Source: Candidatus Omnitrophota bacterium (GTDB lineage: Bacteria; Omnitrophota; Gorgyraeia; 2-01-FULL-45-10). Taken from it: a stretch of DNA of 51,196 bases. The notes under the pieces are model-generated. The model saw nothing but the letters and a program-made list of their open reading frames with translations. It had not been told where the DNA came from and made no database searches. The position numbers and the translations under genes were made by a program. Position 1 is the first letter of the stretch. Each line of letters opens with the position of its first letter. The DNA is taken from positions 1-51,196 of the forward strand of contig JAGVGJ010000005.1 of the NCBI GenBank assembly GCA_020057115.1, written 5' to 3'. Shown piece after piece: positions 1 to 51,196 of the stretch.

Positions 1-51
1 ATTTGGCCTCCAAATTTAGGTGGCGCATATTACCATATCCCGCTTTGAAAG

Positions 52-99
52 CGGACATTTCATTTGTTAAAGAACCGGACATTTCACTATTTTATAACA
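52..99. mobile_element. Possible terminal sequence of an IS481/ISNCY-like element
   Basis: CGGACATTTCA repeated at 52-62 and 76-86, segment ending ...TAACA at 99 (TGT..ACA-type end); no transposase visible in the window. Confidence 0.35.
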
Positions 100-167
100 C
101 TAATATTTATAAATATCTCGCGATATTAGGTGGTTCTATGTACGGGGCTATGGTAAGATGTCTTAAG

Positions 168-1487
168 ATGAACAATACCAATTTGCTTAAGATAGCCATA
201 GTCGGCCGGCCGAACGTCGGCAAGTCGTCCCTTTTCAACAGGATCGTAGGCGCGAGGAAGGCCATAGTGGAATCTGCTTCGGGCACCACGCGCGACAGGC
301 TTCACGCCCAGATCAGATGGAAAGGGAAGAGCTTCACCATTATAGATACGGCCGGGTTCGAATCGGCCGCTCCCGGCAATATGGCCGAGCTTGTCTTGAA
401 GCAGATCCGCATCGGGGTAGAAGAGGCGGACATCATATTATTCGTTACGGACGGGATCGCCGGCATAGTGCCGCAGGACAGGGAGCTTGCGTCGATGCTC
501 AGAAAGACTTCGAAGAAGGTGTACCTTATAGTAAATAAGGTCGATAGCGGATCCGATGCGGGCAAGACGACGGAATTTTTTGAACTCGGCCTCGGCGAGC
601 CTTATGCCGTCTCGGCTATGCACGGCAGGGGCATAGAAAAATTATGCGATGACCTGGCAAAGGGCATAGAAAAGAGCGATGCTTCAGAAAGCGCCGAATC
701 CGTAAAGGTCGCCATAGTCGGGCGTCCGAATGTCGGCAAGTCTTCATATCTGAATTCCATACTCAGCGCGGAGAGGGTCATCGTCCATTCTGTCGCCGGG
801 ACCACAAGGGATTCCATCGACATCGATTTCAAATATAACGACAGGGACTACGTGCTCATAGATACTGCAGGCATAAGGCATAACGCGAAGATAAACGAGG
901 CGTCGGACTTTTACGGAAGCGTCCGTTCGAAAGAAGCGATAAAGCGCTGCGACGTAGCGATAGTCCTTATCGACGGCTACGAAGGGCTGACCAAGGACAG
1001 CATCCGGATAATAGACCTGTGCCTCGAGGAGGGCAAGGCGCTTGTCATAGCGGTAAACAAGTGGGATCTCGTAAAAGACGTCGAGATGTCGGGATATCGG
1101 GACAGGCTGATAGCGAATATGAGCGCTGTAAAATATGTCCCGGTCGTATTCACGTCGTGCAAGACGGGAAGGAACGTCAAGTCCAGCCTTGATATCATAT
1201 GGTCGGTATACGCGAAGTCTAAAGCGATCATAGGGCCGAATAAGCTCGCGGCTATCCTCAAATCATTGAATAACGATATCGCGATAAGCAGTAAAAAGAA
1301 ACAGTTTAAATTCCTGGTGCAGGATGGCATCATGCCGCCCGAATTTATCTTAGGCGTCAAGAATAAAAAAGACGTAAGCGAGAATTTAAAGAGATTCGTA
1401 GAAAACTTCTTCAGGAAGAGTTGCGATTTTGAAGGGGTGCCTGTAAGAATACGTTTTGAAATAACGTGGAAAAAAGACGTTCCCTAG
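168..1487 (+). CDS. der: Ribosome biogenesis GTPase Der (EngA)
   Basis: Two tandem G domains (GRPNVGKSS twice, GTTRD, DTAG, NKVD/NKWD) plus C-terminal KH-like domain; ATG 168 chosen over TTG 3. Confidence 0.95.
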   Translation: MNNTNLLKIAIVGRPNVGKSSLFNRIVGARKAIVESASGTTRDRLHAQIRWKGKSFTIIDTAGFESAAPGNMAELVLKQIRIGVEEADIILFVTDGIAGIVPQDRELASMLRKTSKKVYLIVNKVDSGSDAGKTTEFFELGLGEPYAVSAMHGRGIEKLCDDLAKGIEKSDASESAESVKVAIVGRPNVGKSSYLNSILSAERVIVHSVAGTTRDSIDIDFKYNDRDYVLIDTAGIRHNAKINEASDFYGSVRSKEAIKRCDVAIVLIDGYEGLTKDSIRIIDLCLEEGKALVIAVNKWDLVKDVEMSGYRDRLIANMSAVKYVPVVFTSCKTGRNVKSSLDIIWSVYAKSKAIIGPNKLAAILKSLNNDIAISSKKKQFKFLVQDGIMPPEFILGVKNKKDVSENLKRFVENFFRKSCDFEGVPVRIRFEITWKKDVP

Positions 1488-1493
1488 CGATAC

Positions 1494-2573
1494 CTATAAC
1501 TCCCGCAGCGCTTCGTCAACTATCTCGTCCATAAGCTCTTTTACGGATACTATTTTCGTGACTCTTGAGACGTTTGAGCCGGCAAAGATGACGGCATTAT
1601 CTATGTCGCCCCGCGACGCGTTGCACAGGGCCTTGGCGATGCAGTATGGGACGGCCCCTGGATTGCACGTCCTTAAGCATTTGTAAGGGCAGGTGAACGA
1701 AACCTTCTCTCCGGAAGCAAGCCTCTCCGTGAAGCGGTTTTTTATCGCCCTGGCGGGCATGCCTACAGGGCTGTCGATAATAATGACATCTTCGCTTCCG
1801 GCCGCAAGGTACATCGATTTAAATTTTTCCGAAACGGAACATTCGAGAGTCGCGACAAAACGCGTCGCCATCTGCACGCCTCCGGCGCCCATTTTCAAAA
1901 ATCGCGCCATGTCTTTACCGTCAAAAATACCACCCGCAGGGATCACGGGAATGCGCGCATTACGCACTTTTTCATATTCACCGGCCATCTTTAAGACCGA
2001 AGCGAAGATGTCTTCAAGCCGATCCTCCGTATGCCGGCGCAAGTCGGCGAGTTTAAAACCTATATGCCCGCCAGCCATAGGGCCTTCGACTACGATCGCA
2101 TCGGGCAGGCGGTTATACCGTTTTTTCCAGGTTTTGATTATAAGGTCCGCGGCGCGCGCCGACGAAACAATAGGAACGAGCTTAGCAGGCGATCCTTCGG
2201 TGTATTCAGGCAGTTTTAGCGGTAATCCCGCCCCGGACACAATGAAATCCGCATGTTCTGCGGCGGCGGTCCTGGTCAGATCCTCGAAATTACTCATCGC
2301 GACCATGATATTGACCCCGACAACCCCCCGGGTCAATCGTTTTGCCTCTCTTATTTCATTTCTGAGAGCCTCATTCGAAGCCTCAAGAAATTCTCTTCCT
2401 TCTTCATTTATGCCATATGCCAATCCGACGCTCGCAATAGTCCCCGCGCCGCCGCAATCAGCGACCGCGCTAGCAAGAGACGCTGTCGAAACCTGGACCC
2501 CCATCCCTCCCTGGACAATGGGTATTTTGATCTCGAGATCACCTATAATAAGCGGTTTCAGCGCACTTGCCAT
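1494..2573 (-). CDS. Nitronate monooxygenase / FabK-like flavoprotein
   Basis: PIVQGGMGV, VVEGPMAGGH, AGGIFDG, GVQMATRF motifs. Confidence 0.9.
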   Translation of the reverse strand: MASALKPLIIGDLEIKIPIVQGGMGVQVSTASLASAVADCGGAGTIASVGLAYGINEEGREFLEASNEALRNEIREAKRLTRGVVGVNIMVAMSNFEDLTRTAAAEHADFIVSGAGLPLKLPEYTEGSPAKLVPIVSSARAADLIIKTWKKRYNRLPDAIVVEGPMAGGHIGFKLADLRRHTEDRLEDIFASVLKMAGEYEKVRNARIPVIPAGGIFDGKDMARFLKMGAGGVQMATRFVATLECSVSEKFKSMYLAAGSEDVIIIDSPVGMPARAIKNRFTERLASGEKVSFTCPYKCLRTCNPGAVPYCIAKALCNASRGDIDNAVIFAGSNVSRVTKIVSVKELMDEIVDEALREL

Positions 2574-2621
2574 ACAAAATCACCTTTCCTGATAGCTCGC
2601 GAAGAATTTTGCGTGTTCCAA

Positions 2622-2664
2622 AACTAATTGGGAGGTGTTAAAATGTAACACATCCCAATTAGTT
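2622..2664 (-). terminator. Long hairpin, probable terminator of the small CxxC gene
   Basis: AACTAATTGGGAGGTGTTA-aaatg-TAACACATCCCAATTAGTT, 19-bp stem with one mismatch. Confidence 0.55.
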
Positions 2665-2708
2665 ACACGCTCCAATTTACTACAATTGTTTTCCAGCAAA
2701 CCTGTTAT

Positions 2709-2882
2709 TTAACGCCCGCCATCCTTGCGCTTTGAGAAACAATCCTTGCAATATACCGGACGATCTTCTCTGGGCTTAAACGGCACTTCACATTCTTTCT
2801 TGCACTCCGCGCATATCGCTTTGTGCATCTCACGCGGCCCGCTGCCGAATCCACCGCTAAATCCACCGCCTTGATATCCCAT
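2709..2882 (-). CDS. CxxC-x17-CxxC zinc-binding small protein (57 aa), absent from the ORF track
   Basis: MGYQGGGFSGGFGSGPREMHKAICAECKKECEVPFKPREDRPVYCKDCFSKRKDGGR; AGGAGG RBS upstream. Confidence 0.9.
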   Translation of the reverse strand: MGYQGGGFSGGFGSGPREMHKAICAECKKECEVPFKPREDRPVYCKDCFSKRKDGGR

Positions 2883-2924
2883 GCTGCCTCCTTTTTTTGA
2901 CTTCGTTAAAGATATTGAATGCCA

Positions 2925-3080
2925 TTACTCGATAACGGCATCCCCGCTTAAAACCTGCTCTGCGCCTTCCTTGGACTTGGCGTTCTTCTTATCCAGCTTG
3001 CGCTGCATCTTTTCTTCTTTTTTCTTTTTCTTTGCCAATTCTCTCCTGTGTTTTTGATATGAATAATTATCTCTTGCCAA
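2925..3080 (-). CDS. Small Lys-rich hypothetical protein (51 aa), absent from the ORF track
   Basis: TTG start after AAGGAGG; MARDNYSYQKHRRELAKKKKKEEKMQRKLDKKNAKSKEGAEQVLSGDAVIE. Confidence 0.75.
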   Translation of the reverse strand: MARDNYSYQKHRRELAKKKKKEEKMQRKLDKKNAKSKEGAEQVLSGDAVIE

Positions 3081-3347
3081 TATAGCCTCCTTTTATCGCG
3101 CGGACATTCCCGCGACTTCATATTATACCTCTAAAAGCATGAAAAAAGCACGAAATTCCGATTGGAAGGTCTCGAGGTCAATGCTATCAACAAAGAGCAT
3201 TACATAAAATGCAGCGAGGAGCAGGCCTCTCTAAAGTCAAAAATCCGCTTGTTTCTGCCCGTAATTTGTTTATAATAGATACTTGTATATAGTGAGAAGT
3301 TTCCCCGTTCCGGCTGTATCTCTGAATGGCGTTAAAAGCGAGGGGAT

Positions 3348-4052
3348 ATGGAGAAGAAGAAGATACTGATTGTCGACGATGATAAGGATTTCGCCTCAAT
3401 AGCAAAGCTCAACCTTGAGGATCTGGGCAAGTATAAGGTGAGGGTAGAGACAAAAGGCGCCCAGGCCCTTTCCGCAGCAAGCCAGTTCAAGCCCGATGTG
3501 ATAATCCTGGATCTTATGCTTCCCGACATGGGCGGGCTAGAGATATGCAAAAGGCTGAAAGAGAAGGAGAGGTTCTCTTCAACCCCGATCATAATGCTTT
3601 CCGGAAAGAAGGAGGAGGCCGATAAGGTCTCCGGTCTAGATACCGGAGCCGATGATTATGTGGTCAAACCTTTTTCGGTCAAAGAGCTTGATGCGAGGAT
3701 AAGGGCCCTCTTGCGCAGAGCAGGCTCGGAGGCGGAGGAGAAGGAGATCGACATCGGCCGCGGCGTAGTGATATACCCCCAGAGGTATGAAGTGACCGTT
3801 AAGGGCGAAAAGGCAGAACTTACTCACGCGGAATTCGCAATATTACAGCTGCTCGTCTCCAGGAAAGGCCAGGTATTTACAAGGTCGAGGATCCTGGATT
3901 ACCTTTGGGATACGCCGGACGGCGTTACCGAACGGACCATAGATGTCCACATAACCCACTTAAGAGAGAAGCTCGGCAAGGCAGGCAGTTTGATCAAGAA
4001 CGTAAGAGGCGTCGGATATAAGCTGGACGACGAGACGGAAGAGGACGATTGA
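3348..4052 (+). CDS. OmpR/PhoB-family response regulator
   Basis: Receiver (ILIVDDD, LDLMLP, GADDYVVKPF) plus winged helix (ERTIDVHI..LREKL, VRGVGY). Confidence 0.92.
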   Translation: MEKKKILIVDDDKDFASIAKLNLEDLGKYKVRVETKGAQALSAASQFKPDVIILDLMLPDMGGLEICKRLKEKERFSSTPIIMLSGKKEEADKVSGLDTGADDYVVKPFSVKELDARIRALLRRAGSEAEEKEIDIGRGVVIYPQRYEVTVKGEKAELTHAEFAILQLLVSRKGQVFTRSRILDYLWDTPDGVTERTIDVHITHLREKLGKAGSLIKNVRGVGYKLDDETEEDD

Positions 4053-4087
4053 CGCCGCATCACCCCTTGAAGCACCCCCGCCAAAAA

Positions 4088-4141
4088 TTAACCAAATATT
4101 AACAAAAGGCTAATCCCGCGTTAACATTCGTGTTGTATATT
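4088..4141 (+). promoter_or_regulatory. Four Pho-box-like hexamers at 11-bp period plus -10 element
   Basis: TTAACC 4088, TTAACA 4099, CTAATC 4110, TTAACA 4121; TATATT 4136-4141. Confidence 0.65.
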
Positions 4142-4168
4142 TGAAGTGAAACAAGACGAGAGGAGGGG

Positions 4169-6274
4169 ATGGTCATGATCCAGAGAAACGTAAGTTCCTA
4201 CAGAGGCGAGATACATCTAAGGCATATTTTTAAAGCCGGGCTTATGATAGAAGAGCGTGCGGCTTCTTATTATGCCTCGCTCGCCGACAAGGCCGCAAAT
4301 CCCGATGCGAAGGACCTGTGCTGTACACTGATCCAGAGAAGGATCAGCCATATACAGCTGATAGAGCAGAGCCTCTCGCGCTGGGTACCCCTCTTGCTCG
4401 GCCAGGAGGCGCATGATTTTTTTGACCAGGAATTGCGTAATAGAGGCATATTCTCAGGCCCTCCTTCCCAGGATCTATCCAAGGAGGCCATAGCCAGATA
4501 TGCCATCGATCAGGGAAATAAGATAGTAGATTTCTACCGCTCTTTCGAGGACATTTTCTCTGACACCTGGAAGAGGAGCCATATCCTCGAGCTCCTCATA
4601 GAAGAGCGAAATCGCATAAAAGAGCTGACAGACACGCTTAAGCCGGAATTCTCATATTCCGCGAAAGCGATGCTCGGCATACTTATGGCGCTCTTATTTT
4701 TGTTCTCCAGCACGGCATTCGCCATCCCTGAAGAGAAGACCACTGACCCGGGAAAGATATCCATATCCAGGGAGAATGGCCTCGTAAGGTCCAGCTACAA
4801 CGCCAATAGCGACAAGCTTATCATCAACATACAGGATGCTCATTGTAACTATGAGGCCCAGGTCAACATAGCTAAGATGGTGGAGGGCCTGGCAAAGAAC
4901 TATGGTCTGAGTTTTGTGGCTATTGAGGGCGCGGACGGGGAGATAGATGTCTCCAAATTCGACGCGTTCACCGATGAAGCGGTCCGCAGGGAAGTCGCCG
5001 ATCATTTCATGAGAAAAGGCGATATAAGCGGGCCGGAGTTCCTGTCAGTGACCACCAAACATCCTATAAAACTTTTCGGAGCCGAAACCGGCTCGTATTA
5101 TAATGAGGATCTCCTGGCGTTCACTTCAGGATATCTCCTGAAACCCCAGGCGGATAAATATCTATATTCTATCAAGGTCGCGCTGAACAACCTTAAAGAG
5201 TTCATATATAGTGATGAGCTGAAACTTCTCGACGCAAAGGGAGGGGCCTATGATGCCAAGAAGATGGCCTTCAATGACTATGTCAGGTTTTTGCAGGACG
5301 AGGCAGAGAAGAATAATGTAAGCCTTAAGGGGTATGAGAACTTCTTCAAGCTGGTCAATATTCTCAAATATGAGAAGAATATAGATTTCGAAGCTACTGA
5401 TAAAGAGAGGACGGCCCTCCTGGAAGCGTTAAGCGCTAAGTTGTCCAAGGAGGGCGTGGTAGAGATGGTGACTCGCTCGATATCGTTTAAGCTCGGCAAG
5501 ATATCCGCCGTAGAGTATTACGGATACCTTAAAGAGGCGGCTGCAAATAACGGCATGGATATCTCCGGACGCTATCCGGACCTCTCTCGTTACATCATAT
5601 ATAATTCCGTATACAACAAGATAGATAATGGAAAGCTTTTTGACGATATCAGAGCAGTTAAGGCGGCCATATCAGAGAAGATCTTCAGGAGCAATGACCA
5701 GAGGATGCTGGAGAAGCTGTCGCGCCATGCCGATATCCTTATCGGCCTTGTCAGCATAGATCTTATGAACAATGATCTTGAATATTACAATGCCCATAAA
5801 GATGAATTTGCAAGCGCGGTCTTTTCCTCGTTTATAAAAGATAATGCCTTAAAATACGGCCTTAAATTCAATGTCGAGCCTTTTACAAACGCCGCCGCTG
5901 AGGGAATATCCAGGATGGAGCATTTTTACGCGGTAGCCGTAAAGCGCGATAAGGCGCTTGTAGAGAATACGCTCAACGAGATGAACAGGAATGGGCACAG
6001 GATAGCGGTGCTGGTGACCGGAGGATTTCATTCCGAAGGGGTAGCAAAATTATTGGCAAAAGCGGGCGTCTCCTATATCGTCGTCTCCCCCTCCATAACG
6101 AAGGAGATGCCCAGTCCTTATATTCAGGTGCTGACGAACCAGAGGGATTCGTTCGAGGCGATCGCCATAGGCTCAGGAATAACAGCCCTGGGCCGAGGCG
6201 CTCTTGCGCCTCCGCCCCTTACGGGGGAGATGCATAAAGAGGCAGCTCCTGATAAGGCGCCTGGGAAAAGATAG
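4169..6274 (+). CDS. Ferritin/rubrerythrin-like domain + hydrophobic helix + large ChaN/EreA/TraB-like domain
   Basis: N-terminal EERAASYYASLA...EERNR helices; MLGILMALLFLFSSTAFA; QDAHCNYEAQ, AIEGA, KRD..LVEN, VLVTGGFH; AGGAGG RBS. Confidence 0.6.
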   Translation: MVMIQRNVSSYRGEIHLRHIFKAGLMIEERAASYYASLADKAANPDAKDLCCTLIQRRISHIQLIEQSLSRWVPLLLGQEAHDFFDQELRNRGIFSGPPSQDLSKEAIARYAIDQGNKIVDFYRSFEDIFSDTWKRSHILELLIEERNRIKELTDTLKPEFSYSAKAMLGILMALLFLFSSTAFAIPEEKTTDPGKISISRENGLVRSSYNANSDKLIINIQDAHCNYEAQVNIAKMVEGLAKNYGLSFVAIEGADGEIDVSKFDAFTDEAVRREVADHFMRKGDISGPEFLSVTTKHPIKLFGAETGSYYNEDLLAFTSGYLLKPQADKYLYSIKVALNNLKEFIYSDELKLLDAKGGAYDAKKMAFNDYVRFLQDEAEKNNVSLKGYENFFKLVNILKYEKNIDFEATDKERTALLEALSAKLSKEGVVEMVTRSISFKLGKISAVEYYGYLKEAAANNGMDISGRYPDLSRYIIYNSVYNKIDNGKLFDDIRAVKAAISEKIFRSNDQRMLEKLSRHADILIGLVSIDLMNNDLEYYNAHKDEFASAVFSSFIKDNALKYGLKFNVEPFTNAAAEGISRMEHFYAVAVKRDKALVENTLNEMNRNGHRIAVLVTGGFHSEGVAKLLAKAGVSYIVVSPSITKEMPSPYIQVLTNQRDSFEAIAIGSGITALGRGALAPPPLTGEMHKEAAPDKAPGKR

Positions 6275-6370
6275 AAATATCATAGTGGAAAAAAGTCAAA
6301 AATATGTGGATTTCCACTGTGCGGCATCAAATACTCCGTGATATAATATAGGTACTTTTAGGAGCCTGCC

Positions 6371-7140
6371 ATGCCGAACAAAATACTGCTTGTCGATGAT
6401 GACACGGATTTCAGGGATGAGTTCAGGGAATGCTTTGACGCCTACCAGATAGTAGAGGCCGGAGACGGCGAAGAAGCCCTGCGGATCCTGAAGAAGCCCT
6501 GCGGATCCTGAAGAAGCCAAACGACATAGACCCGGTGATATTGGATGTAAAGATGCCGGGTATGAAAGGTACCGAGGTGCTCAGGGAGATCAAACAAATA
6601 GCTCCTGGCCTCGGTATTATTATTTTAACAGGTTACAGTTCGGAGGATGTGGCCATAGAGGCGCTTAAAGGGCATGCGGATGATTATATAGAAAAACCTA
6701 TTGATATCGACAAGACGAAAGAGATGATCAACAGCCTCTTGGACAAGAAGTCAGGCGTTGTTTCGACCAATGGGATGATGTCCAAGATCGATAAGGCCAA
6801 GTGTTTTATGGAAAGGAATTGCTATAAGAAAGTATCCCTTGCTGACGCAGCCGCGGCCGTATCATTAAGCCCGAAGTATTTCAGCAGGATATTTAAAGAG
6901 GCCGTCGGCAAGGGTTTTAATGAATACAGGTCCGAGATAAGGGTGAGGGAAGCAAAGAGCCTGTTAAAGAGATCAGGGCTTAACATAGACCAGATCGCTC
7001 ATAAGATAGGATATGAAAATACCGAATCTTTTACCAGATTGTTCAAGTCTGAGGCGGGCCAAACGCCCACAGGGTTTCGCAAGAAATACAGCAGGAAGGT
7101 TAAGGCTAAGAGTAAACGTTTTAAACGGAGACGACGCTGA
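6371..7140 (+). pseudogene. Receiver + AraC HTH (YesN-like) response regulator, frameshifted
   Basis: MPNKILLVDDD from ATG 6371 stops at TGA 6509-6511; removing one 20-bp unit joins it in frame to ILDVKMPG...YFSRIFK...GYENTESFTRLFK. Confidence 0.85.
6470..6518 (+). repeat. 20-bp tandem duplication
   Basis: GAAGAAGCCCTGCGGATCCT x2 followed by GAAGAAGCC. Confidence 0.97.
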
Positions 7141-8723
7141 TGGAAGACAGGTCCAGGGAAGAGCTGGTCAGACAGATAGATCTTCTGCAAAAGCGGATAT
7201 CGGAGCTTGAGATAATAGATAACAAGCGTAGAGCCGCGGAAGAGACGCTAAGGGACAGCGAAGAAAAGTACAGGATACTCTATAAGTCCTCGCGAGATGC
7301 GATCATGATAATCGACCCTCCGGACTGGCGGTTTACGTCGGGCAATCCGGCAACCGTTGAGATGTTCCGTGCCAAGGATGAGGCTGAGTTCACATCTAAA
7401 GCGCCATGGCAGCTATCGCCTGAATACCAGCCTGATGGAGAGCCCTCTTCCACCAAGGCCAAAAGAATGATAGATACGGCTATGGAGAGAGGCTCCAACT
7501 TCTTTGAATGGACCCATAGGAGGCTAGATGGTGAGGATTTTTCGGCCACAGTGCTCTTGACAAGGGTTGAAATAAAAGGCCGGACATTTGTGCAGGCAAC
7601 AGTAAGGGATGTCACCGAACGCAAAGCCGCGGAGGAGAAGATAACCGGTCTTCATAAGCAGATCGAATTTATCCTTGGCGCGACGAAGACGGGGCTTGAT
7701 ATCATCGATGAAGATTTTAATGTTATCTTTGTCGACTCCGAATGGAAGAAGATATACGGCGAATACGCTGGCAGGAAATGCTATGAGTATTTCATGGGCA
7801 GGGATTTGGCGTGCCCTGTGTGCGGGATATCGACAGCTCTCGCGACAAAACGGCTCTTTGTTACGGAAGAGACGCTTGTCAGGGAGAATAATAGGCCCGT
7901 CCAGGTGACGACAATACCGTTCCAGGATGAGAAGGGTCGATGGCTCGTTGCCGAGGTGAACGTCGACATTACTGAGCGCAAGCGGGCCGAAAACGACTTG
8001 GCGAGGGCTCAGGAAGAGTTGAACCAATCCAAGAGACTGTCCGAAATAGGAATGCTTGCGGCCACGATAGCGCACGAACTGCGTAACCCAATGGGGGTTA
8101 TCAGGACAGCAAATTACAATATTAAAAGAAAAACGCAAAATAAGACCATAGACAAACACATAGATATGATAGAAAAAAAGATCATGGAGGCCGATCAGAT
8201 CATCAGTAACCTGCTATTTTACGCAAGCGTCAAGATGCCGCATTATGAAAAGGTGGAGATTTATGGCATGCTTCGCGAATCGGTCATGGAGGCCAAGGAC
8301 AGGTTCAGTGATAAGCCTGCTCAGGTAAGCGAAAAGTATGAGAAATTGAAGACCGTTATTATTGAAGCCGACCCTGTCCAGCTACGCGAGGTGTTCGGCA
8401 ATATGCTGAACAATGCCTATGAAGCCGCACCGGATAATAATGGCAAGATAGCCATATCGGCCGGCGTCGATGCCAAGAACCAAGAGATCGACATAAGTTT
8501 TAAGGATAACGGCCAGGGCATCGATCCTGACAATATGAAGAGGATCAAAACACCTTTCTTTACGACCAAAGCCAAAGGCATGGGCCTGGGGCTTTCAGTA
8601 TGTTATCAGATAATAGGGCTGCACGGAGGGAGCATCCTGGTCGAGAGCGTAAAAGGGAAAGGGGCAAAGTTCACCGTCTCCATTCCAATTAAGCGGGCGG
8701 GGACAAAAGCAGGGGCAAAGTAG
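7140..8723 (+). CDS. PAS-PAS sensor histidine kinase (NtrB-like, cytoplasmic)
   Basis: PAC ends RDVTERK/DITERK, H-box AHELRNP, N-box NMLNNA, DNGQG, FFTTK, GMGLGL. Confidence 0.92.
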   Translation: MEDRSREELVRQIDLLQKRISELEIIDNKRRAAEETLRDSEEKYRILYKSSRDAIMIIDPPDWRFTSGNPATVEMFRAKDEAEFTSKAPWQLSPEYQPDGEPSSTKAKRMIDTAMERGSNFFEWTHRRLDGEDFSATVLLTRVEIKGRTFVQATVRDVTERKAAEEKITGLHKQIEFILGATKTGLDIIDEDFNVIFVDSEWKKIYGEYAGRKCYEYFMGRDLACPVCGISTALATKRLFVTEETLVRENNRPVQVTTIPFQDEKGRWLVAEVNVDITERKRAENDLARAQEELNQSKRLSEIGMLAATIAHELRNPMGVIRTANYNIKRKTQNKTIDKHIDMIEKKIMEADQIISNLLFYASVKMPHYEKVEIYGMLRESVMEAKDRFSDKPAQVSEKYEKLKTVIIEADPVQLREVFGNMLNNAYEAAPDNNGKIAISAGVDAKNQEIDISFKDNGQGIDPDNMKRIKTPFFTTKAKGMGLGLSVCYQIIGLHGGSILVESVKGKGAKFTVSIPIKRAGTKAGAK

Positions 8724-8736
8724 AAATAAGTCAAAA

Positions 8737-8764
8737 AAAAGAGGAATTTGCCAATTCCTCTTTT
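8737..8764 (+). terminator. Intrinsic terminator hairpin
   Basis: AAAAGAGGAATT-tgcc-AATTCCTCTTTT followed by a T-rich tract. Confidence 0.7.
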
Positions 8765-8810
8765 GCTTTTCTTGGTGTATATTTAATATGGAGGCATTAT
8801 AGAGGAAGCC

Positions 8811-9182
8811 ATGAAGAAGATCATGATAGTCGACGATGACAAGGATTTCCTTAAAGAGATAGGCGAACTATTGCGGGATGCCGGCTACGGAGTGACCATA
8901 ATCAGCGACAGCCCTTTCGTTGCAAAATTTGCGGCCCGGGAAAAACCCGACCTTATATTGCTCGACATCCGCATGCCGACTATGTGCGGATTTGAAGTTG
9001 CGGTAAACCTTAAGAACCTTACGGAGACTGCCAAGATACCTATAATCGCCATGACAGGCTTTACGCCTGTAGAGGGCGATTCTTTCGTAAAGAGTTTCTG
9101 CTCTATAAAGAGATGCCTGAAGAAGCCGCTGAATCCTCTGGATATAATAAAGGAGATAGAATGGACGCTAAAAGAAAGCTAA
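8811..9182 (+). CDS. Single-domain response regulator receiver
   Basis: IMIVDDD, LLDIRMP, AMTG, KKP. Confidence 0.88.
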   Translation: MKKIMIVDDDKDFLKEIGELLRDAGYGVTIISDSPFVAKFAAREKPDLILLDIRMPTMCGFEVAVNLKNLTETAKIPIIAMTGFTPVEGDSFVKSFCSIKRCLKKPLNPLDIIKEIEWTLKES

Positions 9183-9592
9183 AGAAGACACGGACCAGAA
9201 GATCGGTCGTAACATCCGCTAAAAAGAAAGTAATGATAGTGGATGATGACAAGGACTTTCTTGAAGAGGTGCGGGAGATGCTGGTCGAACACGGTTACAA
9301 CACCATCCTGGCCACTAGCGGCGCTACGGTCTCGCGCAGCGCGAAAAGGCTGAAGCCCGACGTCATATTACTCGATATCGTAATGCGTGATATGAACGGT
9401 TTTCAGGTAGCTGGAAACCTGAACGAATCGCCCGAAACGGCAAAGATCCCGGTGATAGCCATAACAGGATGGTTTATAAGAGAAGAGCACAACAGGCTCA
9501 TGAATACGCTTGGCATAAAAGCCATATTGATGAAACCTTTCAAGCCCCTGGACCTTGTATCAAGCATAGAGGGCGTATCGGGCCGCGCTTAA
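9161..9592 (+). CDS. Single-domain response regulator receiver
   Basis: VMIVDDD, LLDIVM, AITG, MKPF; ATG 9161 has AAGGAG RBS. Confidence 0.85.
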   Translation: MDAKRKLKKTRTRRSVVTSAKKKVMIVDDDKDFLEEVREMLVEHGYNTILATSGATVSRSAKRLKPDVILLDIVMRDMNGFQVAGNLNESPETAKIPVIAITGWFIREEHNRLMNTLGIKAILMKPFKPLDLVSSIEGVSGRA

Positions 9593-9599
9593 AAAAACA

Positions 9600-9628
9600 T
9601 TGATATAATATGCCCCAGCCGTTATAAT
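9600..9628 (+). promoter_or_regulatory. Sigma70-type promoter of the hyf-like operon
   Basis: TTGATA (9600-9605), 17-bp spacer, TATAAT (9623-9628). Confidence 0.7.
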
Positions 9629-9697
9629 GATATAGTATCCTTGATATCGTAGACAGCGTTAGCGGTCGTACGGCAAAGGCTTTAAGGGCAAAACCAG

Positions 9698-9734
9698 AAA
9701 CCTTGATTGAGTACAGTCGGGGTTTTTTCTTTTT
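9698..9734 (+). terminator. Leader terminator (attenuator-like) before the first operon gene
   Basis: AAACCTTGATTG-agta-CAGTCGGGGTTT then TTTCTTTTT, ending 18 nt before ATG 9753. Confidence 0.65.
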
Positions 9735-9752
9735 ATAGGACCAGAGATCAAA

Positions 9753-11588
9753 ATGGGGCACTTCAATATTCCGGGATTATTTTTATTCGATCCGCTATCT
9801 TTGTTCTTCCTGTCGGTGATAGCGCTCGTCTCCGCTCCCTCAGCTGTCTATTCCATCGGATATCTGAAAGGAGAGAGCTCTAAGCGCAAGATCGGCCTTG
9901 CTCGGCTCCTTTTGGCCATTTTTCTGGCATCGATGGCATTGGTCGTGAGCGTTAAAAATGTCTTTATCTTTCTCGTAGCATGGGAGATCATGTCGCTCGT
10001 CTCATATTTTCTCGTAGTATTTGACACTACCCACGAAAAGTCTATCCGGGCAGGGATGATCTACATAGTGATGACGCATATAGGGACCGCCTTCCTAGTT
10101 GCGGCATTCGCGCTGATGTATAAATACGCGCATTCATTCGATTTCACCGCGATAAAAAGCGCTTCGCTGACGATGCCGGCGCAGATACGGAACGCGATAT
10201 TTTTGTTGCTTCTTGTGGGGTTCGGGACCAAGGCCGGCATAGTGCCTTTGCATATCTGGTTACCATACGCTCATCCTCAGGCTCCGAGCCATATCTCAAG
10301 TATCATGTCAGGCGTGATGATCAAGACCGCGATATACGGGATGATCCGTTTTATACTGTTCATTCTGGGAGTGGATTCTTGCTGGTGGGGCGTGCTGGTA
10401 TTGACTATTGCATTGACCTCGTGCCTTGTCGGAATAATCTACGCGCTTATGGATAAGGACTTGAAGAGGCTGCTTGCGTATTCCAGCATAGAGAATATCG
10501 GCGTCATCTTGTTGGGGGTGGGGTTGTCGATGTTCTTCGCCAGCATAAAGATGCCGTATTTAGCCGTATTTTCGCTCATAGCGGGCTTATATCATTTGAT
10601 CAACCACGCGATCTTCAAGGGGCTTCTATTCTTATGCGCGGGCAGCGTATATAAAGCCACAGGGACACGCGACATCGAAAAGCTGGGCGGGCTTATCAAG
10701 AATATGCCCCAGACATCGGCATGCTTTTTATTGGGCGCAATGGCGATCTCCGCCTTGCCGCCATTGAACGGTTTTGTGAGCGAGTGGCTGACCTTACAGG
10801 CCTTCTTCCTGGGGGCCTCCGCCGTAACAGGGCCCGCCAGGCTTTTTCTAGGCATCTCGGCAGGTCTCCTGGCCTTGACCGGAGGCTTGGCCGCCGCGTG
10901 CTTTGTCAAGGCTTTCGGAGTGACATTCCTTGCGCTTCCAAGAAGCCGCTTCGCCGAGAACGCGAAAGAGGTTCCTTTATCCATGAGGGCCGGGATGTTC
11001 TTCCTGGCGGCTATGACCGTGATCTTTGGTTTAGCGGCATCTCCGATAGTAAGAACATTAGCAAAGGTTGCGGGATCGGCTACAGGTATCGATGTCGGGA
11101 AGATGGCTTTCTGCGTAAATAATTTTATGTTAAGTCCGCAGCCGGGGAGAGGCATCTATCTCTCCACGCCTTTATTGTGCCTTATACTAGCCGCGTTCGG
11201 GCTCGTGGGTTTCGCCGCTTATATGCTTATAGGAAGACGGAAGGCTGTCATATGCAAGACCTGGGATTGCGGTTACTATAAATTTGGTTCCCGCAACGAA
11301 TATACCGCAACCGCTTTTTCAAAACCTTTCAGGATAGCGTTCAGTTTTTTTCTTTTGCCTTACCGGAAAACACAAAAGATCAGGGAGTCTTTTTATCATA
11401 TCAGGTCTTTTGAGTATGAGACGCACACGACCAAAGTATTTAAGAAATACATCTATGAACCGGCTATCGCCCTGGTCTTCAGGTCCGCAAGATCCATGAA
11501 AAGGATCCAGCCGGGCAGCATCCATCTATATCTTTCATATATATTTGTTACGATGCTGTTACTCATCATATTCATGCACAAATTTTAA
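9753..11588 (+). CDS. hyfB: HyfB-like proton-translocating antiporter-like subunit
   Basis: WEIMSL, GTKAG.VPLHIWLPYAHPQAPS, LKRLLAYSSIEN, PPLNGFVSEW. Confidence 0.88.
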   Translation: MGHFNIPGLFLFDPLSLFFLSVIALVSAPSAVYSIGYLKGESSKRKIGLARLLLAIFLASMALVVSVKNVFIFLVAWEIMSLVSYFLVVFDTTHEKSIRAGMIYIVMTHIGTAFLVAAFALMYKYAHSFDFTAIKSASLTMPAQIRNAIFLLLLVGFGTKAGIVPLHIWLPYAHPQAPSHISSIMSGVMIKTAIYGMIRFILFILGVDSCWWGVLVLTIALTSCLVGIIYALMDKDLKRLLAYSSIENIGVILLGVGLSMFFASIKMPYLAVFSLIAGLYHLINHAIFKGLLFLCAGSVYKATGTRDIEKLGGLIKNMPQTSACFLLGAMAISALPPLNGFVSEWLTLQAFFLGASAVTGPARLFLGISAGLLALTGGLAAACFVKAFGVTFLALPRSRFAENAKEVPLSMRAGMFFLAAMTVIFGLAASPIVRTLAKVAGSATGIDVGKMAFCVNNFMLSPQPGRGIYLSTPLLCLILAAFGLVGFAAYMLIGRRKAVICKTWDCGYYKFGSRNEYTATAFSKPFRIAFSFFLLPYRKTQKIRESFYHIRSFEYETHTTKVFKKYIYEPAIALVFRSARSMKRIQPGSIHLYLSYIFVTMLLLIIFMHKF

Positions 11589-11592
11589 AGCT

Positions 11593-12513
11593 ATGAAGAT
11601 ACTCATAATTTTATTGCAAACGGCTTTTTTTATCGGGACCGCACCCATTCTAAGCGGCCTCATCACAAAGGTAAAGAACAACATCAGGATGCGTAAAGGT
11701 CCCAGCGTCCTCCAGCCGTATTACAACCTTGCAAAGCTTTTTTCGAAAGGGGAGGTGGTGTCAGATACCGCCTCCTGGATATTCAGAGCAACCCCTTTTA
11801 TGGTCATATCCTCTTCGCTTGCGGCAGCCATGCTGATACCGATACTTGTTCCTTCCGGATCCATGTATCATATGGGAGATTTTTTAGCGCTCATATTCAT
11901 TTTAACTTTGGGCCGCTTTTTCCTTGCCCTCTCAGGCCTGGACACGGGGAGTTCTTTTGGCGGTATGGGCTCATCAAGGGAGATGTTCATATCGAGCCTG
12001 GCCGAACCGGCGGCATGCCTTGTGATATTTTCTCTGTATCTGCAATTTGGAGCTACGAATATATCGGCTTTCGGCGGAGCAGGCAGATTATCCGTCGCTT
12101 CTCTTGTAGCCGGTATCGCGCTATTTCTTGTAACTATCGCGGAGACTTCGCGCATACCGGTAGATAACCAGGAGACGCACCTTGAATTGACCATGACGCA
12201 CGAGGCGATGGTGCTGGAATATTCAGGAAGGTCGCTCGCAATGCTGGAGATGGCTTCCTATATAAAACAGATGATATGGTTCTTTCTTGTCGCCCAGATC
12301 ATGTTTCCGGTAGCGATGCCCGCTTCAGGCGATATCGCGCAACTTGCTTTCCGGACCTTGTGGTATTTCGCCAGAATACTCATCATAGCTGCAGCAGTGG
12401 CTCTGGTAGAGATCTCTCTTGCCAAGATGCGATTGTTCAGGGTGGCTGATTTTCTCGGATTCGCTTTTGTGTTGTCGATCGTCGCAACAGTATGCGCGAT
12501 CCTGGGGGTTTAG
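11593..12513 (+). CDS. hyfC: HyfC/HycD-like (NuoH family) membrane subunit
   Basis: GPSVLQPY, FGGMGSSRE, RIPVDN.ETHLELTM.HEAMVLEYSG. Confidence 0.88.
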   Translation: MKILIILLQTAFFIGTAPILSGLITKVKNNIRMRKGPSVLQPYYNLAKLFSKGEVVSDTASWIFRATPFMVISSSLAAAMLIPILVPSGSMYHMGDFLALIFILTLGRFFLALSGLDTGSSFGGMGSSREMFISSLAEPAACLVIFSLYLQFGATNISAFGGAGRLSVASLVAGIALFLVTIAETSRIPVDNQETHLELTMTHEAMVLEYSGRSLAMLEMASYIKQMIWFFLVAQIMFPVAMPASGDIAQLAFRTLWYFARILIIAAAVALVEISLAKMRLFRVADFLGFAFVLSIVATVCAILGV

Positions 12514-12514
12514 C

Positions 12515-13150
12515 ATGCACGTGATAATGTTATTCGGAGTCCTTCTTTCATCATATCTTATGGTCGCGACCAAGCGGATATCAGCCTTGATACGTACTTT
12601 CCGTTACCAGTCATTATTCTTATTTATGGCGACTTTCGCCGTCGCTCTTAAAGAGCGTCAAGCTGAGCTTTATGCGATCGCAGGGCTATTGCTCGTCATA
12701 AAAGTGCTCGCCATCCCGCATTTCCTGTATCGGATCATAAAAAGGATAAGGCCCAGCGAGGATCTCGGATTATTCATTAACGCTCAGCTATCCCTCGCAT
12801 GCGCCCTTTCTTTTACATGGCTGTCGTGGGTTTTTACCTCACGCCTTATAACCCCGCCCGGTGGAACGCAAGGCATCATGATCACAGTGGCATTTTCAGT
12901 AGTGCTGGCAGGGATATTCATAATGGTGTCCAGGATGATGGCGCTTGCCCAGATAATAGGGCTGCTCGTAATGGAGAACGGCTTATTCCTCCTTGCATCA
13001 ACGGTTTCGGGCGGCATGCCGTTCTTTGTCGAGATAGCCATATTCTTTGACGTATTCGTAAGCGTTATCATCATGGGTATCTTTGTCTACAGGATAAACA
13101 AGCTCTTTACGCACATAGACGTGAATAAGCTTTCGAGTTTAAAAGGGTAA
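12515..13150 (+). CDS. hyfE: HyfE-like membrane subunit
   Basis: QIIGLLVMENG, GMPFFVE..IFFDV, C-terminal LSSLKG. Confidence 0.85.
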   Translation: MHVIMLFGVLLSSYLMVATKRISALIRTFRYQSLFLFMATFAVALKERQAELYAIAGLLLVIKVLAIPHFLYRIIKRIRPSEDLGLFINAQLSLACALSFTWLSWVFTSRLITPPGGTQGIMITVAFSVVLAGIFIMVSRMMALAQIIGLLVMENGLFLLASTVSGGMPFFVEIAIFFDVFVSVIIMGIFVYRINKLFTHIDVNKLSSLKG

Positions 13151-13156
13151 ACGCAT

Positions 13157-14617
13157 ATGCAGATATTTTTTATTCTTGGCATACCGCTCCTCCTGGGGAT
13201 AGCGGCTATCCTAGTTAAGAAAGAGCGGGCCTTCGGGATAATCAATGCTATAGGGCACCTGGCCGTCTTATCTTTAAGCGTCGTTCTTTTTAAAGATCTT
13301 ATACTGTCGGGCCGGACATATTCATATTTCGGTTTCATATATCTCGATGCATTGGGCGCGTTCTTCATATTTGTGATCTCGGTCGTTTCCTTTGCCGCGG
13401 CTCTCTATTCAATAGGCTATATCAGGGATGAAGTAGGGGAGGCCTTGATATCGGAGAAGAAGGCGGGATTATATTATGCGCTTTTCAATCTATTCTGCTT
13501 TTCAATGTTCTTCGTCCCCGCGGTTAACAATCTGGGGATGCTATGGGTGGCCATCGAAATGACCACTCTTATTTCGGCATTCCTCGTAGGGTTCCACAAT
13601 ACAAAAGATTCTGTCGAAGCCGCCTGGAAATATATAATCATCTGCTCGGTAGGCATAATCTTTGCGCTCTTAGGCACCATCCTATTCTCTTACGCGTTTT
13701 CGCTTTCCTCAGGGGGAATGAAGAGCCTGAACTGGTCAGACATGGCCGCCTCCGCCTCCGGGATGGACAAAAATATCATGAAGACCGCTTTCATCTTTAT
13801 CTTGGTCGGATACGGCACAAAGGCCGGGCTCGCGCCCATGCATACATGGCTTCCCGACGCGCACAGCCAGGCGGTCGCGCCTATAAGTGCGCTCCTTTCC
13901 GGGGTCTTATTAAAGACCGCGATCTACGCGATCTTAAGGTTCGGCATTATAGTGATAAAAGGCGCGGGGTTCCAGTATTTCGGAAATCTGATGATCCTCT
14001 TGGGGCTCGTATCGCTTATCATATCAAGCGGTTTTGTCCTGGTCCAGAAAGACCTGAAGCGGCTCCTTGCCTATTCAAGCATCGAACATGTCGGGATAAT
14101 AGCTATCGGTTTCGGCCTGGGCACGCCTCTGGCATTCGCCGGGGCGTTATTACATATCTTTAACCACGCGGTTACCAAATCGATGATGTTCTTCGGAGGA
14201 GGTCAGATAGTCAGCGCCTACAAGACGCATAATATGAATGATATCCGCGGCGTGATAAAGTCGATGCCTTTCGTAGGCATAATGACGCTTCTCGGAGTAT
14301 TCGCGCTGACAGGGTTGCCGCCATTTTCCATATTCATAAGTGAGATAATGATCATCATCGCCGCTTTTGTCAAAGGCTCGTATCTGGTCGCGGCTTTGTT
14401 ATTATTGCTACTAGCCGTTATTTTCGGCGCGTTCATCTATCATTTCGGGAATATGTTCTTCGGGAAATTGCCGAAGGATATGACTGTAAGGACAGAGCGC
14501 TTGAGCGGGAAACTGGCGTTCCTGTTCTTATTCTTCCAGATCTGCGCGGTCGGGCTTCTCTTGCCATTCATTAAAAAGGACCTGTTATGGATCACCCAGA
14601 GATTGTTTCACATATAA
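13157..14617 (+). CDS. hyfF: HyfF-like antiporter-like subunit
   Basis: WVAIEMTTL, EAAWKY, GYGTKAGLAPMHTWLPDAHSQA, KRLLAYSSIEH. Confidence 0.88.
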   Translation: MQIFFILGIPLLLGIAAILVKKERAFGIINAIGHLAVLSLSVVLFKDLILSGRTYSYFGFIYLDALGAFFIFVISVVSFAAALYSIGYIRDEVGEALISEKKAGLYYALFNLFCFSMFFVPAVNNLGMLWVAIEMTTLISAFLVGFHNTKDSVEAAWKYIIICSVGIIFALLGTILFSYAFSLSSGGMKSLNWSDMAASASGMDKNIMKTAFIFILVGYGTKAGLAPMHTWLPDAHSQAVAPISALLSGVLLKTAIYAILRFGIIVIKGAGFQYFGNLMILLGLVSLIISSGFVLVQKDLKRLLAYSSIEHVGIIAIGFGLGTPLAFAGALLHIFNHAVTKSMMFFGGGQIVSAYKTHNMNDIRGVIKSMPFVGIMTLLGVFALTGLPPFSIFISEIMIIIAAFVKGSYLVAALLLLLLAVIFGAFIYHFGNMFFGKLPKDMTVRTERLSGKLAFLFLFFQICAVGLLLPFIKKDLLWITQRLFHI

Positions 14618-16164
14618 GGGATAAGTTCCCAGGAGATCGCGTATCTTTAGATCCGCACGCTTATCCTGATGAACTGCGCATGCATGCAAGCCCCGAAAGT
14701 TTTAAGGGCGTATGCCTTGAGCTTCATAAGATCCTTTCTTCGCCCGTCATGATGCTGTTCGCGCTTGATGAGCGAGCGAAGTTAAATAAATTTGTCATAA
14801 ATTGCGTCTTCGCGGATATGAAAAAAAGCCGATGGATCATAGTAAGCATGGATACGCCTCCGGATAAAGCTTGCTTTGATTCTCTCTCAAAAGACATATA
14901 CTCAGCGAGCCTGTTCGAAAGAGAGATAAAGGAGATGTTCGGCATCGAACCAACGGGTAATCCTGACCCCAGAAGGCTTAACCTGCACGATGAGGTCTGG
15001 CCGCAGGGGAACTATCCGCTTCGTAAGGATTTTGTAAAGATGCAGGATGGCCCGCGCGGCGACTACAGATTTAACAGGGTAGAAGGCTCCGGGGTCTTCG
15101 AAGTGCCTGTCGGCCCGGTGCATGCAGGGATCATAGGCCCGGGCCATTTTCGCTTCAGCGTTGCCGGAGAACCCATTATAAACCTGGAGACAAGATTTGG
15201 TTTCACTCACCGCGGAGCGGAGAAGCTATTTGAGGGGAGGCCTTATCCGGAGGCGGTGCGTATCTCCGAATGTATTTCAGGCGATTCGGCTTTTGCGCAT
15301 AGCCTGGCTTTTATAAATGCGGCTGAAAAGATCGTCGGAGTGTCTGTTCCTGCCAAGGCAGCCTATACAAGAGGCATATTATTGGAACTCGAGAGGATGT
15401 ACAATCACGTAAATGATATCGGCGGGATCGCCATTGACGTGGGTTTTAGTTTTCCCGCCGCCTATGCTTCAATAATAAAAGAGGCGATATTGCAGCTGAA
15501 TGAAAAACTAACAGGAAGTAGATATCTGAAAAACGTCAATCTTGTCGGAGGCGTCTCTATAGATATAGACGAAACCGGGAAGCGCGCGCTGCTCGAGTCT
15601 CTTGGAAAGATAAAGCGGGATATTGAAGAGCTCGCCAGGATGCTGGAGGCAAGCGTCTCTTTCATGGACAGAGTTGATACTACCGGCGCTTTGAGAAGAA
15701 AGACCGCGGAGGATATCGGGGTGGTGGGGCTTGCCGCTCGCGCCTCAGGCATCCCCATGGACTTAAGGAAATATTTTCCGGGAATATACAAAGATGCGAA
15801 GTTCAATATGATCACGCAAGCCTCCGGTGATGTGCTGGCCAGGCTGAGGGTGAGGATCTCGGAGTCTGGCGAATCCTGCCGTTTGATCGAAGAGTTTGCC
15901 CGCGATCTCAAAGAAGGCGAAGAGATCAATGTTGTGCCCGAGTTAAGGGAGGGATGCGCCATCGGTTATACGGAAGGGTGGAGAGGCCCGGTTCTCTACT
16001 GGCTTAAGACGGATGCCGGCGGTTCTATTGAAAGATGCAAGATCGTAGATCCGTCCTTCCATAACTGGCAGGGCCTCTCATATGCGGTCCTGGGTAATAT
16101 CATACCGGACTTTCCGGTATGCAATAAAAGTTTTGATCTCTCTTATTCGGGAAATGACCTTTAA
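14587..16164 (+). CDS. HyfG/HycE-like large subunit (NuoC-D fusion) lacking NiFe CxxC ligands (EhrL type)
   Basis: PVGPVHAGII.PGHFRF, ELERMYNH, EGWRG, DPSFHNW; L1 site ECISGDSAFAH, L2 site DFPVCNKSFDLSYSGNDL. Confidence 0.85.
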   Translation: MDHPEIVSHIRDKFPGDRVSLDPHAYPDELRMHASPESFKGVCLELHKILSSPVMMLFALDERAKLNKFVINCVFADMKKSRWIIVSMDTPPDKACFDSLSKDIYSASLFEREIKEMFGIEPTGNPDPRRLNLHDEVWPQGNYPLRKDFVKMQDGPRGDYRFNRVEGSGVFEVPVGPVHAGIIGPGHFRFSVAGEPIINLETRFGFTHRGAEKLFEGRPYPEAVRISECISGDSAFAHSLAFINAAEKIVGVSVPAKAAYTRGILLELERMYNHVNDIGGIAIDVGFSFPAAYASIIKEAILQLNEKLTGSRYLKNVNLVGGVSIDIDETGKRALLESLGKIKRDIEELARMLEASVSFMDRVDTTGALRRKTAEDIGVVGLAARASGIPMDLRKYFPGIYKDAKFNMITQASGDVLARLRVRISESGESCRLIEEFARDLKEGEEINVVPELREGCAIGYTEGWRGPVLYWLKTDAGGSIERCKIVDPSFHNWQGLSYAVLGNIIPDFPVCNKSFDLSYSGNDL

Positions 16165-16166
16165 AT

Positions 16167-16679
16167 ATGAGACATATACTGAAGAACAGGATCTTAAAAG
16201 GCGTGGTTACCAGGCATATCGAGCCGGAACTGTCCAATGAGGTAGAAGCAGCAGGGCTTGAGCTCTTGACTGCGATCCGGAAGAGATTCGGCAGGTCTTT
16301 ACATGTGCGTGAAGTGGATACAGGCTCATGCGGCGCCTGCGAGTCAGAGATAATCTCGGCTAATAACCCTATATATGACCTGCAGAGGTTCGGTATAAAT
16401 TTTGTGGCATCGCCTCGTCATGCCGACGCGCTTCTGGTGACCGGGCCGGTATCGAAAAATATGCTGATCGCTTTAAAGAAGACCTATGATGCCATGCCCG
16501 AACCCAAATTTGTCATCACTTTCGGGGATTGCGCTCTCGATGGCGGCATTTTTAAAAATTCGTATTATGTCGAAGGCGTTATAAAAGATATATTGCCGGT
16601 AGCATTGCACATCCCGGGATGCCCGCCAAACCCCGCGATTATGATCAAGTCATTATTAGCTTTTCTTAAAGAGCAGTAA
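16167..16679 (+). CDS. HyfI/NuoB-like Fe-S small subunit
   Basis: GSCGACE, SPRHAD, GDC, PGCPP. Confidence 0.88.
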   Translation: MRHILKNRILKGVVTRHIEPELSNEVEAAGLELLTAIRKRFGRSLHVREVDTGSCGACESEIISANNPIYDLQRFGINFVASPRHADALLVTGPVSKNMLIALKKTYDAMPEPKFVITFGDCALDGGIFKNSYYVEGVIKDILPVALHIPGCPPNPAIMIKSLLAFLKEQ

Positions 16680-16680
16680 A

Positions 16681-16730
16681 AAATAGGGACAGCGACTATT
16701 TTTTGAAAAAAATAGTCGCTGTCCCTATTT
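16681..16730. terminator. Perfect ~23-24-bp inverted repeat, bidirectional terminator or REP-like element
   Basis: AAATAGGGACAGCGACTATTTTTT / AAAAAATAGTCGCTGTCCCTATTT. Confidence 0.75.
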
Positions 16731-16748
16731 ATTTGCTATAATAACGCC

Positions 16749-17696
16749 ATGTCAAAACAATTCATAAAAGACCTTAAGGTCGGCGACAGGGTGGCATCCG
16801 TCTATCTTTTGAAGAAGAAGGATATGCAGAAGACCAAGGAGGGCAAGTCATACTTGAGGCTTGCGGTCGCTGACAAGAGCGGTTCTATCGAGGGCGTGAT
16901 GTGGGATAATGCCGAGACTGCAGACGCCAATATTGAGCAGGGTTTGCCCGTATTTATCAAGGGAAGCGTAAGCTCATACAGGGAGAATGTCCAGCTCAAA
17001 GTAGACGAGGCCCGCCCCGCGGCGCAGGATACATACAAGATAGAGGACCTGATCAGGTCCGTTGAAAATATAGACGGCATATTCAGCAAGGTCAAGGCAT
17101 ACCTTTCCGCCATATCGAACAAGCCGCTTGCTGCTCTTATAAAAGAGTTCCTCGACGATAAGGACCTTGTGGAAAGCTTTAAGAGGTCTCCCGCGGCCAG
17201 AAGCTGGCACAATGCGTACATAGGCGGCCTTTTAGAGCATACATGGGAAGTCATGTATATAGTCGATAAGATGTGCGATATATATCCCCAGGCAAACCGC
17301 GGCATCGCCATAGCAGGCGCTTTTCTTCATGACATAGGAAAGACCGCGGAGCTTGACCCTGCGACATTCGAATATACCGTAGAGGGAGGGCTTATAGGCC
17401 ATCTGCCCCTCGGCTTTGAGATATTATCCGGGAAGATAGCCCGCATAGAAGGTTTTCCCAAGGAGACAGCCACGCACTTAAGGCATATAATCTTAAGCCA
17501 CCACGGCGAATACGAGCAGCAGTCCCCCGTATTGCCTAAGACGCTCGAGGCTACTATCGTCTATCACGCCGATGACCTTGTCTCCCAGGCCAATGCCGTC
17601 AAAGAGATAATAATGGCCCAGTCGCAAGGCGAGCGCGACTGGTCGAATTATGTTACGATAAAGTCGAGACAATATTTTTTAAGGAAACCCGAATAA
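16749..17696 (+). CDS. YhaM-like OB-fold + HD-domain 3'-5' exoribonuclease
   Basis: N-terminal OB fold (DKSGSIEG.MW), HNAYIGGLLEH, LHDIGK, SHHG, HADD. Confidence 0.85.
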   Translation: MSKQFIKDLKVGDRVASVYLLKKKDMQKTKEGKSYLRLAVADKSGSIEGVMWDNAETADANIEQGLPVFIKGSVSSYRENVQLKVDEARPAAQDTYKIEDLIRSVENIDGIFSKVKAYLSAISNKPLAALIKEFLDDKDLVESFKRSPAARSWHNAYIGGLLEHTWEVMYIVDKMCDIYPQANRGIAIAGAFLHDIGKTAELDPATFEYTVEGGLIGHLPLGFEILSGKIARIEGFPKETATHLRHIILSHHGEYEQQSPVLPKTLEATIVYHADDLVSQANAVKEIIMAQSQGERDWSNYVTIKSRQYFLRKPE

Positions 17697-17711
17697 GTTA
17701 AGGAGATTAAG

Positions 17712-18164
17712 ATGAGATCCTGCATAATATCGCTCGTGGTATTCATGATCGGCTGTGCGCTGGTCATTTCGGGGTGCGCTACTCCCATGGAGAGCCTGAA
17801 GATAGTAGCCGGCACCTCCACCAAGTCTATCGAGGATTCAAGGAAGGACGCTTTAGAGAAGGTCTTCGGTTATGACTATGGGACATGCTATGTAAAGACG
17901 GAATATGTCCTTAAAGCGATACCGAGGATCTCCATATACTCCAAGAACGAGGACATGATAGCCGTCAATTATAACAGCGTCAATGTCACGCCCGTCGGCG
18001 TATTCTTTACGGAAGTGGACCAGACGCACACGCGGGTAGAGATCTCGTCTCCGAGCCCTGAGGCCAGGGCGTATGTGGCTAAGAGCGTATTCGCCGGAGA
18101 GGTCCAGCCGGATACTGACAAATTGACGGTGGAAGTGCGCCAGCCTATCGCAGGCAAGTATTAG
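17712..18164 (+). CDS. Hypothetical lipoprotein
   Basis: Signal peptide with ISGC lipobox; AAGGAG RBS. Confidence 0.7.
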   Translation: MRSCIISLVVFMIGCALVISGCATPMESLKIVAGTSTKSIEDSRKDALEKVFGYDYGTCYVKTEYVLKAIPRISIYSKNEDMIAVNYNSVNVTPVGVFFTEVDQTHTRVEISSPSPEARAYVAKSVFAGEVQPDTDKLTVEVRQPIAGKY

Positions 18165-18180
18165 AAGAAAGGGTAGCTCC

Positions 18181-18987
18181 TTGAAACTTACCGTATCGCT
18201 CGCCCAGATAGATGTCATAAGATCAGATCCCGAAACCAACCTTAAAAAAGGCGAGGCCCTCATTGCAGAGGCAAGCCTTGGTCAGAGCGATATCATATGC
18301 TTCCCTGAGCTGTGGACTACCGGGCTTGACTGGGCCGCTAGTGAGCGCATAGCTGCTCTCCAGGGCGAGACTATAGAGCGTATAAGCGAGATGGCAAAGC
18401 GCTATCGCATCTGGATAAGCGGTTCTGTCCTGGAGCTCAATGAACGCGGCAGGCCGTCCAATACGCACATCCTTTTTGATCCATCCGGAAAACGCGCCGG
18501 GACATATAGAAAAACCCACCTGTTCAGCATGCTCCACGAAGATGAGCACATGGCTCCCGGGAATTCTTTGTGTCTTGTGGATACGCCATGGGGCCTGGTC
18601 GGGCTTTCGGTATGCTATGACATCCGTTTTCCGGAGCTATTCCGCACTTATGCCATTAAAGGCGCCAAGATCGTGATATCACCCATGGCATTTCCTTATC
18701 CGCGCGTAAACCACTGGAAAGTGCTGGTGCGCGCGCGGGCGATCGAAAATCAATTGTATATGATAGGCGTTAACCGCGTGGGCGCCGAAGATCTCGGCAA
18801 GGACGGGAATATTGCGTACTTCGGCGATTCTGTTATAATAGACCCGTGGGGCGAGACGGTGATCGAGGCAAAAGAGAAAGAAGAAGAGCTTGTCACGGCA
18901 TCCATAGATATGGATCGCGTAGATGAAGTCCGGGCCAGGATGAATGTCCTGAAAGACCGCCGGCCGGACCTGTACGAACTGAAATAA
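18181..18987 (+). CDS. Carbon-nitrogen hydrolase (nitrilase family, omega-amidase-like)
   Basis: Catalytic triad motifs FPE, YRKTHL, CYDIRFPE; RARAIENQ. Confidence 0.9.
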   Translation: MKLTVSLAQIDVIRSDPETNLKKGEALIAEASLGQSDIICFPELWTTGLDWAASERIAALQGETIERISEMAKRYRIWISGSVLELNERGRPSNTHILFDPSGKRAGTYRKTHLFSMLHEDEHMAPGNSLCLVDTPWGLVGLSVCYDIRFPELFRTYAIKGAKIVISPMAFPYPRVNHWKVLVRARAIENQLYMIGVNRVGAEDLGKDGNIAYFGDSVIIDPWGETVIEAKEKEEELVTASIDMDRVDEVRARMNVLKDRRPDLYELK

Positions 18988-19002
18988 AACAAGGAGGCAG
19001 TC

Positions 19003-19638
19003 ATGAAGAAGCGTGTTTTAAGCATCATGCTCGCGGCGCTGATATTTGCGTTCTCAGTGTCTACGGCATCTGCCGCTACCACGGAGGAGTGGGTGAGCGG
19101 GATGGGGTATAAGTTCTTCAGGGGTTTTATCAATGCCGGGACCGGATGGTGGGAGATACCGGCTCAGATAGGCAAGGGCTATAACAGCAGCAATTTCCCC
19201 GGAGCATTCGGCGGTATATTTGTCGGCGTATGGCATGCCCTCGGTCGCACGATCTCAGGCGTGGGCGACATGGCAGGTTTCTGGGCGGCTGACCCGAAGG
19301 ACAATGATAAGGTCGGCGTTTCGCTCGACGATGAATATTCATGGAAGACCGGCGTGAAGCATGATATCACCGTTGAAGTCGTAGGCAATAAACTCGGCAG
19401 GGGCCTTGGCAATACCATTTTCGGGCTCTGCGAGATACCGGGACAGGTGGCAAAAGGATGGAAGAACCACGCGGCAGACGCAGGGCTGGGGAAAGGTATC
19501 TGGTATGCCTTCAGCCGCGAGATGGACGGCATCATAGATCTGGTTACGTTCCTCCTCCCAAATCCCATAGACACCAAAGCGCTTCCGTTCGATGAACAGT
19601 GGCCGTGGACAGCCTGCGGCGAGAATATGATGAAATAG
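19003..19638 (+). CDS. Secreted/membrane protein with two TIGR04073-like (exosortase-associated) repeats
   Basis: KFFRGFINAGTGWWEIP and KLGRGLGNTIFGLCEIP repeats, DLVTFLLP; signal peptide. Confidence 0.6.
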   Translation: MKKRVLSIMLAALIFAFSVSTASAATTEEWVSGMGYKFFRGFINAGTGWWEIPAQIGKGYNSSNFPGAFGGIFVGVWHALGRTISGVGDMAGFWAADPKDNDKVGVSLDDEYSWKTGVKHDITVEVVGNKLGRGLGNTIFGLCEIPGQVAKGWKNHAADAGLGKGIWYAFSREMDGIIDLVTFLLPNPIDTKALPFDEQWPWTACGENMMK

Positions 19639-19654
19639 TAAGTCCTTTAAAAGG

Positions 19655-19692
19655 AATGGGGGCGGACCGAATACGGGCCGTCCCCATTTTTC
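19655..19692 (+). terminator. Intrinsic terminator-like hairpin
   Basis: AATGGGGGCGGACCG-aata-CGGGCCGTCCCCATT followed by T run. Confidence 0.6.
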
Positions 19693-19695
19693 TAT

Positions 19696-20502
19696 ATGCT
19701 AAAGAGAACAATAAGTTTCGTGATTATTCTCGCAGTCACCGCATGCGTTATCTTTCCGGCGCCATGCGCGACCGGAGAAGAACTCCAGTACAGGAAGGTA
19801 TCCCTTGACGATGTATCCTGCGACATAGGTATCCGTTACGCAGATACGTCCGAAGGCATGGATGTGGCTGTTTCGGCCATAGCGCTGGGGTGGGGCACTG
19901 AATTCAGGCACTGGAGGATCGACAAGATAAAACTGCGGATAGGAAATGCCAGGATACGGCCTGACAAGAATGAGCTATTCTTTGTCAGGAAAGAATCCTT
20001 CTGGCGCATTCCGGCCGCGGTCCTATGGGCCGTCATCGGAGCCATGTATGAATCGCCGGAGGGCACAAGCCAGTTCGACAAGGTCCTTACCAATATAGGG
20101 CTGGCGGCAGGCCTCGGGATATTGACATTGCAGGCAAAAGGCGATATTCCCGGCCAGAAGTGCGTGTTCCATTTAAAGAAGGATATCGCGGAGAAGATAG
20201 CTTACGGCAAAGACTCGATAGTGATCAGTCTCAATGACGAGTATACGCACGAAAGTTATGATATAAGAATAGGCATGACAAAGGCTCCTGCAGGTGAAAA
20301 AAATGGGCCGGATTATAGCGGCATGTCGAAGGAAGAGCTTCAGAAGACGATGATGAAGATCGACGAGCAGGCCACTGCCCTCGAGAAAGACCTCTCTTTA
20401 TATAAATACGGCCAGGATCCTAAATATGACGATATACAGTCAAGGATAGAGAGCTTAAGGTCTGAGCAGGCAAGAGCATATAAGGCTTGGACCGAGAAAT
20501 AG
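19696..20502 (+). CDS. Hypothetical exported/membrane protein with C-terminal coiled coil
   Basis: Signal peptide, two hydrophobic segments, heptad-like tail. Confidence 0.65.
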   Translation: MLKRTISFVIILAVTACVIFPAPCATGEELQYRKVSLDDVSCDIGIRYADTSEGMDVAVSAIALGWGTEFRHWRIDKIKLRIGNARIRPDKNELFFVRKESFWRIPAAVLWAVIGAMYESPEGTSQFDKVLTNIGLAAGLGILTLQAKGDIPGQKCVFHLKKDIAEKIAYGKDSIVISLNDEYTHESYDIRIGMTKAPAGEKNGPDYSGMSKEELQKTMMKIDEQATALEKDLSLYKYGQDPKYDDIQSRIESLRSEQARAYKAWTEK

Positions 20503-20550
20503 AACGGTCAAGGCGCCATTTTCCTATATTATATGATATAATTATAACCT

Positions 20551-21288
20551 ATGGCTGTTATACATTTTTTAGGGACGAATGGATGGTATGATACCGATAC
20601 CGGCAATACTGTTTCGGTCCTTATAGACGCTAAAGACCGCTACGTGATCCTTGATGCCGGATTTGGCTTTTACAAGATAGGCAGGTATGTCAAAGAGCCT
20701 AAACCCGTAGACTTGTTCTTGAGCCACCTTCACCTTGACCACATAATAGGCCTTCATACGCTGCCGCTATTCAAGTTCTCCCAGGGGATCGATTTTTACA
20801 TGCCCCCGGATTCGGAAAAAGATATCAGGACATTCGTCGGGAAACCATTCACAAGGCCTATCGGCGAAATGCCTACGGAAATAAGGCTTCATGATCTAAG
20901 CCGGGACATCCCGCCTTATGCCGAATTTAAAGAGCTCAAACATGCCGTCAAATGCTATGGCTTCAGGCTCAAGCTGGATGGAAAGACGATAGCATTCTGC
21001 ACGGATACGGAAGATTGCGATGGCCTGCGGGCTCTGGCCAAAGACGCGGATATCCTTATCACCGAATGCGCGTTCAGGTCGAGCGACCAGACGAAGGGGT
21101 CATTCCATCTCAATCCGGAGGCGGCGGCAACAGCGGCCAAAGAGTCGGGCGCGAAAATGTTGGCCCTCATGCATTTTGACCCGGGCAGATACCCGTTCCT
21201 GAAAGACCGGAAGGCCGGAGAAGCCTCGGCAAGGAAGATATTTAAAAATACTTTTGCGGCAAAAGACGGCGAAACCATCGCTCTGTAG
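20551..21288 (+). CDS. RNase Z-like metallo-beta-lactamase fold hydrolase
   Basis: FLGT, LDAG, SHLHLDH, TDT, ITEC, FHL, LMHF. Confidence 0.85.
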   Translation: MAVIHFLGTNGWYDTDTGNTVSVLIDAKDRYVILDAGFGFYKIGRYVKEPKPVDLFLSHLHLDHIIGLHTLPLFKFSQGIDFYMPPDSEKDIRTFVGKPFTRPIGEMPTEIRLHDLSRDIPPYAEFKELKHAVKCYGFRLKLDGKTIAFCTDTEDCDGLRALAKDADILITECAFRSSDQTKGSFHLNPEAAATAAKESGAKMLALMHFDPGRYPFLKDRKAGEASARKIFKNTFAAKDGETIAL

Positions 21289-21316
21289 TTAAAATAAATA
21301 GAAATAAAAAACGGAG

Positions 21317-21670
21317 GTGCGCATGAAATTTTTATTTAAAATCGGGCTCGTTGTGACGGTATCCGTATTTTTGTTTTCCGGGATGATGTTTGCAGACGAG
21401 CCAGGCCAGGACGCCCAGACAGGCGTGAAGCTTTTAAGAGAGGCCGCCGCAGCATTAAAACCTTATGACGTGGAGCTTGCCAATAAGGTGAATATCTACG
21501 CTGATATGGAGCAGGAAGAGCTGTTGGGCAGGGAAGGCAGCATAGGCGAAGCTGCCATGTTAAAGACTGCTGCCAGAGAGCTCAAGGCTTCAAATCCCGA
21601 GCTCTCCCAGAGACTTGACGCCTTTGCGGATAAAGAGATAAAAGAACAGGCCGAAAATGACCAGGAATAG
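21317..21670 (+). CDS. Small secreted helical protein with internal repeat
   Basis: GGAGG RBS, signal peptide, two similar ~30-aa helical units. Confidence 0.65.
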   Translation: MRMKFLFKIGLVVTVSVFLFSGMMFADEPGQDAQTGVKLLREAAAALKPYDVELANKVNIYADMEQEELLGREGSIGEAAMLKTAARELKASNPELSQRLDAFADKEIKEQAENDQE

Positions 21671-22838
21671 CACGGAGGCGCGCGTGAGAATATTTTTGCG
21701 GGTTTTTATATCGGCGTATGCCTGTCTTTTTCTGATAGGGTGCGCGTCATTGCCTAAGGACTACGTAAAGGAATTATATAAGCGCATCCCGCATAAGATC
21801 GAAGGGGAATGCAAGGTCGTCAATATCTTTTACGCGACTGTCCGTAACCAGGATACAAAGAAAGAAGGGGTCTGTTTCGGCCCCAGGCTTGCCGATAGCC
21901 TTACCTATGGCACCATGGATGTTAAGATAAATCCCAGCGTAAGGATAGGCAAGATGCTGCCCAATAAGCTTAAGCGCAGGGGTATCCTCGGGATGCAGGA
22001 TGTTGCTAAGTTCGGCTATACCGAGTTTATGAGTAAGCTGTCGGAAGCAGTGAAAAGTTCTCCGCACAATTCGCTATTGGTCCTCATATTCGGGTATCAG
22101 GATAATTTTGAAGCTACGGCTATCAAGGCGGCGTACTTTGCTTATCTTTTAGATGTCAACACGCCGGTGCTGCTTTTTGACTGGCCCGGAGACCAGCCGT
22201 TCACTCCCGGAGGATATCACAAGGCGCGCATGAACGCGAATGCGTCAGGGCCTTATCTCGGCGACCTGCTGGCAAAGATAGCGCGCGAAATAAGACCTGC
22301 CAAGATGTGGGTGGAAGCATCCAGCCTTGGCTGCCAGGTGACATGCGATGCATTCGAACAGATGTACGCTCATGCGGACATGGCGGACGCAGATACGGAG
22401 ATAACGCATGTGATACTTGCTGCGCCGGATGTCGCGAAAGAAGAGTTTGACGACGAGTTCAAGAAGGAGATCGTCGCCCTTTCCGACAAGGTCACCGCTT
22501 ATGTCTCTTCCAACGATACGGCGCTCTTGATGAGCAGTATCCTGGACAATAAGCAGAAGCTTGGCCGCATGAAGTTAAAATACGACCAGGACCAGCTGGA
22601 TGAGGCGAGCGGCATGCTGTACATGAAATCGCTGGAGCCGGAGAAGTATTCGGTGATCGACGTCACTCCCATAAACACGGCTTCATACAAGCACGGATAT
22701 TATCTTGAAGCTCCGGAATTCTACGATGATTTTTATTTAAGGATATTTGATAAGGCGCCTCACATGAACAGGAACCTGTATCTTGTGAAGCATAAAGGCA
22801 AGATAGATCTTTGGGTGCTTCAGCCGAACAACAAATAA
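21657..22838 (+). CDS. DUF900-like alpha/beta hydrolase lipoprotein
   Basis: LIGC lipobox, IFYATVR, FDWPG, ASSLG elbow, LAAPD, YVSSNDTAL, HGYY. Confidence 0.8.
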   Translation: MTRNSTEARVRIFLRVFISAYACLFLIGCASLPKDYVKELYKRIPHKIEGECKVVNIFYATVRNQDTKKEGVCFGPRLADSLTYGTMDVKINPSVRIGKMLPNKLKRRGILGMQDVAKFGYTEFMSKLSEAVKSSPHNSLLVLIFGYQDNFEATAIKAAYFAYLLDVNTPVLLFDWPGDQPFTPGGYHKARMNANASGPYLGDLLAKIAREIRPAKMWVEASSLGCQVTCDAFEQMYAHADMADADTEITHVILAAPDVAKEEFDDEFKKEIVALSDKVTAYVSSNDTALLMSSILDNKQKLGRMKLKYDQDQLDEASGMLYMKSLEPEKYSVIDVTPINTASYKHGYYLEAPEFYDDFYLRIFDKAPHMNRNLYLVKHKGKIDLWVLQPNNK

Positions 22839-22872
22839 GGTGATTAAAAAGCGATAAAGGCGAGGTAATGAT

Positions 22873-24990
22873 ATGAAAGACGGCCGTTCAAATAAAAAAG
22901 CGTTTAGCATAATAGCGGTGCTTTGCGTCGCGAGCTTCGTTCTGCTTTCGGCGCAAGCCGCTTTTTACTGGAAATCAAGGATAGGATCGACTAAGGCGGC
23001 CGACAAGCTTGTCAGGACCCAGACCCAGGCCGCCGCCGAAGAGATCGGCGTCGAGACGAGGAAGATAGAGGGGATAGTAAGATCTATCGCCGCGGACCTG
23101 GGCGAGAGGCCTTTGAGCCAGAGGGGCCTTGAAGAGAAGCTTGAAAAGGCGCTAGCAGATAACCCCCAGCTCTATGATATAGGCGCCGCATACGCTCCGG
23201 GCAACGGGGGACAAGCTCCGGCGCTGTATGATATGCGTTATGCCAGAAAAGCCTCAAAGCCTTATCAGGTCGCTCAGGACGCGTCATGCGATTACACGAA
23301 GGAGAGCTGGTATAAGGATGCCCTGGGAAGCCGCGGTATATGGGCAGAGCCTTTTCGTTCAAGGACCGACAAAACTCTTGTCGTAGTTTTTGCATTGCCT
23401 TTCCGTTCCGAAGACAGGGGCGGAGTATTATACGCAAGTGTCTCTATCGACACGATAAGACAATTCGCTCACTCGTTCAAGTTCGGTGATACAGGCTATT
23501 GTTATATACTATCCAGGACCGGGACCTTTATATATCATCCCGTGAAAGAGGCTGCGGAATCCCAGAAGACCGTATTCCAGATAGCCAGGGGCGGAGATAA
23601 GCCGAAGAACAAAGATTTTGTAGAGGTGACTAAGAGAGCTATCGCGGGTGAGGCGGTGAAGCTCGACGTGACAAATCCCGTCACAGGCCAGCATTTCAAG
23701 CTCTCCTATTTCCCCGTACCCCTTACAGGATGGACGTTAGGCGCCATATATTTTTCCGATGAGATATTTACGCGGGAGAACGTATTCCGTAAGGAGAAGA
23801 TGTGGATAATGCTGTGGCTGGTAATATTCCTGACCCTCTTCTCCGGCCTTATATTCCGCGTTTATAACTTAAGCCAGCCGGGACTATGGTCGGTATCCGC
23901 TATTTTCTCTGCGCTCTGCATGGCCGGAGCATTCTATATATGGCATCTTGCATTATCCGCACCGCTCGTAGAAGAGAATAAGAAGATGGTATTTACCGAT
24001 GCGCCTTCATTAAGCCGGTTCGTGGGAGAGTATTCGAGCAAATTCAGGAAGGCCAACAGGAAAGCGCCGTCTTATATCCCGACCGGCATATATGTGCAGT
24101 CACTCGAATTCATAAATGCGAACAACCTCAGAGTGGCAGGTTACATATGGCAGAAATACCAAGATGGGATACATGATGATCTGGAGCGCGGTTTCAATAT
24201 GCCGGAGGCGAAGGATGTCGAGATCAAAGAGGTCTATCGCCGCAAGACCGGGAAGATCGAAGTGATAGGTTGGCATTTCGAAGCTACCATAAGAGAGGTG
24301 TTCGACTACTCAAAATATCCTTTTGACAGGCCGGATATATGGATATGGTTAAAATATAAAGATCCGACAGCGAATGTCGTTCTCATACCGGATCTCGAGG
24401 CTTATAAGTTCATCACTCCTGCCGCCATGCCGGGACTGCAGGAAGATCTCGCATTCCCAGGATACGTATTCCTCGGGGCATTCTTCGATTATGAATATCA
24501 TATACGCAGCGCTAATCTTGGCATCTCAAGCGACGACCAGGCAGATCGCACGCCGGAGTTTTACTATAATATTATAGTGAGGCGTAATTTTGTGACGCCT
24601 TTCGTGTCGAGATTGTTCCCGCTCTTCATAATGTTCGCGATACTATTCGTGGTCCAGCTCATGTTCTCGCAGGACGAGGAGAAGAAGAAGGCTTTCGGGC
24701 TCAATGCCTTTGCCGTGATGGGCGTTGTGATAACATTCTTCTTCTCGACGCTCTTATCGCACAACAGTTTGCGGCAAGAGCTCAACGTCGATAAGATCAT
24801 ATTCATCGAGAATTTCCATTTTATCGCGTATCTGATGCTCCTTTTAGCCACGATAAAGACGCTCCTCTTTATAGGCGGCAAGGGGACGCGTTTTGTCCAG
24901 TATAAGCAGGGGCTGATACCGAAACTTCTGTATTGGCCCATGCTCACGGGGCTGGTTTTCATGGTGAGCTTCCTGAATTTCTACAGGTAA
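22873..24990 (+). CDS. Cache-domain-fused pentameric ligand-gated ion channel-like protein
   Basis: TM, dCache (WYKDA, WAEPF, GYCYILS..GTFIYHP), 2 TM, beta-rich domain (GYIWQKY, FDYSKYPFD), 4 C-terminal TM helices. Confidence 0.72.
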   Translation: MKDGRSNKKAFSIIAVLCVASFVLLSAQAAFYWKSRIGSTKAADKLVRTQTQAAAEEIGVETRKIEGIVRSIAADLGERPLSQRGLEEKLEKALADNPQLYDIGAAYAPGNGGQAPALYDMRYARKASKPYQVAQDASCDYTKESWYKDALGSRGIWAEPFRSRTDKTLVVVFALPFRSEDRGGVLYASVSIDTIRQFAHSFKFGDTGYCYILSRTGTFIYHPVKEAAESQKTVFQIARGGDKPKNKDFVEVTKRAIAGEAVKLDVTNPVTGQHFKLSYFPVPLTGWTLGAIYFSDEIFTRENVFRKEKMWIMLWLVIFLTLFSGLIFRVYNLSQPGLWSVSAIFSALCMAGAFYIWHLALSAPLVEENKKMVFTDAPSLSRFVGEYSSKFRKANRKAPSYIPTGIYVQSLEFINANNLRVAGYIWQKYQDGIHDDLERGFNMPEAKDVEIKEVYRRKTGKIEVIGWHFEATIREVFDYSKYPFDRPDIWIWLKYKDPTANVVLIPDLEAYKFITPAAMPGLQEDLAFPGYVFLGAFFDYEYHIRSANLGISSDDQADRTPEFYYNIIVRRNFVTPFVSRLFPLFIMFAILFVVQLMFSQDEEKKKAFGLNAFAVMGVVITFFFSTLLSHNSLRQELNVDKIIFIENFHFIAYLMLLLATIKTLLFIGGKGTRFVQYKQGLIPKLLYWPMLTGLVFMVSFLNFYR

Positions 24991-25002
24991 GAGAGGCTGG
25001 AG

Positions 25003-26589
25003 ATGAAACAGGCGATCGCATTCTTAAAGAGTTTTCGCGCGAAGGTCACGCTCGCGCTCGTATTGTCGATGCTCTTCATAGGGGCGATGAGCAATTTTCT
25101 GATATATGAGTATTCGCTGAAGGCCCAATTCGAACAGCTTCGCTCTAAATTGGTGATAATGGCTAAAGCCGCGACGCTCCAGATAGAAGCTGATACCGTG
25201 ATAGGAGTTCCACTGACCAAGGATGGTACGCTCAGTCCTCAATATGGGGTACTTACTGAAAGGCTATCAAGATTCAACGACATAGAACCTGCCATCGCCT
25301 ATGCGTATATACTGACCAAGACGGGAAGGCAAGGTTTGCTGAAGTTCGTGATAGATGTCCGGTCAAAGAGCGCGCCCGAAAACAGACCACCTGCTTATCC
25401 CGGAGAGGAGTATGATGCTTCGCGTTTCCCGGAGCTTCTGAACGGATTTAACGGGCCGTCTGCGGACAGGAAGCTGGCCGCTGATGAATGGGGCATGTCG
25501 CTTTCAGGCTATGCTCCGATACTGGATAAAGACGGAAAGTCCATAGCCATGCTCGGCATAGATGTGAATGCGAATGACGTTTACAATATCCAGAAAGAGG
25601 TCCGGCGCAGGGCGCAGTTCGTCATGCTAATAGGCCTGGCGCTGTCTCTTGCTCTTGGGATGCTCATCTCCGGAAGGATAGCCGGGCCTATAAGAAAACT
25701 TGCCGAGGGGACGCGACACCTCGCCAGGGGAGAGCTGGATTACAAGATAGACGTAAAAGGCTCGACCGAGATAATGGAGCTCGCCCGCTCCATGAACAGG
25801 ATGTCGGCCGACCTCAAGAGCCATATAGAGGTGTTGAAGCGCACGACTGCCGAAAGAGAGCGGCTGATGAGGGAGCTCGAGATAGCAAGGGGCATACAGC
25901 AGAGCTTCCTGCCGCAAGCTCTTCCTTACTTGAAGGGGCTGGATATGGCGGTCTTCTGCATACCGGCAAGCATCGTGGGAGGGGATTTTTATGATTTTAT
26001 ACCGCTTGAACATGGCAAGTGGGGCCTTGTGGTCGCTGATGTCTCCGGCCGGGGGATACCGGCCGCTCTCTTCATGGCCCTGTCGCGGACCATATTCAAT
26101 ATAACGGCCAAAGAGAGGTGTCCGGTCCATGAGATAGTAGGAAAGGCCAACAGGCTGATAACCGAGAATAACAAGGCCAACATGTTCGTGACCCTGTTTT
26201 ATGCGGTCCTGGACGAGGAGCGCTCGACGCTTACTTATGCGAATGCAGGGCATAATCCGTCTCTCCTGATAAGAGAGGGCAGGGAAGACATACATCTATT
26301 GATGGCGCAAGGTATCCCTCTTGGCATGTTCTCGGATAATGAGATGACCTCCGAAGAGATAAAGCTTAAGAAAGGCGATATCATAGTCCTTTACACCGAC
26401 GGCATCGTTGAAGCGATAAATTTCGGTCATGAACAGTTCGGCATCGAACGGCTTTCGGAGGTAGTCAAGACAAACTGCGACCTTCCGTCAGGCAAGATAC
26501 TGGAGAAGGTCCGCGACGCGCTCAATGGTTTTGTGGGCAATGAGCCGCAGTTCGACGACATGACCATGATGGTGCTGAAAGTCGTATAG
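25003..26589 (+). CDS. Membrane sensor with HAMP + SpoIIE/RsbU PP2C phosphatase
   Basis: VGGDFYD, ADVSGRG, NAGH, YTDG, DDMT; two TMs flanking a periplasmic domain. Confidence 0.92.
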   Translation: MKQAIAFLKSFRAKVTLALVLSMLFIGAMSNFLIYEYSLKAQFEQLRSKLVIMAKAATLQIEADTVIGVPLTKDGTLSPQYGVLTERLSRFNDIEPAIAYAYILTKTGRQGLLKFVIDVRSKSAPENRPPAYPGEEYDASRFPELLNGFNGPSADRKLAADEWGMSLSGYAPILDKDGKSIAMLGIDVNANDVYNIQKEVRRRAQFVMLIGLALSLALGMLISGRIAGPIRKLAEGTRHLARGELDYKIDVKGSTEIMELARSMNRMSADLKSHIEVLKRTTAERERLMRELEIARGIQQSFLPQALPYLKGLDMAVFCIPASIVGGDFYDFIPLEHGKWGLVVADVSGRGIPAALFMALSRTIFNITAKERCPVHEIVGKANRLITENNKANMFVTLFYAVLDEERSTLTYANAGHNPSLLIREGREDIHLLMAQGIPLGMFSDNEMTSEEIKLKKGDIIVLYTDGIVEAINFGHEQFGIERLSEVVKTNCDLPSGKILEKVRDALNGFVGNEPQFDDMTMMVLKVV

Positions 26590-26610
26590 ACCTAAAGAGA
26601 AATATAAAAT

Positions 26611-27384
26611 ATGACGATCATGAAATATACCGTGGGGGCATTGATGATGCCCGTATTCTCTATATTCCTGGCTTCCGCTTCATTTGCCCAGGCTTCGGGG
26701 CAAGGCGACATATTTGCCCAGAGGCGCCAGGAGATGGTAGACAGGCAGATAAGGCAGCGCGGCGTAACGGACAAGCGCGTCCTCGCCGCCATGCTTAAGG
26801 TCGAGCGCCACTTGTTCGTGCCGGTAGAACTGTCCGACATGGCGTATGAGGATACGCCGCTTCCTATAAGATTTGACCAGACTGTATCGCAGCCTTACAT
26901 AGTGGCCTTCATGACGGATGCGCTTGGACTTGAGCCGACCGACCGCGTCCTTGAGATAGGGACAGGCTCCGGATACCAGGCCGCCATACTGGCCGAGCTT
27001 GTAAAAGAGGTCTATACCATCGAGATAGTAAAAGAGCTTGCGGAGTCATCGGAAGAGCGTCTCAAGAAACTGGGATACGCCAATATCCACGTGAGGCTGG
27101 GCGACGGGTATAAAGGATGGCCCGAAGAGGCGCCATTCGACGCCATAATCGCTACGGCAGCGCCTCTCGAGATACCGGAGACGCTCCTTAAACAGCTTAA
27201 GACCGGCGGCAGGATGATCATACCCGTGGGATCTATATTCCAGCAGCTATTTCTTGTGACCAAAACGGAGAAGGGTTACGACAAGAAGGCTCTTTTACCG
27301 GTAAAATTCGTGCCCATGGTGACGCCATATGATAAGGATAGATCAAAAGACCCTAAATCGGATCAGGGGGGCATATTTCGATAA
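26611..27384 (+). CDS. pcm: Protein-L-isoaspartate O-methyltransferase with signal-peptide-like N terminus
   Basis: [39 protein letters not shown]. Confidence 0.93.
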
Positions 27385-27465
27385 GAGGTTCGTCTCTTCG
27401 GAGATCAGGACGAATCCTTTTGATGTGAATGCGTCTATAGAGGTCAAATAAAGAAAGGCAAGATA

Positions 27466-28503
27466 ATGAGTTTTGAATATCTGGTGAAGGTTCCCACGGC
27501 TTTAGAAATAATAAACGAGATGCCGCTCACCAAAGAATTGAAAAGCGTCAAGGCAAAGAGGGATAAAGCGATACTCGACATATTCAAGAGGAAGAGCAGT
27601 AAGTTCATCGTGATAATCGGACCTTGTTCTGCCGATAACGAAAAAGCTGTCTGCGAATATGTGTCGCGTCTGGCGAAGCTGCAATCTGCCGTAAAGAGCC
27701 AACTTGTCCTCATCCCGAGGATCTATACGAACAAACCCCGGACTACCGGAGAAGGCTATAAAGGCATGGCCCACCAGCCCGATCCCCACGAGAAGCCGAA
27801 CATAGTCCAGGGCCTTAAGGCGATCAGGAGGATGCATTTAAGGGTCCTTAAAGAGACTGGCCTCACCGCGGCGGACGAGATGCTCTATTCGGAGAACTAT
27901 CCTTATCTCGAGGATGTGCTCAGCTATGTCGCCATCGGCGCGCGTTCGGTGGAGGACCAGCTCCACCGCCTTACGGTAAGCGGCGTAGATATACCGTGCG
28001 GTATGAAGAACCCGACGAGCGGCGACCTTAATGTCATGCTCAATTCCGTCCGCGCCGCCCAGATGTCCCATACATTCGTATATAACGGCTGGGAGGCGAG
28101 GACATCCGGGAACTCATTTGCCCACTGCATACTGCGCGGCGCGGTCAACCAGTATGGCCAGTCGATACCGAACTACCATTACGAAGACATGATGAGGCTC
28201 TCAGGAATGTACCTGGAGCGCTCGCTATTGAACCCCACGATAATCGTCGACGCAAGCCATGCAAACTCCAACAAGAACTTCAAGGACCAGCCCCGCATAG
28301 CCAAGGATATACTCTATAGCGTAAAGAATTCGGATATATTGAAGAAGCTGGTGAAGGGCATAATGATAGAGAGCTATCTTGTCGAAGGGTCGCAGAGCGT
28401 CACAGGAAAAGTTTTCGGCAGGTCAATAACCGATGCGTGTCTCGGCTGGAAGGACTCGGAAAAGCTTGTCCTTGAGCTGGCAGATCGCGTCTCTAAACTC
28501 TAA
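27466..28503 (+). CDS. DAHP synthase, class I-alpha
   Basis: IGPCSA, KPRTT, IGARS, GMKN, DASHANS, SITDACLGW. Confidence 0.93.
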   Translation: MSFEYLVKVPTALEIINEMPLTKELKSVKAKRDKAILDIFKRKSSKFIVIIGPCSADNEKAVCEYVSRLAKLQSAVKSQLVLIPRIYTNKPRTTGEGYKGMAHQPDPHEKPNIVQGLKAIRRMHLRVLKETGLTAADEMLYSENYPYLEDVLSYVAIGARSVEDQLHRLTVSGVDIPCGMKNPTSGDLNVMLNSVRAAQMSHTFVYNGWEARTSGNSFAHCILRGAVNQYGQSIPNYHYEDMMRLSGMYLERSLLNPTIIVDASHANSNKNFKDQPRIAKDILYSVKNSDILKKLVKGIMIESYLVEGSQSVTGKVFGRSITDACLGWKDSEKLVLELADRVSKL

Positions 28504-28518
28504 CGGAGGGCGTATATC

Positions 28519-28647
28519 ATGAGCATAGATATGTCGTGGTGCAAGTGCGGAGCCGGAGGCATATGCCCGATATGCAAGGTGCTGACGGTTGTAGCTATAG
28601 CGCTGGTGGCAGGAGCCGTAGGGTATTTCATGGGAAAGAAAAAATAA
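28519..28647 (+). CDS. Small Cys-rich single-TM peptide (42 aa), absent from the ORF track
   Basis: MSIDMSWCKCGAGGICPICKVLTVVAIALVAGAVGYFMGKKK; GGAGG RBS. Confidence 0.65.
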   Translation: MSIDMSWCKCGAGGICPICKVLTVVAIALVAGAVGYFMGKKK

Positions 28648-28659
28648 CGGAGGGCGTCC

Positions 28660-28803
28660 ATGGCAAAGATAAAGGTATTTAAGATCCGCAACAGAAAAGG
28701 TTATGCCGCCATATGCTGCAACAATATCACCGAGGGCAATACGCCGGCCGCTGCCAGAGAGAGGATGGAGAAGGCTCTTAAGCGGAAGCCCAAGAAGGGA
28801 TAA
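28660..28803 (+). CDS. Small basic protein (47 aa), HicB-N-terminus-like pattern, absent from the ORF track
   Basis: MAKIKVFKIRNRKGYAAICCNNITEGNTPAAARERMEKALKRKPKKG; GGAGG RBS. Confidence 0.7.
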   Translation: MAKIKVFKIRNRKGYAAICCNNITEGNTPAAARERMEKALKRKPKKG

Positions 28804-28815
28804 TGTTGTCGTATC

Positions 28816-28865
28816 TGTCATTGCGAGGAGGCTCTAGTTTTTCATGCGTGCCGACGAAGCAATCT
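28816..28865 (+). repeat. RPE/REP-like palindromic element
   Basis: TGTCATTGCGAGGAG...GCCGACGAAGCAATCT termini. Confidence 0.55.
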
Positions 28866-29755
28866 TACCAATCATAGCGATAAACGATATAGACGACCCC
28901 CAGATCTCATTCTACCGCTCGTTAAAGGGTAGACAGCTCGGCAGGGAAGGCATCTTTATTGTCGAGGGCCCGAAAGCGGTCAAGGCGCTCCTTGAGGGCG
29001 ATATTAAGGTCATATCCTGCCTTACGACAAAAGATTTTTATAAGAAGTTCCGCACCAGTCTTTTGAAGCTTGCCGGAAAAGGTATCCCTGTATACCTTAT
29101 GTCCAGAGAGTCGGTGGGGGATGTGATAGGTTTCAATTTCCACCAGGGGCTCATGGTGGCCTGCCGGATCCCTAAAAAGATATCCCTGGAGAGCGGGATA
29201 AAAAGCTTAAAGAGGCCGTATCTTCTCGCGGCGCTTAATGGCGTGAATGATCCGGAGAATGTCGGCTTGATAGCGCGCAATGCAGCGGCATTCGGCGCAA
29301 GCGCCATGATAGTGGACGAGAAGACATATGATCCTTATTACCGGCGGGCCGTCAGAGTGTCGGTGGGCGCCATATTCAAGATACCGGTATTCCATGTCGG
29401 AAGGCTTGCGCCCGAGCTTAAACGGCTCAAGAAGTCCGGAGTGAAGGTGATAGTCACGCATTTGGGCAAGAAGAGTAAAGACATAAAGGATGTAGACCTT
29501 TCGCAGGATGTGTGCATTATATTCGGCAACGAAGATAAAGGGGTTGACAGAGACGTGCTTGCCGAAGCCGATCATGCGGTGAAGATACCCATATCAGGGA
29601 AAGTGGATTCGCTTAATGTCGCCTCCGCGTCGGCTATAATTTTACGCGAAGCATTCATGAAGAAGGGGCAAGGGTCTCCCGCCCGCCTGGCATCTAGGGG
29701 CGGGACAGGCAGGGTCCGGGGTCCAGGGGAGAAGGCGTGGAAAAGTTTATCGTAG
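28844..29755 (+). CDS. TrmH/SpoU-family RNA methyltransferase
   Basis: DPENVGLIARNA, FGNEDKG, VDSLNVASA; both ends uncertain. Confidence 0.9.
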   Translation: MRADEAILPIIAINDIDDPQISFYRSLKGRQLGREGIFIVEGPKAVKALLEGDIKVISCLTTKDFYKKFRTSLLKLAGKGIPVYLMSRESVGDVIGFNFHQGLMVACRIPKKISLESGIKSLKRPYLLAALNGVNDPENVGLIARNAAAFGASAMIVDEKTYDPYYRRAVRVSVGAIFKIPVFHVGRLAPELKRLKKSGVKVIVTHLGKKSKDIKDVDLSQDVCIIFGNEDKGVDRDVLAEADHAVKIPISGKVDSLNVASASAIILREAFMKKGQGSPARLASRGGTGRVRGPGEKAWKSLS

Positions 29756-30621
29756 AAGAAGAAACAGGGCTTTTAGACTTCCTTTTTAAAGTCCTTAAGG
29801 GGTATAACAAGAATAAGGTCCGCAATTACCTTAAGTTCGGCGCAGTCTCCGTCAACGGCACCGTATCAAGAAGACATGACCACTGTCTTAGATGCGGCAG
29901 CGAAGTCACTGTCCAAACGAATAAGAAGGAGATCCTGGTCGCGTCAAGAAAATATCCTTTTAAGATAGTATTTGAGGATGACGATATCATAGTTATAGAC
30001 AAGCCTGCGGGCCTGCTTACGATAGCTACCGAGAAAGAGAAGGATGATACAGCCTACAGGGCTCTTACGGAATACGCGAGCCTGCGCGACCCTTCGGGCA
30101 GGGGCAGGGTGTTCATAGTGCACAGGATAGACCGCGATACGTCAGGCCTTGTCATATTCGCAAAGAGGGGCGAAGCCAAAGAGAAACTCCAGGAGGGCTG
30201 GGGCTCGGTCGAGAAACGCTACATGGCTGTCCTGGAAGGATCCCCGCAGAAAGAGAGCGGCATAATAAAGACGAGCCTCGCGGAAAATAAGTTCCGCACC
30301 GTCTATTCCGGACCCAGGAGCGAAAGCTCCAAGATAGCCGTCACGCGGTACAGGATCCTGAAAATAGCGGAGAGATACTCGCTGGCGGAGATCATCATCG
30401 ATACCGGCAGGAAACACCAGATAAGGGTGCATATGGCCAATATAGGATGCCCGATAGCGGGTGACTCAAGATACGGAGCAAAGACCGATCCGGCGGGGAG
30501 GCTCGCCCTGCACGCTTCATACATATCCTTTAAACACCCGGCGACCGGCAAGACGCTTATATTTGAGAGCCGGCTTCCCGAGCCATTGCGCAGGCTGATA
30601 CCAGGACTTAAGACCGCTTAA
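29737..30621 (+). CDS. RluA-family pseudouridine synthase
   Basis: IDKPAGL, HRIDRDTSG, TGRKHQIRVH, GDSRYG. Confidence 0.93.
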   Translation: MEKFIVEEETGLLDFLFKVLKGYNKNKVRNYLKFGAVSVNGTVSRRHDHCLRCGSEVTVQTNKKEILVASRKYPFKIVFEDDDIIVIDKPAGLLTIATEKEKDDTAYRALTEYASLRDPSGRGRVFIVHRIDRDTSGLVIFAKRGEAKEKLQEGWGSVEKRYMAVLEGSPQKESGIIKTSLAENKFRTVYSGPRSESSKIAVTRYRILKIAERYSLAEIIIDTGRKHQIRVHMANIGCPIAGDSRYGAKTDPAGRLALHASYISFKHPATGKTLIFESRLPEPLRRLIPGLKTA

Positions 30622-30635
30622 GATAAGGCAGATTT

Positions 30636-31307
30636 ATGTGTATAGAAATATCCGAAATAATACGATCCCGCAGAAGGACGATCTCAATAGAGATAAAAGA
30701 GGATGCTCGGCTTGTGGTGCGCGCGCCGTATCGTATTCCCGACGAAGAGATAAAAGCGTTCATCGATAAAAAGAACGCCTGGATAGGAAGATGCAGGGAA
30801 GAGGCTATGAGAAGGCATCTCGAGCGCCCCCGGAGGGAATTCGCGCCGGGCGAGGAACTCCTGTATCTCGGCAAATGTTACAAGCTGCGGCACGAGCATG
30901 GCAGGCACAGGGCGCTTGTCCTCGACGATGCTTTTATACTTTCGCCTGACCATGCGGCCAGGGCGAGAGAGTTCTTCGTCAGTTGGTATAAGGAAGAGGC
31001 GCGCTCCGTCATAGAAAAGCGGGCCGCTTTTTTCGCGTCGATGGCCTCTGAGAGCTATTCAGGCATAAAGATAACTTCGGCCAGGCGTACTTGGGGGTCA
31101 TGCTCCAGGAGAGGGACTTTAAACTTCAGCTGGCGGATAATCATGGCTCCCATCGAGGTCATAGATTATGTCATCGCGCATGAAGTGGCGCATCTGTCCG
31201 AGATGAACCACTCAAAACGGTTCTGGTCTAAACTGGAAGAGCTATTCCCCGGCTATAAAGAGCGTAAGAGATGGCTGAGGGAGAATGGTCACCTGCTGAC
31301 ATTCTGA
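30636..31307 (+). CDS. YgjP/DUF45-like zinc metallohydrolase
   Basis: RSRRRTISI, WGSCS, YVIAHEVAH, NHSKRFW. Confidence 0.88.
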   Translation: MCIEISEIIRSRRRTISIEIKEDARLVVRAPYRIPDEEIKAFIDKKNAWIGRCREEAMRRHLERPRREFAPGEELLYLGKCYKLRHEHGRHRALVLDDAFILSPDHAARAREFFVSWYKEEARSVIEKRAAFFASMASESYSGIKITSARRTWGSCSRRGTLNFSWRIIMAPIEVIDYVIAHEVAHLSEMNHSKRFWSKLEELFPGYKERKRWLRENGHLLTF

Positions 31308-31316
31308 TAGAGGCGT

Positions 31317-31919
31317 ATGAGAAAAAAGAAATTTGCTTTAACGATCATATTCATCTTGCTGCTTACCGGCGTCGCGGCTGCGCAGGAATTTTCCGCCGAG
31401 GTCATATCTACCGGCAAAGACGGTGATTTTAAGGGGAAGATATTTGTGGGCAGCGACAAGGTGCGCCTCGAGGCCCCCGGCACGGTCACGATAACTAGGA
31501 TGGACCAGCGGGTGGTGTGGATATTGATGCCGTCCGAGAAGATGTACATGGAGCAGCCGTTCAACCCGAAGAGCATCATAGCTTCAAGCGAAAAACTGCC
31601 CGGAGAACTTGAGCGGACATTCCTGGAAAATGAACTGGTCGGAGGCAAGGTCGCGTTAAAATACGAAGTAACTTATGAACTCGGCGGCATACAGGAGCAC
31701 CTCTTCCAGTGGGTAGACGCCTCCAACAAGATACCCGTAAAGACGGCAGCCATGGATGGCAGCTGGATGGTGGAGTATAGGAATATACAGCTCGGCATGC
31801 AGGATGACAAGCTCTTCGAATTGCCGAAGGACTACTCGAAGATCCCGAATAGCGCCCCTTCGGAATCGTCTGACGCGCCCATGGAACCCGAAGACGCCCC
31901 ACCGGAGTACGGATATTAA
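31317..31919 (+). CDS. Secreted LolA-like/DUF4412-type protein
   Basis: Signal peptide, FSAE..., LMPSEKMYME, LFELPKDY. Confidence 0.6.
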   Translation: MRKKKFALTIIFILLLTGVAAAQEFSAEVISTGKDGDFKGKIFVGSDKVRLEAPGTVTITRMDQRVVWILMPSEKMYMEQPFNPKSIIASSEKLPGELERTFLENELVGGKVALKYEVTYELGGIQEHLFQWVDASNKIPVKTAAMDGSWMVEYRNIQLGMQDDKLFELPKDYSKIPNSAPSESSDAPMEPEDAPPEYGY

Positions 31920-31934
31920 GCTATTACAAGCTAA

Positions 31935-32194
31935 CCCTAACCTCAAGTCAATTCCGCACTGAAAATTTCTCCGCCTTACTAAACCGGCATAAGGTATCAA
32001 AATTTTTCAACGGCCGCTCCAGACCCACCCCTACGGGCCGCGCCTACTCTATGAGAAAAATTCTTCTCTCATTTTTTCCAATCACGCACCAGCTTTACTC
32101 GAGACAGCGAGCAAGTTCCCGCTCCATAAATTTTGCGATCCTCGTAGCGGGGCCCCCGAGGGGTGGAGAAACCAGTGGCCGAAAAAATGATATC
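31935..32194. repeat. Structured intergenic element (MITE-like or ncRNA) forming a long imperfect hairpin
   Basis: Nested pairings GGTATCA/TGATATC, CGGCCGCT/AGTGGCCG, CCACCCCT/AGGGGTGG, GGGCC/GGCCC; 5' motif shared with 51010-51050. Confidence 0.55.
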
Positions 32195-32224
32195 AAATAT
32201 TACTTGTTGAGTTATAATATCCTC

Positions 32225-33349
32225 ATGATCCCATCGCTATATATCCATATACCGTTCTGCCGCAAGAAGTGCATATACTGCGACTTTTACAGCATTCCGT
32301 ATAAGGATGATGTCGCCTCTGCCTATATCGACGCGCTCCTGGAGCAGATCGAAAAACTTGAAGGCATTTTCAATACTATTTATATCGGCGGCGGCACCCC
32401 TACGGTTATTGACAAAAGCCTGTTAGCAAAACTGCTTCAAGGGCTCAAGGGCCGCTGCGACGGTTCTACAGAATTTACGGTAGAGGCCAACCCGGAAAGC
32501 TTGTCAGAAGAAAAGATAAGCATTCTTCTCTCTTCAGGGGTGAACCGGTTGAGCATAGGCGTCCAATCCCTTAAAGATCAAAAGCTATCCCGTCTCGGCA
32601 GGATCCATAATGCCGAAAGCGCAAAAAAGGCCGTGATCCTTTCATCCAAAAAAGGTTTTAAGAATATAAGCGTCGATATGATATACGGCGCGTGGAATGA
32701 AAGCGAGGAGGAGTGGAAGGAAGAGCTGGAAGAAGTCACGAAGCTTCCCATCGACCACGTATCCTGTTACAGCCTTACATACGAAAAAGAGACGCCTCTA
32801 TTTACGGCGCTGGAAGGCGGTTCTGTGGAGCCGCTCGAAGACGATATCGTAGCGCGGATGTATGAATACGCAATAGACCGCTTATCCGTACGCGGCTTCA
32901 AGCAATACGAGGTCTCCAGCTTCGCCAGGGAAGGTCGTCAATGCAGGCATAATCTTAACTATTGGGAGAACAGCCCTTACACGGGTCTCGGCGCTTCAGC
33001 GGTCTCTTATTCGGAGGGGCGCAGGGAAGAGAATGTCAGGGATGTCAGAGATTATATAAAAAGAGTGAATGGTGCCGAGGCCCTTGTGGCGTCGAGCGAA
33101 AAACTTCCGCCGCTTGCGATGGCTAAGGAGACGGCTGCCGTCAAGATGCGGACCAGGGAAGGCATAGATTTCGGCTGGTTCATGTCCAAGACCGGTTTTG
33201 ACCTTCAGGTCATCGAAAAAGCCGCGCTGAAAGATCTGCTTGAAAAGGACCTTATTAAGTATAAGAAAGACAAGGACTTCGTGACAGGCGTCTGTCTTAA
33301 GCGCAAAGGTTTTCTTTTCTGCGATACGGTGTCATCGGCTTTGCTTTAG
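32225..33349 (+). CDS. hemW: Radical SAM heme chaperone HemW
   Basis: LYIHIPFC..KC.YCDF, GGGTP, EANP, RLSIGVQ, YEVSSF, HNLNYW. Confidence 0.88.
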   Translation: MIPSLYIHIPFCRKKCIYCDFYSIPYKDDVASAYIDALLEQIEKLEGIFNTIYIGGGTPTVIDKSLLAKLLQGLKGRCDGSTEFTVEANPESLSEEKISILLSSGVNRLSIGVQSLKDQKLSRLGRIHNAESAKKAVILSSKKGFKNISVDMIYGAWNESEEEWKEELEEVTKLPIDHVSCYSLTYEKETPLFTALEGGSVEPLEDDIVARMYEYAIDRLSVRGFKQYEVSSFAREGRQCRHNLNYWENSPYTGLGASAVSYSEGRREENVRDVRDYIKRVNGAEALVASSEKLPPLAMAKETAAVKMRTREGIDFGWFMSKTGFDLQVIEKAALKDLLEKDLIKYKKDKDFVTGVCLKRKGFLFCDTVSSALL

Positions 33350-33406
33350 CCGATCTTGTATGGTAATATTGTGTGATCAATAACCAGGTTAATTCCGGAG
33401 GGCCAT

Positions 33407-34321
33407 ATGACTTTGCGCATGAACGATGAATTATTCCATAAAGTGATGGACAATCTTTATGAAGGGGTCTACTTCATCGACCGCGATAAGCGCATAACTT
33501 ACTGGAATCAGGCGGCGGAGAAGATAACAGGCTATAACAGCACAGAAGTGGTCGGCGTCCATTGCCACGATGACATACTCGTGTATGCCAAAGACGAGGT
33601 CGTCAATCTGTGCGATGGGCAGTGTCCGCTATCCGTTACGCTCACAGACGGCAAGATGCGCGAGACGCAGGTCTTCGTCCGGCATAAGGACGGCCACAAG
33701 GTTTCCGTTATAATGCGCGCCATCCAGGTCCGCAGCGCCGATGGCGAGATCGAAGGCGTTCTGGAGATCTTTACGGACAATTCGCCCAAACTCGTCCATA
33801 CCGATAAGATCGGCGATCTCGATAAGACGGCGCTCATCGACCCGCTTACCGGGCTTTCGAACAAGAAATATCTCGAGACGGCCATAAGCGCCAGGATAGG
33901 CGAGATGCAAAGGTATGGATGGCAGTTCGGCATCATATCCATGGATACGGACAATTTCGAGACCATAAACGAGATATACGGCCGCGAGGTAGGGGATAGG
34001 GCGCTTAAGACCATATCCAAGACGCTCATCAATAGCGCCAGGCCCTTCGACATGATAGGCAGATGGGAAGATGAGCACTTCGTAGCAGTGATCGCGAACG
34101 TTAACGAGAACAGCCTCTATACGGTATCTAACCGCTTCCTTACGCTTGTCGAGCAGTCCAGTCTTACGGTAGGTTCCAAGATAATAAGGATAACCCTTTC
34201 CGTTGGCGCCACCCTGGCGAGGCCCGGAGACACTGTAGCGACCGTATTGGACAGGGCCGAAGACCTCATGAAGAAGAGCCTGAAGCTCGGAGGGAACCGC
34301 CTGACCATGAAGGCCGATTAG
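33407..34321 (+). CDS. PAS + degenerate GGDEF domain protein
   Basis: PAS (YWNQAAEKITGY), DPLTGLSN, DNFETINEIYG..VGD; active-site loop is RWEDEHF. Confidence 0.85.
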   Translation: MTLRMNDELFHKVMDNLYEGVYFIDRDKRITYWNQAAEKITGYNSTEVVGVHCHDDILVYAKDEVVNLCDGQCPLSVTLTDGKMRETQVFVRHKDGHKVSVIMRAIQVRSADGEIEGVLEIFTDNSPKLVHTDKIGDLDKTALIDPLTGLSNKKYLETAISARIGEMQRYGWQFGIISMDTDNFETINEIYGREVGDRALKTISKTLINSARPFDMIGRWEDEHFVAVIANVNENSLYTVSNRFLTLVEQSSLTVGSKIIRITLSVGATLARPGDTVATVLDRAEDLMKKSLKLGGNRLTMKAD

Positions 34322-34324
34322 CCG

Positions 34325-35455
34325 ATGACCAGGCGCGATTTCTTCAAAAAGACTTTACTTTTTCTGGCCGGCGCAGCCCTCTCCCAGTCAGCGATAGAGG
34401 CCTTTAGCCGGCGTAAGGCGCTCGCCTCTCCCTCGATCCCGGAAGGTTCCCGCGAAGCTTCATACTACACCAAGCTTGACGATACCACGGTCCAGTGCAC
34501 TCTCTGCCCAAGGGGCTGCACTCTTTCCGACGGCCAGCGCAGTTTCTGCAGGGTCAGGGAGCCAAAAGACGGAGTCCTCTATACGCTTGCCTACGGTAAG
34601 TCCTGCGCTACCCATATAGATCCCATAGAGAAGAAGCCGCTCTTCCATTTTTTGCCTTCGACCTCAATATTCTCGATCGCGACGGCCGGATGTAACTTCA
34701 GATGTAAATATTGCCAGAACTGGCAGATCTCACAGTATAAACCCGAAGATGTGGAGAACGTGGATCTTCCGCCTTCCGAAGTCGTATCCCAGGCCGCCAG
34801 GAACAAGTGTCCGACGATAGCGTATACCTACACGGAGCCGTCGATATTTTATGAATACATGCTTGATACTGCGAAAGTCGCTAAATCCAGAGGCATCCGC
34901 AATATGTACCATTCGAACGGCTCACTAAACCCAAGAGCGGTTGAGGAGCTGTCGCTCTATCTCGACGCGGCCGACATAGACCTGAAAGGGTTTACGCAGG
35001 AATTTTATGCCGATATGTCCGCCGGATACTTAAGTACGGTGCTCGAGACTTTAAAGATATTGAAGAAGAACAAGGTGTGGCTTGAGATAACAAACCTCGT
35101 AGTCCCGACCATGAATGACGATATGGCGAAGATAAAAGAGATGTGCCTCTGGATATACGACAACCTCGGCCCGGATGTGCCGGTGCATTTCGCGCGCTTC
35201 CGGCCCCAATATAAACTGACCAACCTTTATCCCACACCCGTAGATACGCTCGAGAAGGCGCGCGAAACGGCAATGTCATCCGGATTAAGATACGTATATA
35301 TCGGAAATGTGCCGGGCAATATCGCGGAGAATACATTCTGCCACAACTGCAAGAAACCCGTCATAAAACGGAGCGGCTATTTTATCTTATTGAATGATAT
35401 CAAGGACGGAAAGTGCAGCCATTGCAATACTGATATCCCCGGAGTCTGGAGCTAA
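34325..35455 (+). CDS. amrS: AmmeMemoRadiSam radical SAM enzyme with twin-arginine signal
   Basis: MTRRDFFK; CTLCPRGC, DPIEKKPLFHF, GCNFRCKYCQN, YTYTEP, YVYIGNVPG. Confidence 0.88.
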   Translation: MTRRDFFKKTLLFLAGAALSQSAIEAFSRRKALASPSIPEGSREASYYTKLDDTTVQCTLCPRGCTLSDGQRSFCRVREPKDGVLYTLAYGKSCATHIDPIEKKPLFHFLPSTSIFSIATAGCNFRCKYCQNWQISQYKPEDVENVDLPPSEVVSQAARNKCPTIAYTYTEPSIFYEYMLDTAKVAKSRGIRNMYHSNGSLNPRAVEELSLYLDAADIDLKGFTQEFYADMSAGYLSTVLETLKILKKNKVWLEITNLVVPTMNDDMAKIKEMCLWIYDNLGPDVPVHFARFRPQYKLTNLYPTPVDTLEKARETAMSSGLRYVYIGNVPGNIAENTFCHNCKKPVIKRSGYFILLNDIKDGKCSHCNTDIPGVWS

Positions 35456-37704
35456 TCCCTCGAACCCGCCAATACAAGCGTAATGCTCGCGACCTTTATA
35501 GCCACTAGTAGAACCGAAGTCATCACCATGCCTATCACCGGAACGAGAGCCACGGAGACAAATAGCGCCGCCAGCCATGAACCCGCAAGATCTACCGCAT
35601 AGACTATCCCGGAGGATGACATCGCCCTGCCGCCCTCGGCGCATACCTTATTTGCGATAGGGAATTCGAATCCCACGAAGGATCCTGCCACCGCGGAGGC
35701 AAGGAAGAATATCCATGCCAGCCCGGTCTTCGGATCGGCATTGAGGAAAAGAAGGATCGGGATGAATGCTATGCATGACCCGAGGCAGACGATCTCTATA
35801 AGAAAGAACGCCCCGCAAGTGTCTTTTATCGCCTCGAGTCTTCTGTTCATCAGATAACTGCCGAGCGTCAGGCCGGCCATGAATGCCATTACAAGCATAG
35901 CTATCTGCTGGAAGATGAACCCGTACAGGGATTGGTAAGCATACATGATTATAAGGCTCAAGCTCATGCCTGTAAAACCGGTCGTCCCGAGCACGAACAA
36001 TGAGCATATCTTGTGGGACCTCGGGTGCGTAAGGCCCAACCCGATGAAGACAGCTGCGACAAGTCCGATCACGACTAGAAGCGAGAATATGTTCAGACGG
36101 TCGACTATCGCAAATAACCGGCCCATCTTCTTTGAAAATAGCTCCGTCCAGTACCATGTGCCGTAGAATGAGCCCGAAGGAAGCAGGTCGGTATTTTTCC
36201 TTATGCCCGGGTATCGCGATAATTCGCCGAGGAACCAGTCGCGCACCTTAGGATCAAGCCTGTGGGCAAGATACTGCTCATTGATCAGGGATGTCGATAT
36301 ATTGTATCCATTGAGTCTCGACAGATATTTTTCCGGGTTTATCGCAAATTCGGTCCGCGATCCCAGATACAGGTTATTGTCCCCCGGTATGACGGCGGAA
36401 TATAAGACGCCGTCCAGGGTCGCCATTATTGAGCCATTGAGCCTGGCCTGCTCGGGACTTATATAGCTTAATGACCCGGGTAGCGAGAAGCTGAATATAC
36501 CGGTCTCTTCGATATGCTCTTTGACATCGAGGAAGAATTCGTGCGTATAGAAACGATTAAGCTGCAGCGTCGACGGCATCGGAAGATTGAGCATGATGAC
36601 GTCGTATTTATCTTTCGAGGTCCTTAAGAAACGCCTTCCGTCTATATTATGTATCTCCACTCTCGGGTCGGAGAGTTCCTTCTCGGTGAGCGGCGTAGGA
36701 AATTCCTTGACGAGCCTGATAAGGGACGGGTCGAGTTCGACGTACGTTACCTTTTCTACCGGATATTTTAGCACCTCGCGGATTATGCCTCCAACGCCAC
36801 CGCCTATAAGAAGCACCTTCTTGGTCTTCGCCGCCCCGAGCATGGTGAAATGGACGCGCTCTTCCACTGACACTATGTCAGGGGCAGGCGCCGCTATTAT
36901 TGGTATGCCGTTACTGTAGAATGTGTATTGGTCACCGGACCCTGAGACGGCCAGGTTGCCATATATGGAATTCACGTACTTTAGCACATGTTGGCCTTTC
37001 CACTGCTTGTCGATCGACAAGACATTCAATGGTCTCGATACAAACAGAAAAGAGGCGGCGATGAGTGCCAGTATCATCATGACTGCCACCGACATGAGCC
37101 TTCCGGTCGGCTTGGAATGTTTTTCTTTTAACAGAAGGACGGCCGAGACCATATTGATAGCTCCGGTAAAAAAGAATATGCCGAAGGAGTCGAGTCTTGT
37201 TATCAATAGATATGTGAAGACCGGCCCGCCGATCATGAATCCTATACCTTCAAGCACATAAGCCCTGCCCGGGGATCTAATGGCGCTTTCGCCTGTCCTG
37301 GATAGCATTGCCGCTCCGAAGGGGAAAAGGGCCCCGACCATTAAGCCTATAGGAGCAAGTATCACCAGCGAACTGAGGAGTATAGGAATAGGCCCGGCGC
37401 CTTCTCCCGCAACAAGCCCCAGGATATTCTTTATAGTGCGTATCAGGAATATGGATATCGGCAGGTATAAGGTGAGACCTGTCTGCAGAAGGACATAGGC
37501 GCTTGCCGCTTTTTCAGTGCGTTCCGCAAATCGGCCGGCAATAAAGCTTCCCATGGCTCCCAAGAGGATCCAATTAGCCATGATGATGCCTATGGTCAGC
37601 TCATTGCCGTAAAAAGCGATCATGAATTCGCGGATCGCCAGAGTCTGCGCCACTATGGACGTGAAACCTAGGACGACTAAAGCAAGGATCATGCGCCCGT
37701 TCAT
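35452..37704 (-). CDS. Multi-TM (MFS-like) / spermidine-synthase-like fusion
   Basis: REF..AFYGNEL, VLLIGGG, YVELDP, DGRRFL, flanking TM bundles. Confidence 0.8.
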   Translation of the reverse strand: MNGRMILALVVLGFTSIVAQTLAIREFMIAFYGNELTIGIIMANWILLGAMGSFIAGRFAERTEKAASAYVLLQTGLTLYLPISIFLIRTIKNILGLVAGEGAGPIPILLSSLVILAPIGLMVGALFPFGAAMLSRTGESAIRSPGRAYVLEGIGFMIGGPVFTYLLITRLDSFGIFFFTGAINMVSAVLLLKEKHSKPTGRLMSVAVMMILALIAASFLFVSRPLNVLSIDKQWKGQHVLKYVNSIYGNLAVSGSGDQYTFYSNGIPIIAAPAPDIVSVEERVHFTMLGAAKTKKVLLIGGGVGGIIREVLKYPVEKVTYVELDPSLIRLVKEFPTPLTEKELSDPRVEIHNIDGRRFLRTSKDKYDVIMLNLPMPSTLQLNRFYTHEFFLDVKEHIEETGIFSFSLPGSLSYISPEQARLNGSIMATLDGVLYSAVIPGDNNLYLGSRTEFAINPEKYLSRLNGYNISTSLINEQYLAHRLDPKVRDWFLGELSRYPGIRKNTDLLPSGSFYGTWYWTELFSKKMGRLFAIVDRLNIFSLLVVIGLVAAVFIGLGLTHPRSHKICSLFVLGTTGFTGMSLSLIIMYAYQSLYGFIFQQIAMLVMAFMAGLTLGSYLMNRRLEAIKDTCGAFFLIEIVCLGSCIAFIPILLFLNADPKTGLAWIFFLASAVAGSFVGFEFPIANKVCAEGGRAMSSSGIVYAVDLAGSWLAALFVSVALVPVIGMVMTSVLLVAIKVASITLVLAGSRD

Positions 37705-37794
37705 ATGTTAATATTTTATCATACTCTCCCTGAATATTAATCCTTTATTTTGTCCATGCGCTGTGATAAAATTGCTTAAACATCGGGGGTATAT

Positions 37795-37968
37795 ATGAGG
37801 ATTTTCGGTATAGGCATTCAGGAATTATTGATAATACTTCTTATCTGCCTTCTCATCTTCGGAGCATCAAAGCTTCCTGAGATAGGCAAAGCGCTTGGCA
37901 AGACGATCCAGGAGTTCAAGAAGTCTATGAAGGACTTCGGCTCTGACGAGGAAGAGAAGAAGAAGTAG
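37795..37968 (+). CDS. tatA: Twin-arginine translocase TatA (57 aa), absent from the ORF track
   Basis: [43 protein letters not shown]. Confidence 0.93.
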
Positions 37969-37988
37969 GATCTCGCAAGCTGGGTGGT

Positions 37989-38702
37989 ATGGATAAAGAG
38001 CTTACTTTCGTTGGTCACCTTGAGGAGCTGAGGCGCAGGATCATCATCTCTCTCGCCGCGCTTGGGCTGGCGAGCGTCATCTCGCTTCCATTCGCTTCCT
38101 GGATCCTGAAGGTCCTTAAGGCCCCTGCATCCGGTATCATAGGGAAATTGGCGTATTTCGGGCCCCAGGATGCTTTCCTGATATATATGAAGGTAGGCCT
38201 GATGGCCGGATTAGTGATAGCATTCCCGGTCATAGCATACCAGCTATGGAAGTTCATTTCCCCGGCGGTGGAAGACAGGTTCAAACGCTATGCAGTCCAT
38301 TTCATAATAGCATCTTCTGCTGCATTCCTGATGGGATGCCTGTTCGCGTATTTTGTCCTGCTCCCTGCGGCGCTGAATTTTCTTTTGAGCTTTGGTTCGG
38401 AAGACCTTGAGCCTGTGATATCGGCCGGGCAGTATATATCATTCACCATCAGCATAATACTCTGCTCGGGCCTGGTCTTCGAGATGCCGGTATTAAGTTT
38501 TATCCTGGCGAGGATAGGACTCATAAACGCGGCTATGCTCAAGAATAAGTGGAAGGTAGCCGTTGTCGCTATATTTGTGGCTGCCGCGGTCATAACTCCC
38601 ACTACAGACATATTCAATATGATCATTCTGGCAGTGCCGATGTTGTTGCTATATGTCGCCAGCATATGGGTCGCATCCATAGCCAGGCGTTCAGTTAAAT
38701 AA
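37989..38702 (+). CDS. tatC: Twin-arginine translocase TatC
   Basis: HLEELRRR, YQLWKFISPA, FEMP, AAVITP. Confidence 0.93.
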   Translation: MDKELTFVGHLEELRRRIIISLAALGLASVISLPFASWILKVLKAPASGIIGKLAYFGPQDAFLIYMKVGLMAGLVIAFPVIAYQLWKFISPAVEDRFKRYAVHFIIASSAAFLMGCLFAYFVLLPAALNFLLSFGSEDLEPVISAGQYISFTISIILCSGLVFEMPVLSFILARIGLINAAMLKNKWKVAVVAIFVAAAVITPTTDIFNMIILAVPMLLLYVASIWVASIARRSVK

Positions 38703-38712
38703 ACAGTTAATC

Positions 38713-38748
38713 GCGCCTGTAGCTCAATCGGATAGAGTGGCTGGCTTC
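38713..38748 (+). repeat. Exact duplicate of the 5' 36 nt of tRNA-Arg(TCG), att-like
   Basis: GCGCCTGTAGCTCAATCGGATAGAGTGGCTGGCTTC identical to 38909-38944, ending within the anticodon. Confidence 0.9.
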
Positions 38749-38908
38749 TTCAATGAGCAGATGATTTATGGAGTCCGGAGGACGACATAAATCATAGGCC
38801 GACCACAGGGATTCATGGGGAAGAGGCCGTCTGCGAATTAATCCCGAAATATACCGCTTAAAGGCATGTTCTTTGCAATATAAGATATATTTCGGGAGAA
38901 CCAATTAA

Positions 38909-38985
38909 GCGCCTGTAGCTCAATCGGATAGAGTGGCTGGCTTCGAACCAGTAGGTTGGGTGTTCGATTCACCCCAGGCGCGCCA
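38909..38985 (+). tRNA. tRNA-Arg(TCG)
   Basis: Acceptor GCGCCTG/CAGGCGC, anticodon loop CT-TCG-AA, GTTCGA T loop, CCA. Confidence 0.93.
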
Positions 38986-39001
38986 AACAGCTCTTTTTAA
39001 T

Positions 39002-39086
39002 GCGGACGTGGCGGAACTGGCATACGCGCACGGCTTAGGACCGTGTGTCGAAAGGCATGAGAGTTCAACTCTCTCCGTCCGCACCA
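39002..39086 (+). tRNA. tRNA-Leu(TAG)
   Basis: GCGGACG/CGTCCGC, CACGG-CTTAGGA-CCGTG, long variable arm, CCA. Confidence 0.95.
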
Positions 39087-39164
39087 TTATTTATCATTTT
39101 GTTTGATTTAAGAGGTCTATTTTGCTATAATCCTACTTCTTTGCAGCCATATGCTGTAGCTTAT

Positions 39165-39345
39165 AGATGTAGGGAATTTTTTTCAACGCTTTTTTGCTTC
39201 TGGCGCTGGCATAGCCAGGAAGGGTTCTTGTTCCGAACGAAGTGAGGAACTTTAAAGGGAAACCTTAGGTTTCCCTTTAAGGAGTAAAAAGCGAACAAGA
39301 CCTACCTAATAGTAAGCACATTGGTCGCAGTGAGCTTTTTACGAC
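39165..39345 (+). repeat. Structured repeat copy 1, abutting the 5' end of tRNA-Lys
   Basis: Close match to 39461-39645; contains TTAAAGGGAAACC-tta-GGTTTCCCTTTAA. Confidence 0.85.
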
Positions 39346-39421
39346 GCCCGCGTAGCTCAATTGGCAGAGCAGGACACTCTTAATGTCAAGGTTCCAAGTT
39401 CGATTCTTGGCGCGGGCACCA
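39346..39421 (+). tRNA. tRNA-Lys(CTT)
   Basis: GCCCGCG/CGCGGGC, GACA-CTCTTAA-TGTC, GTTCGA, CCA. Confidence 0.92.
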
Positions 39422-39460
39422 GTTAGGTCATAGTTCTTAGGGCATAGTAAAAAGAACACC

Positions 39461-39645
39461 AGATATAGCAGGATTTTTTTCAATGCTTTTTTTGCTTCTG
39501 GAGCTGGCATAGCCAGGGAGGGATCTTGTTCCGAACGAAGCGAGGAACTTTAAAGGGAAACCTTAGGTTTCCCTTTAAGGAGCAAAAATCGGAACGAGAC
39601 TTACCAAAGTGCTAGCCCCGAGGTCGAAGTGAAGATTTTTGCGAC
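39461..39645 (+). repeat. Structured repeat copy 2, abutting the 5' end of tRNA-Gly
   Basis: Close match to 39165-39345; also ends CGAC directly before tRNA +1. Confidence 0.85.
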
Positions 39646-39720
39646 GCGGCGGTAATTCAGTGGTAGAATGCGACCTTGCCAAGGTCGATGTCGTGGGTTC
39701 GAAACCCATCCGCCGCTCCA
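39646..39720 (+). tRNA. tRNA-Gly(GCC)
   Basis: GCGGCGG/CCGCCGC, CGACC-TTGCCAA-GGTCG, GTTCGAA, CCA. Confidence 0.95.
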
Positions 39721-39781
39721 ATTTTGCCGGGGCAACCGGCGTATAAATTTTGCAACCCGTCTCTAGAAGGGGGACACCCAG

Positions 39782-40246
39782 ATGAAGATCATGGATTTTT
39801 TGAACAAGAAAGCTGTTACGGTAAACTTAAGCGCTACCGATAAGGAAGGCGTCATAACGGAGCTCGTCAGCCTTCTGACCGGTGCGACTGATATCGTGCA
39901 ATCGAAGGATGAGCTCATCAAGGCCGTACTCTCAAGGGAGTCCTTGGGATCCACGGGTATAGGCCAGGGGATAGGCATACCGCACGCGAAGTCCCAATCC
40001 GTAAAACAGCTCGTTGCCGCATTCGGGCTCTCCCAGAAGGGCGTCAACTTCGATTCGCTCGACGGGGAGCCTGCCTATATATTCTTTCTTCTTATAGCTC
40101 CCGAGGAATCCGCCGGCCCGCATCTTAAAGCGCTCGCAAGGATATCCAGGATGCTTAAGGATAAGTATTTCAGGGACTTGCTCAAGAAGGCCAAGAGCGA
40201 ACAGGAGATCCTGCGGATAATCCAGGAAGAAGACGCGAAGAACTAG
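39782..40246 (+). CDS. PTS EIIA component (Fru/Ntr type)
   Basis: RESLGSTGIG.GIGIPHAK, FDSLDGEP, HLKALARISR. Confidence 0.9.
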   Translation: MKIMDFLNKKAVTVNLSATDKEGVITELVSLLTGATDIVQSKDELIKAVLSRESLGSTGIGQGIGIPHAKSQSVKQLVAAFGLSQKGVNFDSLDGEPAYIFFLLIAPEESAGPHLKALARISRMLKDKYFRDLLKKAKSEQEILRIIQEEDAKN

Positions 40247-40250
40247 GACG

Positions 40251-41492
40251 ATGAAGATACTGAAAGCGTTCAAGTGGCTATACCCGGGGATGTGGGTGAA
40301 GCGGTGGATACTACTCACCGTGTTCGGGATCATCATGATATCCATGGGTTTTGTGATGGCCATCCTGGAACAGAACCCGAGGAACAAGACCTTCACCGGC
40401 ATAATAATAATTTTCGGTATCCTTACCGTAATAACCGGCATAAAGCGCATAATAAAATCTTTTGTCACGGTATTCCTCCCGGAGCGCGAGGATGAGCTGG
40501 TCGAGAAGGTATATCAGAAGAGGATACTCGAACGCGGCCCGAGGCTTGTGGTGATAGGCGGCGGCACCGGCCTATCCATGCTTCTCCACGGTCTTAAAGA
40601 ATATACGAGCAATATCACCGCCATAGTTACCGTAGCGGATGACGGAGGGTCTTCCGGAAGGCTGAGACAGGACTTCGACGTGCTGCCTCCCGGGGACATA
40701 CGGAATTGCCTCGTGGCACTGGCGGACGCCGAGCCGCTCATGGGAAAGCTCTTCCAATTCAGGTTTGGCGAAGGCAGCGAGCTCAGCGGGCACAATTTCG
40801 GGAACCTTTTCATAACGGCCATGTCAAAGGTCACCGGTGACTTTGAAGCAGCCATAAAAGAATCGTCGAAAGTCCTGGCCATAAGGGGAAGCGTATTGCC
40901 GTCCACCTTAGACAAGGTGACGCTAGTCGCGGAGCATATTGACGGCACCGAGACGCTTGGCGAAAGCCAGATACCGAAGAAGCTGGTCCCTATCAAGAGG
41001 ATATTGCTTAGGCCTGCGAACTGCAAGCCGACCGACGAAGCGATAGAAGCGATAAAGAAGGCTGACGCCGTAGTCCTCGGACCGGGAAGCCTCTATACGA
41101 GCATAATGCCGAACCTCCTTGTCGGAAGGATGTATAAAGAGGTCCTGGCTTCGAAGGCGATAAAAATATACGTTTGTAATGTCATGACCCAGAAGGGCGA
41201 GACCGACGATTATAAGGCGAGCGACCACCTGAAGGCGATAGTCGAGCACACGGCTTCCGGCATAGCGGATTACGCGATAGTGAACACCGCAAAGATCCCG
41301 GAGGAGTTGCTAAAAAAGTATGAGGACGAAGGATCCCATCCGGTATTCCCGGATGTCGAAAATTTCAAGAAATTCAAATGCAAAGTAGTGAAGGCTCACA
41401 TAGTCAGCACAAGAGACTACGTCAGACACGAGGCGACAAAATTGGCCAAGATAGTAGTGGACCTTGTCATGAGCCTGAAAAAATCGAAATGA
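40251..41492 (+). CDS. yvcK: YvcK/CuvA (UPF0052) family protein with N-terminal TMs
   Basis: IGGGTGL, VADDGGSSGRLR, PPGDIRNCL, GPGSLYTS. Confidence 0.9.
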   Translation: MKILKAFKWLYPGMWVKRWILLTVFGIIMISMGFVMAILEQNPRNKTFTGIIIIFGILTVITGIKRIIKSFVTVFLPEREDELVEKVYQKRILERGPRLVVIGGGTGLSMLLHGLKEYTSNITAIVTVADDGGSSGRLRQDFDVLPPGDIRNCLVALADAEPLMGKLFQFRFGEGSELSGHNFGNLFITAMSKVTGDFEAAIKESSKVLAIRGSVLPSTLDKVTLVAEHIDGTETLGESQIPKKLVPIKRILLRPANCKPTDEAIEAIKKADAVVLGPGSLYTSIMPNLLVGRMYKEVLASKAIKIYVCNVMTQKGETDDYKASDHLKAIVEHTASGIADYAIVNTAKIPEELLKKYEDEGSHPVFPDVENFKKFKCKVVKAHIVSTRDYVRHEATKLAKIVVDLVMSLKKSK

Positions 41493-41496
41493 GCGC

Positions 41497-41775
41497 ATGG
41501 TTATTGAAAAACTGGTAGTTATAAAGAATAAGCAGGGGCTTCACGCAAGGCCGGCCGCGCTCTTCGTGCAGATAGCCAATAAGTTCGATTCGGACATATC
41601 CGTTTCAAAGGGCAAGACGAAGGTGAACGGCAAATCGATCATGGGCATAATGATGCTCGAAGCGGGCCGCGGCTCAAAGATAACGATAACTGCGGTGGGG
41701 GACGATGCCGAGACTGCGGTGGGAGAGCTTGAGAAGCTGTTGGCTGCCGACGTAGACGATACCGCCAGCCTGTAG
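41497..41775 (+). CDS. ptsH: Phosphocarrier HPr
   Basis: GLHARPAA, NGKSIMGIM. Confidence 0.95.
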   Translation: MVIEKLVVIKNKQGLHARPAALFVQIANKFDSDISVSKGKTKVNGKSIMGIMMLEAGRGSKITITAVGDDAETAVGELEKLLAADVDDTASL

Positions 41776-41797
41776 ATGTTCTTATACAAGAGGAAGC

Positions 41798-43567
41798 ATG
41801 ATAAAGGATAAGAAGAAAGAGACGGTTCTTAAGGGCATACCGGCTTCGCCCGGCATAGCCATAGGGAAAGCCATGCTCCTCGACAGGGAGCAGTATGTCA
41901 TCCCGCGCCGCAGCATCAAGGAAGAGCAGGTCCAGAACGAGATTAAGCGCTTTAAGGATGCCCTCATACAGACCAAGAACGAACTCCTCGAGATAAAGAA
42001 GCGCATCTCCGAAGAGATGGGCGTAGAACACGGTCAGATATTCAGCGCGCACCTCCTTGTGCTGGAAGACAGCATGCTGATCGAGGAGGTCATGGCAAAG
42101 CTGAAGAAAGACAAGCTGTCCATTGAATACGTCTTCCAGGATGTCCTCAAAAGATACATAAAAGTATTCTCCGAAATGGATGACGAATACTTAAAAGAGC
42201 GCATAAGCGACATAAACGACGTGGGAAAGCGCGTTCTGCGCAATCTGATCGGAGCGAAAGAGGACATATTCTCCAACTTGAAAGAGAAGGTCATAGTCAT
42301 AGCTTACGACCTTTCACCGTCCGATACGGCCATGATGCACAAGAAGAATCTGATCGGCTTTGCCACGGATATAGGCTCAAGGACGTCCCACACGGCTATT
42401 ATGGCCAAATCCCTGGAGATACCCGCCGTAGTCGGGCTTGAGGCCATGACAAAGTCCGTAGAGAACGGCGATACCATAATAGTAGACGGCGCCCACGGAA
42501 ACGTGATAATAAACCCGTCGGCCAAGACCGTAAAGAAATACGAGGGGGATAAGGCGAAGTTCCTCGTGCTGGAAAAGCACCTCCTTGAACTTAAGGACCT
42601 GCCGTGCCAGACGCTTGACGGCCGCAAGATAACGCTGTCGGCCAACATAGAGGTGCCGGAAGACGTTGCCTCGGTCATAAGCCACGGGGCTGACGGCATA
42701 GGCCTGTACAGGACGGAATATTTTTATATGAACAGGAAGGACCTGCCGAGCGAGGACGAGCAGTTCAAGGCGTATTCAGTGGTGGCGAAGAAGGTGAAGC
42801 CGCATCCGGTCATAATAAGGACCTTAGACCTGGGCGGCGACAAATTCCTCTCCCAGTTCGAGGTCCCGCACGAAATGAACCCATTCCTCGGCTGGCGCGC
42901 GATAAGGTTCTGTCTCGCCAGGCCCGACGTCTTCAAGTCGCAGCTGCGCGCTATTTTAAGAGCGTCCATTTACGGCAACCTAAAAGTGATGTATCCGATG
43001 ATATCAGGCCTCGCGGAATTGAAGCAGGCCAATGCCATACTGGAAGAGGTGAGGGTGTCTTTAAGGAAGGAAGGCGTGCCTTTCGACGAGAATATGGAGG
43101 TCGGCGCCATGATAGAGGTCCCGTCAGCCGCCCTCACAAGCGACATACTCGCCAAAGAGGTCGACTTCTTTTCGATAGGCACAAACGACCTGATACAATA
43201 TTCGCTTGCGGTCGACAGGGTAAACGAGAAGATAGCGTATCTATATGAGCCGGCTCATCCGGCCGTATTGAGGCTCGTAAAGAACATCATAGACAATGGC
43301 CACAATGCCGGGATATGGGTAGGCATGTGCGGAGAGATGGCCGGAGACATCAATATGGCCCTTATACTTTTAGGGCTGGGGCTGGATGAGTTTAGCACCT
43401 CTCCGATAGCGATACCGGAGATGAAGCGCATAATCAGGGCCGTTGAGATGTCGAAGGCCGAAGAGATAGCCCGTGAAGCCATCACCCTGCCTACGGGGGA
43501 AGAGGTCGAAAGGTTCGCTTCAAAGAAATTAAAAGAGATAGCTCCTGAACTGGCCCAAGAGGCATAA
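41798..43567 (+). CDS. ptsI: PTS enzyme I
   Basis: TSHTAI, GIGLYRTE, RTLDLGGDK, NPFLGWRAIR, SIGTNDLIQY, CGEMA. Confidence 0.96.
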   Translation: MIKDKKKETVLKGIPASPGIAIGKAMLLDREQYVIPRRSIKEEQVQNEIKRFKDALIQTKNELLEIKKRISEEMGVEHGQIFSAHLLVLEDSMLIEEVMAKLKKDKLSIEYVFQDVLKRYIKVFSEMDDEYLKERISDINDVGKRVLRNLIGAKEDIFSNLKEKVIVIAYDLSPSDTAMMHKKNLIGFATDIGSRTSHTAIMAKSLEIPAVVGLEAMTKSVENGDTIIVDGAHGNVIINPSAKTVKKYEGDKAKFLVLEKHLLELKDLPCQTLDGRKITLSANIEVPEDVASVISHGADGIGLYRTEYFYMNRKDLPSEDEQFKAYSVVAKKVKPHPVIIRTLDLGGDKFLSQFEVPHEMNPFLGWRAIRFCLARPDVFKSQLRAILRASIYGNLKVMYPMISGLAELKQANAILEEVRVSLRKEGVPFDENMEVGAMIEVPSAALTSDILAKEVDFFSIGTNDLIQYSLAVDRVNEKIAYLYEPAHPAVLRLVKNIIDNGHNAGIWVGMCGEMAGDINMALILLGLGLDEFSTSPIAIPEMKRIIRAVEMSKAEEIAREAITLPTGEEVERFASKKLKEIAPELAQEA

Positions 43568-43573
43568 CAGGTC

Positions 43574-44644
43574 GTGATAAACCTCGATAACATAAAAGAG
43601 ATAAAGGCTTACGACAGGCATGACATGTCGCGGCTTATCGAATCTTTCGCCGACCAGTGCCTGGATGCCAAGAAGATAGGCTCAAGTTTTAACGCGCCCG
43701 CAGGCCTTAAGGCGCAGTATAAAAATATAGTGGTGACAGGCCTGGGCGGATCAGCCATCGGCGGAGATATACTTAGGTCTTACATCTCGGGCGAGGCCGG
43801 CATACCGATCTTTGTCAACAGGAACTACACCTTGCCGCATTTTGTGGACAAGGATTCTCTCGTGATAGTATCGAGCTATTCCGGAAATACGGAAGAGACG
43901 ATAAGCGCTTACGAGGACGCAATGCAGAAGAAAGCAAAGATCCTTGCGATAACATCCGGAGGCGAGATAAAGAAGCTCGCAGAAAAGGACGGCAATCCCG
44001 TAATAACGATACCGCCGGGCCTTCCTCCCAGGTGCGCGTTAGGCTATTCGTTCTTTCCCATGCTGATAGCGATGTTCAAGCTCGGGCTCATCAAAGACAA
44101 ATCCAAAGAGATAGACGAGGTCATAGGCCTTATTAAAGATATCAATCTCAAGAAGACCGGTCTAGGCGTTCCGTCGAAGGATAATATAGCAAAGACGCTC
44201 GCCGCTTCTATCCATCAAAAGTATCCCGTGATATACGGCGGCCAGGACCATATAGACTCTGTGGTGACAAGATGGAGAGGGCAGCTTGCCGAGAATGCAA
44301 AGACTCTCTCTTCCGGGTATGTCTTTCCGGAGATAAACCATAATGAGATAGTAGGGTGGGACAATCCGGCAAAGCTCATAAAGGATTTCATCGTTATCAT
44401 ACTGCGTGATTCCGGGGACCATCCGCGCATATCAAAGAGGATGGACATAACAAAGAGCATGATCGAGAAGCAGGGCGTCAAGGTCATAGAGGTCGCCTCT
44501 ACCGGCAGCGACCTCCTTCCGAGGATATTCTCCCTCATATATATAGGCGATTCGGTCAGTTTTTATCTTGCGATACTCAATAAAGTGGACCCTACCCCGG
44601 TGGACAGGATATCCTATTTTAAAGAGGAGCTAGCCAAGAATTGA
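43574..44644 (+). CDS. Bifunctional phosphoglucose/phosphomannose isomerase
   Basis: GLGGSAIGG, SYSGNTEET, PPRCA, ENAK, PEINHNEI. Confidence 0.9.
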   Translation: MINLDNIKEIKAYDRHDMSRLIESFADQCLDAKKIGSSFNAPAGLKAQYKNIVVTGLGGSAIGGDILRSYISGEAGIPIFVNRNYTLPHFVDKDSLVIVSSYSGNTEETISAYEDAMQKKAKILAITSGGEIKKLAEKDGNPVITIPPGLPPRCALGYSFFPMLIAMFKLGLIKDKSKEIDEVIGLIKDINLKKTGLGVPSKDNIAKTLAASIHQKYPVIYGGQDHIDSVVTRWRGQLAENAKTLSSGYVFPEINHNEIVGWDNPAKLIKDFIVIILRDSGDHPRISKRMDITKSMIEKQGVKVIEVASTGSDLLPRIFSLIYIGDSVSFYLAILNKVDPTPVDRISYFKEELAKN

Positions 44645-45390
44645 AAGTATTGATTTTGACGGCAGGTTATGCTACAAGATTATATCCCCTGACGCTAAAT
44701 ACGCCCAAACCTCTATTGGAGGTGGGCGGCAAGAAGATGATAGACCGCATACTTGAAAAGTGCGCGGCAGAGGAAATCTTAAGCGGCATATACGTAGTAA
44801 CGAACGGCAAGTTCTTTGAGAATTTTAAGACATGGGCGGCGGCCTCGAGATACAAAGACAAGATATCCGTAATAAACGACAATACGTTCACCAATGAGAC
44901 GAGGCTGGGCGCAATAAAGGATATCGAGCTTGCCATAGACCGGGGAGGCATAGACGACGACCTTCTCATCGTGGCGGGCGACAATCTCTTTGAGTTCGAC
45001 CTAAAAAAATTCATCGATTTCGGAAAGAGGAATGCCGATGGCATACTCGTGGCTTTGTATGATATCAAGGAGATCGAAGCCGCGAAGAGGTATGGGGTCG
45101 TCAGCATAGACAAGAGCGGCGTGGTCACGGATTTTGTGGAGAAGCCGCCCGAGCCGAAGTCGACGCTGGTATCGACAGGGGTATATTTCCTTCCGAAAGA
45201 GAAGGTGAAGTCTATAAAAAAATATGTTTCAAGCCCGGGCAACAGATCCGACCAGCCGGGCTATTATATAAGCTGGATGGTTAAATTCGACAAGGTATAC
45301 GGTTTGGCGTTCCGCGAGGATTGGTATGATATCGGAGATATCGAGTCCTACAGGAAAGCTGACGGAGAGTATTTAAAGAAAGGGAGATAG
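44641..45390 (+). CDS. Sugar-phosphate nucleotidyltransferase
   Basis: [28 protein letters not shown]. Confidence 0.88.
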
Positions 45391-45392
45391 GG

Positions 45393-46562
45393 ATGAAAGA
45401 AGATAATTTTTTATTCACTTCAGAGAGCGTCACCGAAGGGCATCCGGATAAGGTCTGCGACCAAGTATCGGACGGCGTTCTTGACAGCGTTTTAAATCAG
45501 GACCCGGCAGGCAGGGTGGCTTGCGAGACATATGTCACGATGGGCCTTATAATCGTGGGCGGCGAGATAACTACCGACGCCTATGTCGACATACACAAGC
45601 TCTGCAGGGGCATACTGGAAGATATCGGGTACACCCATCCGAAATACGGTTTCGATAACCACACATGCGCGATATTGAACGCCATACATACGCAGTCACC
45701 TGACATAGCCATGGGCGTCAATACGGGCGGCGCAGGCGACCAGGGCATGATGATGGGTTACGCGTGCACGGAGACTCCCGAGCTCATGCCGCTTCCTATA
45801 ATGCTCGCCCACCAGCTTTCGATGAGGCTTGCGGAAGTAAGGAAGAAGAAGATCCTTAAATATCTCGGCCCGGACGGCAAGAGCCAGGTCACCGTTGAGT
45901 ATGTGAACGGCAAGCCCAAGAGGGTAACGGACGTCGTATTGGCCTCCCAGCATACCGAAGAGGCCCTCGACAAGAAGAAGGACATGATGAAGGATGAGGC
46001 CAGAAAAGAGATCATAAAGGTCGTCGCTGAGCCGATCCTCAGGAAGTATCTCGATAAGAATACCAGATACCACATCAATGCTACGGGCAAGTTCCTTATC
46101 GGCGGTCCGCAGTCTGACACAGGCATGACCGGAAGGAAGATCATCGTCGATACCTACGGTGGCTGGATACCGCATGGCGGCGGCGCATTCTCAGGCAAAG
46201 ATCCCACAAAGGTCGACAGGTCTGCCGCGTATATGGGCAGATACATAGCCAAGAACATGGTGAAGGCAGGATTCGCCGATAAGCTGATGATACAGCTTGC
46301 GTACTGTATCGGCGTAGCTGATCCCGTGTCCATCATGGTGAACACCTATGGGACCGGTAAAGTATCCGACGAGAGGATAGTAAAGGTCATAAAGGAGAAT
46401 TTTGAGCTCACCCCGCATGGCATAATAGCCAGTTTAAAGCTGCGCGAATCCGATGGCAAGCGTTTCAGGAAGACCGCCAGCTACGGACACTTCGGTCGCG
46501 AAGAAGAGGGCTTCACATGGGAAGCTACCGATATGGCGAAGGATCTGGCGAAACACCTAAAA

Positions 46563-46565
<3 letters not shown>
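45393..46565 (+). CDS. metK: S-adenosylmethionine synthetase
   Basis: [35 protein letters not shown]. Confidence 0.97.
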
Positions 46566-47864
<1,299 letters not shown>

Positions 47865-47887
47865 ATACTAGAAAGAGAGGGTTAGAG

Positions 47888-49204
47888 ATGGGCAGGATCA
47901 ATATGGATAAATTGGCGCTTGAGCTGGCGTTCACCGACGACAAGGCAAAGAAAGAGGAGCTCGCGAAAAAGATACGGACGATAGCTTATAAGCACGGGAT
48001 ATATGCTTCCAGCATAGAAGAGCTATACAAGGCAAGGGGAAGAGGCGATTTCGAGGGCACATTCAGCGTCCCGGCCATCAACTTAAGGACCATGACATAT
48101 GACCTTGCCAAGGCGATCTTCAGGGTAGCAAAGAAGATAAATGCAGGGGCATTCATATTCGAGATAGCCAAGTCGGAGATGGGCTACACGAGCCAGCCGG
48201 CCGTCGAATATACGGCGGTGATACTTGCGGCAGCGGTAAAGGAAGAGTGGAAAGGCCCAGTCTTCGTCCAGGGCGACCATTTCCAGGCCAATGCCAAGAA
48301 CTTTAAGCTCGACCCGGAGAAAGAGATAGAGGGCCTGAAGGACCTGATCGTCCACGCTATCGAAGCGGGCTTCTACAACATAGATATAGATTCATCCACT
48401 TTGGTAGACCTTTCCCAGCCGACCGTTGACAGGCAGCAAAGGTCGAATTATGAGGTCTGCGCGAAACTGACGCACTTCATCCGCCAGAACCAGCCGCGCG
48501 GCATAGAGGTATCGGTGGGCGGTGAGATAGGCGAGGTAGGGCACGCGAACTCGAATCCGGAAGAGCTGCGCGCTTTCATGAACGGCTTTAAGTCGAGCCT
48601 TCGCAAAGGCCTTCCCGGCATATCTAAGGTGAGTATCCAGACCGGCACTTCCCACGGCGGAGTAGTCCTGCCGGACGGGACTGTCGCCAAGGTAAAGCTC
48701 GATTTCGATACGTTGAGGACGCTCTCTAAGATAGCCAAGGATGAGTATGGCCTTGCCGGCGCGGTCCAGCACGGTGCCTCAACGCTTCCCGCAGAAGCAT
48801 TTGGCAAGTTCCCCGAAAACGGGACAGCGGAGGTCCATCTTGCCACAGAGTTCCAGAACATGGTCTATGACAGCCCGAACTTCCCGAAGGACCTGAAGGA
48901 TAAGGTCTATAACTGGCTCAAGACCACTCAAGGTGCAGAGAGGAAGGCCGACCAGACCGAAGAGCAGTTCCTTTACAGCGCCAGGAAGAAAGCCCTCGGA
49001 CAGTTCAAGAAGGATATATTGAGCATACCTCAGAAGACCAAGGATGCCATAGCAAAAGAGATCGAGGCAAAGTTCGAGTTCCTCTTCAATAAGCTGAATG
49101 TAAAGGATACCAGGACCCTCACCGATAAGTACGTCACTCTTAAGCGCGTCATCAGTAGAAAGAAAGCGAAGGAAGTCGTGATGGATGGGCAGGGAGCGGA
49201 TTAA
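47888..49204 (+). CDS. Class II fructose-bisphosphate aldolase-family protein
   Basis: VPAIN, QGDHF, GEIGEVG, GTSHGG, VQHGAS. Confidence 0.85.
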   Translation: MGRINMDKLALELAFTDDKAKKEELAKKIRTIAYKHGIYASSIEELYKARGRGDFEGTFSVPAINLRTMTYDLAKAIFRVAKKINAGAFIFEIAKSEMGYTSQPAVEYTAVILAAAVKEEWKGPVFVQGDHFQANAKNFKLDPEKEIEGLKDLIVHAIEAGFYNIDIDSSTLVDLSQPTVDRQQRSNYEVCAKLTHFIRQNQPRGIEVSVGGEIGEVGHANSNPEELRAFMNGFKSSLRKGLPGISKVSIQTGTSHGGVVLPDGTVAKVKLDFDTLRTLSKIAKDEYGLAGAVQHGASTLPAEAFGKFPENGTAEVHLATEFQNMVYDSPNFPKDLKDKVYNWLKTTQGAERKADQTEEQFLYSARKKALGQFKKDILSIPQKTKDAIAKEIEAKFEFLFNKLNVKDTRTLTDKYVTLKRVISRKKAKEVVMDGQGAD

Positions 49205-49215
49205 AAAGCTTATAG

Positions 49216-50307
49216 CTACGTTTTATCGTTGATAAGACGTATCCCGATGAAGGTGAAGACGATATTCCCGAGCCATGCCGACAGTATGGGCGGCAATATA
49301 CCGGCCTTTCCGAATGCGAGCGATATGGCAATAAAGGCATAATAGAGCAGGCCTATCACGATCGACATGCCTATCCCTATCATGACGCCGCCACGGGTGT
49401 TTATTAGCGCGAAAGGCGCGCCTATCAGGATTATTATCAGGCTTATGAAAGCGAACGATACCTTATAGTGCATGTCCACAAGGAGCGATCGTATCATCTT
49501 GGTGCTCGTCCCTTTAAAGTTCTTTATATATTTTTTCAGCTCGCCGTAACTCATGTAATCCGACTGCCATTCACGGTTAGCGAAATCAGACGGCCTCTCC
49601 CTTAAGATTATATGCTTCTCTTCGTAGAAGAGAGGCTCTCCAAGTATCTTGCCCGCATTGTCGATCCGGTACATTATCACATTGTTGAACTTCCACGAAT
49701 TTCCTGTCCAGACCGCGCTCTGGGCCGTTATCTTCGACAACAGGTTCTCTTTTGTGTCATGTTCGTGAATGATTATGTCATTTAACGTTTTCTTCTCGAT
49801 ATCATAATTACGCGCGAACATTATTTTGTTGCCGGCGCCGTACAATGCCACGCTGTCGATTATCTTCGCCTTGCGGTCCTTGCGTTTTTCCTTCTCAAGC
49901 TCGTCCCGTCTTATGGAATTGGAGACTTTCGAGCTTATCGGCAGCACCCTGTCATTCACGATGAATGTCATTATGCTCACCAATAAACCGAGTATGAGCA
50001 TCGGGGTCATGATGCGCCAGAGGCTTATTCCGCTGGATTTCATTGCGATGATCTCATTGTGCTTATTGAGGTTGCTTAAGACATAGATGGTGGAGAGAAG
50101 CATGGCCATTGGGGCCACCTGGATCAGTATCGTAGGTGAGTAGTAGACATAAAATGCTATTAAAGAAGACGCCGGTATGTGGAATTTCACTATATCTTCG
50201 ATGAATGAGAATATGTCGATGATGACAGCCATTATGACGAATACGAAGAGGCACCATATGAAAGGCCCCAGAAAACCGCGCACCATGTATTTGTCGATTA
50301 TTCTCAT
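49216..50307 (-). CDS. LptF/LptG-family LPS export permease
   Basis: MRIIDKY, NEIIAMKSSGISL, C-terminal PPILSAWLGN; start 50307 preferred to 50379. Confidence 0.88.
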   Translation of the reverse strand: MRIIDKYMVRGFLGPFIWCLFVFVIMAVIIDIFSFIEDIVKFHIPASSLIAFYVYYSPTILIQVAPMAMLLSTIYVLSNLNKHNEIIAMKSSGISLWRIMTPMLILGLLVSIMTFIVNDRVLPISSKVSNSIRRDELEKEKRKDRKAKIIDSVALYGAGNKIMFARNYDIEKKTLNDIIIHEHDTKENLLSKITAQSAVWTGNSWKFNNVIMYRIDNAGKILGEPLFYEEKHIILRERPSDFANREWQSDYMSYGELKKYIKNFKGTSTKMIRSLLVDMHYKVSFAFISLIIILIGAPFALINTRGGVMIGIGMSIVIGLLYYAFIAISLAFGKAGILPPILSAWLGNIVFTFIGIRLINDKT

Positions 50308-50309
50308 GT

Positions 50310-50996
50310 CTATATGCCCCTTGAGAGCGCAAGGCACCGTACTTCCTTGGCGCCGTTCTCCATCAAGATCTTTGCGCACTCATCAAACGTTGCCCCGGTG
50401 GTCATGACATCATCTATAAGAAGCACCTTAAGCCCCGCGGTCTGCCTCTTGTCCCTTATCCCGAAAGCGCCTATAAGGTTAGTGAGCCTCTCTTCTCTGG
50501 AGAGCTCGTTCTGCGGCCTCGTCCGCCGTATCTTTTTGAGCACATCCACGAGCGGCAGGCCCAGCGCTCTTGCTATCCTGCCGGCGAGGACCTGGGAATG
50601 GTTGTAATCGCGCTTGGATATCAGATTATCCTGCATCGGGACGAATGTGACTGCATTGATGCCGCAGGTCAGGGCCTCATCGCTTGAAGCGGCCTCTATC
50701 ATGTAAGAAGAGAGCGCCTCGGCCAGCGTTATCTTTCCCTTGTATTTGAACGAATGGATAAGCTCTTTCAGGATACCTTCATATATGCAGGCTGATCGGG
50801 CGATGGTAAAGTGGCGCCCCGCATCTTTCGATTCGGACTGCGCATGCGCGTTTTTCTTTATGCGTCCGGCGCACGACACGCATACCGGCGCTGCGCTATC
50901 CGCAGCCATGCTCTTCTTGCAGGATTCGCAGTAGCGCGGGTAGAGGAGATTTATGAGATTTTTCGCGATCGCCTTCAATGTCATAGCCGATATCAT
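50310..50996 (-). CDS. comF: ComF-family protein (zinc ribbon + PRTase)
   Basis: CESC..CVSC, IHSFKY, RDYNHS, LIDDVMTTGAT. Confidence 0.85.
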   Translation of the reverse strand: MISAMTLKAIAKNLINLLYPRYCESCKKSMAADSAAPVCVSCAGRIKKNAHAQSESKDAGRHFTIARSACIYEGILKELIHSFKYKGKITLAEALSSYMIEAASSDEALTCGINAVTFVPMQDNLISKRDYNHSQVLAGRIARALGLPLVDVLKKIRRTRPQNELSREERLTNLIGAFGIRDKRQTAGLKVLLIDDVMTTGATFDECAKILMENGAKEVRCLALSRGI

Positions 50997-51009
50997 AGCA
51001 CGGGGTAGG

Positions 51010-51196
51010 CCTAAAACTCAAGCCAGTTCGCACTGAAAATTTTCCCCCGCAGAGAAGGGGACAGGTCCTAGCTTGCAGTCAATCTCAGAAGGACCTGTCC
51101 CCTTCGGGGTCGGCCTTTTGTTCAGTCGAAAAAGGGGAGCCTGCGGAACTCGGCCCATATGAATGGGCCTCAAACATCCTCGGCTCTTTTGATATC
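51010..51196. repeat. Composite palindromic/REP-like element running to the window end
   Basis: CGCACTGAAAATTT shared with 31955; GAAGGGGACAGGTCCT/AGGACCTGTCCCCTTC; GGCCCAT/ATGGGCC. Confidence 0.55.

Follow-up and report, generated by a model that had tools for sequence, protein, structure and literature searches.

A probable Cache-fused pentameric ligand-gated channel subunit and its probably co-transcribed neighbors in an Omnitrophota bacterium

Introduction

Four genes lying end to end on a contig of Candidatus Omnitrophota encode a putative secreted protein, an alpha/beta-hydrolase-like lipoprotein, a membrane protein with a Cache sensor domain, and a membrane sensor phosphatase. The question raised by this locus is whether the four products work together, as proposed in the original prediction of a self-contained chemical signaling module, or whether the third gene encodes a receptor channel that only shares a transcript with its neighbors. 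It is very probable, in our judgment, that the 705-aa product of the third gene forms one subunit of a prokaryotic pentameric ligand-gated ion channel (pLGIC) of the Cache-fused kind, and that the flanking genes, probably co-transcribed with it, are not its functional partners.

Organization of the four-gene locus

Within the window (the whole stretch of 51,196 nucleotides that was analyzed), the list of open reading frames (ORFs) agreed with the original prediction in placing four genes on the plus strand. These code for a 117-aa putative secreted protein with a GTG start (21317-21670), a 393-aa lipoprotein-like alpha/beta-hydrolase of the DUF900 family, PF05990 (21657-22838), the 705-aa protein, read from its ORF, Pfam, an AF2 model, and Foldseek as a dCache-hairpin-pLGIC subunit with a 7-TM protomer (22873-24990), and a 528-aa HAMP-PP2C/SpoIIE membrane sensor phosphatase identified by Pfam (25003-26589). 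The junctions between the four ORFs are, in this order, -14, +34, and +12 nt, the first being a 14-nt overlap of the 393-aa ORF with the upstream 117-aa ORF. Because the junctions are short and no terminator-like site was detected between the four genes, they are probably transcribed as one unit; in particular, the gaps of 12 to 34 nt make co-transcription of the channel gene with the DUF900 and PP2C genes likely. The minus strand of the four genes has ORFs of its own, such as 25627-26295 (222 aa), which overlap well-supported plus-strand genes.

The four genes belong to a run of 12 co-directional ORFs (16749-28503) separated by gaps of -14 to 81 nt, which also holds the genes for a CN-hydrolase, an MBL-fold protein, PCMT, and DAHP synthase. 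The run is preceded by a strong terminator-like hairpin (16682-16729) and followed by a gap of 340 nt, and a total of 22 consecutive genes (13157-35455) are all on the plus strand. The description of the four genes as tightly spaced and co-oriented was therefore true of them, but it is not distinctive, and their tight spacing is simply the general packing of this 1.8-Mb genome. Probably, the flanking genes share a transcript with the channel gene, all being members of one long series of mutually unrelated genes in this compact genome. Promoter-like sites numbered 22, as compared with 18.4 +/- 4.7 in shuffled sequences, indicating no enrichment, and no Rfam family was found on 16000-30000. No RNA run containing the 5.3-kb stretch was listed; one DNA run was, with a 0.05 share of sampled words.

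Domains and topology of the 705-aa protein

By Kyte-Doolittle analysis, seven hydrophobic segments were identified in the 705-aa protein at residues 13-31, 310-328, 338-356, 581-599, 610-628, 642-660, and 685-703, and the same crude scan gave seven segments in 47 of 65 family members. The order along the chain is one TM segment, a dCache domain, two TM segments, a beta-rich domain, and four TM segments; this layout, as originally predicted, was obtained alike from Pfam, from hydrophobicity, and from the structural model.

The first TM segment and a stalk helix (residues 2-78 form one helix in the model) stand ahead of the dCache sensor domain, which was assigned to residues 43-290 (22999-23742, plus strand) by a Pfam match to dCache_1 with an E-value of 2.5e-20. 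The family profile matched the PDB sensors 3li8 (E 1e-28) and 3lib (E 2e-27) in this domain, and Foldseek comparison of the full-length model aligned it with 3lic and 3lib at target-normalized TM scores of 0.75-0.80, while a separate region of the same model aligned with the channel GLIC at 0.68-0.74. The two-helix membrane hairpin that follows, residues 302-361 (23776-23955, plus strand), is defined by hydrophobicity and by model helices at 302-327 and 335-361. The pLGIC extracellular domain, residues 377-573 (24001-24591, plus strand), consists in the model of an N-terminal helix and a beta-sandwich, and contains the sequence YPFD at residues 482-485, corresponding exactly to the positions 24316-24327 (plus strand) predicted from the DNA. 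The pLGIC transmembrane domain (24592-24984, plus strand) is formed in the model by M1 (574-597), M2 (612-637), M3 (646-668), and M4 (681-704).

The topology that emerges is self-consistent and in part shown, and runs from a cytoplasmic N-terminus through the periplasmic dCache domain, an in-out hairpin, and the periplasmic pLGIC ectodomain to M1-M4. Through the hairpin the chain is predicted to enter the cytoplasm and return across the membrane, so that the channel ectodomain lies in the periplasm like the Cache domain. The cytoplasmic loops between the seven TM segments are rich in K and R.

Assignment of the C-terminal half to the pLGIC family

The original prediction had assigned the C-terminal half to the pLGICs, and structural comparison bore this out. 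An AF2 model of residues 382-705 (pLDDT 92.9, pTM 0.84) was compared with the PDB by Foldseek, and the best match was GLIC of Gloeobacter violaceus (PDB 3eam, 6f0j), a proton-gated pLGIC, with an E-value of 6.3e-15 and TM scores of 0.73-0.77 over about 334 columns. All of the 50 matches listed were pLGICs (GLIC, sTeLIC, DeCLIC, GlyR, GABA-A), and the identity to these solved structures was 13-16% among the matches listed. GLIC is the best match in both structure and sequence, and its protomer fold corresponds from the N-terminal helix to M4; it differs from the 705-aa protein in lacking a Cache domain as well as the additional TM helices. The charged M1-M2 loop found here exceeds that of GLIC by 8 residues, as estimated from a profile alignment through M1-M3.

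In sequence searches of the PDB, the C-terminal half retrieved by phmmer only GLIC and GLIC chimeras among the 60 matches listed (best E 0.0066), and the profile of 47 family sequences only GLIC-type chains among the 60 listed (best E 3.2e-4). The phmmer alignment sets the YPFD of the 705-aa protein against the YPFD of GLIC, and the profile alignment extends from beta6 to M3, taking in the Pro-loop and the pre-M1 Arg. Numbered from the start of the C-terminal half, P102, R190, and W86 are invariant in the 47 sequences and D104 is conserved in at least 90% of them. The invariant Pro and the conserved Asp indicate that YPFD is more than a chance match, in support of its first reading as the [FY]PxD Pro-loop signature of pLGICs, which lies between beta6 and beta7. 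The counterpart of R190 in GLIC is the pre-M1 Arg; in the available text of Tasneem et al. (2004; PMC549065), a basic residue closing the ligand-binding domain (LBD), which pairs with the acidic residue of the Pro-loop, is given as a highly conserved feature. Positions 9' and 16' of M2 are I and L in the HMM alignment, in which the TM register is uncertain, and are thus hydrophobic as in conducting channels.

The Pfam models Neur_chan_LBD (PF02931) and Neur_chan_memb (PF02932), recognition by which is an annotation criterion rather than a structural definition, gave no match to the 705-aa protein at E <= 10 and matched none of the 47 family members at E <= 1; neither was among the 120 rows listed. 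With a best PDB E-value of 3e-4 even for the profile and with these models silent, pLGIC membership rests mainly on the predicted fold and on the hallmark residues, homology at the sequence level being detectable, if weakly. A trimer prediction with three copies of residues 382-705 scored 0.35, the mark being 0.42 and the controls 0.00, and weighs neither for nor against a homo-oligomer. As judged from the model, a complete pLGIC protomer, joined to a Cache sensor, makes up the C-terminal half.

Distribution of the family and earlier descriptions

A total of 1517 cluster representatives (50% identity), most of them of about 700 aa, were collected as family members at E <= 1e-3. When species-representative genomes were searched for related loci with a 28-sequence alignment, 350 stretches were found, including those in Methanosarcina, Cytophagaceae, and Cellvibrionaceae. 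The clade is large and widespread, extending through the bacteria and into Methanosarcina. In the source annotations these proteins appear only as 'cache domain-containing protein', and Pfam and NCBIfam carry no channel label for them.

The architecture itself is not new, having been known since 2004. The first description of prokaryotic LGICs fused to MCP-N/Cache domains, made by bioinformatics, is in PMC549065, which agrees in its available parts with the original statement that some bacterial pLGICs carry Cache domains. The proteins described there resemble the 705-aa protein in having a Cache-type sensor N-terminal to the LBD and to a 4-TM channel, and they come from the same sporadic taxa (Methanosarcina, Cytophaga, and Microbulbifer/Cellvibrionaceae). 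The extra domains are placed there between signal peptide and LBD, and no membrane hairpin separating the Cache domain from the LBD is mentioned in the parts available; such a hairpin is predicted here family-wide, and the words 'additional transmembrane' are absent from PMC549065. In the operons that its available text gives, the channel gene is joined by PBP-II or Cache genes, and none of them includes DUF900 or PP2C.

A literature search for work on Cache-fused pLGICs as such returned nothing relevant, and neither 'Cache' nor 'NTD' occurs in PMC4795631 (Jaiteh et al. 2016). According to the accessible sections of PMC12664993 (2025), no Cache-fused pLGIC has been studied experimentally so far, and the N-terminal domain (NTD) of DeCLIC is the only pLGIC NTD characterized to date. 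DeCLIC (Desulfofustis; PDB 9ftg, 9ev1) resembles the 705-aa protein as a prokaryotic pLGIC whose ectodomain is preceded by a large accessory domain in the periplasm. This NTD differs in being made of periplasmic lobes that resemble calcium-binding domains, and the name 'Cache' is never used for it in the sections at hand.

Proteins encoded by the flanking genes

The 117-aa protein has a hydrophobic N-terminus, signal peptide-like by eye, and an acidic helical remainder, and no Pfam or NCBIfam family matched it above cut-off. Among 40 related genomes the search gave no ortholog and just two matches, both of them weak (E 1.7e-4 and 4.9e-4), and the protein looks like a lineage orphan.

The 393-aa protein matched DUF900 with an E-value of 6.3e-29 (101.5 bits as compared with a cut-off of 20.5). 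A lipobox L-I-G-C read by eye at residues 26-29 makes it a probable lipoprotein. S223 (within ASSLG), D258, D287, and H346 are invariant in 12 orthologs; this set may include a catalytic triad, and the protein is probably an active serine hydrolase. No PDB entry was matched by sequence at E <= 1. In the part of PMC11878206 consulted, the function of DUF900 is described as unknown, and the accessible portion of the cinquedea preprint offers phospholipase activity, not small-ester hydrolysis, as the only functional lead for DUF900-type proteins.

The 528-aa protein consists of a TM segment, a periplasmic domain of about 170 aa without Pfam match, a second TM segment, HAMP (E 1.1e-12), and PP2C/SpoIIE (E 1.5e-52). 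Its best NCBIfam match was SiaA (NF038263) at 81 bits, far below the cut-off of 700, and its identity as a SiaA equivalog was ruled out, only the HAMP-PP2C architecture being common. It shares this architecture with the SiaA/RsbU-type phosphatases and differs from them in that no partner-switching genes adjoin its gene and that the neighboring genes vary in relatives.

Gene neighborhood of channel homologs

Conserved linkage of channel homologs to hydrolase and phosphatase genes had been set beforehand as the criterion for a module, and a total of 83 homologous loci (79 from genomes and four from metagenomes) were surveyed. DUF900 was adjacent to the channel in none of the 83, and PP2C was near it in one, a genome locus where it lies 2.6 kb off behind two response-regulator genes. 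No relative of the 117-aa protein was found at the 79 genome loci, and neither DUF900 nor PP2C at the four metagenome loci. Pfam search of 278 neighbor ORFs (144 at +/-1 and 134 at +/-2) for PF05990 and PF07228 gave no match; these ORFs were picked by a greedy longest-ORF rule, 146 of 158 positions at +/-1 being present with some loci cut by contig ends, and three very long ORFs at +/-2 were left out.

Among 40 relatives of the organism, a channel ortholog was found only in G015, a member of the same family. DUF900 orthologs were present in 12, with no match in G015, and full-length PP2C orthologs in seven, the copy in G015 being on a different contig from the channel. In these relatives DUF900 and PP2C orthologs adjoin neither each other nor a channel, and their neighbors vary; none of eight other window genes used as queries was found within 1.5 kb of 11 DUF900 and 11 PP2C loci. 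On one metagenome contig (L115), which begins inside a channel gene of 75% identity and so displays its downstream side only, not the DUF900 side, the channel gene is followed by a 199-aa ORF and then by a homolog of the 211-aa protein of the window, with no PP2C. Three relatives (G010, G029, and G034) have ORFs of 719-805 aa, of which the N-terminal part matches the Cache region of the channel and the C-terminal part matches PP2C at 24-25% identity; these fusions were rejected as a Rosetta-stone link, Cache being a promiscuous domain and the identity so low.

Altogether, the DUF900 and PP2C genes are not conserved partners of the channel gene, the close-range sampling being one same-family genome and one 75%-identical contig, and the trio appears to be a one-genome juxtaposition.

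Discussion

Nicotinic receptor and acetylcholinesterase form an established receptor-esterase pairing, and the locus described here resembles it in that a protein of pLGIC fold and one of alpha/beta-hydrolase fold are both outside the cytoplasm. The two cases differ in that no conserved genomic or evolutionary link between channel and DUF900 genes was found; DUF900 proteins and cholinesterases are unrelated families beyond their common superfold. The proposed module would be one chemical signaling unit, in which the secreted protein and the DUF900 protein produce or break down the ligand of the Cache-pLGIC and the HAMP-PP2C protein provides a second, phosphorylation-based output. Such a unit would be in keeping with the probable single transcript, with the prediction from sequence and topology that all four products face or span the periplasm, and with the conserved Ser, Asp, and His of the DUF900 protein, probably an active hydrolase; the Cache-PP2C-like ORFs are a weak hint at most. 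The same tight spacing, however, joins the PCMT, DAHP synthase, and MBL-fold genes to the run, the 117-aa protein is without ortholog in the 40 relatives, and the phospholipase lead for DUF900-type proteins does not point to a small-ester hydrolase. The survey of homologous loci showed no conserved linkage to hydrolase or phosphatase; the module is not supported, and we regard it as very improbable. With co-transcription likely, a functional link confined to this lineage retains a small probability. The accompanying statement that no characterized system has this combination is correct, if only because the combination is apparently confined to one genome.

For the Cache-fused channel without dedicated partners, the families to which its domains belong suggest how it would work. 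Five subunits would surround a pore lined by M2, and a periplasmic small molecule would bind to the dCache domain, the ectodomain, or both, thereby shifting the equilibrium between closed and open states. The output would be an ion flux, changing membrane potential or ion balance, rather than a phosphorylation signal. In the phmmer alignment with PctA, the R, Y, and D of PctA (in RPW, EPY, and GGD, respectively), which we take to be the amino-acid-sensor motif positions of PctA-type dCache domains, are E, F, and S in the 705-aa protein; this is weak evidence against an amino-acid sensor of that type.

The C-terminal module might alternatively keep the pLGIC fold without conducting ions, serving the Cache domain as an oligomerization scaffold or conformational transducer. 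The extreme divergence of the sequence (13-16% identity among the Foldseek matches listed, and missed by the Pfam models) and the charged 8-residue insertion in the M1-M2 loop relative to GLIC would fit such a role, and the protein has no output domain in the cytoplasm from which a different function could be read. The absence of any other output domain, however, also leaves ion flux as the simplest output. Furthermore, all of M1 to M4 are kept in 47 sequences from many phyla, together with the hallmarks of the gating interface, namely the Pro-loop Asp and the pre-M1 Arg, and the 9' and 16' positions of M2, within the uncertainty of the register, are hydrophobic as in conducting channels. Loss of conduction is thus considered unlikely.

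More tentatively, and with considerable doubt on our part, the Cache-hairpin-pLGIC clade might represent a distinct class of 7-TM pentameric channels, in which dCache is the primary agonist sensor and the two additional helices, packed on M1 and M4 in the manner of an integral auxiliary subunit, relay its signal to the pore, the canonical ectodomain site being secondary or vestigial. Gating by dCache through the hairpin, if true, would be a route not known in any characterized pLGIC. Bolder and still less likely is the further idea that, in this lineage, ion flux is linked to a phosphatase output through co-transcription of the channel gene with those of the HAMP-PP2C protein and the DUF900 lipoprotein.

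The combination of receptor, esterase, and phosphatase is best regarded as a result of the dense packing of genes in a small genome, and should not be carried forward as a system. The interest of the locus lies in the channel that we consider very probable: a tractable Cache-pLGIC could reveal in what way a Cys-loop-type pore is modulated by an accessory sensor domain and by additional membrane helices, a matter that bears on receptor evolution and on auxiliary-domain gating in general.

Four co-oriented genes and their packing

Four successive ORFs were identified on the forward strand, the junctions between them measuring -14, +34 and +12 nt. These encode a 117-aa putative secreted protein (21317-21670), for which Pfam gave no family above the cut-off; a 393-aa protein (21657-22838) with a DUF900 domain (PF05990, E 6.3e-29); a 705-aa protein (22873-24990) with dCache_1 at residues 43-290 (E 2.5e-20); and a 528-aa protein (25003-26589) with HAMP (E 1.1e-12) and SpoIIE (PF07228, E 1.5e-52) domains. 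The ORF coordinates, strands and Pfam matches confirmed the gene and domain layout of the original prediction. NCBIfam gave no family for the 117-aa, 393-aa and 705-aa proteins, and for the 528-aa protein SiaA alone, at 81 bits, far under the cut-off of 700; the likeness of this HAMP-PP2C membrane sensor to SiaA/RsbU is one of architecture type. A search of the region 16000-30000 against Rfam detected no family. By eye, the 117-aa protein carries a pair of similar helical segments, about 30 aa long, both of which end in an acidic ADxE stretch.

The four genes belong to a run of 22 consecutive forward-strand genes (13157 to 35455) and, within it, to a 12-gene block (16749-28503) whose genes are spaced by -14 to 81 nt and which includes, besides these four, genes for an HD/OB protein, a 150-aa unknown protein, a CN-hydrolase, two unknown secreted proteins, an MBL-fold protein, PCMT and DAHP synthase. 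The block is bounded by a terminator-like hairpin with a 20-bp stem (16682-16729) before its first gene and by a 340-nt gap after its last, and no intergenic terminator-like site was found inside. The hairpin, located directly after a complex-I/hydrogenase-like gene set (9753-16679), is a near-perfect palindrome with T-runs on both strands and resembles a bidirectional terminator. Because the gaps are short and no terminator-like site interrupts the block, co-transcription across all 12 genes is likely. Such co-transcription would tell nothing about a shared function of the four genes.

The C-terminal half of the 705-aa protein as a probable channel protomer

Pfam models for neurotransmitter-gated channels (Neur_chan) did not match the 705-aa protein even at E <= 10, nor did PF02931 or PF02932 match any of 47 members of its C-terminal-half family at E <= 1. 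When residues 382-705 were compared by phmmer with all PDB chains, 62 distinct sequences were obtained at E <= 10, and the 60 listed were all GLIC, the proton-gated pentameric ligand-gated ion channel (pLGIC) of Gloeobacter violaceus, or GLIC chimeras (best E 0.0066), the alignment setting DYSKYPFD of the 705-aa protein on DFRRYPFD of GLIC. The Pro-loop YPFD is located at residues 482-485 (nt 24316-24327, forward strand). A profile of 47 C-terminal halves likewise matched GLIC-type chains only among the matches listed (best E 3.2e-4), and its alignment with GLIC spans beta6, the Pro-loop, the pre-M1 Arg and M1-M3 with a single 8-residue insertion in the M1-M2 loop.

The AlphaFold2 model of residues 382-705, built from a 65-sequence alignment (pLDDT 92.9, pTM 0.84), has a helix at its N-terminus, then a beta-sandwich and four long helices. 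A Foldseek search of the PDB with this model gave GLIC (E 6.3e-15; TM 0.73-0.77, aligned over about 334 columns), and all 50 matches listed were pLGICs (GLIC, sTeLIC, DeCLIC, glycine receptors and GABA-A receptors). The Pro of the Pro-loop and the pre-M1 Arg do not vary among the 47 C-terminal halves, in which the Asp of the Pro-loop is at least 90% conserved; Tasneem et al. (PMC549065) pick out this Asp and the Arg as the most conserved positions of the superfamily. GLIC thus came out best in both the sequence and the structure search, and the C-terminal half folds as a pLGIC in the model. The predicted fold, the Foldseek match to GLIC and the hallmark residues altogether bear out the original prediction of a Cache-fused pLGIC; that the C-terminal half is a pLGIC protomer is well supported by the modelled fold and these residues, and the protein would be expected to form pentamers and conduct ions.

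Architecture of the full-length protein

The full-length model (pLDDT 87.9, pTM 0.79) begins with a long helix comprising TM1 and the Cache stalk (residues 2-78), followed by a double-Cache fold (83-298), a two-helix membrane hairpin (302-327 and 335-361), an ectodomain helix (377-393), the beta-sandwich and M1-M4. Foldseek matched separate regions of it to the dCache sensor domains 3lic and 3lib (target-normalised TM 0.75-0.80) and to GLIC (0.68-0.74), and no solved chain covering both was found, the highest query-normalised TM being 0.35. A hydropathy scan detected seven TM segments in the 705-aa protein, as it did in 47/65 family members. The N-terminus and M3-M4 loop of the 705-aa protein are rich in K/R, in keeping with a cytoplasmic N-terminus and a periplasmic place for the two sensor domains. 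On this layout the fusion has retained, in the form of the hairpin, the second TM of a Cache sensor plus the channel's signal anchor.

In alignment with PctA, the 705-aa protein has Glu, Phe and Ser where PctA carries its amino-acid-binding Arg, Tyr and Asp. To the extent that these three positions define the motif, the ligand is unlikely to be an amino acid held in the PctA manner.

Linkage to the hydrolase and the phosphatase

The 393-aa DUF900 protein has a lipobox, as read by eye, and is probably an active serine hydrolase, because a Ser (within ASSLG), two Asp and one His are invariant in 12 orthologues. The function of the family is listed as unknown in PMC11878206, and one preprint ties homologues of DUF900-type proteins to a secreted phospholipase.

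It had been proposed that the four genes form a self-contained signalling module, in which the hydrolase makes or destroys the channel ligand and the phosphatase provides a second output. For 79 loci of channel homologues, retained from 350 stretches encoding a channel relative in species-representative genomes, all ORFs of 60 aa or more within up to 7 kb per side were compared with the proteins of the window by phmmer. Relatives of the DUF900 protein and of the 117-aa protein were each found in 0/79 loci, and PP2C in one (L029, E 6.7e-6), 2.6 kb downstream and beyond two response-regulator genes. Pfam detected neither PF05990 nor PF07228 at E <= 1e-5 in the immediately flanking ORFs (144, from 78 loci) or, at E <= 1e-12, in the next ORFs out plus the two remaining ORFs of locus L079 (134 ORFs, with three very long ones left out).

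Clustering of all 281 neighbour ORFs gave three recurrent groups only: Peripla_BP_6 binding proteins in 12/79 loci, the gene being immediately upstream and co-oriented in 10; response-regulator domains in 10/79; and eCIS_core proteins in 7/79. The Peripla_BP_6 gene is directly upstream in L033, L041, L043, L045, L046, L047, L049, L053, L058 and L065, and on the opposite strand in L025 and L038; this partnership, the only strongly recurrent one in the 79 loci, belongs to a proteobacterial subclade of the channel family. eCIS_core (PF13699) is near the channel homologue in L015, L019, L020, L043, L049 and L058, and other injection-system genes in L070 (PAAR, gp25), L039 (gp25), L065 (Phage_GPD) and L018 (T6SS VasE). 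About ten loci, some of them from Methanosarcina or with Cache-less short forms, have genes typical of contractile injection systems or of their DUF4157/eCIS_core cargo within two genes of the channel homologue.

Four channel loci were recovered from metagenome contigs, none with a DUF900 or PP2C gene. In L115 (75% identity), whose contig is cut off upstream of the channel, a 199-aa ORF comes next after the channel, then a homologue (E 1e-74) of the 211-aa protein of the window (19003-19638), with no PP2C. The gene of this secreted protein of no known family precedes the channel gene by five genes in the window, and in L115 (1257-1928) it lies two genes downstream, so that the two genes stay close despite rearrangement. 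In L116 (50% identity) the channel is flanked by DUF1848 and adenosine deaminase, as in L007, and these two loci (about 50% identity) share the order DUF1848, channel, adenosine deaminase, AllG, indicating that gene order around the channel is kept in other sub-lineages too, with different genes.

The genome of the window is 1.79 Mb in size and 97% complete. Among 40 relatives, a channel orthologue was found in G015 only (60% identity), three others matching the Cache region alone; G015 gave no match to DUF900, and its PP2C orthologue is on a contig other than that of the channel. DUF900 orthologues were identified in 12 of the 40 and full-length PP2C orthologues in seven, with none for the 117-aa protein. 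None of the other eight query genes of the window was found within 1.5 kb of 11 DUF900 loci or 11 PP2C loci. The neighbours of these orthologues vary, except that in 4/11 loci a second alpha/beta hydrolase gene (Hydrolase_4/Abhydrolase_1, about 275 aa) directly precedes DUF900 on the same strand (L090:606-1439, L093:624-1448, L095:2697-3575 and L098:2654-3481), a GNAT acetyltransferase then following in two of the four. With DUF900 and the 117-aa protein in 0/79 channel loci and PP2C in 1/79, the self-contained four-gene module is not supported.

The sensor-HAMP N-terminal part of the 528-aa protein recurs in paralogues of about 470 aa in the relatives. Also found there are Cache-PP2C fusion sensors (G010:C8:17344-19209, G029:C4:192310-194079, G029:C13:3055-4824 and G034:C19:8105-9685), 719-805-aa ORFs with an N-terminal part similar to the Cache region of the channel (24-25% identity) and a C-terminal part similar to the PP2C domain of the neighbour gene.

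The Cache-pLGIC family

A search with the C-terminal half against 50% clusters gave 1517 representatives at E <= 1e-3, including 880 at E <= 1e-30, most being about 700 aa in length. Most of 120 listed matches of a word-indexed search carry dCache_1 and none a Neur_chan family, and in the source records they are called "cache domain-containing protein" or "hypothetical". Among the organisms behind the 79 loci are cyanobacteria, Cytophagaceae, Cellvibrionaceae, Nitrosomonas and numerous Methanosarcina, besides MAGs labelled Planctomycetia, Omnitrophota and Auribacterota.

The Cache-pLGIC architecture is already known since 2004: that of the 705-aa protein is the MCP-N + Cache + ART-LGIC type described by Tasneem et al. 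(2004; PMC549065) in Methanosarcina, Cytophaga and Microbulbifer. Nothing relevant was found in the literature on experimental or structural work on Cache-pLGICs, and a passage of PMC12664993 (2025) names DeCLIC as the sole pLGIC with an N-terminal domain even partly characterised. The interest lies in the Cache-pLGIC family itself, which is large, is not annotated as channels, and has a predicted membrane hairpin between the sensor and the channel.
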